A stretch of 64,000 nucleotides of DNA from Candidatus Uhrbacteria bacterium (GCA_016188475.1 JACPHT010000007.1:16467-80466); one strand, 5' to 3'; shown: positions 1 to 64,000, counted from the first letter of the stretch. Numbers and translations: made by a program. The notes: generated by a model from the letters alone, not told the origin.

Positions 1-416
1 GCGGAACCATCTTGCATATAAATACGCCGACATGTTTTTGGATAAACATACCAGGCTTCGCCGTGTTGTTGAACCTGAAGAAGAATCTGCCCTTTAAGTT
101 TTCCGGCAAGACTATTCGAATCACAGATTGAGGACGATTTTAGCATTTCAGAAGTCGAAGACACGGACGGAATTTTCGCAAGATCACTGTCTGAAATTCC
201 CAAACTAAATTCACGCATCATTGAATATGCTGTCTCGCCGTCTTTCATGTAATAACGTTTGTTGTCAGAGCGACGAACAAACCATGCTTCGCCGTGTTGT
301 TGAACCTGAAGAAGAATTGACCCTTGAAGTTTTTTTGCAAAAGAAGTGTCGTACGCTTTAACGGAAATTGGCGCGATACTCATTAACGCCAATAAAATAA
401 AAATATAATTTTTCAT
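1..416 (-). CDS. Secreted repeat protein whose C-terminus is cut by the window edge. A signal peptide (MKNYIFILLALMSIAPISVKA) is followed by two copies of a ~55-aa module (..G.ILLQVQQHGEAW(Y/F)V...RYYM.DG..).
   Basis: Manual reverse-complement translation. The ATG at 416-414 overlaps the recJ stop (ATGA at 413-416). The N-terminus is hydrophobic. There is an internal direct DNA repeat (about 40-100 vs 285-345). Confidence 0.5.
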   Translation of the reverse strand, partial: MKNYIFILLALMSIAPISVKAYDTSFAKKLQGSILLQVQQHGEAWFVRRSDNKRYYMKDGETAYSMMREFSLGISDSDLAKIPSVSSTSEMLKSSSICDSNSLAGKLKGQILLQVQQHGEAWYVYPKTCRRIYMQDGS

Positions 417-2152
417 AAAAAAATATCAATCACGTTTAATTGCAATTCACGATTTCCGTTCCACTCGTTAACTTTAACATGAAAGGCCAAATCTATCGAC
501 TGTCCAATAGAAAAATTTTGAGCGTGATCGCCAAAACCAAACGCGATAGCTGGCAAAATTCGTCCAAATGGAGATCGAACAGAAAATTTTAGATGTTTTC
601 CTTCATTTCCGACTGCTGAAAACGAAACGAGTGATAATTCTCGCGCGCAAAAAATAGGTTCTGGATTTCCTTGTCCAAAAGGCCGACATCGTTCAATAGA
701 ATCAAACAGCGACCAATCAATTTCCTCAAGCTTTAATTCTTTTTCAATATCAAGATGCGGAATTAGATCTTCTTGTTTTATTTTTTCTAACGCAAAAGTT
801 TGAAGCGAGTCTACAACTCGTTTAAGATTTTCTTCACCTCGAATTGAGAAACCGCAAGCTTGCGGATGACCTCCAAATTTTTCCAAATGCTCGGAAACAT
901 GTTGAAGCGCGGAAGTCACGTCAAAATTTCCGAATGTTCTCCCTGACCCGACATACAAATCATCTGACTTTCCAATCACATACACCGGACGCTTGTGTTC
1001 GTTCACAAGTTTCCCAGCAACAAGCCCGACAAGACCTGGTGACCAGGAATCAGAAACAGCAATCAAAAGATTTGTGAGAGGTTGAGTTGATAAAAACACT
1101 TTCGCTTCGTCAAACATTTGTGAAGATTGACGCTGACGTTCTTTGTTTGTTTCTTGCAGACGCATAGCAAATTCTGTTGCTTGTGTTTCATTTTCTGCTA
1201 ATAACAAATCCAAGGCCTCTGTTGCGTGATTGATTCGTCCTGCCGCGTTCAATCGAGGTCCAATTTGAAAACCGATCGAATTTGTATCAAGCGTTCCAAA
1301 TGTTCCGCCGGAAATATCAATTAGTTTTTTCAAACCGATTCGTTGTGTTTTATTCAAAACTATAAGTCCGTACATTTCCAGTAATCGATTTTCTCCTAAA
1401 AGCGGCATCACATCTGTCACAGTTGCGATAGCGACAAGATCAAGCAACCATCTTTCAAACCCTTCGGAAATTTTTGAGCCGCGTTTGCGCGCATCTTCAT
1501 ATAACGAACACGCAAGTTTGAACGCAACACCTGTTCCACACAAAAATTTGTTTGGATATGTTTCACTGTCAATATGCGGGTGAATAATTATTGTTTGATC
1601 GGGAATTTCTTCTGGAACAGAATGATGATCACAAATTATTGTTTCGATACCAAAAATTTTCGCGTGATCAATCGCTTGCTTGTTACTGATTCCACAATCA
1701 ACTGTGATGATAAGTTTTGTATTCTCGTGCGTGTTCAAATGCTCAACAGTTTCAACAGATAAACCATATCCTTCTCTTTCACGATGTGGAATATATGAAG
1801 TTACAAGTTTTTCATCAAAGGATAAAGCTCGACACAAATCGCGTAAACATATCAACAAAAGCGCGGTTCCACAAACACCATCAGCGTCATAATCGCCATG
1901 GATAGTTATTGTTTCCCCATGTTCAAACGCGTAAAAAATTCTTTGCACCGCTTCATTCATCTGACTAAACAAAGTTGGAGCGTGAATATCACGCGTCCAG
2001 TCAGGGCTTAAATATAAATCGATCTCTTCCTGTGTTCTCAAATTTCGATTCCACAACAATTGCAAAAGAACCGGATGAATTTCCGGGAATTGTTGCTTTA
2101 TTTCCTCACTTATAGAATCAACAACTTGCCAAATTGATTTCTTGTGATTCAC
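413..2152 (-). CDS. recJ: Single-stranded-DNA-specific exonuclease RecJ (DHH/DHHA1). It uses a GTG start.
   Basis: Motifs HGDYDADGVCGTALL, DCGISN, ICDHHSVP and GGHPQACG. Length is 579 aa. Confidence 0.85.
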   Translation of the reverse strand: MNHKKSIWQVVDSISEEIKQQFPEIHPVLLQLLWNRNLRTQEEIDLYLSPDWTRDIHAPTLFSQMNEAVQRIFYAFEHGETITIHGDYDADGVCGTALLLICLRDLCRALSFDEKLVTSYIPHREREGYGLSVETVEHLNTHENTKLIITVDCGISNKQAIDHAKIFGIETIICDHHSVPEEIPDQTIIIHPHIDSETYPNKFLCGTGVAFKLACSLYEDARKRGSKISEGFERWLLDLVAIATVTDVMPLLGENRLLEMYGLIVLNKTQRIGLKKLIDISGGTFGTLDTNSIGFQIGPRLNAAGRINHATEALDLLLAENETQATEFAMRLQETNKERQRQSSQMFDEAKVFLSTQPLTNLLIAVSDSWSPGLVGLVAGKLVNEHKRPVYVIGKSDDLYVGSGRTFGNFDVTSALQHVSEHLEKFGGHPQACGFSIRGEENLKRVVDSLQTFALEKIKQEDLIPHLDIEKELKLEEIDWSLFDSIERCRPFGQGNPEPIFCARELSLVSFSAVGNEGKHLKFSVRSPFGRILPAIAFGFGDHAQNFSIGQSIDLAFHVKVNEWNGNRELQLNVIDIFL

Positions 2153-2253
2153 AAACCAAGTCCAACTAAGATACTAAATAAAACCATTGAAAGAATCACG
2201 ATAATAATAACAATCGTCCAAAACACACGTAACTTTTTTTGTTGCATACTTTT

Positions 2254-4053
2254 CTATTCACGTTTTAACACTTTTAGATAAGCGTCAGTTGGAATGTTCA
2301 CTGTTCCTTTTCCAATTTCTGCCATTTTTGCTTTTCCCTTTTTTTGTTTTTCCAAAAGTTTTCGTTTGCGTGTAACATCACCTCCGTATAATTTTGCAGT
2401 AACATCTTTACTTATTGCGGATATTCGCTCTGACGCGACAATTTTTCCACCGATACTCGCTTGAAGTTTGATCACAAAATTTTCTCTTGGAATAGTGTCT
2501 TTCAAAACATTCAACACTCGTCGTCCTGTTCGTTGCGCTTCATTTCGATAAACAAGAATCGCGAACGCATCAACAGGTTCTTCGGCAACTAAAATATCCA
2601 TTCTCACGACATCCGCGTCTCGATATCCAATCAATTCGTAATTCATTGATCCGTAGCCAGCAGTCGCGCCTTTAAGTTTGTCATAAAAATCCACGATGAT
2701 CATTGAAAGCGGAATTTCGTAATGCAAAATCGCGCGCTCTCCAAGAAGATATTCCGTGTTTTTATAGACTCCGCGTCTCTCTTGCACAAGGTTCATTATT
2801 CCGCCGATATATTCTGATGGGCTGACAATGTCCATTTTCACCCACGGCTCCTCGATTTTTTCCACAAACGATTGGTCAGGAAGTTCCAATGGACTTTTGA
2901 TTGTTTTCGTTTCACTGTTTCGTAAAACAACTCGATAAGCAACTGACGGAACAGTTACGACTAATTCAAGACCGAATTCACGCTCCAAACGCTCTTTGAG
3001 AATTTCCAAATGCAACATTCCAAGAAGTCCAGCGCGAAATCCATATCCAAGCGCTGGTGAATGTTCGGATTCATAAACAAGTGAAGAGTCGTTCAATTTC
3101 AAACGTTCGATCGCTTCGCGCAAACGGTGAAAATCATCTCCTTCTTTTGGAAAAACTCCGGCATAAACCATTGGACGAACTTCTTTGTATCCTGCAAGTG
3201 CTGAAACGTTTGCGTTTCGATCAGTGATTGTGTCCCCGACTCGACAACTTCCAATTTCTTTCAATCCGCTTACCATATATCCAATTTGTCCGCATTCCAA
3301 AATTGGCGACGATTTCAAACCACCCGGTGTAACTGCCCCAACTTCTAAAACCTCGAAAGTTTTGTCAGTGGCAATCATTCGGACCAATGCGCCCTTTTTT
3401 ATTTCTCCGTCCATTACTCGAATGTATGCCATGACTCCACGATAGTCATCGTAAAAAGAATCAAAAATTAACGCGCGAGTTGGAGCGTCTTTTTTCCCAG
3501 ATGGCGGAGGAATTCGATTCACGATATCTTGCAACAACGATTCAACTCCCTGACCTGTTTTTCCGCTCACGCACAAAATTTCTTCTGGTTTGCATCCAAG
3601 AAGTTGCACAAGCTCTTCTTTTCTGCGATCAACATCAGCAGCTGGAAGATCAATTTTGTTAAGAACTGGAATTATCGTAAGTTCCTCTTCAAGCGCGAGA
3701 TATAAATTGCCGATTGTTTGAGCTTGAATGCCTTGTGTTGAGTCAACAAGAAGAACTGCGCCTTCAACAGCCGCAAGTGAACGAGAAACTTCGTAGTTGA
3801 AATCAACGTGGCCAGGAGTGTCTATAAGATTCAAAATGGTACCTTTCCATTGCATTCTTGCTGGCGCGAGTTTAATTGTGATTCCCTTTTCACGTTCAAG
3901 ATCCATGGAATCCAAAATCTGTTCTTTCATGTTTCGCTTATCAACTGTACCTGTAATTTCAAGCAACCGATCCGCAAGTGTGGATTTTCCATGATCAATG
4001 TGTGCAATAATGCAGAAGTTGCGAATGTTAGATTGATCGGACATAGAGTTCAT
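2254..4053 (-). CDS. lepA: Elongation factor 4 (LepA).
   Basis: N-terminal G-domain with IIAHIDHGKSTLADRLL and DTPGHVDF. The C-terminal region is LepA-specific. Length is 599 aa. Confidence 0.9.
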   Translation of the reverse strand: MNSMSDQSNIRNFCIIAHIDHGKSTLADRLLEITGTVDKRNMKEQILDSMDLEREKGITIKLAPARMQWKGTILNLIDTPGHVDFNYEVSRSLAAVEGAVLLVDSTQGIQAQTIGNLYLALEEELTIIPVLNKIDLPAADVDRRKEELVQLLGCKPEEILCVSGKTGQGVESLLQDIVNRIPPPSGKKDAPTRALIFDSFYDDYRGVMAYIRVMDGEIKKGALVRMIATDKTFEVLEVGAVTPGGLKSSPILECGQIGYMVSGLKEIGSCRVGDTITDRNANVSALAGYKEVRPMVYAGVFPKEGDDFHRLREAIERLKLNDSSLVYESEHSPALGYGFRAGLLGMLHLEILKERLEREFGLELVVTVPSVAYRVVLRNSETKTIKSPLELPDQSFVEKIEEPWVKMDIVSPSEYIGGIMNLVQERRGVYKNTEYLLGERAILHYEIPLSMIIVDFYDKLKGATAGYGSMNYELIGYRDADVVRMDILVAEEPVDAFAILVYRNEAQRTGRRVLNVLKDTIPRENFVIKLQASIGGKIVASERISAISKDVTAKLYGGDVTRKRKLLEKQKKGKAKMAEIGKGTVNIPTDAYLKVLKRE

Positions 4054-4242
4054 TCATATTTTCTTTCTTACACCATCTCAGCCATCGTTTGTTGCAGTAG
4101 AGACAGACGGGACTCCTTTTTCTTGGCCTTCATGCAGAACCAGCGGCAGAAAAAGTGTCCCGTAACTGTCTCTTGTGAACCTAAAGTAGTTAACTGATTT
4201 GCTTGAGGCTAAAGAGAAAGGTTTTTACAGATTTCTAAGTAT

Positions 4243-5610
4243 CTATATTTCGTACTTCTCTTGAAACTCTGGAATAACAACTTCGGTTTTCAATTCGTGG
4301 CGAAGATGTGTCGCAAATACTTCTTTTGCTTCCAAATCGCCATGCACAAGAAAAACCTTTTTTGGAATTTTACCATCTTCAGGATTCAACCATCGCGTGA
4401 GTTTGTTCATATCTCCATGAGCAGAAAAAGCTCCGATTGCTATTGTTCGAGCGTTTACTCTTACTTCTTCTCCAAAAATTATCACACGTTTCGCGCCTTC
4501 GTAAATTTTCCTTCCAATTGTTCCTTTGGCTTGAAAACCGATGATCAGAAGGGTTGTTTTTTGATCAGAAAGATACCGAATTAAGTGGTGCATAATCCGG
4601 CCGCCAGACATCATGCCAGAACCTGCGACAATAACTTTTGGCGCAGGTGTGTCATTGATTTTTTTTGATTCTTCAACCGTCAAAGTTTCGCGCAAATTTT
4701 TAAAACTGAAAAAATCTCGATCCGATTCCTTCAAAATCGATTCATCAAATTCCAAATACTCTTTGAAGTCGCGGTAAAGTTGCGTTGCGCGGATCGCCAT
4801 TGGACTGTCAAGGAAAATCGGACAATTCGTAACAAGATCGTGTTCGAGAATTTGATTGAGCGCGTATAAAAGTTCTTGAGTACGCTCAATCGAAAATGCT
4901 GGGATAAGAAGAACTGATCGATCTTTGAGCGTTTGTTCGATCGCGGCTTTCAACTTGGACTCACGTTCACTCACTGGTTCGTGAACTCGATGTCCGTAAG
5001 TTGATTCACAAATAACAACGTCAGCGTGTGAAATCGCTTCAGTGTCAGGCAAAATTGGAACATCATCATTTCCAATATCACCTGAAAAAACAACTCGCTT
5101 TCCTTCTGCTTCAACTGAAATGAACGCGGAACCGAGCACATGTCCAGCTTCGTGGAACATAATTGATATACCCGGTGCAATATCAAGTTGTTCGTGATAG
5201 TTAACGCCTTTAACTGAATCAAACGCATTTAACAAATCTTCCATTTCATACAAAATAGAACTTCCGCATTTTTCAGCTTCCTCCTTCATGATGTGATGCG
5301 CATCTTCAAGAACGAGTTTGCTCAAACCAATGCACGGATGAGTCATGTAAATAGGACCGTGAAATCCTGCTTTGAAAAGTTTTGGCAAACGACCAGTGTG
5401 ATCTGCGTGCGGATGTGTTACAAAAACCGCTTCAACTTGTTTTGCATCAAAACCAAATGGTTCGAAGTTTTTGCCGCCGCATAAATGTTCACCTTGGAAC
5501 ATTCCGCAATCAATTAAAAATTGATGCTCTTTTTTGTTTGAATCAAGAGTTCGCAATAAAAAACACGAACCTGTTACTTCACGGGCAGCTCCGTGGAACG
5601 ATAATTCCAT
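4243..5610 (-). CDS. Metallo-beta-lactamase / beta-CASP RNA-metabolising hydrolase (RNase J-like).
   Basis: HxHxDH motif (VTHPHADHTG) in an MBL fold, followed by a beta-CASP-like region. Length is 455 aa. Confidence 0.6.
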   Translation of the reverse strand: MELSFHGAAREVTGSCFLLRTLDSNKKEHQFLIDCGMFQGEHLCGGKNFEPFGFDAKQVEAVFVTHPHADHTGRLPKLFKAGFHGPIYMTHPCIGLSKLVLEDAHHIMKEEAEKCGSSILYEMEDLLNAFDSVKGVNYHEQLDIAPGISIMFHEAGHVLGSAFISVEAEGKRVVFSGDIGNDDVPILPDTEAISHADVVICESTYGHRVHEPVSERESKLKAAIEQTLKDRSVLLIPAFSIERTQELLYALNQILEHDLVTNCPIFLDSPMAIRATQLYRDFKEYLEFDESILKESDRDFFSFKNLRETLTVEESKKINDTPAPKVIVAGSGMMSGGRIMHHLIRYLSDQKTTLLIIGFQAKGTIGRKIYEGAKRVIIFGEEVRVNARTIAIGAFSAHGDMNKLTRWLNPEDGKIPKKVFLVHGDLEAKEVFATHLRHELKTEVVIPEFQEKYEI

Positions 5611-6017
5611 ATTGATAAAACTAAAATCGCGAGAATGATTGTTTGCGAACTAATACAAATCAAACACCAGGTTTTCAAAACAAAAAGCTCAATCCCTGTC
5701 AGATATAAACTGAACAACAGACCGCCAATGGAAGCTAAAAGAATAAATCTATCAATAGAGCGATCTGTTGGATTGCGAAGCGAAAGAAACCCTCCGATTG
5801 CAAGAAACAAATATCCGATCACACCAATAAGCGAAACTGGAATTCCAACAATTTGTGAATACGGACCTTTGTTAACGATGTCGCAATCAAACGTGCTGTT
5901 TATTGAACAAAATTTTCCTGACGCAAATCCTGCATTGTGAAAAAACGCGTAAAGAGAAATTGTCACGCCGATGAGCGACAAAATAATTATCATTTTCATT
6001 CTCGAAGTTTTTGACAT
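5574..6017 (-). CDS. VKOR-like (vitamin K epoxide reductase family) integral membrane protein.
   Basis: A four-TM protein with a loop Cys pair (CSINSTFDC) and a CxxC (CLIC) at the start of the last TM. It overlaps the upstream gene's 3' end, so the true start may be the downstream Met MKMIIIL. Confidence 0.55.
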   Translation of the reverse strand: MSKTSRMKMIIILSLIGVTISLYAFFHNAGFASGKFCSINSTFDCDIVNKGPYSQIVGIPVSLIGVIGYLFLAIGGFLSLRNPTDRSIDRFILLASIGGLLFSLYLTGIELFVLKTWCLICISSQTIILAILVLSIWNYRSTELPVK

Positions 6018-6118
6018 ATGACTCCGTGACTACATTGACTTCACGACTATTTTGACTAAATTGACCCTTGACTCCCTTTACTATATTGACTCCATCGACT
6101 CCATTGACTTTATTGACT

Positions 6119-6514
6119 TCATTGACTTGCCTTCTCCGGCAACTCACATTGACTTTTCTCTGCCAATTCGTCAAGCGATCTTTCGCCTGTTAGTCTGCTT
6201 CCGTCAGCAAATTCCCAAGTCGGATATCCCTCAATTCCAGCGTCTTTGCATTCTTGATTCATTGCTTTTGAACCAGGGAGAGAACATTCAATGTAACTGA
6301 CTTTACCAAACGCCCCTTCAAATAATTTTTTCTGATTCTGACAATGCGGACACCACCATGCGCCGTACATTTTCACATTTTGTTCTGTCAGACATTGTGC
6401 AAAAGAGTCGTATCTGGATGGTCCGGAGTTTTGTTTTATAACGACTACCATCAAAACAACTACAACGATCGCCGCGACGATATAAAGAATAGACGACGAA
6501 TTTAACTTTATCAT
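6119..6514 (-). CDS. Membrane-anchored thioredoxin-fold protein (CPHC active site), the likely redox partner of the adjacent VKOR.
   Basis: WWCPHCQ motif. The start is reassigned to MIKLNSS (the ATG whose reverse complement lies at 6514-6512). The longer ORF-track N-terminus (6515-6712) reads through a repeat region and overlaps dus. Confidence 0.55.
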   Translation of the reverse strand: MIKLNSSSILYIVAAIVVVVLMVVVIKQNSGPSRYDSFAQCLTEQNVKMYGAWWCPHCQNQKKLFEGAFGKVSYIECSLPGSKAMNQECKDAGIEGYPTWEFADGSRLTGERSLDELAEKSQCELPEKASQ

Positions 6515-6575
6515 ATTGCTAAGAGTATACCTTATCCTTGAACATTTGCCATTCTTCCTGTATCTTCCTTTCGTT

Positions 6576-7610
6576 ATGATATTAGACTGGAAAAAGTTGA
6601 AACGTCCGATTCTCGCACTTGCGCCAATGGCCGACATGACTGACTCGGCGTTTTGTCGTACTGTGATGGGAGTAACAGAGTCAAAAAAGTCAATAGAGTC
6701 AATGGAGATCACTGAGCCAGCTATATTGACTCATTTGACTCCTTTGACTCCAAGACTAATCGTCTTCCGCGAAATGGTTTCCTCGGAAGCCGTTGTTCGT
6801 GAAAACAAAAAAACGATCAACATGACAACAATCAATCCAGTTGAACGTCCGATTGTGCAACAACTATTTGGAAGTGATCCTGACGTGATGGCCGAAGCCG
6901 CGCGAAAAATTGAGGAAGAACATTATCCTGAAGGTTTTGACATCAACATGGGTTGTCCGGTTTATAAAATCGTCCACAACTTCAACGGAGCCGCTTTGAT
7001 GAACGAACCGGATCGCGCAACAGAGATTGTAAAAAAAATGAAAGCCGCGGTTTCAGTTCCTGTGTCGGTGAAAATCAGAACTGGCTGGTCAGATTCAAAA
7101 CAGTGTTTGGAGTTTGCTCGCGTGCTAGAAAATGCAGGAGCTGATATGATAACGGTTCATGGTCGTACAAAAATACAAGGATATTCTGGCAAATCAGATT
7201 GGGATCGAATTCGCGAAGTCAAACAGCGAGTTTCGATTCCGGTTTTGGCAAATGGAGATATCCACACAGCTGAATTGACTTTGAAGGCGCTTGAGCAAAC
7301 TGGTTGCGATGGAGTCTCAATTGCTCGTGGAGCGCTTGGCAATCCATGGATATTTCAGCAAATATCTGAAATGTTGGATGGAAAAACTTCGACTCCTGTT
7401 TCTTGGAATAAACGGGTCGAGGTGATGAAAACACACTTTGCTTTTCACATTGAACAATATGGCGAGCGAGGCGTTTCAACTTTTCGCAAACATGTAAGTT
7501 GGTATTTACGAGGAATTGCTGGAGCAAAAAAATATAAAGAAAAACTTCATATTGTAAAAACGGTTGAAGAAGTTAATTTTATTTTGGATGAGATGAAAGA
7601 TAAAATATGA
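6576..7610 (+). CDS. dus: tRNA-dihydrouridine synthase (Dus). It carries a ~24-aa low-complexity insertion encoded by a palindromic 9-bp repeat.
   Basis: LAPMADMTDSAF and HGRT... motifs in a TIM-barrel flavoenzyme pattern. The start is reassigned to the ATG at 6576 (MILDWKK). Confidence 0.8.
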   Translation: MILDWKKLKRPILALAPMADMTDSAFCRTVMGVTESKKSIESMEITEPAILTHLTPLTPRLIVFREMVSSEAVVRENKKTINMTTINPVERPIVQQLFGSDPDVMAEAARKIEEEHYPEGFDINMGCPVYKIVHNFNGAALMNEPDRATEIVKKMKAAVSVPVSVKIRTGWSDSKQCLEFARVLENAGADMITVHGRTKIQGYSGKSDWDRIREVKQRVSIPVLANGDIHTAELTLKALEQTGCDGVSIARGALGNPWIFQQISEMLDGKTSTPVSWNKRVEVMKTHFAFHIEQYGERGVSTFRKHVSWYLRGIAGAKKYKEKLHIVKTVEEVNFILDEMKDKI

Positions 7611-8476
7611 AAATTGGAATTTTAATTTTTTCAGATCCAGCGCTTGATAACTATACTGGGGTTGCTCGACTTGAAGAAACAGCACAAGTGTTAGGTCATG
7701 CAGTGTTTCGTCTCTACGAACCAAATTTTTCGCTTTGTGGAGACGAGCTTTTATACGATGGAAAACAAATGCCAGACGTTGACGTGATCATTTCACGTCC
7801 GAACTTCATCGAAGAACCAAGTTTGCATTTTTATGTTGTCAACACTTTGATTGAAAACGGATACAAGGTTTTGAATGGAAAACCATCATTTGCGATCGCG
7901 AAAAATAAAATCGAACAACTATGTGTGTTTCAAAAAAAAGGATTTCCTTATCCGAAAAGTTTCATAACAAAAAATCCTGAAAGCGCGCTTAAAGCCGCAA
8001 AACAAATTGGTTTTCCTGTTGTCATCAAAGTTGCGTTTGGAACAATTGGAAAAGGAGTTTTCTACGCGCCGAATCAGGAAACGTTTGGACCGATAGTTGA
8101 GTATCTAGCGATCCGAGATCGAAATCCAGTAATCGTACAAGAGTTTATTAAAGAGGCTGATCGAAAAGATTTACGTGTGTTTATTGTTGGAGAAAAAATT
8201 GTCGCGTCAATGGAAAGGTGCGCGCCAGAAGGAGACGTGCGTGCGAATACAAGTAATGGTGGAACAGGAACACCAGTGACACTAACGGATCAAGAACAAA
8301 AGTTGGCCATACAAGTTGCAACAGTGTTTGATTTGGATATTATCGGAATTGATCTTATTCGTTCAAATCGCGGACCGCTTGTTTTGGAAGTAAATTCAAA
8401 CCCCGGATTTAGCGAGCTTGAACGCGCGACTGGAATTGATGTTGCTAAAGCGATTATCGAATTTGCTGTGTCATAA
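7607..8476 (+). CDS. rimK: RimK-like ATP-grasp ligase (alpha-L-glutamate ligase family).
   Basis: ATP-grasp motifs (VVIKVAFGTIGKGV, DLRVFIVGEKIV, IGIDLIRSNRGPLVLEVNSNPGF). It overlaps the dus stop by 4 bp. Confidence 0.7.
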   Translation: MKIGILIFSDPALDNYTGVARLEETAQVLGHAVFRLYEPNFSLCGDELLYDGKQMPDVDVIISRPNFIEEPSLHFYVVNTLIENGYKVLNGKPSFAIAKNKIEQLCVFQKKGFPYPKSFITKNPESALKAAKQIGFPVVIKVAFGTIGKGVFYAPNQETFGPIVEYLAIRDRNPVIVQEFIKEADRKDLRVFIVGEKIVASMERCAPEGDVRANTSNGGTGTPVTLTDQEQKLAIQVATVFDLDIIGIDLIRSNRGPLVLEVNSNPGFSELERATGIDVAKAIIEFAVS

Positions 8477-8496
8477 TGGCTAATGGCTAATGGCCC

Positions 8497-8526
8497 AAAA
8501 ACAAAAAGCAGGCCAAGTTGGCCTGC
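8497..8526 (-). terminator. Rho-independent terminator (CAGGCCAA-CTT-GGCCTG followed by TTTTTGTTTTT on the minus strand).
   Basis: Read directly from the sequence. Confidence 0.6.
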
Positions 8527-8551
8527 ATATAGAACGTGACAAGAAGAGGGT

Positions 8552-8695
8552 CTAGCCATTCTTGCGTTTGGTTTTGATGTGCCCGCGGAACTCCTTCCGC
8601 GCAGACCGCCCCATTCCGTGCCTGGTCTTGGCGACATGGTGCATCATCCGATCCGGATTGTTGGTACGGTACTGGCACTGAACGCACTGCTTCAT
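8552..8695 (-). CDS. Candidate 47-aa basic Cys/His-rich small protein (MKQCVQCQYRTNNPDRMMHHVAKTRHGMGRSARKEFRGHIKTKRKNG).
   Basis: Not in the ORF track because it is under 60 aa. An AAGGAG site sits 6 nt upstream of the ATG, and a rho-independent terminator follows immediately downstream. The segment is locally GC-rich. Confidence 0.35.
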   Translation of the reverse strand: MKQCVQCQYRTNNPDRMMHHVAKTRHGMGRSARKEFRGHIKTKRKNG

Positions 8696-8814
8696 CTGTT
8701 GCTCCTTTGTAGAGAAGATTCATCTGCGCCTGTCGCAGATTAGCCTGAATAGGCTATCAGAATTTACATATTTTGTCAATAATGATAGATTTGGGTCGTA
8801 ATTTGAGACACTAT

Positions 8815-8888
8815 TCCGGGGTCGTCTAGCGGCAGGACATGTGCCTCTGGAGCACAGAACCGTGGTTCGAGTCCACGCCCCGGAACCA
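8815..8888 (+). tRNA. tRNA-Gln, anticodon CUG.
   Basis: Manual cloverleaf fold. The acceptor stem is UCCGGGG/CCCCGGA. The D-stem is GUCU/AGGAC-type. The anticodon stem is UGUGC/GCACA with loop CU-CUG-GA. The T-arm is CGUGG-UUCGAGU-CCACG. Discriminator is A and a CCA is encoded. Confidence 0.85.
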
Positions 8889-8923
8889 AAATATCCTGTT
8901 CACTAAGTGAACAGGATATTTTT
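8889..8923 (+). terminator. Hairpin terminator after the tRNA (AAATATCCTGTTCAC-TAA-GTGAACAGGATATTTTT).
   Basis: Perfect 15-bp stem followed by a T-run. Confidence 0.6.
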
Positions 8924-8931
8924 GATGAAAA

Positions 8932-8959
8932 CACTTAACTACCGATCGGGAGTTAAGTG
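8932..8959. repeat. Palindrome family copy 1 (CACTTAACTACCGATCGGGAGTTAAGTG).
   Basis: 28-bp dyad related to the copies at 9060-9093 and 33801-33834. Confidence 0.7.
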
Positions 8960-9059
8960 AAAATGAATAAATTAAAATCTGTTTCTCCACAATTGATATA
9001 TTGAGATAAATTATAGATAAAAACTTTAAATTATACTGTTAATTTGAAAATACACAGAA

Positions 9060-9093
9060 TCACACTTAACTACCGATCGGTAGTTAAGTGTGA
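9060..9093. repeat. Palindrome family copy 2 (TCACACTTAACTACCGATCGGTAGTTAAGTGTGA), a perfect 34-bp palindrome.
   Basis: Direct reading. It lies 80 bp past the dnaX stop. Confidence 0.75.
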
Positions 9094-9171
9094 TTAAAAA
9101 AACACCACCTTTCAGCGGCGGAATAATTTCAATTAAAAAAACAAACTTTTAATAATCGGGAATTCTTATTC

Positions 9172-10743
9172 TTACGTCATCACTGTTCCGCCGAATTCGC
9201 TCACGAGCTTTTGCAAATTTTCTTCGTTTTCATGTTTTTTTTGAATCGCTTTTACTTTAATACGACGACCAATCACTTTTTCCAAAACATCCTCAATCAC
9301 CTGACGGTTTTTATCTTTGTTAACTGTTTGAACATACAAATCGTACGCAAAACCAAGTTCGACGTGCTCGCCTGTTACTCCGCAAACTTCGCACGACTGC
9401 ATGAACAGTGGTAAGGACGCATTACACTCTTTGATCTGTTCAAAAACTTGCGGCCATTTTGCGCGAACTTCATCAAGAGAAATGACTGGGATCGTATCAA
9501 AAACTGTTTCGTTTTCCCCTTCGACAAGCTCAGGGAGTAATGAATTTTCTTGCTCACCAATCTCGGTCCTTTCAGACCTTTCGGTCCTTTCCGACCTTTC
9601 CGACCTTTCGGTCCTTTCCGACCTTTCAGACCTTTCTTCATAAACCGAACCAACCCCCTGCTCCTTAAAATCCACTTGTCCTCCTTTGTCCTCCTTTGTC
9701 TCCTTTTGTCCTCCATTGTCACATATCTCAACAATAGCGAGCTCGATCGGCAACTGCGGCAAATGTTCGGAACGAATTTTTGTTTTCGCTTCAAGCAAGG
9801 AGGTGAGGGCTTGACGCGTAAACGAAATATCAGACTCTGGCAAAGCTTTTGAAAGTTGATCAAACAAACGATCACGCAAATTCGCGATCACATCTTCAAC
9901 AAACATTTTCAAATCAACTCCTTGTTCAATAAATGTATTCAAGTCAGAAATACAGCTTCCTGTATTTTTTTTAAAAAGATGACTAACAAAAGTTTCAACC
10001 AAAACCGTTGTTGTGGCAGGAAGAACAAGCGAAGCAAGTTCAACAGTGATGTGGTTTTCACCCAAAGCCATGAGTTGGCCAAGCAAACTCTCGGCGTCTC
10101 GCGCACAACCTGTGCTATGTCGAACTACTTGCTCAAGAACCTCATCATCAATTTTCATTTCCTCTGATTTTACAATTTCTCGCAACCGTTTCATCATTTC
10201 TTCCTTTTTAATTTTTCTAAAATCAAATCTTTGACATCGACTCACGATTGTTTCCGGAACTTTGTGAATTTCAGTTGTTGCTAAAATAAAAAGCACATGC
10301 TCTGGCGGCTCTTCAAGTGTTTTCAAAAGCGCATTGAATGCCGAAGTTGAAAGCATGTGAACTTCATCAATAATAAAAACTTTCTTTTTGAGTTGATTTG
10401 GAGCAAAACGAACGCTTTTGATTATATTTTCTCGAACATTCTCTACGTCTGTATTAGACGCAGCATCAATTTCGTAGATATCAAGCGAAGAACCTGAAGT
10501 GACTTGTTCACATGCGGAACACGTGTTGCATGGTTCGTTGTGTTTTGGTTTTTCACAATTAATAAGCTTTGCCAAAAGTCGCGCAGTTGTTGTTTTTCCA
10601 ACTCCACGCGGACCAGTAAACAAATAAGCATGGGCGATGCGGCCCATTTCAAATTGGTTTTGAATAGTTGTTGATACATGCGGCTGACCAATTAAATCAG
10701 AAAACTTTTGTGGTCTGTACGCACGGTATAAGGCTAAGGACAT
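9172..10743 (-). CDS. dnaX: DNA polymerase III subunit gamma/tau. It carries an in-frame ERSERSERTERSERSERTERSERTE low-complexity linker.
   Basis: GPRGVGKTT Walker A motif, Zn-module cysteines, DEVHMLS, and a clamp-loader fold pattern. Length is 523 aa. Confidence 0.85.
   Translation of the reverse strand: MSLALYRAYRPQKFSDLIGQPHVSTTIQNQFEMGRIAHAYLFTGPRGVGKTTTARLLAKLINCEKPKHNEPCNTCSACEQVTSGSSLDIYEIDAASNTDVENVRENIIKSVRFAPNQLKKKVFIIDEVHMLSTSAFNALLKTLEEPPEHVLFILATTEIHKVPETIVSRCQRFDFRKIKKEEMMKRLREIVKSEEMKIDDEVLEQVVRHSTGCARDAESLLGQLMALGENHITVELASLVLPATTTVLVETFVSHLFKKNTGSCISDLNTFIEQGVDLKMFVEDVIANLRDRLFDQLSKALPESDISFTRQALTSLLEAKTKIRSEHLPQLPIELAIVEICDNGGQKETKEDKGGQVDFKEQGVGSVYEERSERSERTERSERSERTERSERTEIGEQENSLLPELVEGENETVFDTIPVISLDEVRAKWPQVFEQIKECNASLPLFMQSCEVCGVTGEHVELGFAYDLYVQTVNKDKNRQVIEDVLEKVIGRRIKVKAIQKKHENEENLQKLVSEFGGTVMT
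9565..9636. repeat. Eight tandem 9-bp units GGTCCTTTC/CGACCTTTC (the reverse complement of GAAAGGWCN) inside the dnaX CDS.
   Basis: Direct reading. The period is 9 bp, so the reading frame is preserved. Confidence 0.8.
9678..9720. repeat. About 4 tandem units of the 10-bp repeat GTCCTCCTTT inside the dnaX CDS.
   Basis: Direct reading. The same repeat is present at 47186-47229. Confidence 0.75.
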
Positions 10744-10761
10744 GTTGTTTGGTTCTTGGTT

Positions 10762-11376
10762 TTAAATAGTGCTACTTACCACACTTTCAACTGCCGCATA
10801 CGCAGAATCGCCTGATCTTGGTAACACAATTACAACTTCATCTCCTGGCATTGCTTTGAAATATGTGACGCTTGCGGTGATGACTTTATACACCCGATCG
10901 TCAGTCATCACAACATACTCTTGCGTTGATGAATCAAGCGCTAGTTTTCCAACAAGTCTCTGACGCTCAACAGGTCCTATTTGTTTATAAACGTGTGTTC
11001 CGTCTGGTTGGATTGTGAGCTTCAAAATGTCTCCCTCGACCAAACGAGATTTTGACGCATAGTTTTCAGGAACTTGATAACGCGCGCCATCAGCTCCAAC
11101 CATCATTTCTCCGTCAAACACTCCTTCAAGCACTCTGCTTCCTGTTTTTTGTTCAAGGTCTTGAGTTAAACCATTATTGTGGGTGACAAGGTCAACAAGC
11201 TGACGAGTCGCTCTGGACGAATCTCCTTGTTCAAGCAACTGAATAACATGCGTTATACTGTCACGCATTTTTTTTAACATTTGAACAGCAAGTTGATTTC
11301 GCGTATCAGCAAACTCCACGCGGTTCGCATGCGATTCAACGTCTGGTTCTGGTTCGAATGTTGGACTTGATGACAT
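10762..11376 (-). CDS. Hypothetical protein (204 aa).
   Basis: Intact ORF in an operon-like position upstream of dnaX. No motif was recognised. Confidence 0.45.
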   Translation of the reverse strand: MSSSPTFEPEPDVESHANRVEFADTRNQLAVQMLKKMRDSITHVIQLLEQGDSSRATRQLVDLVTHNNGLTQDLEQKTGSRVLEGVFDGEMMVGADGARYQVPENYASKSRLVEGDILKLTIQPDGTHVYKQIGPVERQRLVGKLALDSSTQEYVVMTDDRVYKVITASVTYFKAMPGDEVVIVLPRSGDSAYAAVESVVSSTI

Positions 11377-11449
11377 AATTATTGTCTTAGCTTATTTGCC
11401 CACTATAGCCTCTGGCGATGGTTGGTCGAAGACTGTAAGACGATTCGAA

Positions 11450-11490
11450 CAAAATTTTATCCTTCGACAGGCTCAGGAAATAAAATTGTG
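11450..11490. repeat. Hairpin element with a conserved TTCGACAGGCTCA loop (stem CAAAATTTTAT / ATAAAATTGTG).
   Basis: Member of the dispersed family described in the findings. Confidence 0.7.
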
Positions 11491-11493
11491 ACT

Positions 11494-14046
11494 TTATCTC
11501 TCTCCCATTGGCGGAGGTTGCGGCCCTCTTGATGAAACACCAAGCGCGGTTCGTTCAAGAATATCCGCCTCGACCAAACGGCGGTCGCGCCCGTATTTCA
11601 ACCGCGACAACTCTTTAATTCCTTCCGCAAGTTCGCGATCACCAAGCGGCGCTTGTTCGATTTTCATTGTGAATGGTTTGACTTGCGAGTTTCCAACAAT
11701 CATTCGCACATACCAAGTGAACTTATCAGAATTCATCAAATCGTATCCTGAAAAATCTGGTGTATAAATTTTCTCAAGAGTTTCAACGTCCTCTGGACCA
11801 ATACGCGCAACATAAGTTGTTCCGACGTTTCCCAAAACAGCATCTTTGATTTTTGTATCATTGTTTTTTACAAGCTGACCGATGTATTGATGCGCGATAA
11901 TTAAATTCAAACGATATTTGCGAGCCTCTGACAAAATAGTCGCGATCGAATCAGTGATAAAATTTTGAAACTCGTCAATATACAAGTAGAAATCGTGTCG
12001 TTGTTCTTCAGGGATATCCGCGCGTGTCAAAGCCGCCATCTGAAGTTTCGAAACAATAATCATTCCAAGCAGATCAGCATTAACGTCTCCAGTCTTCCCT
12101 TTTGATAGATTAACAAGCAGAATTTTTTTCTTGTCCATGATTTCGCGAAAATCAAAACTGGAGTGTGTTTGGCCGATTATATTTCGCATCATCTCGTTTT
12201 CAACAAAACGACCAACTTTTGAAATCAAATATCCAAGCATTTCAGATTTGTGAAAATCGCTTGTTTTTGCCATCTCATTTTCCCAAAACGAACGAACAAC
12301 AGGATCTTTCACTTTTGCGACCCAACGCTTTTGAAAAGCTTCATCCGAAAACATGCGTGGAATTTCAGCAATCGTGCCAGGCTGTTCAGGATCGGACATA
12401 AGCGTCAACATCACATTTCTCATGTTGTGCTCGAACATCGGGCCGATCATTTCAGGCGGAAAAAGTTTATAAAAAATCGAGATCATTTCTTGAACAGCAA
12501 AATCCTTAAGTGTTTCATCTTTGGCCTCGAGCATGTTAAGTCCCATCGGACGTTCCAAGTCTGACGGATTGAAATGCACAACATCGTCAACTCGCTCGCG
12601 CGGAATGTTTCCTAAAATCTGTTCGATGAGATCTCCGTGAGGGTCAACAACAGCAACCCCGTGTCCAGCTTTAATATCTTGGATTGCGTATTTTGCGATT
12701 GTTTGAGATTTTCCAGAACCAGATTTTCCAATTAAATACATGTGGCGAGTTCTGTCAGAATTTTTCATCCACACTGGAGTTTTGATTCCGCGATAAACGT
12801 TGTATCCCAGTTCAAAATCTCCATCTTGCGGACCACTTGGAACACCGGTTGGAACAGCGCCGCTTCTAGCCCCAAGCCATTTGATATTTGGAGTTTCGGT
12901 CCATGGCAAAGGCAAATGCCAAAGACTCGCCATTTCTTCAGCATTCAAAACCATTTTATTTTTTTCATCAATCGTTCGATAAATAAATTGTTGAATGAGC
13001 TTCTTTTTCGAACGCGGAACGGATTTCACAAACGAATTTCCATATTGATAAATGTTGAACTGTGAAAACGCGTTCAACATGTTTTGAAGAGTTGACTCAG
13101 CGGCAGATGCGGTCTGTGAAGAAACAACAATTCGAGCACAAACATTAAGTCCGGCTTTGCTTGCCTTTTCTTCAAGCCCTTTCACAACCTCTTCCTCTTG
13201 CGGAGACAAACGATATTCTCGTTCTTCTTTTTCTTTATTTTCACCTCCGCCTGTGAGTTGTTGGAATGTGCTTTTGTGTCCTTTCCTTTTTCCTTTAAGC
13301 GCGTCGCTCAAACTCATTCCTTGTTGCATTCGTGAAGCAATTTCAACTCCCCTCGCGCGCCAAGATTTATAAGCTGAACGAACAACAAATTGGAACGCCG
13401 TGCCATCCCCTTCTGGAACACTTGTAAGAACGTTTGTCAGAGAATTGAGAGGGTCTTTGTCGAGCTTTCGATATGTTTTAATAGGAAACGCGCTTTCTCG
13501 AGCAAGACGAAGATAACTTCCGACAATCACGCTTTGCGCTGAAAAAATGTTGTAGTCTTCAACTTCTTCCAAATATGCGTCAGGATACGCGGCGGAAATC
13601 TGCTGTTCAATATATGTTGCCATGTGTGTTGGAACAGTTACAAAAAATTGAATCAATTTATGTTCGACGACGATTTCAAAAGCAACTTCGTCTGATCGTC
13701 CAAAAAACCATTGCTTTAAGCCACGCTCTCCTTTCAAACCTCCGATCGCTGAAAAAACGGTCTCAGCCGCGGCGATCGCTTCCTGAACCTCCTCTTTTTG
13801 CGGACCGCGATTACTTTCTTCTTCTCGACGGAATTTTGGAAGAGTTACGAGTATTGTCCTGCTCTGAAATGTCGCGTGTTTTGCCGCGTTTGTTTTACGC
13901 AAAAACCATCGTAACAAAAAAAGAATACAAAAAAACAACACGAGAGAAATTGGAATCCAGATCAAATTCGAGTAAACAGAAAAATCAAACTCATTCGTTT
14001 GTATAAGTTGCGATTCCGGTTTTAAAAAAAATTGAAAAAATATCAC
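11494..14046 (-). CDS. VirD4/TraG-family type IV coupling-protein-like ATPase (FtsK/HerA superfamily) with an N-terminal TM anchor.
   Basis: Walker A YLIGKSGSGKS. VAVVDPHGDL resembles the T4CP (V/I)xDPKGE motif. Walker B is LYIDEFQNF. An N-terminal hydrophobic helix is present. Length is 850 aa. Confidence 0.6.
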   Translation of the reverse strand: MIFFQFFLKPESQLIQTNEFDFSVYSNLIWIPISLVLFFCILFLLRWFLRKTNAAKHATFQSRTILVTLPKFRREEESNRGPQKEEVQEAIAAAETVFSAIGGLKGERGLKQWFFGRSDEVAFEIVVEHKLIQFFVTVPTHMATYIEQQISAAYPDAYLEEVEDYNIFSAQSVIVGSYLRLARESAFPIKTYRKLDKDPLNSLTNVLTSVPEGDGTAFQFVVRSAYKSWRARGVEIASRMQQGMSLSDALKGKRKGHKSTFQQLTGGGENKEKEEREYRLSPQEEEVVKGLEEKASKAGLNVCARIVVSSQTASAAESTLQNMLNAFSQFNIYQYGNSFVKSVPRSKKKLIQQFIYRTIDEKNKMVLNAEEMASLWHLPLPWTETPNIKWLGARSGAVPTGVPSGPQDGDFELGYNVYRGIKTPVWMKNSDRTRHMYLIGKSGSGKSQTIAKYAIQDIKAGHGVAVVDPHGDLIEQILGNIPRERVDDVVHFNPSDLERPMGLNMLEAKDETLKDFAVQEMISIFYKLFPPEMIGPMFEHNMRNVMLTLMSDPEQPGTIAEIPRMFSDEAFQKRWVAKVKDPVVRSFWENEMAKTSDFHKSEMLGYLISKVGRFVENEMMRNIIGQTHSSFDFREIMDKKKILLVNLSKGKTGDVNADLLGMIIVSKLQMAALTRADIPEEQRHDFYLYIDEFQNFITDSIATILSEARKYRLNLIIAHQYIGQLVKNNDTKIKDAVLGNVGTTYVARIGPEDVETLEKIYTPDFSGYDLMNSDKFTWYVRMIVGNSQVKPFTMKIEQAPLGDRELAEGIKELSRLKYGRDRRLVEADILERTALGVSSRGPQPPPMGER

Positions 14047-14522
14047 AAACGCAAAATTTTATCTGTTTTTATTTTTGCTTCCTGTTCAAGGAAGAATCGA
14101 TTTACACCTGGAATTAGTTTGAGCCAACTACGAATGAGGAAAAAAATCTTTTTTGCGTTGATTTTTGTTTTGTGAATGATTTGCATGATCTTAGACAAAG
14201 TTTTTTCACCTTCTTCTTTGAATTTCTCTTGTTTATCTTTTGACATTGAAAGATAAATTTCAGTTAAATCTTCCTCTAGTATTGATTCGATTTTCTGCTC
14301 GATCGGATCGAGCGGTTTTTGAATTGCAGATGTGGTTTTTGATTGAGTCACTTTCACCTCTTGCATCTTGCTTATTGATTCTTCTTCATTTTTTTCTTGC
14401 GCTTCTCTTTCTCCTCGACCTTCTTGGCCCTCTTGGATTTCTAGAACATTTTCTCTCTTAACCAAAACTTTTTCCGGCTCTTCCGGAGTTTCTTTTGGCT
14501 TTAGTTCTGGAAAATCAACCAT
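14043..14522 (-). CDS. Hypothetical acidic, Glu/Lys-rich protein (159 aa). Its stop overlaps the start of the ATPase gene by 4 bp.
   Basis: Overlap suggests translational coupling. Composition is low-complexity. Confidence 0.4.
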   Translation of the reverse strand: MVDFPELKPKETPEEPEKVLVKRENVLEIQEGQEGRGEREAQEKNEEESISKMQEVKVTQSKTTSAIQKPLDPIEQKIESILEEDLTEIYLSMSKDKQEKFKEEGEKTLSKIMQIIHKTKINAKKIFFLIRSWLKLIPGVNRFFLEQEAKIKTDKILRL

Positions 14523-14660
14523 ATAGTTAAATACAGTCTACCACAACATAAGTCTTAAACAAAAAATCTCTCACATTATAAAAAGTTTTAGCGAGAGATC
14601 CTTCGGCTTCGTCCGGTCTTAGGGCCGGACTTCGCTCAGGATGACACAAAAAGAGTAATT

Positions 14661-17600
14661 TTAACTGCACCCACTCGTTGCGCCGCAGTTCAGACACTTA
14701 TAACACGCGGCGTTGCGGACCATGATTGAACCACAGGTGTCGCACGCTGGCGCGTCGGATTGGTTATCGAAAGTTTTTGTTGTGTCGAACAGCTTCGGCT
14801 GTTTTATTTCCTCCTCTTGCCTATTGCCTATTGCATCTTCTTCCTTTACTTCCTTTTCTTCAACTCCAACATTGATTCCAAGCGAGATTTGCGACTCTTG
14901 TGGGAGAAATTTGATCGCAAGCCAGCGGAAAATATAATCAGTAATAGATTTAGCAATTCGAATTTGCGGATTGTTTGTGTATCCAGACGGCTCAAAGCGC
15001 ATGTGCACAAACTTGTTCACCAAAACTTCAAGCGGAACTCCGTATTGCAAACCAATTGAAATCGCAGTTGCAAAACTATCCATAAGTCCACTTATGACCG
15101 AGCCTTCTTTTGACATTGTCATGAAAAGTTCTCCTGGCGAACCATCATCATACAATCCAACTGTGATATAACCCTCGTGACTTCCAACTTTAAACTTGTG
15201 CGTGATCGCGCGCCTTTCATCAGGCAAACGGCGACGACGCAATTTGTTGTCTGAACTAACAGTCACTGTTGGAACAGTCGTTTTTTCTTCTGGCATATTT
15301 TTGTCCTCCTCTTTCTCCACTCCATTCGCCGTCTGAAGCCGGCGACTACCTTCCTCTCCCTTATTCTGTTTCTTCGCATCGCTTTCTTTAGAAGTTGTAA
15401 GCGCTTGTTGACGTTTTGACCCGTCGCGATAAATCGCAATCGCTTTCAAACCAAGTTTCCAACCTGTTTCGTAAACCTCGATAATGTCTTCCGATGTCGC
15501 GTCGTGAGGCATATTCACTGTTTTTGAAATCGCTCCGGAAACAAACGGCTGAACAGCGGCCATCATTCGAACATGACCCATGTAATGAATTGTGCGAGTT
15601 CCGTTCGCGGCCTTAAAGGCACAGTCAAAAACCGGCAAATGTTCTTGTTTGAGGTGCGGAGCGTTTTCAATCGTGTCTGTTTTTTCAATATGCGCCAAAA
15701 TTTCTTCACGCTCTTTTTGCGAATATCCAAGCCTTGTCAAAGCTTCTGGAACTGTGTTGTTAACGATTTTCAACATTCCTCCGCCAACAAGCCATTTATA
15801 TTTCACGAGCGCAATATCCGGTTCAACTCCTGTTGTATCACAATCCATCAAAAATGAAATAGTACCTGTTGGCGCGATAACGCTGATCTGAGCGTTACGC
15901 AAACCGTGAAGACTTCCGTGTTCCACAACATTGTCCCAACTCATACGAGCTTCTGTAAGCAAATCAGCAGGAACTCCATTTGGATTGATTTCGTACGATG
16001 CGTCGCGATGCATTCTCATCACTTCCAAACACGGAGCTTCATTTTGTTTGTATCCTGCAAACGGCCCGATTTTTTCAGCGATCTTAGAGGACTGAAAATA
16101 GCAATGTCCGCTTTGAAGTGAAGTAATCGCGGCCGCAAAATTTCGTCCTTCGTCTGAATCATACGGAACTCCGCGACTCATTAAAAACGCGCCAAGATTC
16201 GCGTATCCGATTCCAAGCGGACGATAATCCAAACTGTTTTGTTCAATCGCCGGAGTTGGATAAACTGAATTTCCAATAATTATTTCCATCGCTGTCACAA
16301 CTATTTCGTTCGCTTTTTTGAAAGCATCAACATCAAACACCATCAAGCCGCCAACTTCCTTTCTAAACTTCATTATATTAAGCGACGCCAAATTGCACGC
16401 GCTGTCGTTTAGGAACATGTACTCTGAACAATTGTGGACGACGAGACCGTTGGCAACAAAATGATTCGTCCGTGGTTCTGTCAGATCGAAGACGTCTTCT
16501 GATCCAACAAAAGTGAGAGATTCAAATTTATCCGTCAACTCATCTTTATAGGTAGTAACGGTTTCGTTCATGAATGCAAGGTCGTTTGATTTGAAACTCC
16601 GATCCAAAAAACTAATTTCTTTTTCAAAAATCAATCGCGACGAACGACTCACGCGCAAAGAATGCATTTGTTGAACATGATATATTGCCCAGCCGCCTTT
16701 TCCATCTGGTAAACGAGATTGAAAAGATGTTCGACGATTTTCATAAATTTTCGCTTTAATCCCAAAGCCGAGCAAAAGAAGTTGAACTTGTCTCAAAAGT
16801 GTTAAGCTCACTGAATCAAGAGCGATATACTGTGATTTGTTTTCGTAATTTGCAACTGTCCCATCGGCTGTAAAAAGTCCACGGAGAATGGCGGCCTGTG
16901 AATTTTTTTCTAAACTAAAAACTTCGTCAGTGAATCTTTTTTCTTTTGACCCTTGATCTAATACAGCGTATTTTTTTAACGGTTCAAGTATACATCGGCT
17001 ACTTGTTCCAATTCGAACTCCAGTTTGAGTTGATACAACACTGCTCCATCTTGCGCCACGCCCATCTTCCGAAACGGATTGTTTGTAACCGTTCATCCTA
17101 AAATTAAACATCTCAAGCATGTCTGTTTCTTCTCTTCCACCAACAACCATTGCAAATTCTTGATGTGTTTTATAATTTGTTGAAAGACAACCGTCGCCAA
17201 TAGTAAGTCCAATCATTTCCGCAACAACTTCATCTTCACGCTTATTTCCAAAACCAGGCTGTTTCAATTCAAGAACATCACCAGGTTTTAATTCTTTTGC
17301 AAGCACGTCTCCGCGATTGCGTGTAAAAACTTTGTGATCTTCGGTTAGTCGAACCGAATACCCGCTTTTTGTTTGAAGTTCAAAAATCTTTTTGTGCCCT
17401 GTAGGAAAAATTTTATCAACTCGCGAAGACTGTCCGTCTGCCGCAATAATCTCAGCGGAACCTCCAACTAAATCACTTATTCGTTTATACCCTGATGTTG
17501 TTGAAACAAGCGTGTCACCTGTCACGCATGGATTTGACGCGTAAATTCGATCTGTGTTTTTGCATGTGTGCCATTTGTTGATTGTTGTGTCGTATTGAAT

Positions 17601-18962
17601 CCCTGGATCTCCACATTGCCAAGCGGCCTGCGCCATTTTATCCATTAGCTCTTTTGCTTTCCAAGTTTGAACTGGAGCGCCGGTCATAACAGCGTGCGTT
17701 GTCCAGTCTTCATCTTTTTCAACAGATTGCATAAACGCGTCTGTCACGCGCACAGAGTTGTTTGCGTTTTGAAAATAAACAGAAGAGTATGCTGATCCAT
17801 CCATTGAACCATCATAACCAGCGTCCATTAACACCCAAGCTTTTTTTTCTTCCTCAACTTTGCATTGAATAAAATCGTTGATGTCTGGATGATCAATATC
17901 CAAGATCACCATTTTTGCGGCGCGACGAGTTTTTCCACCGCTTTTGATCACACCCGCAAAAGCGTCAAGACCCTTCATAAAAGAAACCGGACCTGATGCT
18001 TTTCCATTGCTTCCGCCTAGAAATTCTTGTTTTGATCGTAATTTTGAAAGATTTGTTCCTGTTCCGGATCCGCCTTTGAAAAGCATTCCTTCTGTCACAC
18101 ACAAATTCAAAATAGAGCGCATGTCATCTTCAACTGAATTTATAAAACACGCGCTGCATTGTTGAGGTCGAGAAGTTCCAACATTAAACCAAACTGGCGA
18201 ATTAAACGCCGCCATTTGGTTTACCAAAATATAGTGAAGTTCATCCTCAAAAGCTTGAGCGTCTTCCTGAGTTGCGAAATATCCATCTTTGCGACCCCAA
18301 TTTGAAATTGTTTTTGCAACACGAGAAACAAGTTGCTTGACTGAATATTCTCTGTCATCTTTTCCAATTGTTCCGTAAAAATATTTTGATACAACAATGT
18401 TTGTCGCTGTTTGCGTCCAACTTTTTGGAACTTCTACTCCTTTTTGTTCAAAAACCACTTCGCCTTTTGTTCCACTGATAACCGCGTCGCGTGTTTCCCA
18501 TTCGATTTCATCAAATGGATGAACCTCTGGTTTTGTGAAACGACGCTCAACTGTTATTCCATGACCATAAACCTCGCCACGTTCGTCTGTTTGCACGACC
18601 GCTCTGTAATTTAGATATTTTTTCGCTACATGGATTAGGTTGTTATCGATTAGTGTCACGTTCACAACCTCGCGAACATCGGCAAATGATGGAACACTGT
18701 GCCCATTGAATCTGTGTGTCAGTCGCGTCACTACTTGGCCAGCGATTTTTTCAGCAAGCTTTCCGGATTTGATTCCTGACGCTTCAAGCGCTTGCTTGAT
18801 TGAATGCGCAAGTTTGTGCGGTTCAAACATTTGCTCTGAACCATCGCGTTTGTGAAGCGTTTTTACAGAAGTCATGAACTGCCAAACCGCTTCAGAAATA
18901 TTTTCCGTTCCAGTCGTTGTTTGATTAGTTTGTGAAACGATTTTGTCGGATTGTGACGGCAT
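14661..18962 (-). CDS. nrdJ: Class II (B12-dependent) ribonucleotide reductase NrdJ. It has an N-terminal ATP-cone, a C-terminal Zn-ribbon, and a 366-aa intein.
   Basis: ATP-cone region (VWQFMTSVKTLHKRDGSEQMFEPHKL). RNR core motifs (FNSPVWFNVG, CSACFI, GGSGTG). The intein is inserted in NPC|SEY. The C-terminal CDTCGS..CYKCLNCG is a Zn ribbon. Confidence 0.85.
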   Translation of the reverse strand: MPSQSDKIVSQTNQTTTGTENISEAVWQFMTSVKTLHKRDGSEQMFEPHKLAHSIKQALEASGIKSGKLAEKIAGQVVTRLTHRFNGHSVPSFADVREVVNVTLIDNNLIHVAKKYLNYRAVVQTDERGEVYGHGITVERRFTKPEVHPFDEIEWETRDAVISGTKGEVVFEQKGVEVPKSWTQTATNIVVSKYFYGTIGKDDREYSVKQLVSRVAKTISNWGRKDGYFATQEDAQAFEDELHYILVNQMAAFNSPVWFNVGTSRPQQCSACFINSVEDDMRSILNLCVTEGMLFKGGSGTGTNLSKLRSKQEFLGGSNGKASGPVSFMKGLDAFAGVIKSGGKTRRAAKMVILDIDHPDINDFIQCKVEEEKKAWVLMDAGYDGSMDGSAYSSVYFQNANNSVRVTDAFMQSVEKDEDWTTHAVMTGAPVQTWKAKELMDKMAQAAWQCGDPGIQYDTTINKWHTCKNTDRIYASNPCVTGDTLVSTTSGYKRISDLVGGSAEIIAADGQSSRVDKIFPTGHKKIFELQTKSGYSVRLTEDHKVFTRNRGDVLAKELKPGDVLELKQPGFGNKREDEVVAEMIGLTIGDGCLSTNYKTHQEFAMVVGGREETDMLEMFNFRMNGYKQSVSEDGRGARWSSVVSTQTGVRIGTSSRCILEPLKKYAVLDQGSKEKRFTDEVFSLEKNSQAAILRGLFTADGTVANYENKSQYIALDSVSLTLLRQVQLLLLGFGIKAKIYENRRTSFQSRLPDGKGGWAIYHVQQMHSLRVSRSSRLIFEKEISFLDRSFKSNDLAFMNETVTTYKDELTDKFESLTFVGSEDVFDLTEPRTNHFVANGLVVHNCSEYMFLNDSACNLASLNIMKFRKEVGGLMVFDVDAFKKANEIVVTAMEIIIGNSVYPTPAIEQNSLDYRPLGIGYANLGAFLMSRGVPYDSDEGRNFAAAITSLQSGHCYFQSSKIAEKIGPFAGYKQNEAPCLEVMRMHRDASYEINPNGVPADLLTEARMSWDNVVEHGSLHGLRNAQISVIAPTGTISFLMDCDTTGVEPDIALVKYKWLVGGGMLKIVNNTVPEALTRLGYSQKEREEILAHIEKTDTIENAPHLKQEHLPVFDCAFKAANGTRTIHYMGHVRMMAAVQPFVSGAISKTVNMPHDATSEDIIEVYETGWKLGLKAIAIYRDGSKRQQALTTSKESDAKKQNKGEEGSRRLQTANGVEKEEDKNMPEEKTTVPTVTVSSDNKLRRRRLPDERRAITHKFKVGSHEGYITVGLYDDGSPGELFMTMSKEGSVISGLMDSFATAISIGLQYGVPLEVLVNKFVHMRFEPSGYTNNPQIRIAKSITDYIFRWLAIKFLPQESQISLGINVGVEEKEVKEEDAIGNRQEEEIKQPKLFDTTKTFDNQSDAPACDTCGSIMVRNAACYKCLNCGATSGCS
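16431..17528 (-). mobile_element. Intein (aa 479-844 of NrdJ) carrying a LAGLIDADG homing-endonuclease domain.
   Basis: Begins CVTGDTLV and ends VVHN, followed by Cys+1. Two LAGLIDADG-like blocks are present (MIGLTIGDGCL and ILRGLFTADGTV). The insertion is in the conserved NPC-SEY active-site loop. Confidence 0.8.
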
Positions 18963-19172
18963 AGGTAGAGAAGAAAGTTAGGAAGAAGTGAAAAGCAAGT
19001 GAAAAAGTGATTGAGTGATGGAGTGATAAATGCAGTCAAAAAACAATCCCAACTGGGATCATTCTATTTCTCCTGGGAGGTTCACACAATATCTTGTGGT
19101 ACAACTATATTTTATACCCCAACATATTGTGCGTCAAAGTTCCACTTATCCACAGCAAAACTCTTAAAACGT

Positions 19173-19266
19173 GTCATTGCGAGGAGGCCACTAGGCCGAC
19201 GAAGCAATCTCTGTATTTTCTCTAAAATTGCAGATTGCTTCGCTCACTACTGTCGCTCGCAATGAC
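19173..19266. repeat. Nested-stem element, copy 1 (GTCATTGCGAG..CGAAGCAATCTCT..GATTGCTTCG..CTCGCAATGAC).
   Basis: Related to the copies at 46041-46116 and 59963-60046. Confidence 0.75.
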
Positions 19267-19273
19267 GAATTTT

Positions 19274-19852
19274 TCAAAACCCCATCGTTAAGTTAATCTT
19301 TGGCGCTAATTCCACTTTTTTCTCAAAATTTACAGGAATTGCTCGTCGACCGTGCAAACGATCTTCATACGCAAGCGCTTTATACTTAAGCCCGTATTCG
19401 TAAACCGCTTTTGTGACTTTTACGTCTTGCAAACAATAATCCTTAATTTTCTGAATCTCCCCTTGCTTCCACCATTCAACCGCCTGAAGACCATGACCCG
19501 ATTTGCGCACACCAACTGTCGCGGCCGCAACATCATCAAGTTTTAGTCGAAATCCAAGAACATTGTGAATTTCCTCAAGAATATCAAGACTTGAAAAAGT
19601 AAGAAAATCTCCGCTGTAATAATTATTCATGACTGGATAATCAAAACTTTTTGTGTTGTATCCGATAATTCTGTCAGCCTGTTCCAATTGTTTCCAAAGC
19701 ATAGGTAGTTCTGGTTCTTCAAACGCTTCGTACGTGTCGGTTTCATAAAAATAACAACCAATAACACTGATGAGCAGTTTGTCATGGTTATATCCGCCAA
19801 CATCTTCAAATGTGTTTTGTGTTTCAATATCGAGAACGATTTCTTTGGACAT
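19274..19852 (-). CDS. DEDD-family 3'-5' exonuclease domain protein (DnaQ/RNase D-like).
   Basis: Exo I LDIETQN, Exo II YNTKSFDYPVM and Exo III YCLQDVKVT motifs. Length is 192 aa. Confidence 0.6.
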   Translation of the reverse strand: MSKEIVLDIETQNTFEDVGGYNHDKLLISVIGCYFYETDTYEAFEEPELPMLWKQLEQADRIIGYNTKSFDYPVMNNYYSGDFLTFSSLDILEEIHNVLGFRLKLDDVAAATVGVRKSGHGLQAVEWWKQGEIQKIKDYCLQDVKVTKAVYEYGLKYKALAYEDRLHGRRAIPVNFEKKVELAPKINLTMGF

Positions 19853-19854
19853 AA

Positions 19855-19916
19855 AAGAAAGGTCTGAAAGGTCGGAGAGGACAGAAAGGTCTGAAAGGAG
19901 GGAAAGGTCTGAAAAG
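19855..19916. repeat. Seven tandem 9-bp units AAAGGTCTG in an intergenic spacer.
   Basis: Same family as the dnaX-internal repeat. Confidence 0.75.
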
Positions 19917-19919
19917 TAA

Positions 19920-21338
19920 TTAGGATTCGAGTTTTGAAGAAGAGGCGGCGGCGGTTACAGATTCTGAATACGACGGAAACGCATGGATCATGCTAGCAAG
20001 TTTATCAATGGTTGTGTTTAAATAAATTGCCAAAGCAATTTCGTGAACAATTTCCCCTGCGCGTTCACCGATTATATGCCCACCAAAAATTTTTCGCGTT
20101 TTAGGATGAGCAATTATTTTTATAAGGCCTTCAGAACCGTATTCTGTCGCAGTTCGTCCAAGCGCGGAAAACGGATAACGACCAACCAAAACTTTTCCAA
20201 ACGCATCTTTTGCTTCTTTTTGTGTCATGCCGACCGAGGCAACTTCAGTTGATAAAAACGTTACTCGAGGCACAACGCGTTCGTCAATTTTCATTCGCGA
20301 CGCGCGTTTCTTTTTCGCCAAAAGCGCGGCATTGTGTCCGGCAATATATCCTTCATGATGTGATGTATGAGTAAATTGCATTCCGCCACACACATCGCCT
20401 GCGGCGAAAATATACGGAACTGAAGTTCGTTGTTCATTTGTCGTTATAATGGTTCCACGAGTTCCAAGCCGCATATCTAGCTTTTCCAAACCAAGATCAG
20501 AAGTATTCGCTCGATTTCCTGCCGCTAAAACAACTTGCTCGACAGCGTGCATTGTTTTGTTACCTGAAACGTCAACATGAACTCCGTAAACGCCCCCTCC
20601 TCCGTTTATAACCTCAACCACATTCGCGTTTGTTATTACTTCGACTCCAAGCGATTCAAGCGCTTTACGAGCCAATCCGGCAATTTCAGCATCTTCCCGA
20701 TGTAAAACCTGCGGCGCGCTTTGAATCAAAACAACGCGAGTTCCAAATGATGAGAAAAAAGTTGCTAGTTCACATCCAACCGGACCTCCGCCGATAATTC
20801 CAAGTGACTTTGGCTGACGTTTAAGACTAAGCGCGTCTTTCCAAATTAAATACTTCAATGTTTCTATTCCAGAAATTGAAGGCACAAACTCAACTGAACC
20901 AGTTGCGATCACGAACGTTTTACCGATTAGATTTTCTCCTTTAACTTCGATCGTGTGCTCGTCAAGAAATCTTGCTTTCCCGATTTTTACGGAAATACCG
21001 AGTGAACGAAATATCTTTTCATATCTAGCTCCAAAAGTTCCTCCTCCAGTTATAGACTTAACAACATTCTCACGATATTTCATTACCAAATCGTAATTGT
21101 AAGAAACCGAACCGACACTCACGCCATATTCTCTCGCGCGATTTGCCAAACGATAAACAGACGCGGTTTTGAGAAGCGCCTTCGACGGGACACAAGCATA
21201 ATTTGGACAATCTCCTCCAAGTCTGTCGTTTTCAATAACACAAACACTTGCCCCAACTTTACGCGCGGCTTCAGCTGCTGAAAAGCCAGCGGATCCTGAA
21301 CCGATCACTATTACATCGTACGTTGGTGTTTTGGGCAT
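19920..21338 (-). CDS. Class I pyridine nucleotide-disulfide oxidoreductase (dihydrolipoyl dehydrogenase / MerA-like).
   Basis: FAD motif VIVIGSGSAG. Redox-active GGDCPNYACVPSK. C-terminal dimerisation HAFPSYSE. The start is reassigned to MPKTPTYD (ATG reverse complement at 21338). Confidence 0.75.
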   Translation of the reverse strand: MPKTPTYDVIVIGSGSAGFSAAEAARKVGASVCVIENDRLGGDCPNYACVPSKALLKTASVYRLANRAREYGVSVGSVSYNYDLVMKYRENVVKSITGGGTFGARYEKIFRSLGISVKIGKARFLDEHTIEVKGENLIGKTFVIATGSVEFVPSISGIETLKYLIWKDALSLKRQPKSLGIIGGGPVGCELATFFSSFGTRVVLIQSAPQVLHREDAEIAGLARKALESLGVEVITNANVVEVINGGGGVYGVHVDVSGNKTMHAVEQVVLAAGNRANTSDLGLEKLDMRLGTRGTIITTNEQRTSVPYIFAAGDVCGGMQFTHTSHHEGYIAGHNAALLAKKKRASRMKIDERVVPRVTFLSTEVASVGMTQKEAKDAFGKVLVGRYPFSALGRTATEYGSEGLIKIIAHPKTRKIFGGHIIGERAGEIVHEIALAIYLNTTIDKLASMIHAFPSYSESVTAAASSSKLES

Positions 21339-21353
21339 AGGATCAAAAAAGAT

Positions 21354-21430
21354 AGCAGGTGGTAGGTAGTAAGTAGTAAGTATATTCATAAGAAAAAACG
21401 AATATACCTAATACCTGCTACTTACTACCC
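21354..21430. repeat. Imperfect ~28-bp inverted repeat built from GTAGTA/GTAAGTAG words.
   Basis: Direct reading. The sequence is related to the inverted repeat at 30438-30526. Confidence 0.55.
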
Positions 21431-22419
21431 AATACTTCTTCTGCAACATTCCACAACCGATCGTCGCCATTTTGTTTCAACAAATACCACCATTCAGCTC
21501 CCCACAAATATACTTCTGACAATTTTGCTGATTCGACAAATTCCAAATTATTTCTGAACATATCCTCGTCAAAAGCGTTGTACCATTGTGAAAGTGATCG
21601 AGATTTAATCGGTTCTGGAAACCAGGGTTCAGCTTGAAGTTCAGTCACAATCACTCTGTTAACAAATCTTTGAGCCAACTGAGCGCGAATATAATAATAC
21701 TCCGGTGTGAGCGGATACATAAAATATCCAAACAGATTATTCCATGTTAATCGATACATTGAAATTCCCAAAATGTCTGCGGCTCGTCCTTCGTTTTCCC
21801 AAGACGCAAGTTCCCCGCTGACTGTTATTTGAATTGGCCGAGTAGGGTCAAGCGATCGAACAAGATCAACTCTTTCTTGAAATTGCGGAAGTGTGATTTG
21901 AGAACATTGCCCAAACGGAAAAAACGGTTCATTTTCAACTTGCCAGCGTTCAATAGCTGAAGAATCAATATACCGATTTACAACTGCTTCAATCATCTTA
22001 AGCGCAAGCGATTGTTGTTTATCCTTATCAAACGTCTCTGCCCAATCTGGAATATAACATTCTGGCCAGCGAGGAACTTTTGTACCAACCACAAGCGTTA
22101 ATTTTACGTTATGATCTTCTGAATACGAAATAAGACTGTCTAATTCTTCCCAATCAAATTGATTCTGTGCTTTTTCAATCTCTGACCAATAAACAGGCAA
22201 GCGAACAACTCGAACGCCCAACTCTTCAATTAAAGCGCCGTATGTTTCTTGCACATCCAAGCCAAGCTGTTTTGTGTATACTGATGAAAATGTAATGCCA
22301 AAACGCGTAGGAGTCCGATCCAACTTAGTTTTGAGCTTTTGATTCATCAAAAAAAATAAAGAAAGACCTCCGACAAGAAGAATGAACAAAATTAAAATAA
22401 TTGAGAAACGGGCGCGCAT
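21418..22419 (-). CDS. Membrane-anchored TIM-barrel glycoside hydrolase (GH5-like, ENEP catalytic motif).
   Basis: N-terminal TM. The VENEPFFP motif is typical of clan GH-A. Length is 333 aa. Confidence 0.45.
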   Translation of the reverse strand: MRARFSIILILFILLVGGLSLFFLMNQKLKTKLDRTPTRFGITFSSVYTKQLGLDVQETYGALIEELGVRVVRLPVYWSEIEKAQNQFDWEELDSLISYSEDHNVKLTLVVGTKVPRWPECYIPDWAETFDKDKQQSLALKMIEAVVNRYIDSSAIERWQVENEPFFPFGQCSQITLPQFQERVDLVRSLDPTRPIQITVSGELASWENEGRAADILGISMYRLTWNNLFGYFMYPLTPEYYYIRAQLAQRFVNRVIVTELQAEPWFPEPIKSRSLSQWYNAFDEDMFRNNLEFVESAKLSEVYLWGAEWWYLLKQNGDDRLWNVAEEVLGSK

Positions 22420-22438
22420 TGGTTTTGGGTTTTAGGTT

Positions 22439-24022
22439 TTATGAAATTTCCTCTCGCTTTTCACGTAAAAATGCCAACCAACTTTCAATCAGATCAATCG
22501 TTGCCTTAAACGGCGCTTCAATAATAAAATCAAAAAAGAAAAGAAAGATATTCACACGCGGCGCTCGCATTGCGATCCAACGTCCAACTCGAACGATTGG
22601 CAAAAACAACATATCGCCAATGATTCCAAAAAATCCTCCTGAACTTTCAACAACAAGATATTCATTGCGTGTATTGCGAATACGAAGTCCAAAATACGCA
22701 ACCAATGACAAGAAAAACAAGAAAAAAAGGATTGATAAACCGTTAAAGCCGAAAGTTCGCAATCCCCATGCAATAAGCGTAACTACGCCAATGAAAACCA
22801 GAAGATAAACAAAATGGAAAATGGCCCAAAGCGCGCCACCTCCCCACGCTCGTTTTCGTAGCACGAAAGTCGTATCTTCTCCAAGCTCCAAAAACGCATG
22901 GGTTTCTTCAAGAATTTTCGCATTATTTTTCTTTTTTGGAATTCGAACTGACAGCCCGACGAAGGCGAGCAACAATGGCGGAAATAAGATGTTAACCGCT
23001 AATGGCAAATAATCTGTTGTATGCAAAACAAAAAGCTCGTAAGGATATTCAACGAGTATTGCAAGAATTGATTTGGTAAGAAGAAGGAAAAAAGCGGCTC
23101 GAATAACAGTGCGGGAAAGCCGCGCACGAAAAGCGCTGTATCGCTCTTTAACCGCTGAAGAGATGGCTGAATCAATCGTGCTCACGTCTTGATCTGCGAC
23201 TGCATCAGAAAAAGCTTGAGCATTATCTTTTGCAATATCTCCAATCAAATGAAAAACAATGGAATGACGACGCACAAACCTATAAACAACATCGGCTGAT
23301 TTTTGATGAATCTGCTCTTCAATAGAAGCGATAACTTTTTTCAAATTCGAAGCGATTTCTTGAACAACAGGATCGCTTGATTGCGCCGTACGCCAAGCTG
23401 GATAGTATAACGTTAAAATTCGATATCGAAGCGTCGCGCGATTCGATTTCAAAACACTTCTGTGAACAGCAACGTACAACTGTAAATCGCGATCTTTTTC
23501 TTCAACCGCATTTGTTTCCCATTGAACACGTGCTTTAAGAGCTTGATACGCGTAACTCGCGAGCGACTCATCAACACATGGCGGTGCGACAATATATTCA
23601 ATTTCTGTTGAAAGAACGTCCAAGAGCCACTGATAACGAAATTGACCTTCACGCGTTTCTTCCTCAAGCGTTCCAAACATTTTTTTGTATTTTTCGAGAA
23701 CATTCGCGACCTCAATGATTTTTACACTTGGAACTCTTTTATTTGGAAGATATTTTGCCCAAACAAGTTCTTTCAAGAGGTGAGAAGAAAGCTTTTGTGA
23801 GTCAGTTTCACCAAGACGCCGTTTCAAAACTCGTCGAATTGCATTTCGTCGAAGAAGATGTTCTTCGTCATATTCAAGAGTATTGCGAACTGTTTCGTAC
23901 GCAGAAGCGGCAACCGAAACTGTTTCAGAGACTTTAATGACATCTTCAACGCGCGGTTCTTCTTGCGCCTCCAGATTCATTTGAAGAATTGTCGTAACAA
24001 GATGTTGTAGAGATTTGTCCAT
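22439..24022 (-). CDS. Hypothetical protein with a soluble N-terminal domain and a polytopic C-terminal membrane domain (527 aa).
   Basis: Hydrophobicity pattern only. Confidence 0.4.
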   Translation of the reverse strand: MDKSLQHLVTTILQMNLEAQEEPRVEDVIKVSETVSVAASAYETVRNTLEYDEEHLLRRNAIRRVLKRRLGETDSQKLSSHLLKELVWAKYLPNKRVPSVKIIEVANVLEKYKKMFGTLEEETREGQFRYQWLLDVLSTEIEYIVAPPCVDESLASYAYQALKARVQWETNAVEEKDRDLQLYVAVHRSVLKSNRATLRYRILTLYYPAWRTAQSSDPVVQEIASNLKKVIASIEEQIHQKSADVVYRFVRRHSIVFHLIGDIAKDNAQAFSDAVADQDVSTIDSAISSAVKERYSAFRARLSRTVIRAAFFLLLTKSILAILVEYPYELFVLHTTDYLPLAVNILFPPLLLAFVGLSVRIPKKKNNAKILEETHAFLELGEDTTFVLRKRAWGGGALWAIFHFVYLLVFIGVVTLIAWGLRTFGFNGLSILFFLFFLSLVAYFGLRIRNTRNEYLVVESSGGFFGIIGDMLFLPIVRVGRWIAMRAPRVNIFLFFFDFIIEAPFKATIDLIESWLAFLREKREEIS

Positions 24023-24024
24023 AT

Positions 24025-25350
24025 TTACACAATAAGAGGTAACGGATGTAATTCACTCTTTCGTCCTAAAACAATATCCTCAATTCTATACGTTCCGTGT
24101 GTTGGAGCTTCAATATACCCGTTCCACGCCATTCTTGCCACACCACCAGAAGAAATCCAATCAAATAGCCACTCGTCAGCATATTTTGGATCATTTTGCG
24201 CAACACCACCTCCAACATAATCGAGCCAAACTCGATTAAATTCTTCCTGCGATCCAATCGGCGGAGCCATAATTATTGCAATGCCAAGACCACAATAAAA
24301 AGACAGCTCACTTGGTTTTGTCCAAAGAATGTCAGTCGTTTTTAATAATTCTGTGAAACCTAAAAAGTAAGCGGATCGCGATTCAAACTCCGGAACATTT
24401 ACCCAAGTTCCAAGCGACTTTTTAAGTCCAGCTTCAGAAACAGCTTGGCGATAAAAACGCGCCGCATCTTTTCTAACTCCAGCAACAAGATTAAGCCTGA
24501 TTTTTTGTTGGGCAATTTTTGTTCTAAGACTCTTTAAAATTTGAACACCAAGTTGTCGCTGTGCTCCTGCTCCACCAACACTGTAAGTTAGCGTGAGCGG
24601 ATGCTGTTGTTCTTTTGTGCAATGTATTGTCTCAAGCTCCGCTTTTATCGATCTTGTGTAACGTTCTCTAAAAATTCCTTGAGGATCAAGGTTTAAAATC
24701 CTTGATCTTATTTGTTCTTTGAGCGCAACAGCCTTAGGACCACCGATCAATTCTTTTGGAAGCGGGAAACCCGTTAAAAAAATGTTTTCCTCTTTCACAC
24801 CATATAGTTTCAGACGTTCGACAACGCGACCATTGCTTGCAAAATACTTTATTCGACTGCGTTGTGGATCAAGCGGAGCCCATGTTCTTGAAATATCAGC
24901 GTCAGTTGTCACACACCAGATATCCCCTGGATAGTCATAATAATCAGCCGCAAAAGCCGGTATAAAAAAAGTCGTTATAAGAGGTTTTGGATTTTTTGAA
25001 AGTTCCTCAATCAAATGTTTGCCAAGACCATTTCGAATAGAAGTATAAATTTGTTTAAGTTGAAGATTCGGTTTTGAAAGATCGCGACGCGGATAAAATC
25101 TCGGAATTTCCTGCCATTTGTCAAGCGCTTCAAACAAAAAATTTCCAACAACAGGTATTGGTTTCATCCGTGAGATCGTTTCATAAAGCTTGCGACTTTT
25201 AATCCACAATTTTCTGTCATTATTGGGAATACCTTTGTAATCATTGGCAGAAATAACTTCACCGTTTGAGAGATCGGTAAGCGCATAAGCCGCACGCGAA
25301 TGTCCGTACCCCATATTCACGTCAACAATCCACGCAGAATTGTTAGACAT
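24025..25350 (-). CDS. Hypothetical protein, possibly a GT-B fold glycosyltransferase (MurG/MGDG-synthase-like).
   Basis: An N-terminal VNMGYGHSRAA resembles the GGTGGH loop. The C-terminal region is consistent with a GT-B C-domain. The call is tentative. Confidence 0.35.
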   Translation of the reverse strand: MSNNSAWIVDVNMGYGHSRAAYALTDLSNGEVISANDYKGIPNNDRKLWIKSRKLYETISRMKPIPVVGNFLFEALDKWQEIPRFYPRRDLSKPNLQLKQIYTSIRNGLGKHLIEELSKNPKPLITTFFIPAFAADYYDYPGDIWCVTTDADISRTWAPLDPQRSRIKYFASNGRVVERLKLYGVKEENIFLTGFPLPKELIGGPKAVALKEQIRSRILNLDPQGIFRERYTRSIKAELETIHCTKEQQHPLTLTYSVGGAGAQRQLGVQILKSLRTKIAQQKIRLNLVAGVRKDAARFYRQAVSEAGLKKSLGTWVNVPEFESRSAYFLGFTELLKTTDILWTKPSELSFYCGLGIAIIMAPPIGSQEEFNRVWLDYVGGGVAQNDPKYADEWLFDWISSGGVARMAWNGYIEAPTHGTYRIEDIVLGRKSELHPLPLIV

Positions 25351-25353
25351 ATC

Positions 25354-26064
25354 TTAAAAAAATGATCTTTCTTCAGATTTAGAAATTATCTCAAACGCTT
25401 CATCGGCCGTGTCAACGATAGAAAATAACTTAAGATCTTTTGCGGCAATTGTTTTATGTTTGTTGAGAAGAGTTTTCTCCATCCATTTTACAAGTTCTTC
25501 CCAGTATTCTTTTCCAACACATACAACAGGCGTTGTCTGCATTTTACCAGTTTGAATGAGTGTGATGATTTCAAAAAATTCATCGAGTGTCCCGTATCCG
25601 CCTGGAAAAAATACATAGGCTTGCGCTGATGCCGCCAAAATCACTCGACGAATGAAAAAATAATGAAATCCGCGACCGCGAGTGAGATACGCATTTGCGC
25701 GCTGTTCATTGGGCAACTGAATGTTGAGCCCAAGAGACGTTCCGCCGGCATTGTAAGCGCCTTTATTCCCTGCTTCCATAATTCCAGGCCCACCTCCAGT
25801 TATTACGGTGAACCCATATTTCGCTAGCAAGCGCCCAAGTTTTTCAGCTTCTTTATACCATTGGTCTCCTTGTTTGGAACGCGCTGATCCAAAGAAAGTA
25901 ACCTCGCGCGAAGATTCGGATAGAAATTGAAATCCCTCAACAAACTCTGCCATGATTCGAAATATGCGCCAAGTGATTTCATTCATTCGAGTTGGAGCTT
26001 TAACATGCTCTTTCTCGTCTGGAGCAAGCGGTAAACGGCAAAAATTGTTTGGTTGGTTGTCCAT
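25354..26064 (-). CDS. LOG family protein (cytokinin riboside 5'-monophosphate phosphoribohydrolase-like).
   Basis: GGGPGIMEA and PGGYGTLDE motifs. The start is reassigned to MDNQPNN at 26064. The longer ORF-track start is judged less likely. Confidence 0.75.
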   Translation of the reverse strand: MDNQPNNFCRLPLAPDEKEHVKAPTRMNEITWRIFRIMAEFVEGFQFLSESSREVTFFGSARSKQGDQWYKEAEKLGRLLAKYGFTVITGGGPGIMEAGNKGAYNAGGTSLGLNIQLPNEQRANAYLTRGRGFHYFFIRRVILAASAQAYVFFPGGYGTLDEFFEIITLIQTGKMQTTPVVCVGKEYWEELVKWMEKTLLNKHKTIAAKDLKLFSIVDTADEAFEIISKSEERSFF

Positions 26065-26330
26065 AAATATAGAGGTTGAAAGTAGGAAGTTAGAGGTTGG
26101 AGGTATTTTAACACAAACTATAATTCCGAGCGAAAATACTGCGGTAGTGCAGTAGTGAGATCGGTAGTGGAGCAACAGAATTTCGGCATCTAACGAGTTC
26201 CTGCTTCCCAACTGCTTTCCACTTGACTGTTTTACGGCTTCAGGTAAACTATCACCATAAATTTACGCGAACCACGACTAAAGCCGTGGACTATCAAAAC
26301 CGAACACCCAAAACCTAAAACCTTCCACAT

Positions 26331-26576
26331 ATGTCCAAGTCCTGTCTTATCACTGGCAAAAAAACCACAGTTGGGATGCATGTTTCGCACTCGAAACGAA
26401 GAGTGAAGCGCAAACTGTTTGCTAATTTGCAAACACGCAGACTACTGAATCCTGCAACTGGACGAATGGTAATGGTCACAATTTCAAACCGCGGTCTTCG
26501 CACACTTAAAAAGTGGGATCGCGAAGGAAAAAAATACGATCTCGTTGCTTTGAAAAAAGCAGAACATGTAGCATAA
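26331..26576 (+). CDS. rpmB: 50S ribosomal protein L28.
   Basis: An 81-aa protein beginning MSKSCLITGKKTTVGMHVSHS..RK..NLQ, which matches the bL28 N-terminal pattern. Confidence 0.85.
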   Translation: MSKSCLITGKKTTVGMHVSHSKRRVKRKLFANLQTRRLLNPATGRMVMVTISNRGLRTLKKWDREGKKYDLVALKKAEHVA

Positions 26577-26602
26577 ATAAAACCGGTTATCCCTTGATCG
26601 AA

Positions 26603-26645
26603 GGCAAAATTATAGCCTTCGACAGGCTCAGGCGATAATTTTGCC
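26603..26645. repeat. Hairpin element with a conserved TTCGACAGGCTCA loop (stem GGCAAAATTAT / ATAATTTTGCC, a perfect 11 bp).
   Basis: Direct reading. Confidence 0.75.
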
Positions 26646-26698
26646 GAAGTCGAATGGTATAACCGTTTTTTTGATTAAACGAAAAAGCAACTCAGTGT

Positions 26699-27820
26699 TC
26701 AGGATGGCAGTATTATTTCGATTTTTAAAATCAGATCTCTCAAACCTGTACCTTTTTTAGCTGAAATACAAATGGCCTTTCGATCACCCAAACGACTAAT
26801 GATGTCATTTTTCGTTGAAGAAGAGACCAAGTCAGTTTTATTGAGCACTAAAATTCGTGGTTTTTGATCCACTTCAAGTCGTTTCAAAATATCATCAACA
26901 CATCCAAGTTGTTGAAAAAAATGTTTATCGCTCGCGTCAGCGATATGCAAAAGCAAATCAGCGTCAACTGCTTCAGAAAGTGTTGAAGCAAAAGCGCTTA
27001 AAAGTTCTGGCGGAAGTTGTTTTATAAAACCGATCGTGTCAGAAACAAGCGCTACTTCTGCTTGTTTTGGTAAAAAAAGTTGACCGACACGTGTGTCAAG
27101 TGTTGCAAAAAGTTCATTGGCCGCGTATTCACGCCTACCAGTGAGAGCATTCAAGAGCGTTGTTTTTCCAGCATTTGTATATCCGACAATAGCGACTGTT
27201 TTAAGATTATTTCGTTTCCGTGACGCTCTCTGTAAATCACGACCTTTTTGATATGTTTCTAACTTATCTTTGATGCGACGTTCTTTTTCTTTCAAGTGTC
27301 TCTTCATGCGCTCAATGTTTGTTTCTCCAATTCCAATAGTTCCGATTCCTCCAGCTTGTCGTGATAACTCCATTCCCATTCCAAAAATCCGCGGACCCAT
27401 GTGACGAATGCTCGCGAGTTCGATTTCCAAACGCGCTTCTGTTGTTTTCGCATGTTTGGCAAAAATTTTCAAAATCAAATCGATTCGATCCCAAACTTGA
27501 ATTTTGTATTTTCGTAATTGTTCTGAAAGTTCAAAAGTTTGACGTGGTTTAAGTTGCGCGTTGATAATCAAAAATGATGCTCCAAGTTTTTTCCCTTCTT
27601 CACCGAGCTCAAGCACTTTTCCGATTCCAATATATGTTTTTGGATGCGGCGCAAATCGTTTCTGCCATTTTTTAACAATCACAATTCCCCCGTACGTATG
27701 TACAAGCTCTTCAAGTTCTTCCATCCGATCCATAGCATGCTCTCCAAGCATTTTCGGATGAATGAGATCAATTAGAATCGCTTTTTGTTGAGACACATTA
27801 ACTAAGCCGTGTTGTACCAT
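26699..27820 (-). CDS. hflX: GTPase HflX.
   Basis: HflX N-domain (PHPKTYIGIGK). G1 is GYTNAGKTTL, and G3/G4 motifs are present. Length is 373 aa. Confidence 0.85.
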   Translation of the reverse strand: MVQHGLVNVSQQKAILIDLIHPKMLGEHAMDRMEELEELVHTYGGIVIVKKWQKRFAPHPKTYIGIGKVLELGEEGKKLGASFLIINAQLKPRQTFELSEQLRKYKIQVWDRIDLILKIFAKHAKTTEARLEIELASIRHMGPRIFGMGMELSRQAGGIGTIGIGETNIERMKRHLKEKERRIKDKLETYQKGRDLQRASRKRNNLKTVAIVGYTNAGKTTLLNALTGRREYAANELFATLDTRVGQLFLPKQAEVALVSDTIGFIKQLPPELLSAFASTLSEAVDADLLLHIADASDKHFFQQLGCVDDILKRLEVDQKPRILVLNKTDLVSSSTKNDIISRLGDRKAICISAKKGTGLRDLILKIEIILPS

Positions 27821-27901
27821 GTCTCCTGGTCATCGGACTGTCGCCGCTGTTCCCTACGACATGTTAAAACCCGGCCCAATCAGAATCATTTCAATCATAC
27901 C

Positions 27902-27943
27902 AAAAACCGCCCCTTCGACTAGTTCAGGGCGGTTTGGTTTTTC
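27902..27943 (-). terminator. Rho-independent terminator of hup (CCGCCC...GGGCGG followed by TTTTTGG on the minus strand).
   Basis: Direct reading. Confidence 0.6.
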
Positions 27944-27950
27944 AAAAAAT

Positions 27951-28232
27951 TTATAGCACTGCGTCTTTTGCTTGCTTTGCAACACGGAATTTCACTACCG
28001 TCTTTGCTGGGATCGAAATGCTTGCACCTGTCATTGGGTTTCGACCTGTGCGAGCGGCTCGCTGTTTCTTAACGAGCTTTCCAAGTCCTGGGAGGTTGAA
28101 TTCCCCGCTTGATTTGACCTCTTTATAGGCCATTTCAACGAACTTATCCCATGCATCGGAAGCCTCTTTTTTGGAAGCTCCCATCATCTCGGCCAATGAA
28201 TTAACAAATTGGCTCTTGGTCATTTTTGCCAT
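27951..28232 (-). CDS. hup: DNA-binding protein HU.
   Basis: A 93-aa protein with the beta-arm RTGRNPMTGASISIPAKTVVKF, which matches the HU/IHF signature. Confidence 0.85.
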   Translation of the reverse strand: MAKMTKSQFVNSLAEMMGASKKEASDAWDKFVEMAYKEVKSSGEFNLPGLGKLVKKQRAARTGRNPMTGASISIPAKTVVKFRVAKQAKDAVL

Positions 28233-28310
28233 AAGTGTAAAAAACTTAAGTTTTACTAGAGCATTTTAACAGGGATAGATAAAAAAGGCAAGGGAATCAA
28301 AGAAAAAACG

Positions 28311-28691
28311 TCAATCTTTATGCACAGAGAACCATTCGCCTGCTTTTTGTATGTCATCCTTGATAATCTTTGCCATCTCTTCTTCTCCTGGAAATGGCAC
28401 TAAATCCCTTATTTTATTGCACAAAACAACGTTCAGATGTTTCCCGATAAGGTCCACATCTTTCTGATCAAGCAGATGAACCTCTATCTTTAGACGATAT
28501 CCGGTCCGTCCGTCATTTATGCAGATTAGCGATGGATAGAGTATTCCTTCAAGTTCAGTATTCCCAACATAAACCCCAAGAGCAGGGATCACCGCACCTT
28601 GTTCCACAGCTAAATTAGCTGTTGGACAGCCCAAACGTGTGGCCATTCCCTCCCCTTTTTCTACACGTCCGCAAAAACACAATTCACGCAT
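28311..28691 (-). CDS. Riboflavin kinase domain protein.
   Basis: GRV.KGEG..LGCPTANL flavokinase motif. Length is 126 aa. Confidence 0.6.
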   Translation of the reverse strand: MRELCFCGRVEKGEGMATRLGCPTANLAVEQGAVIPALGVYVGNTELEGILYPSLICINDGRTGYRLKIEVHLLDQKDVDLIGKHLNVVLCNKIRDLVPFPGEEEMAKIIKDDIQKAGEWFSVHKD

Positions 28692-28736
28692 ACTAATTTA
28701 ATCTATAATCACAAACAAACTTTGGCAAGTCTAATT

Positions 28737-29285
28737 TCATTTTGAAAAATTTTCCTTTATAAAACTCAACGCGCGTTTGAGAATAGGAATCATGTCAATA
28801 TAACTCGATTGTTTCATAACTGAATTGATTGGTACCCACTTTGCGTCAAGCGCGTGTTCTTTAGGATCAGGATGCAAATTCGCATTGCCTGGTGTTTCGA
28901 AAAGAAAAAAGTGAATATCCTTGTGAATCAACTTTCCTTTTTTGCTGAATTGATCGCGAAACCAAATATCAATCTGTCCAAGCTCCTCAAGCAATCGAAT
29001 TTGTTCAAGCCCAAGTTCTTCAAGTGTCTCGCGCGCCGCGGCTTCTTCAAGTTCTTCACCGTTTTCAACATGTCCTTTTGGAAATGTCCATTTGCCGTAC
29101 GAGTCTTTCATCATCGCAATCAAAAGTCGATTTTTTGAACGTTTCAAAACAATTCCACCTGCTGATTCTTCTTGTTCAACTGGTTCACGGCGTTTTATTT
29201 TCTGTTTTTTGTTCAACATATGAACCAAAGATAACCTTAATCGCCACATCAAGTTGTGGATCAATCCCTTGTTTGAATTCATCAA
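28737..29285 (-). CDS. NUDIX hydrolase.
   Basis: Nudix box GHVENGEELEEAAARETLEELG. The true start may be the internal MLNKKQK because the long form overlaps ctpA. Confidence 0.7.
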   Translation of the reverse strand: MMNSNKGLIHNLMWRLRLSLVHMLNKKQKIKRREPVEQEESAGGIVLKRSKNRLLIAMMKDSYGKWTFPKGHVENGEELEEAAARETLEELGLEQIRLLEELGQIDIWFRDQFSKKGKLIHKDIHFFLFETPGNANLHPDPKEHALDAKWVPINSVMKQSSYIDMIPILKRALSFIKENFSK

Positions 29286-30432
29286 GTGTGAAAGGAATTA
29301 CGATATCCGGAGTGATTCCTGTTTCGTGAATCGTGCGACCTTTTGGAGTATACCAAGTTGCTGTTGTAACTTTTACAGCCGACCCGTCGCTTAATTCGCG
29401 GTAATCTTGCACAGAACCTTTGCCAAAAGTTTGAGTACCGACAAGTTTAGCGAGTCCATAATCTTGCAGAGCACCAGAAACAATTTCAGAAGCAGACGCG
29501 CTACCTCCGTTCACCAAAACAACTGTTGGAACATCGGCGAGACGGGCCGCGCTCATACCTTTGAATGTTTGCGCATTCTCTTGCGATTTTTCAATCACGA
29601 CAGGTTGATAACCAACCCAAGCTGAAGCAATATCAATTGCTGATGTAAGAAGTCCGCCGGGATTGCTTCGTAAATCAAGAATTATTCCGCGAACGTTTTT
29701 TGTGAGTGTTTCCTGAATCGCATCCAAAAATAATTCTGAAGTGTCGTCGTTGAACGTTGAAATTGAAATTCGCATGATGTTATTTTCATCAATTTTCCAT
29801 TTTACAGAATCAATAACAATTTTTTCTCGAGTGATCGTAATTTCTGTAAGAGAATTCAAACCATTTCTACTAATAGACATTTTAACTTGTGTCCCGGCGT
29901 CACCTCGGATTTTTGAAACAGCTTCGTCAACACTCATGCCAAGTGTTTCAACTCCATCAATCATCACAATCCAATCACCTGGCTGAAGACCAGCACGAGC
30001 TGCTGGAGCATCATCAATCGGAGCGACAATAACTAATTTTTCATCTCGAATTCCGATTTCTGCGCCGATTCCACTGAAAGATCCATTCAAACTTGAAATA
30101 AATTCCTCTGCGTCTTTTGGATCAAAATAAACAGAATAAGGATCACCGAGTCCTTCAAGAATTCCCTTCAAAGCGCCGTAATATAAATCCTCATCAGAAA
30201 CTGGCTGTTTGTAATAAGAAGTTTTCGCAAAATTCCAAACATCCCAAAATTGCTTAAAATCAAGTTTGCTTTCATCTGCTGTCTGACCATTGGATTCAGT
30301 AACCAAATTTTTTGTTGAACGTGCGCCTCCGACAAAATATCCAATCACAAATGAAAACACTATGATAAGCGAGCTAAAAAGAAAAAGCACTGTGTGCGGA
30401 ATGTTCTTTTTTGGAAAAAAAATTGAAGGCAT
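29185..30432 (-). CDS. ctpA: Carboxy-terminal processing peptidase (S41 family) with a PDZ domain.
   Basis: PDZ motif (GLQPGDWIVMIDG). S41 catalytic region (ILDLRSNPGG, TFGKGSVQ). The start is reassigned to MPSIFFP at 30432. The longer ORF-track N-terminus is the translation of an inverted repeat. Confidence 0.75.
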   Translation of the reverse strand: MPSIFFPKKNIPHTVLFLFSSLIIVFSFVIGYFVGGARSTKNLVTESNGQTADESKLDFKQFWDVWNFAKTSYYKQPVSDEDLYYGALKGILEGLGDPYSVYFDPKDAEEFISSLNGSFSGIGAEIGIRDEKLVIVAPIDDAPAARAGLQPGDWIVMIDGVETLGMSVDEAVSKIRGDAGTQVKMSISRNGLNSLTEITITREKIVIDSVKWKIDENNIMRISISTFNDDTSELFLDAIQETLTKNVRGIILDLRSNPGGLLTSAIDIASAWVGYQPVVIEKSQENAQTFKGMSAARLADVPTVVLVNGGSASASEIVSGALQDYGLAKLVGTQTFGKGSVQDYRELSDGSAVKVTTATWYTPKGRTIHETGITPDIVIPFTLDEFKQGIDPQLDVAIKVIFGSYVEQKTENKTP

Positions 30433-30437
30433 GATAG

Positions 30438-30526
30438 AAAGTAGTATAGTAGAAAAGTAGTAAAGTAGCAAAGGGATTGTTATTCCTCTGCTATTTTGCT
30501 ACTCTGCTACTATTTAACTATGCCTA
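30438..30526. repeat. ~34-bp imperfect inverted repeat of AGTAG/GTAGCA words, filling the divergent ctpA/PEGA intergenic region.
   Basis: Direct reading. Confidence 0.55.
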
Positions 30527-31713
30527 AATTCTGGCGACCGTTGTTATTCTTCATATTTGTCGCCGCGTTTTTAATAAGCGCGCCGATTGTTGTTTTGTAT
30601 ACTGCTGGTTATCGCTATCAATTTGGAGCAAACAAAATTGTTCAAACTGGAATTTTGAATGTGGCGTCTTTTCCAAAGGGCGCTTCAATTTTTATTGATA
30701 ACAAAAAACAAAAAGAAAATACTCCTGCTGTAATTGACGACGTTATGCCAGGAAAGCACATAGTTCGAGTGCAAAAAGACGGTTATACTTCCTGGCAAAA
30801 AACACTCGAAATCAACAGCAAACAAACCACATTTGCAGATGATATTATTTTATTCCTTGAGCAAGCTCCTGAATCAACAACTATCGCGCTTACAACAGAA
30901 CCGGTTATTAACAAATCAACAAAACAATGGATATATATAACAGATGATGGTTCTTGGATTGAGGTTCTAATGAAAGAAAATTTTGACACACTACCAAAAT
31001 CACTTTTGCGTTTACCAAAACAAAAGTTACAAACATATTCTGTTAAATGGACTGACACAAACGAAATTTTGTTCATCGAAGCAACCGGAACAAAACAAGC
31101 AAAAACACTTCTCAACGTTAAAACAGATGAACAAAAACCATTTGATGAAAAACTTTCGGCGTTATCAATTAAAAATTTATCTGATCGAAGTGTTCTTTCT
31201 ATAAAAGACGAAAACAATGTTGCAAAAATTATCGCTTATCTACCTCTTGGCTCATATATTTTTGACAATTCTCCAAATCCATATTTTTTACTGAGTGACA
31301 CTTCACACAACAGACTTATTATTATTGATCCAACACAAACACAGGAAACTATACTTTTAAACGTTTCTGCAAATCAATGGAATTGGTCAAAAACCGGAGG
31401 CGCACTTCTGTTTAGTGACGGGTTTGATGTTGCAGTGTATTCACCTACCTCGCACAGACAAGAAACGTTAACGCGAGTAAGTGAACCAATAACTGGACTT
31501 AAATGGTATGAAAAAGGTTCGGTTGCAATTTTTGCTTCAAAAGAAGGAATAGAGGCGATTGAACTTGATCAAAGATCACAAAGAAATAAGACGACTCTTG
31601 TGGAAGAACCTCTTGTAAATCAATTTTGGTTTGAAAATGATGGTGAATGGATTGTGTGGACGATTGAGAAGGATTCTGGAGTTGAAGTGGTGAGAAAAAG
31701 ATTGCAAAAGTAA
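30520..31713 (+). CDS. Membrane-anchored PEGA-domain protein.
   Basis: N-terminal TM. PEGA-like block ASIFIDNKKQKENTPAVIDDVMPGKHIVRVQKDGYTSW. The start is reassigned to MPKFW at 30520. Confidence 0.5.
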   Translation: MPKFWRPLLFFIFVAAFLISAPIVVLYTAGYRYQFGANKIVQTGILNVASFPKGASIFIDNKKQKENTPAVIDDVMPGKHIVRVQKDGYTSWQKTLEINSKQTTFADDIILFLEQAPESTTIALTTEPVINKSTKQWIYITDDGSWIEVLMKENFDTLPKSLLRLPKQKLQTYSVKWTDTNEILFIEATGTKQAKTLLNVKTDEQKPFDEKLSALSIKNLSDRSVLSIKDENNVAKIIAYLPLGSYIFDNSPNPYFLLSDTSHNRLIIIDPTQTQETILLNVSANQWNWSKTGGALLFSDGFDVAVYSPTSHRQETLTRVSEPITGLKWYEKGSVAIFASKEGIEAIELDQRSQRNKTTLVEEPLVNQFWFENDGEWIVWTIEKDSGVEVVRKRLQK

Positions 31714-31720
31714 ACAAAAA

Positions 31721-31811
31721 GAGCGGTCGTACAATGTCTCCGGGCCAACGCCGTGCCTGCCTTTGGCAGGGACTCTTCGCCGCTGTCCCCTACGTCATGG
31801 TACAACCGCTC
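31721..31811. repeat. GC-rich inverted-repeat element. Arms are GAGCGGTCGTACAATG / CATGGTACAACCGCTC. The core is ATGTCTCCGGGCCAACG..GACTCTTCGCCGCTGTCCCCTACGTCATGG with a 20-nt hairpin insertion.
   Basis: Member of the family described in the findings. Confidence 0.7.
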
Positions 31812-31865
31812 ATTTATTATCTCTCAACTTCCTATTTGGTGGAAAGGGATGGAGGACGATATTCA

Positions 31866-32948
31866 CTACAATTCCACAAAACTATTGTCGCCAACAATCA
31901 ATCTGTGTCCGCTTTTTGGATGAGTGCGTGTGTAATCAACGAGTGTCGCGTTGAGTCCGATCAAACTGTTTACAATTCTGCGCGTTGTATCAATCGTCGC
32001 GCCATCAAAAATTATCGAATGCTCAACTTCTGTTTGATTAATTTTTACATTGTTGCCAATCGATGTATACGGCCCGATATACGAAGAAGTAATCTCACAA
32101 TTTTCTCCAATCACAACTGGCCCACGGATCAGCACATCTGCATTGATGCGTGTGTTTTTCCCAATACTTACCATTCCTTGAATTTGCACGCTCTCTGACA
32201 ATTCACACTCACAACAAAAATGCTCGCGTGGAAGATCATCCATGATAAGTGCATTGCCTTCAATCAAAGCGTCAGGCGTTCCGGTATCTTTCCACCAACC
32301 AGTAATTTCCTCATGTCCTGTTTTTCCATTTCTAATATACCAAGTAATGATGTCAGTGATTTCATACTCACCACGCGCAGATGGCTCGATCGTTTTAAAA
32401 GCTTCAAAAAAATTCTCATCAAATAAATAAATTCCAGTCACTGCAAATGGCGACGGTGGATTTTTTGGTTTTTCAATTGTTCTGACCAGCTGCCCTTCAG
32501 CACCAAATTCCGGAACGCCAAATCTCTGCGGATCTTTAACGCGCGAAAGCGCGATCATGCAATTGAGTTCTTCATTTTGAAATCGCTCGACAAATTTTTT
32601 TATACTTCCAAGAATAATATTATCGCCAAGAAAAAATAAAAAACGCTCGCCGCGAAGATATTCTTCAGCGTTTGCGACAACGTGCGCGAGACCTTTTGCG
32701 CCACCACGCTGTTCAACATATTTGATATGCGCTCCGTATTTTGAACCATCTCCAAGTGTATCAGCCATGAGCTGAACCTCACCTGGATTTACGTTGATAA
32801 TAATATCAGTGATTCCAGCGTCGATGATTTTTTTGATTGGATACAAAAGCATTGGTTGATTCGCAAGTGGAATCAAGTGTTTGTTACGCGTCCAAGTAAT
32901 TGGGCGCAAACGTGTGGAATGGCCACCGGCCGCGATCAGGGCTTTCAT
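31866..32948 (-). CDS. Sugar-1-phosphate nucleotidylyltransferase, long form (RmlA-like N-domain plus a C-terminal left-handed beta-helix).
   Basis: AAGGHSTRLRPIT motif. The C-terminal region has hexapeptide repeats. Length is 360 aa. Confidence 0.75.
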   Translation of the reverse strand: MKALIAAGGHSTRLRPITWTRNKHLIPLANQPMLLYPIKKIIDAGITDIIINVNPGEVQLMADTLGDGSKYGAHIKYVEQRGGAKGLAHVVANAEEYLRGERFLFFLGDNIILGSIKKFVERFQNEELNCMIALSRVKDPQRFGVPEFGAEGQLVRTIEKPKNPPSPFAVTGIYLFDENFFEAFKTIEPSARGEYEITDIITWYIRNGKTGHEEITGWWKDTGTPDALIEGNALIMDDLPREHFCCECELSESVQIQGMVSIGKNTRINADVLIRGPVVIGENCEITSSYIGPYTSIGNNVKINQTEVEHSIIFDGATIDTTRRIVNSLIGLNATLVDYTRTHPKSGHRLIVGDNSFVEL

Positions 32949-33065
32949 AGTGTAGAAGCTGAAGATGTTGGAGATAATAAGTTAACAGGAAACTTGCCGA
33001 TTGACAAATACATCAAAGTCACCCAATATACGCTTGCCTTGATGGCTGAAAAGAAAGGTGGACTC

Positions 33066-33635
33066 ATGAAATTCGTTTCACTTAGAGACACTGCTCAAGC
33101 AATTGGTTCGGACACATATATTCTACTAGAGACTGAGGAAGTCGCCCAAGGTAAAATCGCGGCTGGCAAGGCTCACGAACTATGGGTCTTCGATCAAATA
33201 GCAGGTGTAATCAGGAGGGGGGATAACAAGTTTCACGCTTGTGGCGTCGTTCCTCACCCTGGCGGATGGTACGTGGCGGCGGTCATCGAGGAACCAAGTG
33301 TTGTACAGCCAGAATATGGGCCGCGCATTGTTGGACAGGTGATTGTAGATGTGAATCAACACGGTTTCGTCCGTTCGCGAATCGCGAAAGGATTGAACGG
33401 AGAAATACTTGAGTTGAGGCCAAGCTCGATTTCCAAAGGCGAGCTCGAATCCTCTGGACGCAAGCCTGACGCTGTGTACGAGGCAAACCCACAGCGCATC
33501 AAAGGAACGATCGCTGTGTTCAGAAACGATGTCGATTTTCCTGATGAGGAAGGCGTGACTCCTTCTGAATTCGTCTCTCGCTCGACCGATGCTCGTTCTA
33601 TCACTGCCATTGCCAAGCTCGGTCTTCTCTCGTAG
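33066..33635 (+). CDS. Hypothetical protein (190 aa) in a locally GC-rich segment.
   Basis: An AAGGTGG site sits 5 nt upstream of the ATG at 33066, and a hairpin plus T-run terminator lies at 33645-33682. The longer ORF-track start (32856) overlaps the rmlA-like gene. Antisense ORFs here look compositionally unprotein-like. Confidence 0.35.
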   Translation: MKFVSLRDTAQAIGSDTYILLETEEVAQGKIAAGKAHELWVFDQIAGVIRRGDNKFHACGVVPHPGGWYVAAVIEEPSVVQPEYGPRIVGQVIVDVNQHGFVRSRIAKGLNGEILELRPSSISKGELESSGRKPDAVYEANPQRIKGTIAVFRNDVDFPDEEGVTPSEFVSRSTDARSITAIAKLGLLS

Positions 33636-33644
33636 CTCATTCTG

Positions 33645-33682
33645 AACCCAACTCGCTGAACCCAACTCGGGTTCTTTTTTGT
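33645..33682 (+). terminator. Rho-independent terminator (AACCCAACTCGGGTT followed by CTTTTTTG).
   Basis: Direct reading. Confidence 0.55.
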
Positions 33683-33800
33683 TAAATATTTACTCGCAAA
33701 ATTATCTGTGACTATGATTTGCATACAAAATATAAGTGACTATTTGAGAAGAATACTTGGAAATGACTGTTCGAAAATAACAGTTTAATGATTTTTGCAA

Positions 33801-33834
33801 TCACACTTAACTCCCGATCGGGAGTTAAGTGTGA
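33801..33834. repeat. Palindrome family copy 3 (TCACACTTAACTCCCGATCGGGAGTTAAGTGTGA), flanked by T-runs on both strands.
   Basis: Perfect 34-bp palindrome with the same arms as 9060-9093. Confidence 0.75.
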
Positions 33835-33952
33835 TAATATTTTTTGAAAACTAGGGAAATGTTCTATATCTTTCTGTTGACATCTTTTCGCGGGTGTGAA
33901 AAAATGTCAACAAGTCAACAGACGATAAATTAAAAATTTCAAAATAAATCTT

Positions 33953-34468
33953 ATGCCTAAAATTTTTCAACAAAAAGCAATACTGCAATTATTAAAATCT
34001 ATAGAAAACGAATTACTAATCCTACCCACACCAACACAGATCTATTTTGGTCCGCGCACAGAAATCGGACAAGTACGAAAAACTGAGCGAGAACAATCTC
34101 GTCTCCGTAGAGAACGATATCAACAAATACAATATCTAAAAAGAAAAAAATGGGTCAGCACGAAACAAACTGAAAAAGGATTGTTTATAAAGTTAAGCGA
34201 CCTTGGAAAAAATGAACTGATCGCCAGGTCAGCACAATCAAAGCCTAAGCTATCTGGTAATAATGTATGCCTTCTTATTTTCGATTTTCCAGAATCTGCA
34301 CGCAGAGGCCGCGATGCATTTCGTTATTTCATAAAATCACTCGGATTCAAACAAGTCCAAATGAGTGTTTGGGAATCAGATCGAAATTGTATGGAGGATG
34401 TCAAACGATTCATCAAAGACACAAAAATCTCCAAATGGGTAAAATTGTATATTGCAAACGAAAAATAA
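33953..34468 (+). CDS. Hypothetical regulator-like protein. It has an N-terminal winged-helix-like region and a C-terminal segment resembling the PaaX_C / Cas2-like fold.
   Basis: The C-terminal LLIFDFPESARRGRDAFRYFIKSLGFKQVQMSVW resembles the Cas2/PaaX-C pattern. The call is tentative. Confidence 0.3.
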   Translation: MPKIFQQKAILQLLKSIENELLILPTPTQIYFGPRTEIGQVRKTEREQSRLRRERYQQIQYLKRKKWVSTKQTEKGLFIKLSDLGKNELIARSAQSKPKLSGNNVCLLIFDFPESARRGRDAFRYFIKSLGFKQVQMSVWESDRNCMEDVKRFIKDTKISKWVKLYIANEK

Positions 34469-34582
34469 TTGGGCTTTGGTGTTAGTGAAAAATTTGTAAA
34501 ACAATTTGTTGACAAAAGTTCACCCCTGTGAAAAGTTGTCAACAAAAAATCGCACCGAGTTGGTGCGAGAGTACTACTCAGA

Positions 34583-35368
34583 CTAGATTAGCATGCTACT
34601 GACAGAGCGCATGTGTCCGTTTAGAAAACCGGATTGGCGAAGTGTGCGCCAAATATAGATGTTGATCCATGCAAAGTTCTCCGGTTGACCAGTTAGCTGT
34701 ATTTCTGCTTCAACATCTTCGATAGAAAGAACATTGACAATTACGTACTTGTTAGCCTTTTCGAAAAATCGCCCTCCATCCTCAACAGCAGACTCCCATA
34801 CCGCGAAATTAACCCATGTCGGTTTCTTCGATTCAGTTGCGATGCTCGCAAACGGAACCTGTTTGTACGATTTGCCGTTTGGATCAAGCTCGCCATTCAA
34901 GGCCTTGATATGATTCTCAAGATTGCCTTTTGAGAATTGAATCGGTGGACCCACAAGAACGCGAGTATTGACCAAGTCGGAACGGATTCCTATATTTCCG
35001 GGTTCTGGAAACAGACGCACGAGCAACTTGTCAGGATCTATGCGCGATCCAAATCGCCTGATGAGCCCAACATACCCGCTCGGCTGAACTATCATTGGCT
35101 GGCTCCATCCGCTGACTTCGCGCCCACCAGATTGTTTGATCTGAAACCCTTCGACACTGAAGTATTGGCCGTCAGGTCTTGCGATTTTGATATAGTCAGT
35201 AACCCAAGTTGGAGCAAGAGATGAGAGCGGAGTTCTCTCAACCTCCATTGCAAGAGCTGAAGCGCGATCGGTTGCCCATGCGACAAACTCGTCTGATCTT
35301 TCAAATACTTTTGTGGACACGTTAACTTCCTTATCCTGCCGCCAATTGGCAGACGACGATCCTATCAA
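34583..35368 (-). CDS. Hypothetical protein (261 aa) embedded in the dTDP-sugar cluster.
   Basis: Sits in the position where RmlC would be expected, but no cupin/RmlC motifs are present. Confidence 0.35.
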   Translation of the reverse strand: MIGSSSANWRQDKEVNVSTKVFERSDEFVAWATDRASALAMEVERTPLSSLAPTWVTDYIKIARPDGQYFSVEGFQIKQSGGREVSGWSQPMIVQPSGYVGLIRRFGSRIDPDKLLVRLFPEPGNIGIRSDLVNTRVLVGPPIQFSKGNLENHIKALNGELDPNGKSYKQVPFASIATESKKPTWVNFAVWESAVEDGGRFFEKANKYVIVNVLSIEDVEAEIQLTGQPENFAWINIYIWRTLRQSGFLNGHMRSVSSMLI

Positions 35369-35383
35369 AAAGAAAAACGGGTG

Positions 35384-36229
35384 TCAACCCCGTTTCTTTG
35401 CCTGCGCGTATTTTTGAATTGTGTCTCGCAGTGCCTCTTTTACTGGCCGTATTGTGATTCCGAATTGCGCGAGTTGTGTGTTTGATAAAAAGTTGTTTGA
35501 ACGTCCTTTTTTTGCAAGGCCTTGAGCAACAAGATCGTCGTTTGAAATCCATTCGCACGAATGATTTGGATCTACCAACTCCTTGTATAATCCAAGCAGT
35601 TCGCGATGCTTCATTGTTCCAGGATTTGAAACATGAAAAATTCCTGTTGCTTTTTTTTCCAAAAGTTGATGAAACACATCAATCATGTCATCAACGATTG
35701 TTACTGAATTTTCAACATCAATTATTTTTGAATAGCTTGCAAGCTTGTCAATCAAATTACTTTCTGATGGTTTCCAATCGATCGGCATTCGAATACGTGC
35801 GATACCGACATTTGGCAAAGTAGTCAAAACTAAGTCAGCCGCCCATTTGGCTCGCGAATAAACTGGACGAGGGTTTCCAAAATCTTCCTCGCGCCAAGCT
35901 TTGTCTTCGTGTGGAGAATCTCCATAAAAAATACAACCTGAACCCATGTGTAACAAATACACACCAACTTCTTGGCAGGCTTGGGCAAGCAAAATCGGCA
36001 TGAGTGTATTTCCCTGAATCGTTTCAAGTTGGTGATCTTCACACCAATCAACATTTGGTTTCCCTTTGATGCCGGCTGCATTCAAAACAACATCTGGTTG
36101 AAATTTCCGAATTTCATCAAGCGCGTCGTGTTTGCTTACAACGTGAACATTGGACACTGTTGCTTCGTCTTTCCAAACATCTTTACAGCGATTGCCAAGA
36201 TACCCGTTTCCAAAGATTAGAATTTTCAT
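35384..36229 (-). CDS. dTDP-4-dehydrorhamnose reductase-like (RmlD family) NAD(P)-dependent sugar reductase.
   Basis: Glycine-rich N-terminus IFGNGYLG and a YxxxK motif (YSRAK). Size is about 280 aa, and it lies adjacent to rmlB. Confidence 0.65.
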   Translation of the reverse strand: MKILIFGNGYLGNRCKDVWKDEATVSNVHVVSKHDALDEIRKFQPDVVLNAAGIKGKPNVDWCEDHQLETIQGNTLMPILLAQACQEVGVYLLHMGSGCIFYGDSPHEDKAWREEDFGNPRPVYSRAKWAADLVLTTLPNVGIARIRMPIDWKPSESNLIDKLASYSKIIDVENSVTIVDDMIDVFHQLLEKKATGIFHVSNPGTMKHRELLGLYKELVDPNHSCEWISNDDLVAQGLAKKGRSNNFLSNTQLAQFGITIRPVKEALRDTIQKYAQAKKRG

Positions 36230-36231
36230 AA

Positions 36232-37236
36232 TTAACGTTTTATATATTGCTTCTCATAATAATTAGCGTACTCACCTGAGCGACACCGGTTCACCCAAGA
36301 TTGGTTTGTTTTATACCATTCAACTGTTTTTGCCAAGCCGTCGTCGAATGATGTTTGAGGCTCCCAACCAAGTTCCATTCGCAACTTTTGTGAATTAAGC
36401 GCGTAACGACGATCATGGCCAACACGATCTTTCACATATTCGATGTGCGAATCATCACATCCAGTCATTTCAAGCAACTTTCGCGTCACATCCAAATTTG
36501 GCACACGATGTCCTGTTCCGATGTTATACGCCTCTCCAACATTTCCTTTTTGAGAAATTAAATCGATCGCGCGACAATGATCTTCTGTAAAAATCCATTC
36601 ACGAATTTGCATCCCGTCTCCATATACTGGAACTTTTTTTCGATCCATTAAATTACATGTGAACAATGGAATTAACTTTTCTGGAAATTGAAATGGGCCA
36701 TAGAAGTTCACCGAATGCGTCATAATTACTGGAACACCAAACGTCACATGATACGAGTGACACAGATGATCTCCAGCGGCTTTGGATGCTGAATAAGGAC
36801 TTCGCGGTTCAAACTGACTTTTTTCGTCCGACTCCCCTTCCATAACAGCGCCATAAACTTCATCTGTTGAAATTTGAATAATGCGTGGAACTTTGTATTT
36901 TTTTACAGCTTCAAGAAGCGTGTACACACCATAAATGTTTGTATCAATAAATGCTCGAGGTTCCATGATAGAACGATCAACATGAGTTTCAGCCGCGTAG
37001 TTTATGATTAGATCAATTCCTTTTGACACAACATCATCAACTGATTTTTCATCAGCAATATTTCCTTTTATAAATCTATAGCGAGGATCGTTTTGTATAT
37101 CTGAGAGATTTTCCAAATTTCCGGCGTAAGTCAAAAAATCAAAATTTATGACTTCAACATCATTATAATTTTTGAGTAGATAGTGAATCATGTTTGAGCC
37201 CATGAATCCGGCTCCGCCTGTAACAAGAATTTTCAT
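36232..37236 (-). CDS. rfbB: dTDP-glucose 4,6-dehydratase.
   Basis: GGAGFMGSN motif, the THVDRS region, and YSASKAAGD (YxxxK). Length is 334 aa. Confidence 0.85.
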   Translation of the reverse strand: MKILVTGGAGFMGSNMIHYLLKNYNDVEVINFDFLTYAGNLENLSDIQNDPRYRFIKGNIADEKSVDDVVSKGIDLIINYAAETHVDRSIMEPRAFIDTNIYGVYTLLEAVKKYKVPRIIQISTDEVYGAVMEGESDEKSQFEPRSPYSASKAAGDHLCHSYHVTFGVPVIMTHSVNFYGPFQFPEKLIPLFTCNLMDRKKVPVYGDGMQIREWIFTEDHCRAIDLISQKGNVGEAYNIGTGHRVPNLDVTRKLLEMTGCDDSHIEYVKDRVGHDRRYALNSQKLRMELGWEPQTSFDDGLAKTVEWYKTNQSWVNRCRSGEYANYYEKQYIKR

Positions 37237-37637
37237 ATCATCTCTTTGATCTTTTGGGCTGTTAGCGAGAGTTCATCTGACGATGGATTAAGTTGCGTCC
37301 ACCCCACATGACCGTCTCCAAACTTTCTTGGAATGATGTGAACGTGGGTATGAAAAATAGTTTGACCGGATGCTTCGCCTATGTTCGCAGTGATTGTACA
37401 TCCATCAGATTCTGTTGCGCGAACAATTACTGGCGCGAGTTTTTGAACAACATCCAACAAATGATGAACGACGTCCTTGGAACTTTCTAAAATGTTTGGT
37501 GATTCTTCTTTTGGAACAACAAGTGTGTGGCCAGGATTTACAGGATTTATGTCAAGAAACGCAATCGCGCGATCATCCTCGTAAATGATGTAAGCTGGAA
37601 TTTCACGGGAAATTATTTTTGAGAAGATTGAGGGCAT
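37233..37637 (-). CDS. HIT-family (histidine triad) protein.
   Basis: HTHVHIIPR histidine triad. Length is 134 aa. Confidence 0.8.
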   Translation of the reverse strand: MPSIFSKIISREIPAYIIYEDDRAIAFLDINPVNPGHTLVVPKEESPNILESSKDVVHHLLDVVQKLAPVIVRATESDGCTITANIGEASGQTIFHTHVHIIPRKFGDGHVGWTQLNPSSDELSLTAQKIKEMI

Positions 37638-37972
37638 ACTAGGCGTAAAAATAATAACGGAGTAAAAAATGCAATGATAACAACCAAAAACCGAAACATC
37701 CCAAACCCTTCACCGAAAATCCACACTAACACAGATAATAAAATTCCCATAACTAAAGCAATAATCATCTCAAACCAAGGACGTTCGGTGTATTCTTTTA
37801 CCATAATTGCCCACCAAATTCCAAATGCAATCGCTGAAAGCAAAAAAATGTGGACGGAGAACACTCGCGCAACAAAACCCGGTTTCAAAATATCAAGAAT
37901 CCAAAACACAACGTAAGAAATAAGACTCACATAGAAACCAGTGTGTGAAATTGTTGATTGAAAATTAGACAT
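37613..37972 (-). CDS. Small integral membrane protein (119 aa, about 4 TM).
   Basis: Hydrophobicity only. Confidence 0.35.
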   Translation of the reverse strand: MSNFQSTISHTGFYVSLISYVVFWILDILKPGFVARVFSVHIFLLSAIAFGIWWAIMVKEYTERPWFEMIIALVMGILLSVLVWIFGEGFGMFRFLVVIIAFFTPLLFLRLVCPQSSQK

Positions 37973-37975
37973 AAA

Positions 37976-39379
37976 TTATTTCCGCCACTTCATATTTATA
38001 TTCTTCACTATAACTTTTCCGCCGAGTGTTTCAATGAGTGGGGTTGAGAACGTAAACTTCCAACTATCTTTTTCTAAAATTATTGGTTCGGAATCAAATT
38101 CAAATGTTTGCACATACCACTCTCCTTCTTTGCGCGGAGAAACATACGTCGTTAAAATATATTCTATACTCGAATTCTCGATGTCAGTATATGGACGAAT
38201 CGCCGCTGGGTCAGGAGAAAAATATTGCGAAGTTGAAAACGCAATTGGAGTGTCAACAAAAACTTCAATATCGCCTTTTGGAATTTCAACTATTTTTAAT
38301 CCTGGGTCAGCCTGAAAAGTAAACATCTCATATGGTTGTGAAATTGATGAAATTTTACCGTTTATTTTCACATCTTGAACTCCTTCTGCATGACGAGTTT
38401 GTATTTGAAGTCGTTGCGACGCAGTCCAAAAACTTATTGTTTTGGTTGTTTCACGGTAACCAATTTCATCTCCAATGTAAACCATGTTTAGAAATACAAG
38501 TTTGTTTTGCATCGTGTTAATTTTTCTGAAAAAGATGTCCCGCGAAGCGTTCAAAACTATTTTATACACTCCTTCAGGAAGTCCTGGCACAGATAAAACG
38601 AGTTTTCTTATTGAAGAAGGAACTGCATCGCGTTTTAGATCTCCATCATCTTCAGCGCGCGCGTTCGCGACAGGTTTACCATTTTCATTAAATACAATAG
38701 CGACAACCGGATCAGAACCCTCGTCTCGATTCATATCCATATACTCAAATTCAAATGAGAGAGTTTCGTTTTTGATATATGTTTTCGCCTCATGTCCGCC
38801 ACGCAAGCTCACTGAAATTGTTTGAAGTAACGAAGATGGTTTGTAATCTGGCAAACGAAGCGATACCGGGTAGTCAGCTTTATAAACAGCAACGCTTTCT
38901 CGTCTTGGCGGGTTCAAAAGAAAATCATCAATCGAATCGTAGCTTGATTTTTTTTGCAATAGTGTCAACCCATTTTGAGTAATTTTTTTCCACGATAAAT
39001 TATCTATCAAAAGATTTTGAAGTGGACGCAGATCGTATCCTTCCGGATTCGTGCGAACACGTCCGCCAAATTCCACGATCGGAACAGTTTCATTTTGAAA
39101 CCAAATCTCAAAAGATAATTTTGAAAATGCTCGATGTGGGTGAAGAAAAAAGAAAACAGGATCAGAAATTATTGCTTGCGACCATTCATTGTTTTTTTTG
39201 ATCGGTTTGTCAACGCGATCAGAAGGAGCAAGCGCATCGATATATGCAGACGCGTCTTGCACAGAATGTTTAATCTCAAATTCACCGCTTGGAACAAAAT
39301 ATTGTTGGCTTAGATAAAAAAGTATGCCAAGTGGAATTAAAATTAAAATTAATTGTATCAATCGTAAAAAAAATTTCAT
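37976..39379 (-). CDS. Hypothetical secreted or membrane-anchored protein (467 aa).
   Basis: N-terminal hydrophobic helix. No motif was recognised. Confidence 0.4.
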   Translation of the reverse strand: MKFFLRLIQLILILIPLGILFYLSQQYFVPSGEFEIKHSVQDASAYIDALAPSDRVDKPIKKNNEWSQAIISDPVFFFLHPHRAFSKLSFEIWFQNETVPIVEFGGRVRTNPEGYDLRPLQNLLIDNLSWKKITQNGLTLLQKKSSYDSIDDFLLNPPRRESVAVYKADYPVSLRLPDYKPSSLLQTISVSLRGGHEAKTYIKNETLSFEFEYMDMNRDEGSDPVVAIVFNENGKPVANARAEDDGDLKRDAVPSSIRKLVLSVPGLPEGVYKIVLNASRDIFFRKINTMQNKLVFLNMVYIGDEIGYRETTKTISFWTASQRLQIQTRHAEGVQDVKINGKISSISQPYEMFTFQADPGLKIVEIPKGDIEVFVDTPIAFSTSQYFSPDPAAIRPYTDIENSSIEYILTTYVSPRKEGEWYVQTFEFDSEPIILEKDSWKFTFSTPLIETLGGKVIVKNINMKWRK

Positions 39380-41028
39380 GGAAAAATGTAATAAAGAGAC
39401 TCTTCGCTGAATGTTTTGATATGCTTGATCTGTAAACCTAGTCCCTTGAGTTTAGATTGGTTTAGATAGTCAAGGTCGCCTTGTGGAAAAGTAATTCCGA
39501 AGTAGTAAAGAGACGTTTTTTCAGCAATTTTTGGCATCAAAGAATATGTTGCTTCTGATCTAAGCGGATAACGAACATGTCGGTCTGGGAAAAAAAGTTT
39601 GTCGCCTCGATCAACAATAATTACAGAATCAGGTTGTGTCAGAGCAAGCACTTCTTTTTTCGTTTGACGAGATTCTCGTAAAATGTCCGCAACTCGAGTA
39701 AGTGCATCTTGCCCTTCAAAAAAAACAATTCTTACGTTAAGTCCAACAATAAAAACAATGATCGAAACCAAAAATAAATTTCGCGCTAATTTTGTTCGTC
39801 CTTTTGATGATGTCCAAACTATCGCTTCGCTAATAAATGGAATTGAAAGAACGAAAATCGGCAACCAATATCTAACGTAAGAATTCGCAATTGTAATTTG
39901 TGTCGTGTCTGGATTGTCAAACAGGACCCAGCTTCCGTACCAAATTCCGAGCCAAATTGAAATGATCAAAAATAAAATGACATAAAATTTCTGACGAACG
40001 AATGCGATCATGATTCCAATAAGCGCTAAAACAGAAAGCCACCAAAATAGAATCATGCCATAGTCTGAAACGTTTTGAATAACTGATCGCATGGAAACTC
40101 CGAAAGGAAATAAAAACGACGGACTCTGCGCGATTTGTTCTTGCGCGATCAATCCATTTGATAAAACAGGAACGGTATAACCTGTTATGAATGGATTTCC
40201 GTATGTTGCAAAATTGAAATAAAAAAATGGAAAGAGACCGATCACAACACCGATGAATAATAGAAAAATTTCTTTCGAACCATTTTTTTTAATATGAAAC
40301 AGTCCTAACAGCGCAATGACAATTGCAACCCAATAAACTTCTGATGCGCGAACAAAAAGTGAAAATCCGATCAAAATACCTGAAGCAAAAATATCAATTG
40401 TTTTTTGAAAAAAACGCAAGCGTCCAAGACGATTCTCACAACGTTTCAAATGTTTATAAATAGGTCGACAATAAAAAAAGTAAGCGGACAATATCAATAA
40501 ACATACAAATAAAACATTGTGCATCAGGCCTCGAGCACTGTAATACCAAACCGCTGGATGAGTCAAAAAAATCAATGCGCTAATATCCGAAACTTTCTGT
40601 GAAAAAAAAACTGAAAAAATGCGACGAATCGCAAGCGCAGAAAAAATTGCGATCAAAGGCGTTAATAACAATAAAATCCAATCGCCAAAAATAAAACTCA
40701 TGGCTCCGTACAACATTGGCAGTCCGAGAAAACTCCCCGGCATTAGAATCCCATTTCTTACAACCATGCTTCGTGGATGAAGCGCATCAAAAAAATCTCC
40801 GCTTAACGCATCTTTGACAAAAAACGTTCCTGTTTGTGAAAAATTACGGGAAAAAAAAGCGTTTGTTGTCTCGTCAGGCGAAACAAAAACATCCCCTGCC
40901 CCAGCGCTTGAAACGACGACTGTTCCAATTAAAAAAATAAGCGCAACTACAGAAAATAAAACCCAAAAAAAACGAGGTGTCTTATAGTCCATATGTAAAC
41001 AAACTGATAACCGCAAAAACGATAGCAA
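39376..41028 (-). CDS. GT-C family polytopic membrane glycosyltransferase (ArnT/PMT_2-like).
   Basis: 550 aa with at least 10 predicted TM helices. Lies in the glycosylation gene neighbourhood. Confidence 0.45.
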   Translation of the reverse strand: MLSFLRLSVCLHMDYKTPRFFWVLFSVVALIFLIGTVVVSSAGAGDVFVSPDETTNAFFSRNFSQTGTFFVKDALSGDFFDALHPRSMVVRNGILMPGSFLGLPMLYGAMSFIFGDWILLLLTPLIAIFSALAIRRIFSVFFSQKVSDISALIFLTHPAVWYYSARGLMHNVLFVCLLILSAYFFYCRPIYKHLKRCENRLGRLRFFQKTIDIFASGILIGFSLFVRASEVYWVAIVIALLGLFHIKKNGSKEIFLLFIGVVIGLFPFFYFNFATYGNPFITGYTVPVLSNGLIAQEQIAQSPSFLFPFGVSMRSVIQNVSDYGMILFWWLSVLALIGIMIAFVRQKFYVILFLIISIWLGIWYGSWVLFDNPDTTQITIANSYVRYWLPIFVLSIPFISEAIVWTSSKGRTKLARNLFLVSIIVFIVGLNVRIVFFEGQDALTRVADILRESRQTKKEVLALTQPDSVIIVDRGDKLFFPDRHVRYPLRSEATYSLMPKIAEKTSLYYFGITFPQGDLDYLNQSKLKGLGLQIKHIKTFSEESLYYIFP

Positions 41029-41560
41029 GCGATAAAGTTCCGATAGAAACAGGAATAAATAAATCGTACCCTGCCCAAATTGCTATAAGTAAAAATACAA
41101 CTCCGACAACCTGTAAAAACATTTTTGTTTTTCCAAAAATATTCGCGCTCGTTATTTTTCCATTAAGTTTCCGAAAATAACCGCCGACAATAATCAGTAA
41201 TTCCAAAAAAATGATTATAAGACCGAAAACAAGATTAACGTGTTTTACAACAACTAAAAGCACAACTGATGAGATCAAAATTTTGTCAGCTAATGGATCG
41301 TAAAAAGTTCCCCATTCTGTAATTTGTTTTCGAATACGAGCAAGCGACCCATCCAAAGCATCAGTTAAAGCGACTATAAGAAAAAATGGAACTCCAACAT
41401 CATAATTTTCAATTGCTAAAAAATACAAAACAAATGGAATGCAAAAAAATCTTAAAAGAGTCACCATGTTTGGAGTGATAAATCGTGGGACAAGTGGTAC
41501 AATTGTATAGCGCATGAGATAGTCATGCGGAAACATCTTTGCAGGGTCTCGCTGATTCAT
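40982..41560 (-). CDS. CDP-alcohol phosphatidyltransferase (PgsA-like).
   Basis: DALDGSLARIRKQITEWGTFYDPLADK, which matches D-G-x2-A-R-x8-G-x3-D-x3-D. The start is probably an internal Met because the long form abuts the divergent gene start. Confidence 0.7.
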   Translation of the reverse strand: MNQRDPAKMFPHDYLMRYTIVPLVPRFITPNMVTLLRFFCIPFVLYFLAIENYDVGVPFFLIVALTDALDGSLARIRKQITEWGTFYDPLADKILISSVVLLVVVKHVNLVFGLIIIFLELLIIVGGYFRKLNGKITSANIFGKTKMFLQVVGVVFLLIAIWAGYDLFIPVSIGTLSLAIVFAVISLFTYGL

Positions 41561-43684
41561 ATGAAAATCCTTTTTAACTCTACCATCTTTTCACTGCTAT
41601 TTCTAGCTGTATTTTTACTTAACATATTTATTTTACAATCTTCTTCAATCGGAATGATTCTTCTTGTTATTTATTTATCTGTTTATGGATGGAATACTGG
41701 AGGAATTATAGCTCGCCAAGAAACCGGACCAGCACGATGGTGGATAGGTTGTTTAACATTGTTATCGTGCATTTCTTTAATCTTGACGATCGCGTATTAT
41801 ATTGCGTTTATTCCAAAAGAACTCGTGATTATTATTATTTTGCTCACACCTCCGTTTGTAGATATTTTAAATAAACGAATTGAAGGACCGTCTATATTTG
41901 AAAAATTTCACGATGTCTGGAAAGAACACTCTCACCATATTGGTCGCGGCGTTTTAATTTCAATCTCAATAATTTTATTACTCGGTGTTTTGTTTATTAA
42001 CAAGCTCATAAATTCACCGATCACTGATGCGGTTCGTTCCCCTTGGGATCGCGTTGACCCAAGTGAGATTGTTATAATGGGAATGATTTTAATTTTACTA
42101 TTTGGACTTCTTGCTCGCGGGCGCGAACGAATACTATCACTTATTGCAACATCTTTTGTTTTGTTTCTTTTCGTATCGCTTGTCTTGTTTACTTTTCCAA
42201 TCGGATATGGTTTTGACTCATTTATTCATCAGGCAACTGAACGATATTTAGCGGAATTTGGAACAATCACTCCAAAACCTTTTTATTACATCGGGCAATA
42301 CGCTCTGACGCTTTTTTTTCATCATGGTTTTCAGTTGCCAGTCTCGCTCGTTGATTCATATCTTGTTCCGATTTTGACAGCGGTTCTTGTTCCGAGTGCT
42401 TGGTACACAGCCGCAGTTCACATCACAGGAAAAAAACGTCTGGCAATGTTGACTCTCACTGGTTTATTTTTGATTCCGCTAAGTTCTTTCATTGTGACAA
42501 CTCCGCAAGCGCTCGCAAACCTTTGGACGCTTATGCTTGTTTTGGCTTCAGCGCCTTATGTTTTTTCGGCTGAACGTCCAAGATTATTTTTCTTCGGAAT
42601 TATTGCTCTTGCAACGCTTGCAATTCATCCAGTCGCCGGTCTTCCAGCAATGCTTTATTTTGCACTTCTTTCCACTGATCCTGAACGGGCGCCAGTTAAA
42701 TGGCAAAAATTTTCAAAATTTGTTTTCGGATCGATTGTGACAATCGCAAGTGTGATTTTGCCAATATCGTTTCTCATCAACGCATGGATAAGCAAACAAC
42801 AATTAACAATCAAATGGAGCGCGTTAAATCCAATTCATATTTTGAGCGGATTTAACTTTTCATTATTTTTCGAAAATAAATTTTCTCCGTTTTTGGATTT
42901 TGTTTATCTTTATGGAAGAAACGCATTTTTTATTTTACTGTTTGTTTCTTTCTGCGCTTGGATGATGTATAGAAAAGAAATCCCAAAACGAACTCGCGCA
43001 ATTTTATGGATGATTGTCGCTTTGACTATAAATTATCTAATCATGAAAACAGCGATTGATTTTACATTCCTAATCAACTACGAACGCCTTAACTACGCGC
43101 AACGGCTCGTTCCTTTGATAGGTTTTTTCATTATCCCGTTTTTTATTCTTGGTCTTGGACATTTTCTTCTTAATCTGCAAAACCGTCCTTTATCGCTCAA
43201 TGTATCAACAATTGTTTTATTATGCGCATTTGCTTTGAGCGCATTTTATATGACATACCCGCGCCATGACGCGTACGAAACGAATAGGGGCTTCAACGTA
43301 AGCGCAGATGATCAAGCGGCCGTTCGATTAGTAGAAGACTGGGCTGAAAGTAAGCCATACATTTCTCTTGCCAATCAATCAGTTTCAGCTGCCGCAATTG
43401 AACAAATCGGTTTCAGATATTATGGTTCGCTATTTTTCTATCCCATTCCAACAGGAGAACCTCTATACCAATTTTTTCTGAAAATGAACGACGCTCCAAC
43501 TCGTGAAACTGCGCAAGAGGCTCTTAATTTGGTTCCAATGCACGGCGACATTTACACAATTTTTTATATTGTGAATTCCTATTGGTGGGACTCGCAAAGA
43601 ATTATCGAAACAGCTAAAACAACGGCTGACGACTGGCGAGCAATCAACAACGGTGCGGTGTATGTCTTTAAGTATGAATTTTAA
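41561..43684 (+). CDS. Large polytopic integral membrane protein (hypothetical, possibly GT-C-like).
   Basis: About 700 aa with many TM helices. The start is reassigned to MKILFN at 41561. Confidence 0.4.
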   Translation: MKILFNSTIFSLLFLAVFLLNIFILQSSSIGMILLVIYLSVYGWNTGGIIARQETGPARWWIGCLTLLSCISLILTIAYYIAFIPKELVIIIILLTPPFVDILNKRIEGPSIFEKFHDVWKEHSHHIGRGVLISISIILLLGVLFINKLINSPITDAVRSPWDRVDPSEIVIMGMILILLFGLLARGRERILSLIATSFVLFLFVSLVLFTFPIGYGFDSFIHQATERYLAEFGTITPKPFYYIGQYALTLFFHHGFQLPVSLVDSYLVPILTAVLVPSAWYTAAVHITGKKRLAMLTLTGLFLIPLSSFIVTTPQALANLWTLMLVLASAPYVFSAERPRLFFFGIIALATLAIHPVAGLPAMLYFALLSTDPERAPVKWQKFSKFVFGSIVTIASVILPISFLINAWISKQQLTIKWSALNPIHILSGFNFSLFFENKFSPFLDFVYLYGRNAFFILLFVSFCAWMMYRKEIPKRTRAILWMIVALTINYLIMKTAIDFTFLINYERLNYAQRLVPLIGFFIIPFFILGLGHFLLNLQNRPLSLNVSTIVLLCAFALSAFYMTYPRHDAYETNRGFNVSADDQAAVRLVEDWAESKPYISLANQSVSAAAIEQIGFRYYGSLFFYPIPTGEPLYQFFLKMNDAPTRETAQEALNLVPMHGDIYTIFYIVNSYWWDSQRIIETAKTTADDWRAINNGAVYVFKYEF

Positions 43685-44879
43685 TTGCTATTCTCTCCAA
43701 CTCATCAACGTATTTTTTCAGTGAAAAGCGCTCTGCGCTTTTTTGAATTTCTTTTGTTTTATTCCAAAAAAAATCCCGCTGTTTTTCAAACTTTTTAAAA
43801 GCGTCGGTAAGTGAATCAACACTCCCGGGTTCTACCAGCAAAGCGTTTTCTCCGTCTATAACCAACTCTGGAATCCCGCCAATTTTCGACGCGATGACAG
43901 CTGTTCCAACTTGAAAACTTTCGTAAATAACAGTTGGAGAATTTTCATAACACAACGACGGCAAAACAACACAATCACAATTTCTCATTAATTTTCTGAT
44001 GTGTTCCAATGATATAAATCCGTGGAAAAGAATCCTCGAATCAAGATTAGCTTTTTTCACAACACCTTGAACAGACGCCCCATCTCCAGCAATGTGAAGT
44101 TCAAATGGAAACGAAAGATTGTTTACGGCTTCGAGTAAAACTTTTATTCCTTTATGATCTTCTATCTGACCGACAAACAAAAATTTTATTGGACCATTTG
44201 GCGAAACTGTTTCGCGTTCTTCACGACTAACGTATTTCGGGGTCGGATTTGGAATCACTCGAATTTCTGAATTTGAAAAAAAATTCCGCGCCTTATAAAA
44301 CTCTGCAAGAAAATTCGACGGCGATATCACAACATCTGGCGAACCAATCGCGTGCTTTGTCGCTTTCTCATACAATCGACGGACAAAACCAACTTGTTCT
44401 TTATTGTCTTTATGATCACAAATTAAAATTCCACTTGGAATTGATAATTGAACATCGTGAATTGTGTGAATGTGATGTATCCCCATTTTTTGAACTTGCA
44501 AAGAAGCGCTCATTCCTAAACCTTTTAAGTTGTGCGTAAAAACGACATCGGGTTCTTCTTCTTTGAGCACTCGCTTCAATACAGACTTTGGAAACGGTCC
44601 AAATAAATCTATTACATGCCAAATTAAACGCAAAAAAAATGGAAACTTAGACGCGCTAAAAAGATGATATAAATTCAGTGGAAAAAATCTGTAAACTCGT
44701 TCCACATAATGTTCTGTAACTTTAGGAAACAAACTTTTTATTCCACCAAATGGCATTGTAGTAATTATAAAAACATCATGTCCACGCGAAAAAAATTCAT
44801 CAGCGACTCGTTGAGCAACAAGTTCGGCTCCGCCTCGTTCTGACGGTGGATATAAATTTGAGATTATTCCAATTTTCAT
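43668..44879 (-). CDS. Glycosyltransferase family 4 (GT-B).
   Basis: E(N)SPTVIYESFQVGTAVIASKIGGIPE, the GT4 C-terminal signature. Confidence 0.75.
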   Translation of the reverse strand: MKIGIISNLYPPSERGGAELVAQRVADEFFSRGHDVFIITTMPFGGIKSLFPKVTEHYVERVYRFFPLNLYHLFSASKFPFFLRLIWHVIDLFGPFPKSVLKRVLKEEEPDVVFTHNLKGLGMSASLQVQKMGIHHIHTIHDVQLSIPSGILICDHKDNKEQVGFVRRLYEKATKHAIGSPDVVISPSNFLAEFYKARNFFSNSEIRVIPNPTPKYVSREERETVSPNGPIKFLFVGQIEDHKGIKVLLEAVNNLSFPFELHIAGDGASVQGVVKKANLDSRILFHGFISLEHIRKLMRNCDCVVLPSLCYENSPTVIYESFQVGTAVIASKIGGIPELVIDGENALLVEPGSVDSLTDAFKKFEKQRDFFWNKTKEIQKSAERFSLKKYVDELERIAIKIHT

Positions 44880-46045
44880 ATATATTCTCGCGTGCTCTTC
44901 TGTTCTAAAACAGATCTGTACGTTTTCTCAAGATTTGATATAGCGGGCTCCCAATCAAAATTAGATTCAGCATTCAATCTTGCGGCTTGGCCAAAACGTT
45001 TTCTTACTTCTGGTTGAGAGAGAAACAACGTTATCGCATTTGCAAGTTCCGTTATATCTTCAGGAGGAACAAGAAGACCTGTGCTTCCGTCCAAAACAAC
45101 AGTGCGAACTCCGGGCAGGTTTGACGCGATGGTTGGAATTCCACTTGCGGCCGCTTCAAGCGCTACAAGACCAAATGCTTCAGCACGTTTCAGAGACGGA
45201 AAAACATGAAAATCCGATAACTGATAGATAAATGGAATATCACGCTCAGCAACATTCCCAAGAAAATGAACCCTGCCATTCAAAATCGATTTTCTAACAA
45301 CTGTTTCAAAACTTGACCGTAAATTTCCATCCCCAACAATAAGCATTTCCCAAGGTTGAGGAGTGATAAGTTTAAGCGCTTCAAGAAGAATAGGGGCACC
45401 CTTAAAATAATGCGCGCTGTCAAGACCTCCAACAAATAATATAACAGGAACATCTGTTCGAATATCCAACCGCCGTTTAAAAAATTCCGCATTGCCTGGT
45501 CGGAATCTGTGAAGATCAATTCCGAAAGGATGTATTTCAACTCGATCCATTGCGCCTTGAATTTCGGAAATAGCTGATCCATTAATATAATCCTTACTGC
45601 TTGCCAGTATCCGATCAGTACGATTCACAAGCCAAGGCAATAAAATTCTTTTATGAGCGTTAAACAAAGTGCCCCGAACACCGTTTCCTGTTGCGTCCAT
45701 GTGATAAGTCATGACAAGCCCTTGATTTGGAGAAATTGCTTTTCGAACTATTGTCGGCTCTGCACCTCCAAAAAAAGGATAATGCAAATGAACCAAATCA
45801 AAGCCTGACAAACGTCGAAAAAGCGATGGCATTACACCGGCATTTCCGATATGCACTATACTTGGAACACGATGCACATAATCTGGATCGTCAACTTCAA
45901 CATGACCTTTTGTTGTAAACACATGAACGTCATACCCGCGCTCTCGCAATCGTTCTGTGTATTCAAAAGCAACATTTCCCATTCCTCCGCGATATGGAGG
46001 ATAGGTGCAAACGACTTGTGCAATTTTTGGTTTTATTTCGGTCAT
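44876..46045 (-). CDS. Glycosyltransferase family 4 (GT-B).
   Basis: YPPYRGGMG N-terminus and EAFGLVALEAAASGIPTIAS motif. The start is reassigned to MTEIKPK at 46045. The ORF-track N-terminal extension translates a repeat element. Confidence 0.75.
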   Translation of the reverse strand: MTEIKPKIAQVVCTYPPYRGGMGNVAFEYTERLRERGYDVHVFTTKGHVEVDDPDYVHRVPSIVHIGNAGVMPSLFRRLSGFDLVHLHYPFFGGAEPTIVRKAISPNQGLVMTYHMDATGNGVRGTLFNAHKRILLPWLVNRTDRILASSKDYINGSAISEIQGAMDRVEIHPFGIDLHRFRPGNAEFFKRRLDIRTDVPVILFVGGLDSAHYFKGAPILLEALKLITPQPWEMLIVGDGNLRSSFETVVRKSILNGRVHFLGNVAERDIPFIYQLSDFHVFPSLKRAEAFGLVALEAAASGIPTIASNLPGVRTVVLDGSTGLLVPPEDITELANAITLFLSQPEVRKRFGQAARLNAESNFDWEPAISNLEKTYRSVLEQKSTREYI

Positions 46046-46116
46046 TGCGAGAAGGCCATAGGCAGACGAAGCAATCTCTAGGATTGCTTCGGTCGCTACC
46101 GTTCCCTCGCAATGAC
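46041..46116. repeat. Nested-stem element, copy 2. Its 5' arm contains the ATG of the downstream GT4 gene.
   Basis: GTCATTGCGAG..CGAAGCAATCTCT..GATTGCTTCG..CTCGCAATGAC. Confidence 0.75.
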
Positions 46117-46124
46117 AAAAATCT

Positions 46125-47180
46125 CTAATAAACGAAATATCTAAGTATCTTCCACACAAAACACAATATAGGATTTCCAATCAATGTGACAATAGGATTG
46201 TTTGTTTCCTGATGTATTATTTTACAAGTGAATAATCGGACTATTTCTGCATCGCTAACTTTCCGAATCGAACGTGACTCGCGACGTTTTCGCAAAACGT
46301 ATGTCCATGATTTAGGACTCAACAAACTTGCATACACATAAATCTTTTGTTTAATCCAACCTCCTTTAATTGCAAACAAAAGAAGAGGGATTTCCATTAT
46401 TACCATGAACGGTAAAAGAATCAATAGTGTTGACCAATTCAGATGTGAAAAATGGACAAGCCAACGATTTCGTTCCATCCAAAAAAATTTCTGTATTGAT
46501 CGTTTGAATTCGTAATCATGAAATGAGCGAGATCGTAAAGATAAAACATTTTTATATCCAGCAAGACGAATTCTCCAACCAAGTTCTAAATCCTCGTGAT
46601 ACAAAAACAAAAACGGATCAAGAACACCAATTTTTTTTAGAACTTCAGCTCGATACAATACTGCCGCGCCACTTGCATACGCAATTTCTTCCCCATCACT
46701 CCGACACTCCGTTACTTCATCACTTTTCTCTCCATTATCCCTCACAAATCCGAATCCCAAAAAATGAACCATACCTCCTGTTGAATTAACAATGGCCGGA
46801 TGTTTCCAAAGCAACATGAGCGATTGCACTGATCCTATTTTTGAATCCGACTCTGCCAATGTTACAGCCTCTTTGATCGCGTCGGGATGCAATTTCAAAT
46901 CATTGTTGTGTAAAAAAACATAATCAGCGCCGTGGAGCAAAGCATGATTGATGCCTATATTATTACCTTCTGCAAACCCTAAATTTTTTCCATTTGGAAA
47001 AAACGTGATGTCACTTACGTTTAGCAGATATTCCTGACTGCCATCTGTTGATGCATTGTCAACAAAAATAAATTCCAAACTTTCACGAGGATAATTAAGC
47101 GCGCGTAGTGCGTTTAACACTTCGTCCAAATATCGTTTCCCGTTGTAAGAAAGATAAACAATCGCGACTTTTGGCATCAT
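46125..47180 (-). CDS. Glycosyltransferase family 2.
   Basis: AIVYLSYNG...FVDNASTDGS, a DXD-type GT-A N-domain. Length is 351 aa. Confidence 0.75.
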   Translation of the reverse strand: MMPKVAIVYLSYNGKRYLDEVLNALRALNYPRESLEFIFVDNASTDGSQEYLLNVSDITFFPNGKNLGFAEGNNIGINHALLHGADYVFLHNNDLKLHPDAIKEAVTLAESDSKIGSVQSLMLLWKHPAIVNSTGGMVHFLGFGFVRDNGEKSDEVTECRSDGEEIAYASGAAVLYRAEVLKKIGVLDPFLFLYHEDLELGWRIRLAGYKNVLSLRSRSFHDYEFKRSIQKFFWMERNRWLVHFSHLNWSTLLILLPFMVIMEIPLLLFAIKGGWIKQKIYVYASLLSPKSWTYVLRKRRESRSIRKVSDAEIVRLFTCKIIHQETNNPIVTLIGNPILCFVWKILRYFVY

Positions 47181-47539
47181 AAATTGTCCTCCTTTGTCCT
47201 CATTTGTCCTCCTTTGTCTTCTTCTTCCACTGCCAACTTTCTCACCAGCTTCGTTATCTCACGCTCAACATCTTCAATTTTTCCAAAAAGCCGAAATATC
47301 AAATAGAATAAAGCGATGAGCGAAATATAAATTACAAAATCCGCGCCGCGTCCTACTCCGACAAGTTTCGCAATAACATCAGTTGTTTGAGGTGATATCG
47401 CAACACCACCAACCACAATCCAAAATACAATCCAAAAAATAAGCCACGCGATCGAAAGTGCTCCTTGTCGAAACTGACGAAGCGTCCGCGAGATCGCGAA
47501 CAAAGCAAATAGAAGAATGAAGATTTGGATGAGGGACAT
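47177..47539 (-). CDS. DUF2304-like small membrane protein. Its C-terminal tail (EEEDKGGQ..) is encoded by the 10-bp repeat.
   Basis: Two TM helices. The context after a GT2 gene is typical for this family. Confidence 0.5.
   Translation of the reverse strand: MSLIQIFILLFALFAISRTLRQFRQGALSIAWLIFWIVFWIVVGGVAISPQTTDVIAKLVGVGRGADFVIYISLIALFYLIFRLFGKIEDVEREITKLVRKLAVEEEDKGGQMRTKEDNL
47186..47229. repeat. About 4 units of the 10-bp repeat GTCCTCCTTT. Same repeat as in dnaX.
   Basis: Direct reading. Confidence 0.75.
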
Positions 47540-47542
47540 AGG

Positions 47543-47577
47543 GAAAAATCTGAAAGGACCGAAAGGTCGGAAATGTC
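47543..47577. repeat. About 4 units of the 9-bp repeat GAAAGGWCN.
   Basis: Direct reading. Intergenic. Confidence 0.7.
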
Positions 47578-47588
47578 AAAAAAAACAA

Positions 47589-48254
47589 TTACTGTCGGAT
47601 GCGGCGCAAGACTAGTTTAACCAACGTTTTCAAACCAACTGTAAAACTTTGCCCTTTTGAAAGCGAGTAATCAGTGTAGATTGCCTTAATCGGAACTTCT
47701 GCCAAAGTGAGTTTACGACGTCTTGCTTCAGCAATCAATTCAGATGAAACTTCCATGCGATTTGTCTGAATTTCAATCTGTCGTATAGCGTACGCTGTGA
47801 ACGCACGAAAACCGGATTGACTGTCTGTTACCAGTGCTCCAAATAAAAAAAACGTAACAATGTTTCCAAGCACGTTTGCCGCTTGACGATACCACGGCAT
47901 ATCTGTGCGTTTGAGCATTCGCGAGCCGATAACAACGTCCGCTCCTTTTTCAATCGCTTGAATGAACAATGGAATTTCTGATGGATCATGCTGACCGTCA
48001 GCGTCAAGAGTGACAACAATATCTGCTCCAAGTCGTTTTGCCATTTCAAAACCAGTTCCGATTGAAGCGCCAAGTCCGCGATTGATCACATGGCTTACAA
48101 CTATCGCGTTGTGTGCTCGTGCGATTTCCGCAGTTCTGTCACTTGATCCGTCATCTACAACAATAATTTGATCAACAAATGGCCGAGTGTTCGTAAGAAC
48201 CTCGGCAATAGTTTTTTCTTCGTTGAAAGCTGGAATGATGGCGATTGTTCTCAT
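47589..48254 (-). CDS. Glycosyltransferase family 2 (dolichol-phosphate mannosyltransferase-like).
   Basis: IIPAFNEEKTI...VVDDGSSDRT...LDADGQHDP. Confidence 0.75.
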   Translation of the reverse strand: MRTIAIIPAFNEEKTIAEVLTNTRPFVDQIIVVDDGSSDRTAEIARAHNAIVVSHVINRGLGASIGTGFEMAKRLGADIVVTLDADGQHDPSEIPLFIQAIEKGADVVIGSRMLKRTDMPWYRQAANVLGNIVTFFLFGALVTDSQSGFRAFTAYAIRQIEIQTNRMEVSSELIAEARRRKLTLAEVPIKAIYTDYSLSKGQSFTVGLKTLVKLVLRRIRQ

Positions 48255-48308
48255 AGCTGTTAGCTTTTAGGCCAATCGGATTTTCATCCTAATGGTCGGT
48301 ATCTATAA

Positions 48309-48384
48309 GGGAGTGGCTTGCGCCATGTTGTAGGGAACAGCGGCGACAGTCCGCTGGCCCGGAGACATGGTGCAAGTCACTCCC
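48309..48384. repeat. GC-rich inverted-repeat element in reverse orientation. Arms are GGGAGTGGCTTGCGCCATG / CATGGTGCAAGTCACTCCC.
   Basis: The core is GGAACAGCGGCGACAGTCCG, the reverse complement of the family core. Confidence 0.7.
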
Positions 48385-49400
48385 TACAAACTACTCAACA
48401 GTATCTTATTTGCCTTCATATACTCAATCGTTCGCGCGAGTCCATCCTCAAGGCGAACCAACGGAAACCACCCTAACTCTTTTGCGCGATCAATTCTAGG
48501 CAAAGAAAGTTCGGAAAGAAACACAAAACTTTCTCCTTCGGTTATTGTTGAAGTTGAATTTGTCATTTCAATAATCTTTTGCGCGACTTCCAACATTGAA
48601 TTATCAACGTCGCTTCCGATATTTGTCGGACCCGGATCTTGCGACGCGTCCATCAACCTAAACAAACAATCAACAACATCTGAAACATAAACAAGCGATG
48701 TTCGAAATTCTTTTCCTCCAAATAGAATAACTTCTTTCCCATCAAGCGCGTTCAAAATAAAATCTGGAATAAGGTGGCCGTCAAATAGTGGCATGCGAGG
48801 ACCATAAGTTCTGAAGATTCTCGCAATTCGAATGTCGATTCCGTGAACCTGACGATAAGTTTCAAACATTGTTTCAGAAAAACGCTTGCCCTCATCGTAA
48901 CACGCTCGAGGGGAAAGATGATTTACGATTCCGGTTTCTTCTTCACTTACACGCGGCTTCCCTTCTTTTCTTTCTCCATACACAACCGAACTTGATGCGA
49001 GTAAAATTTTCGCGCGATACTTTTTTGCAAGCTCAAGCGCATGATAAGTTCCGATAGAGCTTGAAAGAAGTGTTTGAATTTTATATTGATCAAATTGTTT
49101 GATTGATGTCGGACATGCCAAATGATAAATTTCTTGAATTCCCTGAAACGGCAACTTAAATGCCGCTAGCTCTGGAAATGATTCGAGATCAAACGGCTGG
49201 TTCACATCAAGTTTAATAAAACGAAAATTCGAATTTTGAAGAAGCAGATCGATATTCTTCGGATTGCTTGTTGCAAAATTGTCAACACAAATAACCCGAT
49301 GTCCGTCTTTGACCAATTGCTCGCAAAGAAAAGAACCAATAAAACCGGCTCCGCCTGTTATAAGAATGTTTTTATTAGAGAAAGAAGTTTGTACTGGCAT
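48384..49400 (-). CDS. NAD-dependent epimerase/dehydratase, UDP-glucuronate decarboxylase (UXS)-like.
   Basis: ITGGAGFIGS motif and YDEGKR (the YxxxK of UXS-type enzymes). Length is 338 aa. Confidence 0.75.
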   Translation of the reverse strand: MPVQTSFSNKNILITGGAGFIGSFLCEQLVKDGHRVICVDNFATSNPKNIDLLLQNSNFRFIKLDVNQPFDLESFPELAAFKLPFQGIQEIYHLACPTSIKQFDQYKIQTLLSSSIGTYHALELAKKYRAKILLASSSVVYGERKEGKPRVSEEETGIVNHLSPRACYDEGKRFSETMFETYRQVHGIDIRIARIFRTYGPRMPLFDGHLIPDFILNALDGKEVILFGGKEFRTSLVYVSDVVDCLFRLMDASQDPGPTNIGSDVDNSMLEVAQKIIEMTNSTSTITEGESFVFLSELSLPRIDRAKELGWFPLVRLEDGLARTIEYMKANKILLSSL

Positions 49401-49444
49401 ACATCGATATTATAATTGAATCCTTTGTTCTTATCCACTCTAAA

Positions 49445-49574
49445 CCATTGTTTGTTGTAGTAGAGACAGACGGGCCGACTTTTTCTTGGCCTTGTACTAA
49501 TATTGAGCAGTTGCACCATGTCTCCGTGCCAACGGACTCTTCGCCGTTGTTCACTCCGACATGGCGCAACCGCT
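49445..49574. repeat. Composite element made of a GTAGAGACAGACGGG..CTTTTTCTTGGCCTT module (also at 4083-4173) joined head-to-head to a GC-rich inverted-repeat element (arms GAGCAGTTGCACCATG / CATGGCGCAACCGCTC).
   Basis: Direct reading. Confidence 0.65.
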
Positions 49575-49651
49575 CATTTCAATCTTTTTTTTAGGCGCTA
49601 TGCAAGCGGGGTCAAGAGATCCAGCCCATGTCTTTTGTTAACCTAAAATTG

Positions 49652-51235
49652 TTAAAAATTCGCATCAAGTCCAGCCACTGACTTTTTCTCTGTTGCGACG
49701 TCGTAATCCGAAGTCGAATTGATCTTCAAACCAAACGTGTAATTTCCAACAAATGCGTCGGAAATATCATCGATCTGTTTGTTCCATGTTGAGCCATACA
49801 GTTCTGTTGCTATTTGTTCGGACGCTATCGCTCGCAGTTCTCCTTTTTTTGACACTGTATAAACAGTTGGCACTGTTTGAAACTTCACCATTTTTGTTCC
49901 AGGATGATATGTCACATTTTTCCCAAGTTGGAGTGAGGACATGAATGAAGAAGAAACTTCTTTCACGTTGTTGAAATTATCAAACCAAGTGAAAAAAACT
50001 TTATCGTTTGGAAATGAGTGACGCTTTCCGTCTGACGCATAAAAATAAACAGCTCGACATGGATCGTCCGCTTTTGTTTCTCCAACGCACGAGAGTTTTA
50101 TTAGAGAATTTTGTTCAACAGAAACAGCCGCGTTGCTTATATCTATTTTCGCAAACGATGGTGCCATAACGAACGCTTGCGCAATATTTAATCGCCCTGT
50201 TCCAACTTTTCCTTTTGCATCACCAGTTGAAATAACAGGACTCGCGGATAAACGTAAAATCGTTTCGATATCGCTCGGACCAAGAATCGGATAAGATGAT
50301 TTCAAAAGCGCGGCCGCTCCCGCAACCATTGGCACCGCCATTGAAGTTCCGGCCCAACCATTTGCATAATATGCAGACGAAAAATCTCTTTGATTGTCAT
50401 CTTGAAATGTTGTGCTAAAAATGTTTTCACCGGGCGCTGAAATGTCAGTGCATGTGGAACCGTAATTGGAAAAATCGGATTTCGTGTCGTTTTCGTCACT
50501 TGACGCAACTCCGATTACCCAGTCAGCGTTTCCTCCGTCACCATGACATGCTGGATAAATAGGTTTGTCATCAACGTTTATTCCACCACCCTTGGTGTTG
50601 CCGACCGCCGCGACAATTACAACTCCAGCTTCATACGCTTCTTTAATCGCATCCTTAAAAGATGGGTCAACTTCAAAACCAGTAAAACTCAAGTTGATTA
50701 CATTAGCTCCGTTTGCAACCGCATACTGAATTGCTTCTTTCGCTACAACAGATCCACCGATTCCGTTGTTGTCTAAAATTCTCAAATTCATCATCCTCAC
50801 ATGCCAGTTTATTCCTGCGATTCCATTTGCATTATTTCCAACAGCGCCAATTATTCCTGCTATAACAGTCCCGTGAGGAATGGCTGAATCGTCGTATGGT
50901 AAATTGAACGATGGAATTGGACTTGCGTCATCATCAACGAAATCATATCCGTTTACATCATCAATGTAACCATTTTTGTCATTATCAATTCCGTCACCAG
51001 CAGTTTCATCACCGTTTACCCAAACATTACCAACAAGATCGGGATGATCCATGTCAAAACCTGTATCAAGAATCGCGACAACAACATCTGTTGAACCAAT
51101 GTTGGAATCCCAAGCTTGTTCTAATTCCATTTTTTTCAAATACCATTGTTGTGAAAAATAAAAATCATTAGGTGTTAGTGCGAACGCTGGAAATGCAAAT
51201 GTTGCGCAAAAAAAGATCACGAAAAAATATCGCAT
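49652..51235 (-). CDS. Secreted subtilisin-like serine peptidase (S8) with a C-terminal ~140-aa conserved surface domain.
   Basis: Asp (VAILDTGFD), His (HGTVIAGI) and Ser (GTSMAVPMVAG) catalytic motifs. Signal peptide present. Confidence 0.85.
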   Translation of the reverse strand: MRYFFVIFFCATFAFPAFALTPNDFYFSQQWYLKKMELEQAWDSNIGSTDVVVAILDTGFDMDHPDLVGNVWVNGDETAGDGIDNDKNGYIDDVNGYDFVDDDASPIPSFNLPYDDSAIPHGTVIAGIIGAVGNNANGIAGINWHVRMMNLRILDNNGIGGSVVAKEAIQYAVANGANVINLSFTGFEVDPSFKDAIKEAYEAGVVIVAAVGNTKGGGINVDDKPIYPACHGDGGNADWVIGVASSDENDTKSDFSNYGSTCTDISAPGENIFSTTFQDDNQRDFSSAYYANGWAGTSMAVPMVAGAAALLKSSYPILGPSDIETILRLSASPVISTGDAKGKVGTGRLNIAQAFVMAPSFAKIDISNAAVSVEQNSLIKLSCVGETKADDPCRAVYFYASDGKRHSFPNDKVFFTWFDNFNNVKEVSSSFMSSLQLGKNVTYHPGTKMVKFQTVPTVYTVSKKGELRAIASEQIATELYGSTWNKQIDDISDAFVGNYTFGLKINSTSDYDVATEKKSVAGLDANF

Positions 51236-51258
51236 AAAACTTCAAGCCAAATTTTATT

Positions 51259-51492
51259 CCTTGAGCTTGTCGAAGAGACAAAATTTGGTTAAATCATCTA
51301 CAGCCTTCGACAGGCTCAGGCAATAACTATTCATAACGCATTACCACCTTCGACAGGCTCAGGCAATAACTATTCATAACGCATTACCACCTTCGACAGG
51401 CTCAGGCAATAACTATTCATAACGCATTACCACCTTCGACAGGCTCAGGCAATAACTATTCATAACGCATTACGGCTCAGGCAATAATTTGC
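51259..51492. repeat. Tandem array of about 4.5 units of a 43-bp repeat CCTTCGACAGGCTCAGGCAATAACTATTCATAACGCATTACCA. A degenerate reverse-orientation copy precedes it.
   Basis: Direct reading. Units begin at 51304, 51347, 51390 and 51433. Confidence 0.85.
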
Positions 51493-51513
51493 AACATGCA
51501 AATTGTTTCTATT

Positions 51514-53553
51514 CTACCAGATCGCACAGGTTGCACCGAATCTGTTTGACAATGTAAATGGAAAAAATCCACCAAGAACAACGCCGTTATTTTCAAAAAT
51601 TCTCAAATGAGGACCGGCTTTTAACAAAGGCATTGTGTAAATTTCAGCGCGACCGTTTTGATCAATATCTCCTGAACACACTTTTGCTCCGACACTCGTT
51701 TTTTGTTGATAAGGCATGAAAAATGTCTCGCGTGTTCCTGTTGGTGAATATGTCTCGATAAACGAAACTTTTTTGATGAGCGAGCTAACTACGATTTCAT
51801 TTTGCCCATCGCCATCAATGTCGCTGGCTGAAATGGTTTGTCCTTTTGAATCTTTTGAGAGACTAAACTCTCGAACATAACGACCGTCGCCATCTGTAAT
51901 TCGAATCAAGGATTCATTTTTTTGTTGAAGCAAAAATATAAGTTCATTTGACGCGTCTTCATCCATATTCGCAATCGCAAGTTGAAGAACTGAATCAACA
52001 CGCCCAAATGGACGCAACATACCCTGAAGCTGTCCATAACGATTAAACATTCGCACATCTCCAATGCCTCCAGACTCTGAAACAACAAAAATTTCTGCGA
52101 TTCCATCCGCGTTCACATCACCTGAAAACACCAAAATTCCACCGCGATCCGATGGATCATAAGCAAAAAACTGCGAAAGCAATTTTCCATCTAAATCAAA
52201 AACTCGAACTTGTGGACCGCCGCCTTTCCTCGCGCCAGTAATAATTTCTTCTTTTCCATCGCCATTAACATCAGCCATTGCGAGCGAAACACCACCGCGA
52301 AAATTCTTGTTATAAGCCAAAAACGACCCTTGTTTTTCTCCGTGAGCGTTAACGCGGATGACGCGAGGTTCAGTTCCAGGACCTTCTGCCACAACAAGAG
52401 AACGAGAATGGTCTGTGTTTGTTTTGACAGGTGCGATTCCTTGACCTGTTGCAAAAACTTTCGCGGCTTGAAGCGCGTTCGCAATGTTCAATCTTCCGGA
52501 GCCAAGACGTTTGCGAGCTTCAACTGAAGTTTCCTTCACTGGATCAACAGAAAGTTTGAGAGACAAACGGATCTGTTCCGGAGTTAGCGATGGAAACGCG
52601 GATTTCAAAAGAGCAGCCGCGGCGCTGACCATTGGCGCGGCGATTGATGTTCCTTCCCATGGCGAACCATACGAAGTCGAGGTCAAAAGATTTGACGCGT
52701 CATTGTACACGCTCGAAAAAATGTTTGTGCCAGGAGCGCTTAAGTCAGTACATCTTTCTCCAAAATTAGAGAACGTCGCTTTTTGGTCATTTTTATCTGT
52801 TGCCGCAACACCGATTACAATTTCTTTGTTCAAAAGTGAATCGTAACACGCTGGATAACTTGGTTTTAGATTCACATCGCGATCGCCATTTCCTACTGCG
52901 GAAACCACCACAACACCTTGATCAACCGCCCACGCAATCGTCTTTGCAAAATTCATGTCAGATTGATCAGACGTAAAACTCAAATTGATAACTTGCGCGC
53001 CGTTTTTTACAGCGTATTCAATTGCTTGTCGCACATCATAAGTTGATCCAGCGCCTTTTTCGTTTAAGATTCGAAGTGGCATGATTGAAATTTTTTGATT
53101 AATACCAGCGATTCCGATTCCATTTTTTGTTTCAGCTCCGATAATTCCAGCGATCGCTGTTCCATGCGAAATGATTGTGTCATTGAACTCCTTGCTTATC
53201 ACAGGAGACGGGTCAGGATCACTGTCAACAAAATCCCATCCGATCGTGTCGTCTTCATATCCATTTCCGTCATCGTCTTTATGATTGTTCGGGATTTCCA
53301 ATTTATTGCGCCAATACTGATTTTCAAGGTCTTCATGATCAAGATCAAATCCGGCATCAAGAATCGCGACAATAACATCAGTAGAGCCAATGGTTTCCTG
53401 CCAAGCAAGCGAAACACCAATTTTATTCAAATACCATTGTTCATTGTAAAACGGATCGTTTTGAGATTTGGCAGATAAATGAAAAAAAGGCGTAAAAATC
53501 ACGCTAATTAGAATTAAAAAATAAAAACTGAATGCAAAAACAGACGCTTTCAT
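51514..53553 (-). CDS. Subtilisin-like S8 peptidase fused to C-terminal FG-GAP/VCBS repeats.
   Basis: S8 D/H/S motifs (AILDAGFD, HGTAIAGI, GTSIAAPMVS). FG-GAP-type repeats (DVNGDGKEEI, DVNADGIAEI). The start is reassigned to MKASVFAF at 53553. Confidence 0.8.
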   Translation of the reverse strand: MKASVFAFSFYFLILISVIFTPFFHLSAKSQNDPFYNEQWYLNKIGVSLAWQETIGSTDVIVAILDAGFDLDHEDLENQYWRNKLEIPNNHKDDDGNGYEDDTIGWDFVDSDPDPSPVISKEFNDTIISHGTAIAGIIGAETKNGIGIAGINQKISIMPLRILNEKGAGSTYDVRQAIEYAVKNGAQVINLSFTSDQSDMNFAKTIAWAVDQGVVVVSAVGNGDRDVNLKPSYPACYDSLLNKEIVIGVAATDKNDQKATFSNFGERCTDLSAPGTNIFSSVYNDASNLLTSTSYGSPWEGTSIAAPMVSAAAALLKSAFPSLTPEQIRLSLKLSVDPVKETSVEARKRLGSGRLNIANALQAAKVFATGQGIAPVKTNTDHSRSLVVAEGPGTEPRVIRVNAHGEKQGSFLAYNKNFRGGVSLAMADVNGDGKEEIITGARKGGGPQVRVFDLDGKLLSQFFAYDPSDRGGILVFSGDVNADGIAEIFVVSESGGIGDVRMFNRYGQLQGMLRPFGRVDSVLQLAIANMDEDASNELIFLLQQKNESLIRITDGDGRYVREFSLSKDSKGQTISASDIDGDGQNEIVVSSLIKKVSFIETYSPTGTRETFFMPYQQKTSVGAKVCSGDIDQNGRAEIYTMPLLKAGPHLRIFENNGVVLGGFFPFTLSNRFGATCAIW

Positions 53554-53613
53554 ATAGCGTCTGCATTGTAACATTGGTATCTTGTTTTCTCCAGATTCTG
53601 TATGGCGGTAGTT

Positions 53614-53688
53614 AAAGAGCGGTAGCACTATGTCTCCAGGCCATCGGACTGTCGCCGCTGTTCCTTTCGACATAGTGCTACCGCTCTT
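53614..53688. repeat. GC-rich inverted-repeat element. It has perfect 19-bp arms AAAGAGCGGTAGCACTATG / CATAGTGCTACCGCTCTTT, and the core is TCTCCAGGCCATCGGACTGTCGCCGCTGTTCCTTTCGA.
   Basis: Direct reading. Confidence 0.8.
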
Positions 53689-53750
53689 TGCTGTTATTTC
53701 GGTTTACCGGCAACCAATGTTAGTCCCCTTTGGAATTGGTACGACACTTG

Positions 53751-55214
53751 TTAAAAATTCGCATCAAGTCCAGCCACTGATGTTTTCTCTGTTGCGACGT
53801 CGTAATCTGAAGTCGAATTGATCTTCAAACCAAACGTATAATTTCCAACAAACGCGTCGGAAATATCATCGATCTGTTTGTTCCATGTTGAGCCATACAG
53901 TTCTGTTGCTATTTGTTCGGACGCGATTGCGCGTAATTCACCCTTCTTTGATACTGTATAAACAGTTGGCACTGTTTGAAACTTCACCATTTTTGTTCCA
54001 GGATGATATGTCACATTTTTCCCAAGTTGGAGTGAGGACATGAATGAAGAAGAAACTTCTTTCACACTGTCAAAGTTATCAAACCATGTAAAAAAAACTT
54101 TGTCGTTTGGAAACGCATGACGCTTCCCGTCTGACGCATAAAAATAAACTGCTTTACATGGATCATTTATTTGAGCGTTTACTTGACAGGCGAGTTTGAT
54201 GAGATTCCCAGCCACAGCTTCAGCCGTACCCCCTTCGACTGGCTCAGGGGATATTACTGTATCTACTGGCGTTTCCGTAACCGCTTCCCATTTCAATATC
54301 ACTGACTGATAATCATCTTTTGTGCCAGCAATCCAAAGTTCGTTCGTTGATGGATAATAAACATCACGGAGTGTGAAATTTTGCGGTGTATAATCTGTTG
54401 CTGTCCAAGTTTTTCCTCCATCTTGCGATCGAACAATAATTTTGTCGCCGACAATCACAATATCATCGCCAACTGCTTCAATGTCATAAAGCGTTTGTGT
54501 TGAAAGTCCGCTTACTGAAATCGTTGACCACGAATATCCGCTATCTGTTGTTTTTCGAATCGTTCCATTTTTTCCAACAACATATCCAGACGAAGAACTT
54601 GTAAACCAAACAGCAAGCAAATCTGTGTCAGTCGCCTTTCCTTTATTTGTCCACGTAATTCCAGAATCTGTTGTTTTTAACAATATCCCTTCTGAACCGA
54701 CAACCCACGCTGTTCCGTCACCACGATCTTGCACACCGAACAACGCAAGTGTCGTATTCGAAGTTGTTGTGTTCCATGTATCTGTATTTGAACCGTAATA
54801 TAAAATCCTGCCGTTTGTTCCAACAATGTACCCATGTTCAGAAGAAGCATCAATATCATAAAAAGTATCAGTGATTTCAAGTTTCCTTTGACTCCACGTC
54901 AAACCATTATTTGTTGATTCACGCAAGGTTCCACCTTCTCCAACCGCTCGGACTGTTGTTCCTGTTGTTTCAATATCTTGCCAATAAACATTTCCGCTTT
55001 GATCATACACAGTCCAAGTGTTTCCATTGTCAGTTGAACGAATGATGTTGCTTCCGTTTCCAACAGCAAAATAATTATCACCGGCTTTTGTAATACCTTG
55101 CAGACCTTGAATTGTTCCTTTTTCTTTTTCAATCCAACCTGAAGCGTGAGTCGGAAGAGAGATAAAAAACAATAAGACAAAAATCATTGATCTAATAAAA
55201 AAACGGTTCTTCAT
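53751..55214 (-). CDS. Secreted BNR/Asp-box repeat beta-propeller protein. It carries the same C-terminal ~140-aa domain as the S8 peptidase at 49652-51235.
   Basis: Multiple S/T-x-D-x-G-x-T-W boxes (STDNGNTW, STNNGLTW, TTDSGITW, TTDSGYSW, SQDGGKTW). Signal peptide present. Confidence 0.65.
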   Translation of the reverse strand: MKNRFFIRSMIFVLLFFISLPTHASGWIEKEKGTIQGLQGITKAGDNYFAVGNGSNIIRSTDNGNTWTVYDQSGNVYWQDIETTGTTVRAVGEGGTLRESTNNGLTWSQRKLEITDTFYDIDASSEHGYIVGTNGRILYYGSNTDTWNTTTSNTTLALFGVQDRGDGTAWVVGSEGILLKTTDSGITWTNKGKATDTDLLAVWFTSSSSGYVVGKNGTIRKTTDSGYSWSTISVSGLSTQTLYDIEAVGDDIVIVGDKIIVRSQDGGKTWTATDYTPQNFTLRDVYYPSTNELWIAGTKDDYQSVILKWEAVTETPVDTVISPEPVEGGTAEAVAGNLIKLACQVNAQINDPCKAVYFYASDGKRHAFPNDKVFFTWFDNFDSVKEVSSSFMSSLQLGKNVTYHPGTKMVKFQTVPTVYTVSKKGELRAIASEQIATELYGSTWNKQIDDISDAFVGNYTFGLKINSTSDYDVATEKTSVAGLDANF

Positions 55215-55591
55215 ATATCTAATTTATTTTCGATAACTTCAAGCCGATCTTCGTGTCGAAGATACTGGCTTCTTTGCATTAAAAGTTCCTGTTCAAATGT
55301 TATGTGCCGAATAGCGATCGCGTCAATTGCTGTAAGGATCTCATCCTTAAATCCAATCATCTCATCTTTTGTAACAAAATTTCGCATTTCGTATCGAAGA
55401 TTAAATTCCAAGTCCTTAAGATCATCTTTCGTTGCAAAACGTTCGAATTCTTTTTTGAGTTCGTCCTTTGTAGCGAAAGACTTAAGTTCGATCCTTATTT
55501 CATTAATGTCGCCCTTGATTTCATCAACGTCGCCTTTGATTTCATCAATGGACTTTTGAAGTTTATTTATCTTTGTTTCTTGTATTGACAT
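55211..55591 (-). CDS. Hypothetical coiled-coil protein.
   Basis: Heptad-like EIKGDVDEIKGDINEIRIELK. The start is reassigned to MSIQETK at 55591. The ORF-track N-terminus translates repeat elements. Confidence 0.4.
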   Translation of the reverse strand: MSIQETKINKLQKSIDEIKGDVDEIKGDINEIRIELKSFATKDELKKEFERFATKDDLKDLEFNLRYEMRNFVTKDEMIGFKDEILTAIDAIAIRHITFEQELLMQRSQYLRHEDRLEVIENKLDI

Positions 55592-55660
55592 ATCTTGTTT
55601 TGATTGTAACAAATTATTTTGATTAAAAAAATCCCCCCAACGCACATTGGGAGGATAAAG

Positions 55661-55740
55661 CATTATTGCCTGAGCAAAGTCGAAGGCTGTAGATGATTTA
55701 TTCAAATTTCATCCCTTCGACAGGCTCAGGGAATAAAATT
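55661..55740. repeat. Inverted pair of TTCGACAGGCTCA-type motifs (CCTGAGCAAAGTCGAAGG ... CCCTTCGACAGGCTCAGGG).
   Basis: Direct reading. Confidence 0.7.
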
Positions 55741-55827
55741 TGACTATCTTACGAGAATTTTCTTGTTTGTCAATCAGAGGATGTTGATAACATTAAGAGA
55801 TCCTTCGCGGAGTTTACCCTGAACGAA

Positions 55828-55869
55828 GGTAAAGTTATGCCTTCGACAGGCTCAGGTAATAACTTTACC
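55828..55869. repeat. Hairpin element with a conserved TTCGACAGGCTCA loop (stem GGTAAAGTTAT / ATAACTTTACC, a perfect 11 bp).
   Basis: Direct reading. Confidence 0.75.
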
Positions 55870-55899
55870 TAGGTCAAAGGGCTCAGAATAACAAACGAT

Positions 55900-55931
55900 A
55901 TAAAACCAAAACCCCCGCGAAAAGCGGGGGT
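55900..55931 (-). terminator. Rho-independent terminator after the large surface-protein gene (CCCCCGCTTTTCGCGGGGG followed by TTTTGGTTTT on the minus strand).
   Basis: Direct reading. Confidence 0.6.
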
Positions 55932-55954
55932 TGTTTGGTTCTTAATTCTCGCAT

Positions 55955-55994
55955 CCTTCGACTCCGGCAAATTATTGCCTGAGCCTGTCGAAGG
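55955..55994. repeat. Partial inverted pair of the same motif (CCTTCGACTCCGG ... CCTGAGCCTGTCGAAGG).
   Basis: Direct reading. Confidence 0.6.
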
Positions 55995-56036
55995 CCGTAA
56001 CTGCCTCCGCTCAGGGTATATGAGAGTCAAGTTAGA

Positions 56037-59000
56037 TTACTTGGACCATGTCTCGCCTGCGAGATCAAGGTTCTTAACCAAGAATCCATTGTGCCAGTCG
56101 CCTGTTGAACTTGCGTTCGCGGCAGACGCGTGGCTTGCGGCGCTAATATCAGACCAGATGAGCTCTGCGGCAGTTCCGTCAGATGTATTGGCGGCTGCGC
56201 TTGTAAAGAGCTCCATGATTTCTGACTGACCAGCACCCTGATCTGTTTCGTCGTTGATATAGACGCTTGTGCCATTTGTAGCCGCATCTTGAGCCAAGTA
56301 GAAGCTCACTGAATCGCCAACAGTGTCAGCACCTACTGTGCGGAATCCTGTTGGAGTTCCACGAACAGTGTAGGTAACTGTTTCACCTTGAGAGATTGTG
56401 TCTTCTGTTGTCCAAGTTACGATTACTCTCGTGCTTGGTGTGGCATCAACGATACCTGTTGTGTCGGAAACAACGTTTCCAAGTTCATCAACGATTGTTG
56501 TCGAAGACGTGATGTCAGAACCGTTCTTGTAAATCTTGAGCGATTCGACTTCGAGTGTGTCACCTGTTCCACCGTCAGACCATGCTGTTGTGAGCTTGAA
56601 TTGCTTCAATGCAACAGATCCGCCAGAGGCAGTCAAAGTGAACTTATACATATCTTGTGCCTGTCCGTTCACAAGTGTGCTGTTTGTAAGATCAACAGCG
56701 CTAAGTGTTGGGATTGAAGCAAAGACGTATTGTGAGTTTCCGTTAACACTGGAGAATTCTGATCCAGATGTTTCGGTTGTTTCAACTCCGTTGCTGTCAG
56801 CAAACTTCACAGAGTAGAGAGTGTTTGCAACATCGGTTTGTGATGTGCCCGCTCCGACTCCGACACTGTTTAGAAGATACTTGACAGTCAAAATCTTTGT
56901 CGCGTTAGCGGCAACCGGAATGCTAAGACCTGTCCATGTTGCTCGCGTGAGCGAGCTTTCGTCGTACACAGTTGAAGCCTTGAGTGTGCTTCCGTCATAC
57001 AAACGAACTTCACCAACGAGCCCAGAAGCTGTTGCGCTTGCAACGCTTGTGGTCATTTCCTCGATAGTATAGCTCTCGTTTGACGCGCTGAAGCGATACT
57101 TGGCGGCTGTAACTTCCTGGTTTCCATAAACAATCGCGGCAACTGGGTGATCGTCATTGAACTCGGTAAATGTACCGGCTGTGATGGTCACTGTTTGACC
57201 TGCCTGTTTTGATGTTGATGGAGACGTGCCTGACTTCACTGATGTTCCGTTTGCATCAAAGGCTGTCTGAATGACTTCACCTGTTGAGATAGCTGAATCA
57301 ATATCAGCATATGCTTCAACATAGATAGTCTCACCGGCTTTCAACTCGTAGTTGATAGACCATGTGTTTGACGTTTCAGAGATCGAGCCCTTTATGCTGG
57401 TCATTACCATGTTTGAGGCAGGACCATATTTGAGATAGAGGTTATACATGTCTCCAGCGGCTGGCTCTGAAGTATCAGATGTCGCTGTATCTGTCTGGTC
57501 AAAGTCGATGTTGAAATCTGTCAAGTTGATACCTTCTGAAGTACCTGCTGTAACTGTGTAAGAACCAATCTTATAAGCAGTCTTTGGATCAATTGTTGTC
57601 TGGTTCGCGTATGAACCATTCTTGGCAACGGTCAATGCCGCGGCCGCAACTGTCAACGTGTTTGCGATAACAGCGGCGCCATCTGGTGCATCAATGTAGC
57701 TACCAGATGTCATTCGCTGAACGTTGAGAACGTTGTTCATGTCAGATATTTCAGCACGGATCGTGTCAGCATCTTCGATGTTGTCTGTTCCATCTGAATC
57801 GAATATGTCTGAACGGATTTCAAGTGATGCTGGAACCCCAGGACTGACAATAAACGATGAGCCGAACGAGTACGATGTGTAATCAGTTCCTGCTCCTGCG
57901 TTTGCCTCAAGTCCTGTTGTGCTTCCAATCTGCACACCGTTTAAGTATACAGCACCATTTCGCAATGTAACGTCATTGCCATCGCTCTCTGTGAAAGCAA
58001 AGCGTAGGTTTTCAACTTTCATCTTTTCTCCGAACGCTTTAATTGTCCACTTTCCAAGAGTAACGCCAGAAGACGTCTCTACGATATTCCCTGTTGGGGA
58101 ATCCGTGGTCTTGGTAAATGTAAGAGAACCACTTGCCATTGTCTGTAAACCAGCATCCATGGCTGAGAATGTGCTTGAACCAACAGTTGAAAGAACTGGC
58201 TGTCCGTAGTCAGAATCAACTGCTACGAAGTCAGCGCTGTTTCGAAGACCAACTTGGACTGTGCGACCAGATCCGCCGATAACGTCGGCCATGACTTTAA
58301 CCTGATGGTTACCGGTCTTGAGCTCGATTGGAGCGGCTGAAAGATCAAATGTCACATAACCAAGAGAATCTTCTGAAGCAACTGAACTTCCTCGCTTGAC
58401 ACCACCGACATAGAGTTGCCAGTTATTGACATCTACTGCGTCAATGGAACCAATGTTGCGAACGCGAACTGCTTTGAGCGAGAGTTCATTTGTTCCAACT
58501 GAAAGTGTGCGCTCAAATAGTTTAATTCCTTCTGCTGGATCAACACTTGTATTTGCGGTTGGAGTTGTGCTTCCTGAGAAATCAGCTGTACCAAATGTGC
58601 TTGGCTGAGAAGCGATTGTGTGAGTTGCTCCAACAAGTGGGAAGGAACCGGAAGCTGCACCACCGTTTGAGAATGTCAAATCTGAAGCAGAAGCGAGCTT
58701 AAGACCAACGGTTTGGCCGTTTGTGCTTGCGGCAATGTCAGAACGCACGACAACTTCCTTTGAAGCGCCAGGAGCGATTGCAAAAAGACCTGATGCATCA
58801 TTGAAAGTAACTTTTCCATCAGAGATTGTTGCGACGTCCGTCAAACGAACGAAGCCATCAAAGAGGTAAAGGTTAGACAATGTTGTGTCTGAAGAAACTC
58901 CAAGGCGAGCAAGAGTCACTTTGTTAAGTTTAACTTCAGAAGCTGAATTGTTGGTAAGTTTCAAGTGTGCTAGATCGGCAATACCTTGTCCAGCAATCAG

Positions 59001-59771
59001 TGTTGAAGCTGAAGGCGATCCGGCAAAACTGACGGAAACATCCTTTGAGCTGACAACCTCACTTGTCGTAACTTTTTGTGCCGCGTCTGTGAGGTAAGCA
59101 AGTTTCGCTGTCACTTCGTCGCCGGCTGAAAGGCCAGAGAGTGTTGCGCCAGATCCGTCAAGCACAAAGCCTGACTTAAAGTTGTTGGCTGTAAAGCCAG
59201 CGCTTGAAACTTTTAATTTCTTACCACCCCAAACGAGGTAGTTGTCTGAACCGATCTTTACAAGTGCCCCTTCATAAGCTGAAGCTGCGCTTGTTAGAGA
59301 ATCGCCGACTGTGTAATCAACGAAGAAAACGTCTGGAACATCATCGATGTTTTGGTTCCAGTCGCTACCTGCGAGACCTTTGGCCACCTCTTCTGATTCA
59401 ATCCATCGGACTGAACCGTTTTTGGCAACCGCGTATGTCTTATTATCACTGGTAATTTTGATCCATCGTGAACCTGGGCGGTAAACAATGTTTCCACCGA
59501 GTGGAATTGCGGCAAGTTCAGAATCAGACAATGTTACAAGACCGCTGAAATCAACGTACCAAGTATTAAATGTCTTTAAGTTTGGGAACGAATAGCGTTG
59601 ACCGTCTGAACCGTAGTAATAAACGGTTGAGAGCGTCGAGCCCTTGATCAGGTCGCCGTAAGCTGCGGCTGAAGCCTGTTGTGGGACGAGCGCGGCAAAA
59701 CCGACAGACCATAGAATGGTCGCGGCAACTACCGCAACGGTAAGCGCTCGTTGTGCAATAGAATTGGTCAT
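56037..59771 (-). CDS. Very large (1244 aa) secreted cell-surface protein. It has Thr/Ser/Gly-rich Ig-like beta-sandwich repeats, and its N-terminal region is distantly related to the shared S8/BNR C-terminal domain.
   Basis: Signal peptide (MTNSIAQRALTVAVVAATILWSVGFAALVPQQASA). Repetitive composition. The gene is GC-richer than its surroundings. Confidence 0.55.
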   Translation of the reverse strand: MTNSIAQRALTVAVVAATILWSVGFAALVPQQASAAAYGDLIKGSTLSTVYYYGSDGQRYSFPNLKTFNTWYVDFSGLVTLSDSELAAIPLGGNIVYRPGSRWIKITSDNKTYAVAKNGSVRWIESEEVAKGLAGSDWNQNIDDVPDVFFVDYTVGDSLTSAASAYEGALVKIGSDNYLVWGGKKLKVSSAGFTANNFKSGFVLDGSGATLSGLSAGDEVTAKLAYLTDAAQKVTTSEVVSSKDVSVSFAGSPSASTLIAGQGIADLAHLKLTNNSASEVKLNKVTLARLGVSSDTTLSNLYLFDGFVRLTDVATISDGKVTFNDASGLFAIAPGASKEVVVRSDIAASTNGQTVGLKLASASDLTFSNGGAASGSFPLVGATHTIASQPSTFGTADFSGSTTPTANTSVDPAEGIKLFERTLSVGTNELSLKAVRVRNIGSIDAVDVNNWQLYVGGVKRGSSVASEDSLGYVTFDLSAAPIELKTGNHQVKVMADVIGGSGRTVQVGLRNSADFVAVDSDYGQPVLSTVGSSTFSAMDAGLQTMASGSLTFTKTTDSPTGNIVETSSGVTLGKWTIKAFGEKMKVENLRFAFTESDGNDVTLRNGAVYLNGVQIGSTTGLEANAGAGTDYTSYSFGSSFIVSPGVPASLEIRSDIFDSDGTDNIEDADTIRAEISDMNNVLNVQRMTSGSYIDAPDGAAVIANTLTVAAAALTVAKNGSYANQTTIDPKTAYKIGSYTVTAGTSEGINLTDFNIDFDQTDTATSDTSEPAAGDMYNLYLKYGPASNMVMTSIKGSISETSNTWSINYELKAGETIYVEAYADIDSAISTGEVIQTAFDANGTSVKSGTSPSTSKQAGQTVTITAGTFTEFNDDHPVAAIVYGNQEVTAAKYRFSASNESYTIEEMTTSVASATASGLVGEVRLYDGSTLKASTVYDESSLTRATWTGLSIPVAANATKILTVKYLLNSVGVGAGTSQTDVANTLYSVKFADSNGVETTETSGSEFSSVNGNSQYVFASIPTLSAVDLTNSTLVNGQAQDMYKFTLTASGGSVALKQFKLTTAWSDGGTGDTLEVESLKIYKNGSDITSSTTIVDELGNVVSDTTGIVDATPSTRVIVTWTTEDTISQGETVTYTVRGTPTGFRTVGADTVGDSVSFYLAQDAATNGTSVYINDETDQGAGQSEIMELFTSAAANTSDGTAAELIWSDISAASHASAANASSTGDWHNGFLVKNLDLAGETWSK

Positions 59772-59962
59772 AATAAATTGAACTGTTTCTCAGATTTGGG
59801 CTCTGAGGGGCCGTTAGGATTTAATTACGCAACGTAGCCTCTCGGCTTCGACCTTTCAACGCGCGCGAATTAATAAGATTACGCTATTCGAACGAGCTTT
59901 TACGCGCGTTCAAACAGTGAGCCAGGGTTCTTTCGCTGTGGAAAGAAACCCGACTCAAGTGT

Positions 59963-60046
59963 GTCATTGCGAGACGATCGAATGATCGTCGAAGCAATCT
60001 CTGTACTTGGATTGCTTCGTCGGCCGTACAGCCTCCTCGCAATGAC
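59963..60046. repeat. Nested-stem element, copy 3.
   Basis: GTCATTGCGAG-ACGATCGAATGATCGT-CGAAGCAATCTCT..GATTGCTTCG..CCTCGCAATGAC. Confidence 0.75.
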
Positions 60047-60061
60047 ACGATAGTCTATTGC

Positions 60062-60946
60062 TCACTCCACTACTACCTCCTTCAACAACTGAAACGCTCG
60101 ACGATACGCGCCTTCTTTCTTCAATAAAATTGCTGTTTCAATTTTCTGTTTTTGTTCAAGCGTCAAATCTTTTGCTTCCAACGTCGCGACTTCTTGTTCA
60201 AATGTTTTTTCAAGTTCGCGCGCGACTGCTTCGTCTTCAGTTGCTTCATGAGCTGTGATAATCACTTCAACAGCTTCGTCTTGTGTGTCTTTTAGAATTT
60301 GTTGAACAACATCTGTTTCCTGTTTAACATCATCCGGTAAATTTACGCTCGAGTCCGCAACTGTTTCTTGATACGCTTTTGTTTTTCGTCCAACTTCTTT
60401 TGCAAGTTCTGTTTGTGATGAAGTCGCGTTTTCTTGTTTCAAATCTGACTGAATGTTTTCCACTTCTTTCTTAAACTGTTGCATTGCAAGTCGAACCGCT
60501 GAAGCATTGTCTTTATATTCTGTTGCTGTAAGAGCCACCATTTCTTCCAAACGTCTTGATGTGAATTCGACTTGCAATTTTGCTTTTTGCGAAGGACTAA
60601 ACGCTGTTGCTAATTGGATTTTTTCAAGAGAAAGTTTCACGTTGTACATTTTTTCGCCAGGAAGCGCGTTAAACGAAGAGCTGTTCGCGCTTGCAAATCC
60701 GCCAAGCAACAGCAAAAACACAGCCATGCTAATTGCAAGCGGTTTTACAATTGTGCGGCTGAACTGAAACACATAAAATTCAAGATAATCACGGAAGCCG
60801 TAATCAACTTTTTCATTTTCGTTGCTTTTTGGAAAATCATTTTCTTCAGCAAAACGATTCCACAATTTCTGTGTATCAAATCCTGCTCCCATTTCTGGTG
60901 CATCTTTTATTGACTCGAGTAATTTTTCAAAATCCCGCTCGTTCAT
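60062..60946 (-). CDS. Putative membrane-anchored anti-sigma factor (DUF5667-like).
   Basis: Immediately downstream of an ECF sigma gene and overlapping it. Single TM followed by a coiled extracytoplasmic region. Confidence 0.45.
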   Translation of the reverse strand: MNERDFEKLLESIKDAPEMGAGFDTQKLWNRFAEENDFPKSNENEKVDYGFRDYLEFYVFQFSRTIVKPLAISMAVFLLLLGGFASANSSSFNALPGEKMYNVKLSLEKIQLATAFSPSQKAKLQVEFTSRRLEEMVALTATEYKDNASAVRLAMQQFKKEVENIQSDLKQENATSSQTELAKEVGRKTKAYQETVADSSVNLPDDVKQETDVVQQILKDTQDEAVEVIITAHEATEDEAVARELEKTFEQEVATLEAKDLTLEQKQKIETAILLKKEGAYRRAFQLLKEVVVE

Positions 60947-61484
60947 ATAGATCTTTGAGTTTTTTGATCGCTCGATGAAGCATTACTGATGTTGCGTTTT
61001 CAGTTTTTCCAAAATATTTCGCGATGTGCTTTACAGAGTATCCTTCCAAATACCGCAGAATTATTATCTCTTGATCGTCTTCATCAAGTTCTTTCATTTT
61101 TTCTCTAACAAATGCCGCGTCCACTTTATCCATTATCTTTTGCGGCGAAAGAACAGATGGGATTTGCTTTTCAGTCCCATCTTCATTTTCAATCGGAACA
61201 ATCTTTACTCTCCCACTTTTTTCATAGTGACTTGCTATAACGTTTCGCGCGACAGTGAAAAGCAGTCCGTTAAAGTGTTTCACCTCTGTTCTTATAATAT
61301 AGTCCCAAACCTGCAGTAATACAGTTGAATACGCATCTTCTGCGTCTTCTTTTGTCGGAAGTCTGAAATGCAGAAATCTCAGAACTCCAGAACCATACAT
61401 TTTGACCAATTTTTCAAAAGCAGCCTTGTCCTGAAAGCCGCGAATCCTTAGTAAAAGAAATTGTTCTAATTTGTCTGGCGACAC
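60927..61484 (-). CDS. RNA polymerase sigma-70 factor, ECF subfamily.
   Basis: Region 2 (AEDAYSTVLLQVW) and region 4 HTH (LEGYSVKHIAKYFGKTENATSVMLHRAIKKL). Length is 185 aa. Confidence 0.8.
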   Translation of the reverse strand: MSPDKLEQFLLLRIRGFQDKAAFEKLVKMYGSGVLRFLHFRLPTKEDAEDAYSTVLLQVWDYIIRTEVKHFNGLLFTVARNVIASHYEKSGRVKIVPIENEDGTEKQIPSVLSPQKIMDKVDAAFVREKMKELDEDDQEIIILRYLEGYSVKHIAKYFGKTENATSVMLHRAIKKLKDLYERAGF

Positions 61485-61639
61485 AGAGGTATATATAAGT
61501 AGTGGTTCTTACACAATGGCTGGATTCTAGCTTATATTTGCCAAAATTACAAGAGTTTTACTCATTTACTTGACTTTTTCTTGAATTTTGCATACACTGG
61601 TGTAAACAAAAAGAGTTGTGCACAGCATGTAATGAATCT

Positions 61640-61675
61640 TCATACTGCCTTCGACAGGCTCAGGCAATAAACGTA
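61640..61675. repeat. TTCGACAGGCTCA motif copy (GCCTTCGACAGGCTCAGGC) in the divergent promoter region.
   Basis: Direct reading. Confidence 0.65.
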
Positions 61676-61701
61676 TTTAGTAATTCAAAGACTTACTTAA
61701 T

Positions 61702-61995
61702 ATGACAAAAGACGCAATTAGACTATCGGTTTCTGAAGCCGCGCGAATGTTCGGGGTTAGTCCGATCACAATTCGAAGGGCAATCAAGGATCAAGAGATC
61801 ACTTATGTCGTTGTTCAGGGACGCTATAAGATAAATTTCGAGTCTCTTCTTCGTTGGTCACAGCGAACAACAACAGTCCGAAACAAACGCGACGAAAGCG
61901 GTATCGGACAGTTTGTTGAGCAATGGAAAATCCGAAACAAACTCTTTTCCCCTAATCCACGCGGCGTAAAGGAGGAAGACGAAAAATCTTCCTAA
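61702..61995 (+). CDS. Helix-turn-helix DNA-binding protein (excisionase/MerR-like HTH_17 type).
   Basis: LSVSEAARMFGVSPITIRRAIKDQEI. Length is 97 aa. Confidence 0.5.
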   Translation: MTKDAIRLSVSEAARMFGVSPITIRRAIKDQEITYVVVQGRYKINFESLLRWSQRTTTVRNKRDESGIGQFVEQWKIRNKLFSPNPRGVKEEDEKSS

Positions 61996-61996
61996 T

Positions 61997-64000
61997 ATGT
62001 TTCGTTCACTCACTTCGGCCGTTCTGATTATTGTAATGATGTTCTCGTTTTTTCCTGGCCGAGTTTTTGCAAAAACAAATACGAACAATTTTGTACGCTC
62101 CGCAATTGTATTTTTGTGGGGCGGTTCTTTGCTTGATAATAATATCGAACGGCTCGCGAAATTTGATTTACTTGTTCTTGGTTCTGAAGCTCAAGTTTAC
62201 AATAGTTCATTCTTTTCAAACATACGAAAACTAAATCCTGACATTATAATACTAGCTTATGTTCCGACTGTAAGTTGGAATGACGCGTATTGGACTGATC
62301 CGCTTCACAAAGCAATGTATCCAAACATTAAATCGGATTGGTGGTTGAAAGACGTGCAAGGAAATCAAAAATCAGTCTGGCCGAATACTCGTGCGCTGAA
62401 TTTGAATTCTGGATGGATTGACTATCTATCAAGCCACGTCAAAAACGATCTGCTCTCAACCGGTAATTGGGATGGAATTTTTTATGATGAAGTTCAAGAT
62501 TCGATAAGTTGGGTTGGAGCGACTGACGTTAATAATGACGGACAAACCGATTCTGTAAGCGAAGCTGACGCGCTTTGGGCTGAAAATTACAAAAAACTTT
62601 TTGAAAACACGCGCGCAAAAGTTGGAAACGACACAATCATAATCACAAACGGAAGTTCAAATCCATTGTTTGCCCCGTATATCAACGGAAGAATGTTTGA
62701 GACTTTCCCTTCATCTCACAACACACTTGCCGAATGGAAAAACATGACAAATCAATATTTCAATTTGGAAAAAATCGTTGGATACGATCCTGATATTTTT
62801 TTCATTAACTCAAACACAGATAACACTGGTGGAGTTGGAACCCAACAAGATTATCAAGCTGTCAGGTTTGGTTTGACAACAACACTTCTAGGAGACGGTT
62901 ATTTTGGATATGACGCTGGTTCAACAAACCATGCTGTTATTTGGGAATATGACGAATACGATGTTGCTTTGGGAGACCCAAAAGAGACGATTAAAAATGT
63001 TGACATTGGCGTTTGGCAAAGAGATTACACGCAAGGAAAAGTCATTGTTAACGCAACAGAAAAAGAATCAACAATCAATTTGGGCGGAGACTTTGAAAAA
63101 TTGCACGGCACACAAGATCCGAAAACAAACGATGGTTCGATTATTTCAAATATCACGATCAAAAGTAAGGACGGAATTATTTTGCTTCGCCCGATTGAAG
63201 AATTGCTAAATACAACATTTTTGAATGGCGCGTTCGCGCGTGTTTTTTCCGCAAATGGAAAACAAAAACGAACCGGATTTTTTGCGTATAACAGTTTGTT
63301 TCGTGGCGGAACACAAGTTGTAACTTATGATCTTGATAACGACGGTAAGCGCGAAACTGTTGTCGCTGATGAAACTTATGTTTCAATTTATCGAGAGGAT
63401 GAAACTTTGCAAGTTAAATTCGCTCCATATACAGAGACATTCAAAAAAGGAATAAACATCGCGGTTGGCGATATTGAGAATGATGGATCAGTCGAGATTG
63501 TAACAGGAACTGAAAACGGCGGCGGACCACATGTGCGAGTTTTCAATAAAGATGGGGTGCTGATCAATCCTGGTTTTTTCGCGTATGCCAAAAATTTCCG
63601 TGGCGGAGTGAACGTGGCGATTGGAGATTTGAATGGCGATGGAATAAAGGAGATCGTAACTGGCGCTGGATATAAAGGCGGGCCCCATGTTCGCGTGTAT
63701 AACAAAGACGGAAAACTCATCAATCCTGGATTTTTCGCATACAATCCATCTTTCCGAGGTGGTGTGAATGTTTCAGTTGCTGATGTTGATGGTGACAAAA
63801 TTGATGACATTATAACTGGCCCAGGAATTGGCGGCGAACCGCTCGCGCGCGTGTTTAACAAAGATGGAAAGTTAAAAAATGAGTTTTATGTGTTTGATAA
63901 AAAAGAACGAAACGGCCTTAAAGTTGTTGCAAACGATGTTGATGGTGATGGACGAGCTGAGGTTTTAGGACTCACAACAAATGTGTTTACGTTGAGTGGG
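61997..64000 (+). CDS. Secreted protein with an N-terminal putative TIM-barrel glycoside-hydrolase-like domain and C-terminal FG-GAP repeats. The C-terminus is cut by the window edge.
   Basis: Open frame from the ATG at 61997 to the window end, missing from the ORF track because no stop lies in the window. Signal peptide present. FG-GAP repeats (DLDNDGKRE, DIENDGSVEI, DLNGDGIKEI, DVDGDKIDDI, DVDGDGRAEV). Confidence 0.6.
   Translation, partial: MFRSLTSAVLIIVMMFSFFPGRVFAKTNTNNFVRSAIVFLWGGSLLDNNIERLAKFDLLVLGSEAQVYNSSFFSNIRKLNPDIIILAYVPTVSWNDAYWTDPLHKAMYPNIKSDWWLKDVQGNQKSVWPNTRALNLNSGWIDYLSSHVKNDLLSTGNWDGIFYDEVQDSISWVGATDVNNDGQTDSVSEADALWAENYKKLFENTRAKVGNDTIIITNGSSNPLFAPYINGRMFETFPSSHNTLAEWKNMTNQYFNLEKIVGYDPDIFFINSNTDNTGGVGTQQDYQAVRFGLTTTLLGDGYFGYDAGSTNHAVIWEYDEYDVALGDPKETIKNVDIGVWQRDYTQGKVIVNATEKESTINLGGDFEKLHGTQDPKTNDGSIISNITIKSKDGIILLRPIEELLNTTFLNGAFARVFSANGKQKRTGFFAYNSLFRGGTQVVTYDLDNDGKRETVVADETYVSIYREDETLQVKFAPYTETFKKGINIAVGDIENDGSVEIVTGTENGGGPHVRVFNKDGVLINPGFFAYAKNFRGGVNVAIGDLNGDGIKEIVTGAGYKGGPHVRVYNKDGKLINPGFFAYNPSFRGGVNVSVADVDGDKIDDIITGPGIGGEPLARVFNKDGKLKNEFYVFDKKERNGLKVVANDVDGDGRAEVLGLTTNVFTLSG

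Follow-up and report, generated by a model that had tools for sequence, protein, structure and literature searches.

A dispersed palindromic repeat of ~75 nt with a near-invariant core and co-varying arms in Candidatus Uhrbacteria-like CPR bacteria

Introduction

The Rickettsia palindromic elements (RPE-1 to RPE-8) lie in frame inside genes that are unrelated to one another (Ogata et al, 2000, via PMC10969869). Both they and the element presented here are dispersed palindromes in a small genome, found between genes as well as in frame within housekeeping genes that are left intact; for neither has a transposase been identified, and copies of both are kept across species (PMC10969869). RPEs measure ~100–150 bp and ~40% of the RPE-1 copies are intragenic (PMC10969869), whereas the present element is 75 nt long and has ~8 of 105 copies within genes. 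Given the differences in size and host, the two would not be expected to share sequence homology. Its host belongs to the CPR/Patescibacteria, which are unrelated to Rickettsia, and its near-invariant asymmetric core, hypervariable co-varying arms and G·U/A·C strand asymmetry further distinguish it from RPEs. Judged by analogy, the Rickettsia palindromic element is the closest behavioural analogue.

Two other groups of repeats invite comparison. With REP/REPIN-RAYT systems and the hairpins of IS200/IS605, the element shares short imperfect palindromes, high copy number and the lack of a target-site duplication, as well as a hairpin that forms from one specific single strand and in which unpaired bases are conserved. 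The HUH/Y1 enzymes (IS200/IS605 TnpA, RAYT) use ssDNA hairpins as substrates, are strand specific and leave no target-site duplication. Like REPs, which form BIMEs, the element clusters with other small repeats in mosaics. However, it has no GTAG-type foot, and no RAYT or TnpA was found in the loci collected here; REPs are extragenic, whereas copies of the element also occur in coding sequence, and REPINs conserve their arms, whereas the element conserves its centre. Classical MITEs (ERIC, Correia/NEMIS, BOX, RUP, Nezha) are likewise small and non-autonomous and form a hairpin when transcribed, and some, such as ERIC and Anabaena MITEs, are now and then found within genes, fused in frame (PMC10969869). 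In contrast to them, the element has neither target-site duplications nor conserved terminal inverted repeats that match an insertion sequence, no parent insertion sequence is known, and its conservation is central, not terminal. Because target-site duplications and a GTAG-type foot are lacking, it should not be filed as a classical MITE or as a REP. Full-text literature searches brought up no description of interspersed palindromes from Uhrbacteria, CPR or Patescibacteria.

Results

The DNA under study is one continuous stretch of 64 kb from Candidatus Uhrbacteria (hereafter the window) with a GC content of 40.8%. Its gene content is typical of CPR/Patescibacteria and comprises PEGA-domain proteins, S8 peptidases with FG-GAP repeats, a VirD4-like protein, and sugar-nucleotide and glycosyltransferase genes. 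A preliminary description of the window had reported at least five copies of an inverted-repeat element with a GC-rich core, and the five it listed were all found where it had placed them. The exact 35-nt core occurs at 27819(+), 48334(−) and 53630(+), that is, three times in the window but in none of 100 shuffled versions, and the sequences at 31720–31811 and 49503–49577 are diverged versions of it. Two covariance models, one built from the five window copies and one from 107 matches (105 distinct copies), each searched with the filters disabled, retrieved exactly these five copies from the 64 kb; the next matches were ordinary hairpins (E ~0.05–1). The core, for which 60–70% GC in a ~40% GC genome had been claimed, has 63%, and whole copies range from 55 to 64%. 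Each copy folds as one long imperfect hairpin (z-scores between −2 and −10). Pattern matches, shuffles, covariance models, GC content and folds thus agree that the repeat is real.

Copy c1 (27806..27875, +) has a T-type core in the orientation of the preliminary description (hereafter the described orientation) and is flanked by hflX and by an HU-like gene with its terminator. Its 5′ arm contains, at 27820–27818 on the − strand, the first ATG of the HflX ORF (26699–27820, −). Copy c2 (31720..31811, +) separates a convergent PEGA-domain gene from a nucleotidyltransferase gene and carries, within its core, a private hairpin of 20 nt, CCGTGCCTGCCTTTGGCAGG (31751..31770, +; alignments leave ~1 nt of ambiguity at the boundaries), which is absent from the orthologous copies L100:3660 and L052:8585. 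In copy c3 (48309..48386, −) the described orientation is on the − strand; the core is a mosaic of a G-type pair and a T-type loop, and the stem base overlaps the TAG stop codon of an epimerase/dehydratase ORF (48384–49400, −). The two gene contexts described earlier, the hflX start and the stop of a UXS-like gene, were accordingly seen at c1 and c3. Copy c4 (49503..49577, +) carries an A-type core with a compensated pair, GTGCC...GTTCAC, and copy c5 (53613..53690, +), located between two genes for secreted proteins, has a T-type core on a perfect 21-bp stem. The CATG that had been assigned to the base of every stem is present in only three copies; c5 has TATG/CATA instead, and c2 has AATG on the 5′ side. 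ORF 31734..32198 begins at the ATG of the element, another such ATG opens the ORF-track entry 53630–53821(+) in c5, and c5 also gives ORF 51514–53673(−) a spurious N-terminal extension. Short-read contigs of the same organism from Logan (L001–L003) that align to window positions 27833–31766 end exactly inside c1 and c2, and identical short contigs are present in the Logan assemblies SRR12113422, SRR12113401 and SRR12113390. A genomic repeat is expected to behave in this way, and the contig ends show that the repeat fragments assemblies of these genomes.

Copy c4 is embedded in a second conserved multi-copy module (49428–49497 and 49594–49656), which is non-coding, recurs in the window at 4060–4195, has the consensus ...GTAGAGACAGACGGGCCGACTTTTTCTTGGCCTT...AGGCGGGGTGCCCACACCCCGC...GCGGGGTCAAGGGACCCCGCCTATGTCTCTTGTG, ends in inverted repeats and has no match in Rfam. 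About 20 of the 75-nt copies, c4 among them, are inside or adjoin this module, and it also occurs without the 75-nt element (L060:2003–2141 and L077:3087–3236). Other repeats were noticed in the window. One intergenic family with the core CCTTCGACAGGCTCAGGCAATAA is found at 11438, 26593, 51281–51513, 55691, 55817, 55972 (inverted) and 61625, including four tandem 43-nt units downstream of an S8 peptidase gene. The palindrome ACACTTAACTnCCGATCGGnAGTTAAGTGT, which looks terminator-like and may be a further repeat family, has three copies (8931–8972, 9059–9102 and 33791–33843). Imperfect palindromes GTGTCATTGCGAGG...CCTCGCAATGACAC at 19170–19209 and 59961–60049 contain the motif CATTGCGAGG, which also forms the outermost arms of some 75-nt copies of other genomes (L050:513 and L110:9245). 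Tandem repeats of 9–10 nt (GAAAGGTCn and TTGTCCTCC units; 9563–9723, 19857–19914, 47174–47231 and 47543–47591) occur in both orientations at several gene ends. A 300-nt segment is duplicated, with 95% identity, at 49649–49948 and 53748–54047 and encodes a C-terminal domain shared by two secreted proteins that are neighbours, an S8 peptidase (49652–51235) and a BNR-like protein (53751–55214). The ORF for class II ribonucleotide reductase (14661–18962, −; 1433 aa) harbours an intein, which bears a LAGLIDADG homing-endonuclease domain.

A degenerate pattern was scanned over 185,579 species genomes, and true matches were restricted to DeMMO2_27 (JAGVFR01) and to Candidatus Uhrbacteria NC_groundwater_1523 (JACQXU01) and NC_groundwater_1837 (JACRJU01), none of which is the genome of the window. 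Loci from these three MAGs contributed 33 copies. Some 14 other pattern matches (Streptomyces, Muricomes and others) are as many as chance alone would yield, and the model gives them no score. A scan of metagenomes (JGI contigs, Ga…; ENA contigs, ERZ…, named Hain-) added 66 loci with 81 further copies, and no viral contig matched the element. The full alignment holds 105 distinct copies from the three Candidatus Uhrbacteria/CPR MAGs and from metagenome contigs, several of which are named as groundwater. The family is restricted to one clade of Candidatus Uhrbacteria-like CPR bacteria. Some copies form close pairs, either inverted (119 nt apart; L075:8637–8904) or in tandem (23 nt apart, one copy being degenerate; L077:470–635); where other loci have inverted copies close together, the genes that separate them are recR, prfB, cysS and similar ones. 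Truncated or decayed copies are present as well, for instance L017:6820 and L100:1.

The unit of the family is the whole hairpin, mostly 75–78 nt long. It consists of a basal stem of 15–25 bp, a 3 × 3 internal loop, a 3-bp helix, a bulge, a 6-bp helix with one variable pair, and a small apical loop. The central ~45 nt, ATGTCTCCGGGCCAnCGGACTnnTCGCCGnTGTTCCCTnCGACAT, are asymmetric and almost invariant, whereas the columns of the outer arms are hypervariable. The arms had been regarded as copy specific, but they are diverged versions of a single arm (consensus AGAGCGGTTGCACC...GGTGCAACCGCTCT) that differ by paired changes. Among the 105 distinct copies, 94.1% of the cells hold standard pairs, compared with 32–54% in slid controls, and both sides have changed in 21 of the 27 pairs; the observed values were reached by none of 500 shuffles. 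An independent MAFFT alignment of 36 copies gave the same picture (91% paired; double-sided change in 20 of 30 pairs). Three core haplotypes recur in all genomes, namely CCATCGGACTGTCGCCGCTG, CCAGCGGACTCCTCGCCGCTG and CCAACGGACTCTTCGCCGTTG, in which the variable pair is U·C, G:C and A:U, respectively, and mosaics of them exist, c3 being one. The 75- and 76-nt forms, about equally common overall, differ by a frameshifting indel.

In relatives, but not in the window, some copies are in frame within genes. In five organisms an in-frame copy of 75 nt is part of tgt (Pfam TGT, 471 bits), where it reads ...RSSGTMSPGHRTVAAVPSDTAPPLL-FGIVQGG.... According to an alignment with solved Tgt structures, the insert is absent from the Tgt of T. 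maritima (2ASH) and of E. coli and falls between a helix (...RSKKAF) and a strand (LFGIVQGG); if translated, as the intact frame implies, it would add ~25 residues at what the alignment suggests to be a loop of Tgt. The arms of the five tgt copies are almost unrelated in sequence, and each pair is nearly perfectly complementary. An HD-domain gene (L076) carries an in-frame copy in the opposite orientation, ...TSEGTAATVRWPGD..., and its orthologue L096:10561–11871, 87% identical, is an intact ORF in which 32 codons, those of the core and of both arms among them, are missing. A further ~20 residues of the L076 protein, PKGDYPPTPMLRRAGRGLPAL, are likewise absent from the L096 orthologue and may be another inserted repeat. 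In a third gene, for an O-antigen-ligase-like membrane protein, the copy (...RRREQRRQSDGPETW...) is read in a third frame just before the Wzy_C domain. The three host genes thus use three different frames and both orientations, and translation of the core consensus is open in all six frames. The Met-Ser-Pro-Gly ORF starts had been called spurious, which holds for the window but not for relatives, where the frame belongs to an intact tgt. The core is thus literally coding sequence in relatives, an outcome that the preliminary description had named as one that would refute it; the cause, however, is in-frame insertion into unrelated genes.

All intragenic copies (~8 of the 105) are of the 75-nt type and stop-free, which fits read-through translation and neither splicing nor bypass. 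In this they differ from the GC clusters or "byp" elements of yeast mitochondria, which are GC-rich hairpin repeats in an AT-rich genome with some copies in coding sequence; the ribosome passes over byps, and these do not have to be in frame. A coding origin of the CCn-GGn-CAn pattern, with codon wobble at the variable positions, was considered and rejected because these positions are either bulged or paired in the inner stem, the 75- and 76-nt variants differ in reading frame and the hosts use three frames.

It is on these grounds extremely unlikely that the copies are a family of stand-alone structured RNA genes or a conserved peptide-coding module, despite the strong covariation and the ATG-led Met-Ser-Pro-Gly frame that is read through in the intact tgt ORF. 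Some of the ~100 copies are inside coding sequences, host proteins use three frames on both strands, and the two length variants are out of frame with one another. A six-frame peptide search of 5.8 billion proteins returned 86 candidates with one weak match, the peptides being too short for significance. At the gathering score, Rfam matched the tRNA at 8815 in the window and not the element; a permissive search (53560–53740, E ≤ 10) yielded only generic miRNA-precursor and hairpin models far below that score. No catalytic-core motif of self-cleaving ribozymes (hammerhead, twister, HDV and similar) was seen when both strands were inspected by eye, and neither a promoter nor the flanks are conserved.

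The element mostly occupies short intergenic spacers, and its flanks are simply A/T-rich and not conserved. Its orientation is random with respect to the majority gene strand of the locus (42:42; this strand served as a proxy for the direction of replication) and also between co-directional genes (31:27), and convergent contexts (19) outnumber divergent ones (8). Target-site duplications, which the preliminary description had proposed to look for, were not detected: direct repeats at the boundaries (k = 2–5) were no more frequent than in shuffled pairings. The same is true of the cognate transposase it had suggested, which turned up neither in the window nor among the 845 kb of collected loci. 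Pfam searches of 51 window ORFs revealed no transposase, integrase or reverse transcriptase domain, the ORFs that lie between close inverted copies encode no transposase, and tblastn with approximate query sequences of IS200, IS608 and RAYT (Y1) gave nothing at E < 0.1 in the 845 kb. The arms are inverted repeats but variable in sequence; the outer stem columns are the most variable of all, and no invariant motif corresponding to a REP-type foot, GT(A/G)G, was found there. A scan for promoters and terminators showed no consistent site at the copies.

The placement at gene ends, the excess of convergent over divergent contexts, the very stable hairpins and the copy that supplies the first ATG of the hflX ORF are what one would expect if the element acted in cis as a hairpin in host mRNA (as a stabiliser, RNase processing site, terminator or translational element) and were selected for its effect on the flanking genes. 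This explanation is nonetheless quite unlikely. Orientation between co-directional genes is random, none of the five window copies was flagged as terminator-like, U-tracts or T-runs are absent from the 3′ flanks of the element, copies are tolerated inside coding sequences, and structure alone would not need a conserved asymmetric core of 45 nt. A further argument against it came from the strand on which the hairpin is preserved.

In the described orientation, A·C combinations clearly prevailed over G·U among the non-Watson-Crick cells (124 versus 29; binomial p = 3e-15, the counts being phylogenetically non-independent), and they did so in most stem columns. An A·C in this orientation means a G·U wobble pair on the complementary strand. 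Consistently, the complementary strand folds more stably in 104 of 106 copies, with a mean gain of 7.6 kcal/mol, much of which is due to the shared core. For c4, the predicted RNA fold is −49.8 kcal/mol for the complementary strand and −38.7 kcal/mol for the described one (DNA: −28.0 and −21.5), and the complementary strand forms an uninterrupted 19-bp stem. The A·C:G·U ratio was 31:5 where the described strand is the mRNA sense, 33:8 where its complement is, and 34:4 for copies between convergent or divergent genes. Hence, the same strand is preserved irrespective of which one is transcribed, contrary to what a hairpin acting in mRNA would require. Since the copies are randomly oriented, a mutation bias linked to replication or transcription cannot produce an asymmetry that follows the polarity of the element. 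Some of the asymmetry may have descended from founder copies. Read most simply, the data mean that folding is required of one fixed strand, the complement of the core as described, whatever host transcription does. A·C:G·U ratios, fold energies and the boundary test together reveal what is looked for in a single-strand substrate, namely one strand that forms the functional hairpin and no target-site duplication.

Fifteen orthologous pairs, among them window copies c1, c2 and c5 versus copies at L052, L100 and L071, allowed rates of change to be compared. The 200-nt flanks were 85% identical, the arms 83% and the core 93%; the core thus evolves more slowly than the flanking genes, whereas the arms change about as fast as the flanks and still remain complementary. 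Between c5 and L071:3930 the core is identical, and two compensatory double substitutions separate the arms. Most copies are old and have been kept in orthologous positions in different species; c1, for example, is retained as L052:12921. Some sites differ, however: nothing corresponding to the copy at L052:11944 is present in the window at the orthologous site near 28692–28736. Both cases of presence and absence (the HD gene of L096 and L052:11944) involve extra sequence and therefore give no exact boundaries. Different core haplotypes are found at orthologous sites (L041/L050 and L055/L105), and the same arms are combined with different haplotypes (L007/L034), which suggests that exchange between copies may be behind the haplotype swaps and mosaics.

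These swaps would also follow if only the core were mobile and landed in the loops of pre-existing, unrelated hairpins, which is close to the picture drawn in the preliminary description. Some arms do look unrelated to the consensus (L045, L030, L006 and L092:2390), and some outer arms share the CATTGCGAGG motif with another palindrome family of the window. Yet a single consensus fits most arms, paired substitutions accumulate stepwise between orthologous copies, no arm hairpin without a core was found in the 845 kb of collected loci, and the empty allele of the HD gene lacks arms and core together. The arms are thus not independent terminal repeats around a separate core, and mobility of the core alone is very improbable.

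The slow evolution of the core points to a function at the level of the host or to conversion between copies, and not to purely selfish decay. It also makes a domesticated DNA signal a serious alternative: a site, in double- or single-stranded DNA, for a chromosome-organising, replication, repair or DNA-uptake protein, kept by purifying selection with no current mobility. The retention of copies across species, a strand asymmetry that is independent of transcription, and the failure of searches of the window and of the 845 kb to reveal a transposase would all suit such a signal. Against it, presence and absence differ between close relatives, truncated and decayed copies exist, insertion into coding genes is hard to explain as the placement of a signal, and orientation is unrelated to the majority gene strand. 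On balance, we consider domestication without mobility unlikely.

Discussion

The element is probably a dispersed, non-autonomous palindromic repeat of ~75 nt, of the RPE/REP kind, that is maintained via a strand-specific single-strand hairpin bound by a trans-acting factor. As judged from its sequence and distribution, it would be copied and maintained, now or formerly, through a single-stranded hairpin intermediate, the conserved bulged core of which would be read by a trans-acting protein. The likeliest intermediate would be ssDNA, as for HUH/Y1 enzymes (IS200/IS605 TnpA, RAYT), which are candidate enzymes here; a substrate of this type is proposed because target-site duplications are lacking, one strand is favoured and transcription makes no difference. 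Complementarity of the arms would be kept by selection passing through G·U(T) intermediates, possibly assisted by hairpin-templated correction. Exchange between copies may account for the three core haplotypes and their mosaics. Effects on neighbouring genes, such as mRNA hairpins and added start codons, would be a by-product.

Of the two affiliations that had been offered for the element, the MITE/REP-like one stands insofar as a dispersed multi-copy hairpin is present in several genomes and breaks their assemblies, but target-site duplications, a transposase and a core separate from the arms are not part of it. The other, a structured non-coding RNA family, is disfavoured by random orientation, non-conserved flanks, the lack of an Rfam match and the copies inside coding sequence.

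A further reading is possible, though not probable: the element may be a single-strand hairpin signal under purifying selection, one fixed strand of which is read by a lineage-specific protein, and which doubles as a source of new surface loops of enzymes. This protein could be a domesticated HUH enzyme or a factor of replication, repair or DNA uptake. If this were true, tolerance of translation in all six frames would repeatedly give rise to new surface loops in essential enzymes of minimal genomes.

Small CPR/Patescibacteria genomes can thus carry about one hairpin repeat per 10–15 kb, beside several other small repeat families. The copies break up metagenome assemblies, give rise to false ORFs and start codons, and have become part of enzymes such as Tgt. 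A frozen asymmetric core, fast co-evolving arms and a strand signature that is blind to transcription make the family an unusually clean data set on how palindromic repeats are recognised and maintained, and the core sequence provides a concrete handle for finding the protein responsible.

What the first reader, a model, noticed from the sequence alone, without database searches (positions are those of the whole stretch)
55828..55869. Dispersed hairpin family with an invariant 13-nt loop (UUCGACAGGCUCA) and co-varying AT-rich stems
At least 7 intergenic copies share the core (G/C)CCTTCGACAGGCTCAGG(C/G). The copies lie at 11450-11490, 26603-26645, 55661-55740 (as an inverted pair), 55828-55869, 55955-55994, 61640-61675 and in the 51304-51475 tandem array. 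An in-frame copy sits inside the BNR gene at about 54228-54250, where it encodes PEPVEG. In the well-formed copies the core is closed by a 2-3 bp GC clamp that co-varies (gcc/ggc, ccc/ggg, cc/gg). That clamp is followed by a 9-11 bp stem whose sequence differs completely between copies but stays complementary (GGCAAAATTAT/ATAATTTTGCC, GGTAAAGTTAT/ATAACTTTACC, CAAAATTTTAT/ATAAAATTGTG). A conserved loop with compensatory stem changes is the signature of a functional RNA or protein-recognised hairpin, not a fortuitous palindrome. The copies are not followed by U-tracts, so they are not plain terminators. I do not recognise this motif as any known element.
Basis: seen in the sequence. Interest (0 to 1): 0.75.

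Follow-up and report, generated by a model that had tools for sequence, protein, structure and literature searches.

The report
Tiny self-nesting hairpin repeat, cross-phylum
The hairpins are real copies of a very small repeated DNA element with a fixed 13-base loop; it has recently multiplied in this Candidatus Uhrbacteria genome, turns up with the same loop in bacteria of more than 15 phyla, and I could not find it described anywhere.

Summary
The core CCTTCGACAGGCTCAGG occurs 12 times in the window against 0.02 expected. A covariance model finds 13 good copies plus one degenerate copy. The pairs that close the loop covary strongly.

The element is not specific to this genome. Rfam has nothing, and sequence-based literature searches found nothing.

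It behaves like mobile DNA of the REP/REPIN or cyanobacterial SDR kind, not like a cis-acting RNA:
- Relatives with 83-86 % protein identity carry 0-2 copies where the window has 10.
- One window copy is a 46-nt hairpin inserted exactly into the loop centre of an older copy that is intact in a relative.
- Loops are inverted between orthologous terminators.
- Copies form inverted doublets and tandem arrays, and sit in frame in protein linkers.
- Orientation relative to flanking genes is 39:39 in other genomes.
- No gene family, including any transposase, is associated with the copies.

The machinery that moves the element is unknown. An enzyme that recognises single-stranded DNA hairpins is my inference. 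The loop is identical across phyla, unlike the species- or genus-specific repeats I know of this kind. Interest is moderate to high.

The parts
55828..55869 (+). The finding's copy: inner hairpin GGTAAAGTTATgCC / loop TTCGACAGGCTCA (55842-55854) / GGtaATAACTTTACC.
   Evidence: covariance model 23.2 bits, E 0.0014
55817..55882 (.). Compound element C. The degenerate outer core halves CCCTGAAC..GTCAAAGGG enclose the 55828-55869 hairpin. It is homologous to the compounds at 26578-26673 and 55955-56016.
   Evidence: my alignment of the three compounds, read directly from the sequence
55955..56016 (.). Compound element B. The older hairpin CCTTCGAC..GCTCAGGG lies directly after the stop of the 1244-aa gene. 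A 46-nt hairpin (55963-56008) with the opposite-orientation loop at 55980-55992 interrupts it. The relative L245 has the uninterrupted form CCC-TGAGC-TT-GTCGAA-GGG at the same site.
   Evidence: 32 bits
55659..55740 (.). Inverted doublet: a degenerate copy (TGAGCAAAGTCGAA, 55671-55684) and an intact copy (loop 55716-55728). The whole doublet is absent from the orthologous spacer of L245, L247 and L248. It is homologous to the doublet at 51250-51330.
51250..51330 (.). Second copy of the roughly 85-nt inverted doublet family (loops 51262-51274 on - and 51306-51318 on +).
51294..51490 (+). Tandem array of four identical 43-nt units plus a partial fifth, growing out of the right-hand hairpin of the doublet. 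The material between the loops is identical from unit to unit.
26578..26673 (.). Compound element A, inside the bidirectional terminator between the convergent hflX and rpmB genes. The inner hairpin is 26603-26645 and its loop 26618-26630.
27902..27938 (.). Degenerate copy forming the loop of the terminator of the HU-family gene upstream of hflX: AAACCGCCC[TTCGACTAGTTCA]GGGCGGTTT. The ortholog in L121 has nearly the same stem (one base differs) with the loop inverted.
   Evidence: (E 0.019)
11450..11490 (+). Single copy between two co-directional genes, with an AT-rich bulged stem. It folds no better than shuffles (z -0.8).
61638..61674 (+). Single copy with a short stem, in the divergent promoter region between the sigma-70 gene and an HTH_17 gene. 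The same copy is present in an independent assembly (L249, 100 % identical).
54222..54258 (+). In-frame genic copy (TTCGACTGGCTCA, read as PEPVEG) in an indel-rich linker of the BNR/Ycf48-like protein. The 86 %-identical ortholog has it; the 83 %-identical ortholog does not.
9508..9544 (+). In-frame genic copy (TTCGACAAGCTCA, read as PELVEG in the same frame) in the DnaX linker, between the ATPase and C-terminal domains.
55910..55932 (.). Conserved intrinsic terminator of the 1244-aa gene. It is context, not part of the repeat: the repeats lie on both sides of it.

Best explanation
This is a family of very small hairpin-forming dispersed repeats. Simple units are about 30-45 nt; doublets and nested forms reach 60-90 nt. 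It is selfish or near-neutral mobile DNA of the same general kind as REP/REPIN elements and the cyanobacterial small dispersed repeats.

The family is defined by an invariant 13-nt loop, TTCGAC-AR-GCTCA (TGAGC-YT-GTCGAA on the other strand). Two or three covarying, mostly G:C, pairs close the loop, followed by a stem that only needs to pair.

Proposed mechanism: the element acts as DNA. When the duplex is single-stranded or extruded, the hairpin presents the loop. The loop serves both as the recognition site for whatever copies the element and as a preferred landing site. New copies therefore land in the centre of existing loops, which gives nested forms. They also land next to existing copies, which gives doublets and arrays, and in other tolerated places such as terminator loops, 3' UTRs and protein linkers.

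Shown by the data:
- recent expansion in this lineage
- precise insertion of one hairpin into the loop centre of an older one
- loop inversion within conserved stems
- covariation of the stem
- spread across phyla
- no dependence on the direction of transcription

Inferred, not shown:
- that single-stranded DNA is the active form
- that a trans-acting hairpin-specific nuclease/ligase (HUH/Y1-type, as for IS200/IS605 and RAYT) does the work
- that the loop is its cleavage and target site
For: - **Lineage-specific expansion.** In the syntenic 12-kb stretch the window has 10 copies. Relatives with an 86 %-identical BNR protein have 2, and relatives with an 83 %-identical one have 0.
- **Filled versus empty site.** L245 reads CCC-TGAGC-TT-GTCGAA-GGG. 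The window has 46 nt carrying an opposite-orientation hairpin in place of the TT. The flanks and the downstream terminator are conserved.
- **Nesting elsewhere.** Hairpins sit between TTCGAC and GCTCA in unrelated contigs L033, L092, L168 and L179.
- **Loop inversion.** The loop is inverted inside a near-identical stem at the terminator of the HU-family gene, and the element turns over at the hflX/rpmB terminator.
- **Doublets and arrays.** Of 109 adjacent pairs, 75 are inverted and 34 direct. The window array has identical 43-nt units; short-period arrays also occur in other contigs.
- **Orientation.** Relative to co-directional flanking genes it is 39:39 in genome loci. Convergent gene spacers outnumber divergent ones 43 to 18, the bias a review reports for REPs in Pseudomonas syringae (PMC3184786).
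- **Mismatch asymmetry.** A.C-type mismatches outnumber G.T-type about 2:1 on the TTCGAC strand, whichever strand is transcribed (21 vs 10 and 23 vs 11).
- **No gene association.** Neither the 100 flanking ORFs nor the ORFs bracketed by two copies show any enriched family.
- **Stem covariation**.
- **Breadth.** The exact 17-mer occurs in at least 15 phyla, in viral contigs and in Sphingobium, Comamonas and Moraxella plasmids.
- **In-frame copies** lie in variable protein linkers.
Against: - No cognate transposase or other associated gene was found. The test was weak: it covered only genes next to sampled copies, and one output showed only the top 25 of 113 families.
- As far as I know, known REP families are specific to a species or genus, whereas this loop is identical across phyla. 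That calls for a very broadly distributed and conserved partner, for frequent horizontal transfer, or for a conserved host factor.
- Some copies are built into working-looking terminators, so a host function is not excluded.
- Viral contigs show a strong, unexplained strand bias. The TTCGAC strand is the G-rich strand in 75 of 92 contigs.
- The insertion in the window replaces the central dinucleotide and leaves no obvious target duplication, so the chemistry is unclear.
- Compensatory changes could come from templated mutation within quasi-palindromes and not from selection.
Confidence: 0.5

Rival explanations
1. The element works at the RNA level. It would be a 3'-UTR or terminator-associated hairpin whose loop is a small structured module: U-A, tandem sheared G.A/A.G, then G-C. 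That module would stabilise transcripts, assist termination or bind a conserved RNA-binding protein.
For: - Copies lie just after stop codons and before the true terminator, or inside terminator loops.
- Convergent spacers outnumber divergent ones 43 to 18.
- Loop variation is confined to the central positions, as expected for an apex.
- A structured loop is modestly favoured over an open loop by nearest-neighbour energies: -12.7 vs -10.0 kcal/mol for the TGAGC strand and -11.4 for the other strand.
- Stems covary.
- In the window, 7 of the 9 intergenic copies lying between co-directional genes place the TGAGC form in the mRNA.
Against: - Orientation relative to flanking genes is 39:39 in other genomes.
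- The mismatch asymmetry is independent of the transcribed strand.
- Nested copies carry both orientations on one strand.
- Copies also occur in a promoter region (61650) and in coding linkers.
- Orthologous sites in close relatives lack them.
- No gene family is associated.
Confidence: 0.15
2. The element is a host-level DNA site. A conserved host protein (a nucleoid, topoisomerase or replication/repair factor) would bind the extruded hairpin, as gyrase, IHF and Pol I bind E. coli BIMEs. The repeats would be kept for chromosome biology.
For: - The loop is identical across phyla.
- Function would be independent of orientation.
- A review documents protein binding of this kind for REP/BIME elements (PMC3184786).
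Against: - The distribution is very patchy. Close relatives have 0-2 copies where the window has 10.
- There is no regular spacing.
- Nested and decayed copies are common.
- No similar sequence of about 25 nt or more was found in 5,426 E. coli genomes. This is a weak test, because stems vary.
Confidence: 0.1
3. No dedicated machinery exists. The patterns would be by-products of replication template-switching and slippage at quasi-palindromes. These processes correct both arms together, invert loops, and expand half-units and tandem units.
For: - Runs of half-units occur: CCTTCGAC repeated several times, followed by AGGCTCAGG.. repeated several times (L033, L035, L090).
- Tandem arrays have identical units.
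- Loops are inverted between orthologs.
- Changes are compensated in both arms of near-identical copies.
Against: - It does not explain dispersal to new loci.
- It does not explain the invariance of the 13-nt loop in more than 15 phyla.
- It does not explain the precise 46-nt insertion of a pre-formed element.
Confidence: 0.1
4. The pattern is chance, or an assembly or adapter artefact.
For: About 70 chance occurrences of a given 17-mer are expected in the 596-Gb genome collection (my own arithmetic). Some hits lie near contig ends.
Against: - The window has 12 matches against 0.02 expected.
- The flanks are complementary far above the controls.
- The motif is present in isolate genomes such as Pedobacter, Novosphingobium, Sphingobium and Microbacterium.
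- An independent assembly is 100 % identical over the 61650 copy.
Confidence: 0.01

Closest known systems
REP / REPIN elements mobilised by RAYT (Y1/HUH) transposases
   Same: - They are short extragenic imperfect palindromes in high copy number.
- They often form inverted doublets that fold into a longer hairpin.
- Clusters arise by insertion into or next to existing copies, and tandem arrays occur (these two points are described for REPINs in PMC3116915).
- They favour spacers between convergent genes (PMC3184786).
   Different: - Here the conserved part is the loop, not the stem plus a GTAG-type tail.
- The same loop is found in more than 15 phyla, whereas the REP families I know are specific to a species or genus.
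- No RAYT-like gene was seen next to the sampled copies.
Small dispersed repeats (SDR) of Nostoc and relatives (Elhai et al. 2008, Genome Res 18:1484; paper not held, recalled from memory)
   Same: - They are very small (21-27 nt) dispersed elements.
- They have a hairpin structure supported by compensatory changes.
- They are found nested within copies of themselves.
- They are embedded in tandem repeats.
- There is evidence of recent mobility and no encoded protein.
   Different: - SDRs are confined to one cyanobacterial subgroup, and I do not recall this sequence among them.
- An RNA intermediate was proposed for them; nothing here speaks for or against that.
IS200/IS605 ends and their miniature derivatives (PATEs)
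   Same: - The hairpins are recognised as single-stranded DNA.
- Insertion occurs next to a short specific sequence without target duplication.
- The elements are active on the lagging-strand template.
- In three nested cases here the insert begins right after TTCGAC.
   Different: - Those elements have two different subterminal hairpins and a transposase or TnpB gene, or clear derivation from one.
- Their hairpin sequences are specific to each element.
Rickettsia palindromic elements (RPE; from memory)
   Same: They are palindromic repeats that can insert in frame into protein-coding genes, adding a peptide segment at tolerant positions.
   Different: RPEs are 100-150 nt long and restricted to Rickettsia.
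Intrinsic (Rho-independent) terminators
   Same: Two window copies are the loop or insert of hairpins flanked by A and T tracts: the terminator of the HU-family gene, and the hflX/rpmB terminator.
   Different: Most copies, including the finding's own, have no T tract and lie beside a separate, conserved terminator. A 13-nt conserved loop is not a feature of terminators.

Membership tests
REP/REPIN | Short imperfect palindrome, repeated, mostly extragenic | tested here: met
   13 copies in 64 kb, 11 of them intergenic. Hairpin complementarity is far above controls.
REP/REPIN | Predominantly organised as inverted doublets that can fold as one hairpin | tested here: met
   75 of 109 adjacent pairs are inverted. 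The window has two such doublets, at 51250-51330 and 55659-55740.
REP/REPIN | A RAYT (Y1 transposase) gene flanked by the repeats in the same genome | tested here: inconclusive
   No transposase appeared among 10 ORFs bracketed by copies or in the shown part of the result for 100 flanking ORFs. Only small samples of each genome were seen, and one output listed only 25 of 113 families.
REP/REPIN | Conserved stem with a GTAG-type unpaired tetranucleotide; sequence specific to a species or genus (from memory) | tested here: not met
   Here the stems vary and the loop is conserved. The same loop is found in at least 15 phyla.
MITE | Terminal inverted repeats matching an IS, target-site duplication, about 100-400 bp | tested here: not met
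   Units are 30-90 nt. The filled versus empty site comparison shows no clear duplication, and the central TT is replaced. No parent IS was seen.
Cyanobacterial SDR elements | Tiny hairpin repeats with compensatory changes that nest within themselves | tested here: met
   Nesting. Compensatory changes.
Cyanobacterial SDR elements | Sequence identity to one of SDR1-8; restriction to Nostocales-type cyanobacteria | not testable with these tools
   The paper and its sequences are not held. The distribution found here is far wider.
Intrinsic terminator | G+C-rich stem, short loop, run of T directly 3' | tested here: not met
   The finding's copy has no T run, and the terminator scan finds separate terminators at 55910-55932 and 55631-55656. 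The feature is met only for the compound at 26578-26673 and for 27902-27938.
Any Rfam RNA family | Match at the family's gathering score | tested here: not met
   The window gives only tRNA-Gln. Nothing above noise was found at E up to 10 in 51150-56150. None was found in 17 other loci.
Cis-regulatory RNA (riboswitch or leader type) | Fixed orientation and position relative to a defined set of genes | tested here: not met
   Orientation is 39:39. Flanking genes are unrelated housekeeping genes, with at most 2 members of any family.
CRISPR array | Constant repeats separated by unique spacers | tested here: not met
   The 43-nt units at 51304-51475 are identical, including the material between loops.
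IS200/IS605-type single-strand transposition | Strand bias relative to replication; Y1 transposase; insertion 3' of a fixed short target | tested here: inconclusive
   - In the window, 11 of 13 copies put the TGAGC form on the lagging-strand template as inferred from GC skew. This is confounded with gene direction.
- Genome loci show no skew association (36:34).
- Three nested cases begin right after TTCGAC.
- No enzyme was identified.

The most novel reading that the evidence does not exclude
The invariant loop is the cleavage and target site of a still unidentified, very broadly distributed system that moves 30-50-nt hairpins as single-stranded DNA. The elements would then be among the smallest self-targeting, self-nesting mobile DNAs known. 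Their host range would span most bacterial phyla, including the reduced genomes of Candidate Phyla Radiation bacteria, and sequences classed as viral. A related reading is that the loop TGAGC-N4-CGAA is a structural module shared by several sister repeat families.
Probability: 0.3. Interest if true: 0.8.

Novelty: new variant of a known kind. Interest (0 to 1): 0.6.

Why it matters
To my knowledge, small palindromic repeats such as REP, REPIN and SDR have been studied as lineage-specific elements. Here one exact 13-nt loop is shared by Chloroflexota, Actinomycetota, Bacteroidota, Cyanobacteriota, several classes of Pseudomonadota, Spirochaetota, Candidate Phyla Radiation bacteria and others, and by viral contigs and plasmids. 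Something must recognise that loop, and it is either very widely conserved or very widely transferred.

Several practical points follow:
- The filled versus empty site in this window gives a concrete starting point for working out how such tiny elements insert.
- Some hosts that carry the motif can be grown in culture (Sphingobium, Novosphingobium, Pedobacter, Moraxella), so the question can be tested experimentally.
- In GC-rich contigs my simple gene caller drew ORFs straight across copies (peptides such as PSTGSG, LRQAQ, LSLSKG and PEPVEG), so gene callers may produce spurious ORFs here.
- They remodel terminators, promoters and protein linkers.

Tried and rejected
- **Rfam.** I ran the gathering threshold on the window and on 17 loci, and a permissive scan on 51150-56150. 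Nothing was relevant.
- **Literature.** I searched by DNA string, by translated peptides and by descriptive terms. No description of this motif turned up. The Elhai 2008 paper is not held.
- **Resemblance to rRNA.** The core plus a common stem (GGCTCAGGAYGAACGG) resembles the 5' end of 16S rRNA, and the other strand resembles the 5' region of 23S. Against an E. coli rrn operon the best alignments score 19-21, the same as shuffled queries (mean about 19, maximum 28). I treat both as coincidence.
- **Cognate transposase next to copies.** ORFs bracketed by two copies are ordinary: a sigma factor, NuoJ, and phage sheath, protease and AAA proteins. Among 100 flanking ORFs no family has more than 2 members.
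- **Strand-specific RNA element.** Rejected on orientation and on the mismatch asymmetry.
- **Replication-strand bias outside the window.** Genome loci show none (36:34). Viral contigs show a strong bias I cannot explain.
- **T-loop, hammerhead or K-turn-like readings of the loop.** I considered these from memory. The covariation supports closure by the outer CC/GG pairs, and no ribozyme core fits.
- **E. coli genomes and cultured phages.** E. coli gave no match, and Caulobacter phages gave only marginal hits inside a coding sequence. These BLAST tests cannot see copies with different stems.
- **Extending the contig beyond the window.** This added only 3.2 kb, with no further copies.

Full report
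**1.

Window 55828-55869 reads GGTAAAGTTATgCC-TTCGACAGGCTCA-GGtaATAACTTTACC. As single-stranded DNA the surrounding 71 nt fold at -14.9 kcal/mol against -5.6 ± 1.9 for shuffles (z = -4.9).

The 17-mer CCTTCGACAGGCTCAGG matches 12 times with at most 2 mismatches, against 0.02 expected. A covariance model built from copies in other organisms (R1) was run over the window with filters off. It finds 13 copies at E ≤ 0.01. It also finds a degenerate copy at 27902-27938 (E 0.019) and a weak one at 55659-55696.

The window comes from a Candidatus Uhrbacteria bacterium (Patescibacteria, Candidate Phyla Radiation). Its HflX and BNR-type proteins are 100 % identical to NCBI entries on a 168-kb contig.

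**2. Anatomy in the window.**

Read on the strand of the genes (-), the three well-formed copies are one family of compound elements:

CCC-TGAGC-GRA-GG[arm]CC-TTCGACAGGCTCA-GG[arm']CC-GRA-GTCGAA-GGG

An intact hairpin therefore sits between the two halves of an older core in the opposite orientation (26578-26673, 55817-55882, 55955-56016).

GGCAAAATTAT and GGTAAAGTTAT differ at two positions, and both changes are compensated.

A second family is an inverted doublet of about 85 nt, present twice (51250-51330 and 55659-55740). At 51294-51490 a tandem array of four identical 43-nt units has grown out of its right-hand hairpin.

Copy 61650 lies in a divergent promoter region. Copy 11463 is a weak AT-rich hairpin (z -0.8).

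Two copies lie in frame in protein linkers, both read as P-E-(L/P)-V-E-G:
- in DnaX, between the ATPase and C-terminal domains
- in the BNR/Ycf48-like protein, in a stretch full of indels among homologs

Two copies belong to terminators:
- The compound at 26578-26673 lies inside the bidirectional terminator between the convergent hflX and rpmB genes.
- The degenerate copy at 27914-27926 is the loop of the terminator of the HU-family DNA-binding protein gene upstream of hflX, AAACCGCCC[..]GGGCGGTTT followed by a T run.

The finding's own copy lies beside, not in, the conserved terminator at 55910-55932.

**3. The motif is not private to this genome.**

The record titles include:
- Chloroflexota
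- Actinomycetota
- Cyanobacteriota
- Bacteroidota
- Ignavibacteria
- Alpha-, Beta- and Gammaproteobacteria
- Deltaproteobacteria and Myxococcales
- Acidobacteriota
- Eremiobacterota (Vulcanimicrobiota)
- Planctomycetota
- Latescibacterota
- Zixibacteria
- Calditrichaceae
- Treponema
- two other Candidate Phyla Radiation lineages

The viral-contig scan also hit its limit. A G+C-rich consensus finds up to 17 places per replicon in Sphingobium, Novosphingobium, Comamonas and Moraxella plasmids, none under an annotated feature.

In these sequences the flanks are again complementary. Examples are cgcCC..GGgcg, catCC..GGatg and cacCC..GGgtg, and a long stem such as tgtccgttcatCC..GGacgaacgga.

Copies that the scan did not select on their closing pairs have CC/GG, GC/GC, GG/CC, TC/GA, GT/AC, CG/CG and AT/AT. 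On 143 such copies the eight proposed pairs give:
- 61.9 % paired cells against 44.0 % in shuffles (0 of 500 reach it)
- a covariation score of 0.481 against 0.191 in shuffles and at most 0.165 in the slid controls

Loop variation is concentrated at the centre, TTCGAC-[AR]-GCTCA. Rfam has no family for it. Searches of the paper library by DNA string, peptide string and description found nothing.

**4. It behaves as mobile DNA, not as a conserved functional RNA.**

(a) Lineage-specific expansion. Four syntenic contigs from relatives were recovered. From the sigma-factor gene to the second subtilase gene, the window has 10 copies, L245 and L246 (86 % BNR identity) have 2, and L247 and L248 (83 %) have none.

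(b) A filled and an empty site. Directly after the stop of the large gene, L245 reads ...CTCATATACCC-TGAGC-TT-GTCGAA-GGGTG... The window reads ...CTCATATACCC-TGAGC-[GGAGGCAGTTACGGCCTTCGACAGGCTCAGGCAATAATTTGCCGGA]-GTCGAA-GGATG... The terminator downstream is conserved in all four sequences. A 46-nt hairpin has therefore entered the exact centre of the loop of an older copy, and it replaces the central TT.

(c) Nesting elsewhere. Insertions between TTCGAC and GCTCA also occur elsewhere:
- L033
- L092
- the identical compound TTCGAC-CA-TTCGACAAGCTCA-TG-GCTCA in two viral contigs of 46 % and 70 % G+C (L168 and L179)

(d) Turnover at one site. The hflX/rpmB terminator carries:
- a simple degenerate loop in L123 (CCC-TGAGCTTGTCAA-GGG)
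- a compound element in the window
- a differently stemmed copy in L121 and L122

At the terminator of the HU-family gene, the window and L121 share a near-identical stem (one base differs) while the loop is inverted.

(e) Doublets and context. Of 109 adjacent pairs in all fetched loci, 75 are inverted and 34 direct. Copies favour convergent over divergent spacers, 43 to 18.

(f) No link to transcription. I called genes with a simple self-trained gene caller that reproduces the tool's calls on L245. With those calls:
- Orientation relative to co-directional flanking genes is 39:39 in genome loci and 49:39 in viral contigs.
- A.C-type mismatches outnumber G.T-type in the stems about 2:1 on the TTCGAC strand, so the TGAGC strand can form more wobble pairs.
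- That asymmetry is the same whichever strand is transcribed (21 vs 10 and 23 vs 11). It belongs to the element, not to the mRNA.

(g) No gene association. Genes bracketed by two copies, and 100 genes flanking copies, are unrelated housekeeping or phage structural genes. No family has more than two members, and no transposase shows in the listed part of the output.

**5. How it most likely works.**

The stem must pair and the loop must keep its sequence. Insertions go into the loop itself. Orientation relative to genes does not matter. Together these features fit a hairpin recognised as single-stranded or extruded DNA.

In that reading the loop is both the recognition site and the preferred target of a trans-acting activity. 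The best-understood enzymes of this type are the HUH/Y1 enzymes of IS200/IS605 and the RAYTs proposed to mobilise REPINs (PMC3116915).

This step is inference. I found no such gene, and the samples were too small to expect one.

In the window, 11 of 13 copies carry the TGAGC form on the - strand. The negative GC skew of the + strand indicates that this strand is the lagging-strand template. That fits the model but is confounded with gene direction. Genome loci show no skew association (36:34). Viral contigs show the opposite and strong bias, 17:75, which I cannot explain.

Nearest-neighbour energies favour a partly structured loop over an open one. The structure would be U-A, tandem G.A, then G-C. 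It is slightly more favoured on the TGAGC strand (-12.7 against -11.4 kcal/mol as RNA).

Sister loops of the form TGAGC-N4-CGAA were seen in relatives (TGAGCGACAGCGAA in L123, GAGCGAAGCGAA in L245). This hints at a shared structural module, but I did not test it.

**6. Rivals.**

- RNA role (3'-UTR stabiliser or terminator helper). Position favours it. Orientation, turnover and nesting in both orientations argue against it.
- Host DNA-binding site. This would explain the invariance, but not the patchiness.
- Template switching without any enzyme. This can explain arrays, half-unit runs, loop flips and paired changes. It cannot explain dispersal or the cross-phylum identity of the loop.
- Chance or artefact. 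This is excluded.

**7. Comparison with known elements, and verdict.**

The closest known elements are REP/REPIN elements and the cyanobacterial SDR elements. My knowledge of the SDR elements is from memory: tiny, hairpin-forming, carrying compensatory changes and nested in themselves.

The family fails the sequence-level definition of REPs, because its loop is conserved instead of its stem, it has no GTAG tail, and it is not lineage-specific. It is too small for a MITE and lacks a target duplication.

I file it as a new variant of a known kind. The surprising part is one invariant loop across most bacterial phyla, including a reduced Candidate Phyla Radiation genome in which it has recently multiplied, with no description that I could find.

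Noticed in passing
L245:9430-9570; L247:8060-8130; L123:3660-3700: The same intergenic hot spots in relatives hold other palindromic repeat families in place of this one. These include GGGGTCTGGGGACCCC-type palindromes and GTCATTGCGAG...CTCGCAATGAC hairpins with the loop GAGCGAAGCGAA. L123 has GTCATCC-TGAGCGACAGCGAA-GGATC. The last two share the frame TGAGC-N4-CGAA with the loop studied here, which suggests a superfamily.
   Followed up: partly
viral loci L124-L243: In viral contigs the strand carrying TTCGACAGGCTCA is the G-rich strand in 75 of 92 contigs. Genome loci show no bias (34:36). I have no explanation. Many viral hits have weak stems and continue as ..GGACAGGC / ..GGGCAGGC.
   Followed up: partly
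window 14661-18962 (-): A class II ribonucleotide reductase gene is interrupted by an intein with a LAGLIDADG homing-endonuclease domain (Pfam Intein_splicing and LAGLIDADG_3).
   Followed up: no
window 55586-55660 (-) and L245:9590-9660: A hairpin followed by a T run (ATCCTCCCAATGTGCGTTGGGGGGATTTTTTT) sits just upstream of a small conserved ORF (about 92 aa in L245). It lies downstream of a promoter-like TTGACA..TAAGAT and is conserved in L245. It could be a 5' attenuator, or the terminator of a short upstream transcript. In the window the 85-nt doublet has inserted between the promoter-like site and this hairpin.
   Followed up: no
window core plus common stems in other phyla: The sequence TTCGA--CAGGCTCAGGAYGAACGG resembles the 16S rRNA 5' end (the 27F primer region), and the other strand resembles GAGCC..GAAGGACG near the 23S 5' end. 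Against an E. coli rrn operon neither is better than shuffled queries, so I treat both as coincidence.
   Followed up: yes
window 8854-8884 (+): The hairpin model gives a weak hit (10.4 bits, E 2.6) on the 3' part, around the T arm, of tRNA-Gln (8815-8888), because both contain TTCGA in a loop. I take this as not meaningful.
   Followed up: no
window 11494-14046 (-), 60062-61995, 61997-64000: The window holds a type IV coupling-protein-like ATPase (TraG/TrwB/VirD4 domains). It also holds a gene cluster conserved in all relatives: HTH_17, an ECF-type sigma factor, DUF5667 and a roughly 1240-aa protein with no Pfam domain.
   Followed up: no
L168 (IMG/VR contig, 46 % G+C), 1970-11900: A phage-like contig carries nine copies between structural genes (tail sheath and others), including a 70-nt tandem array. 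Its closing pairs differ from CC/GG (tgg/cca, ctg/cag, cca/tgg).
   Followed up: partly
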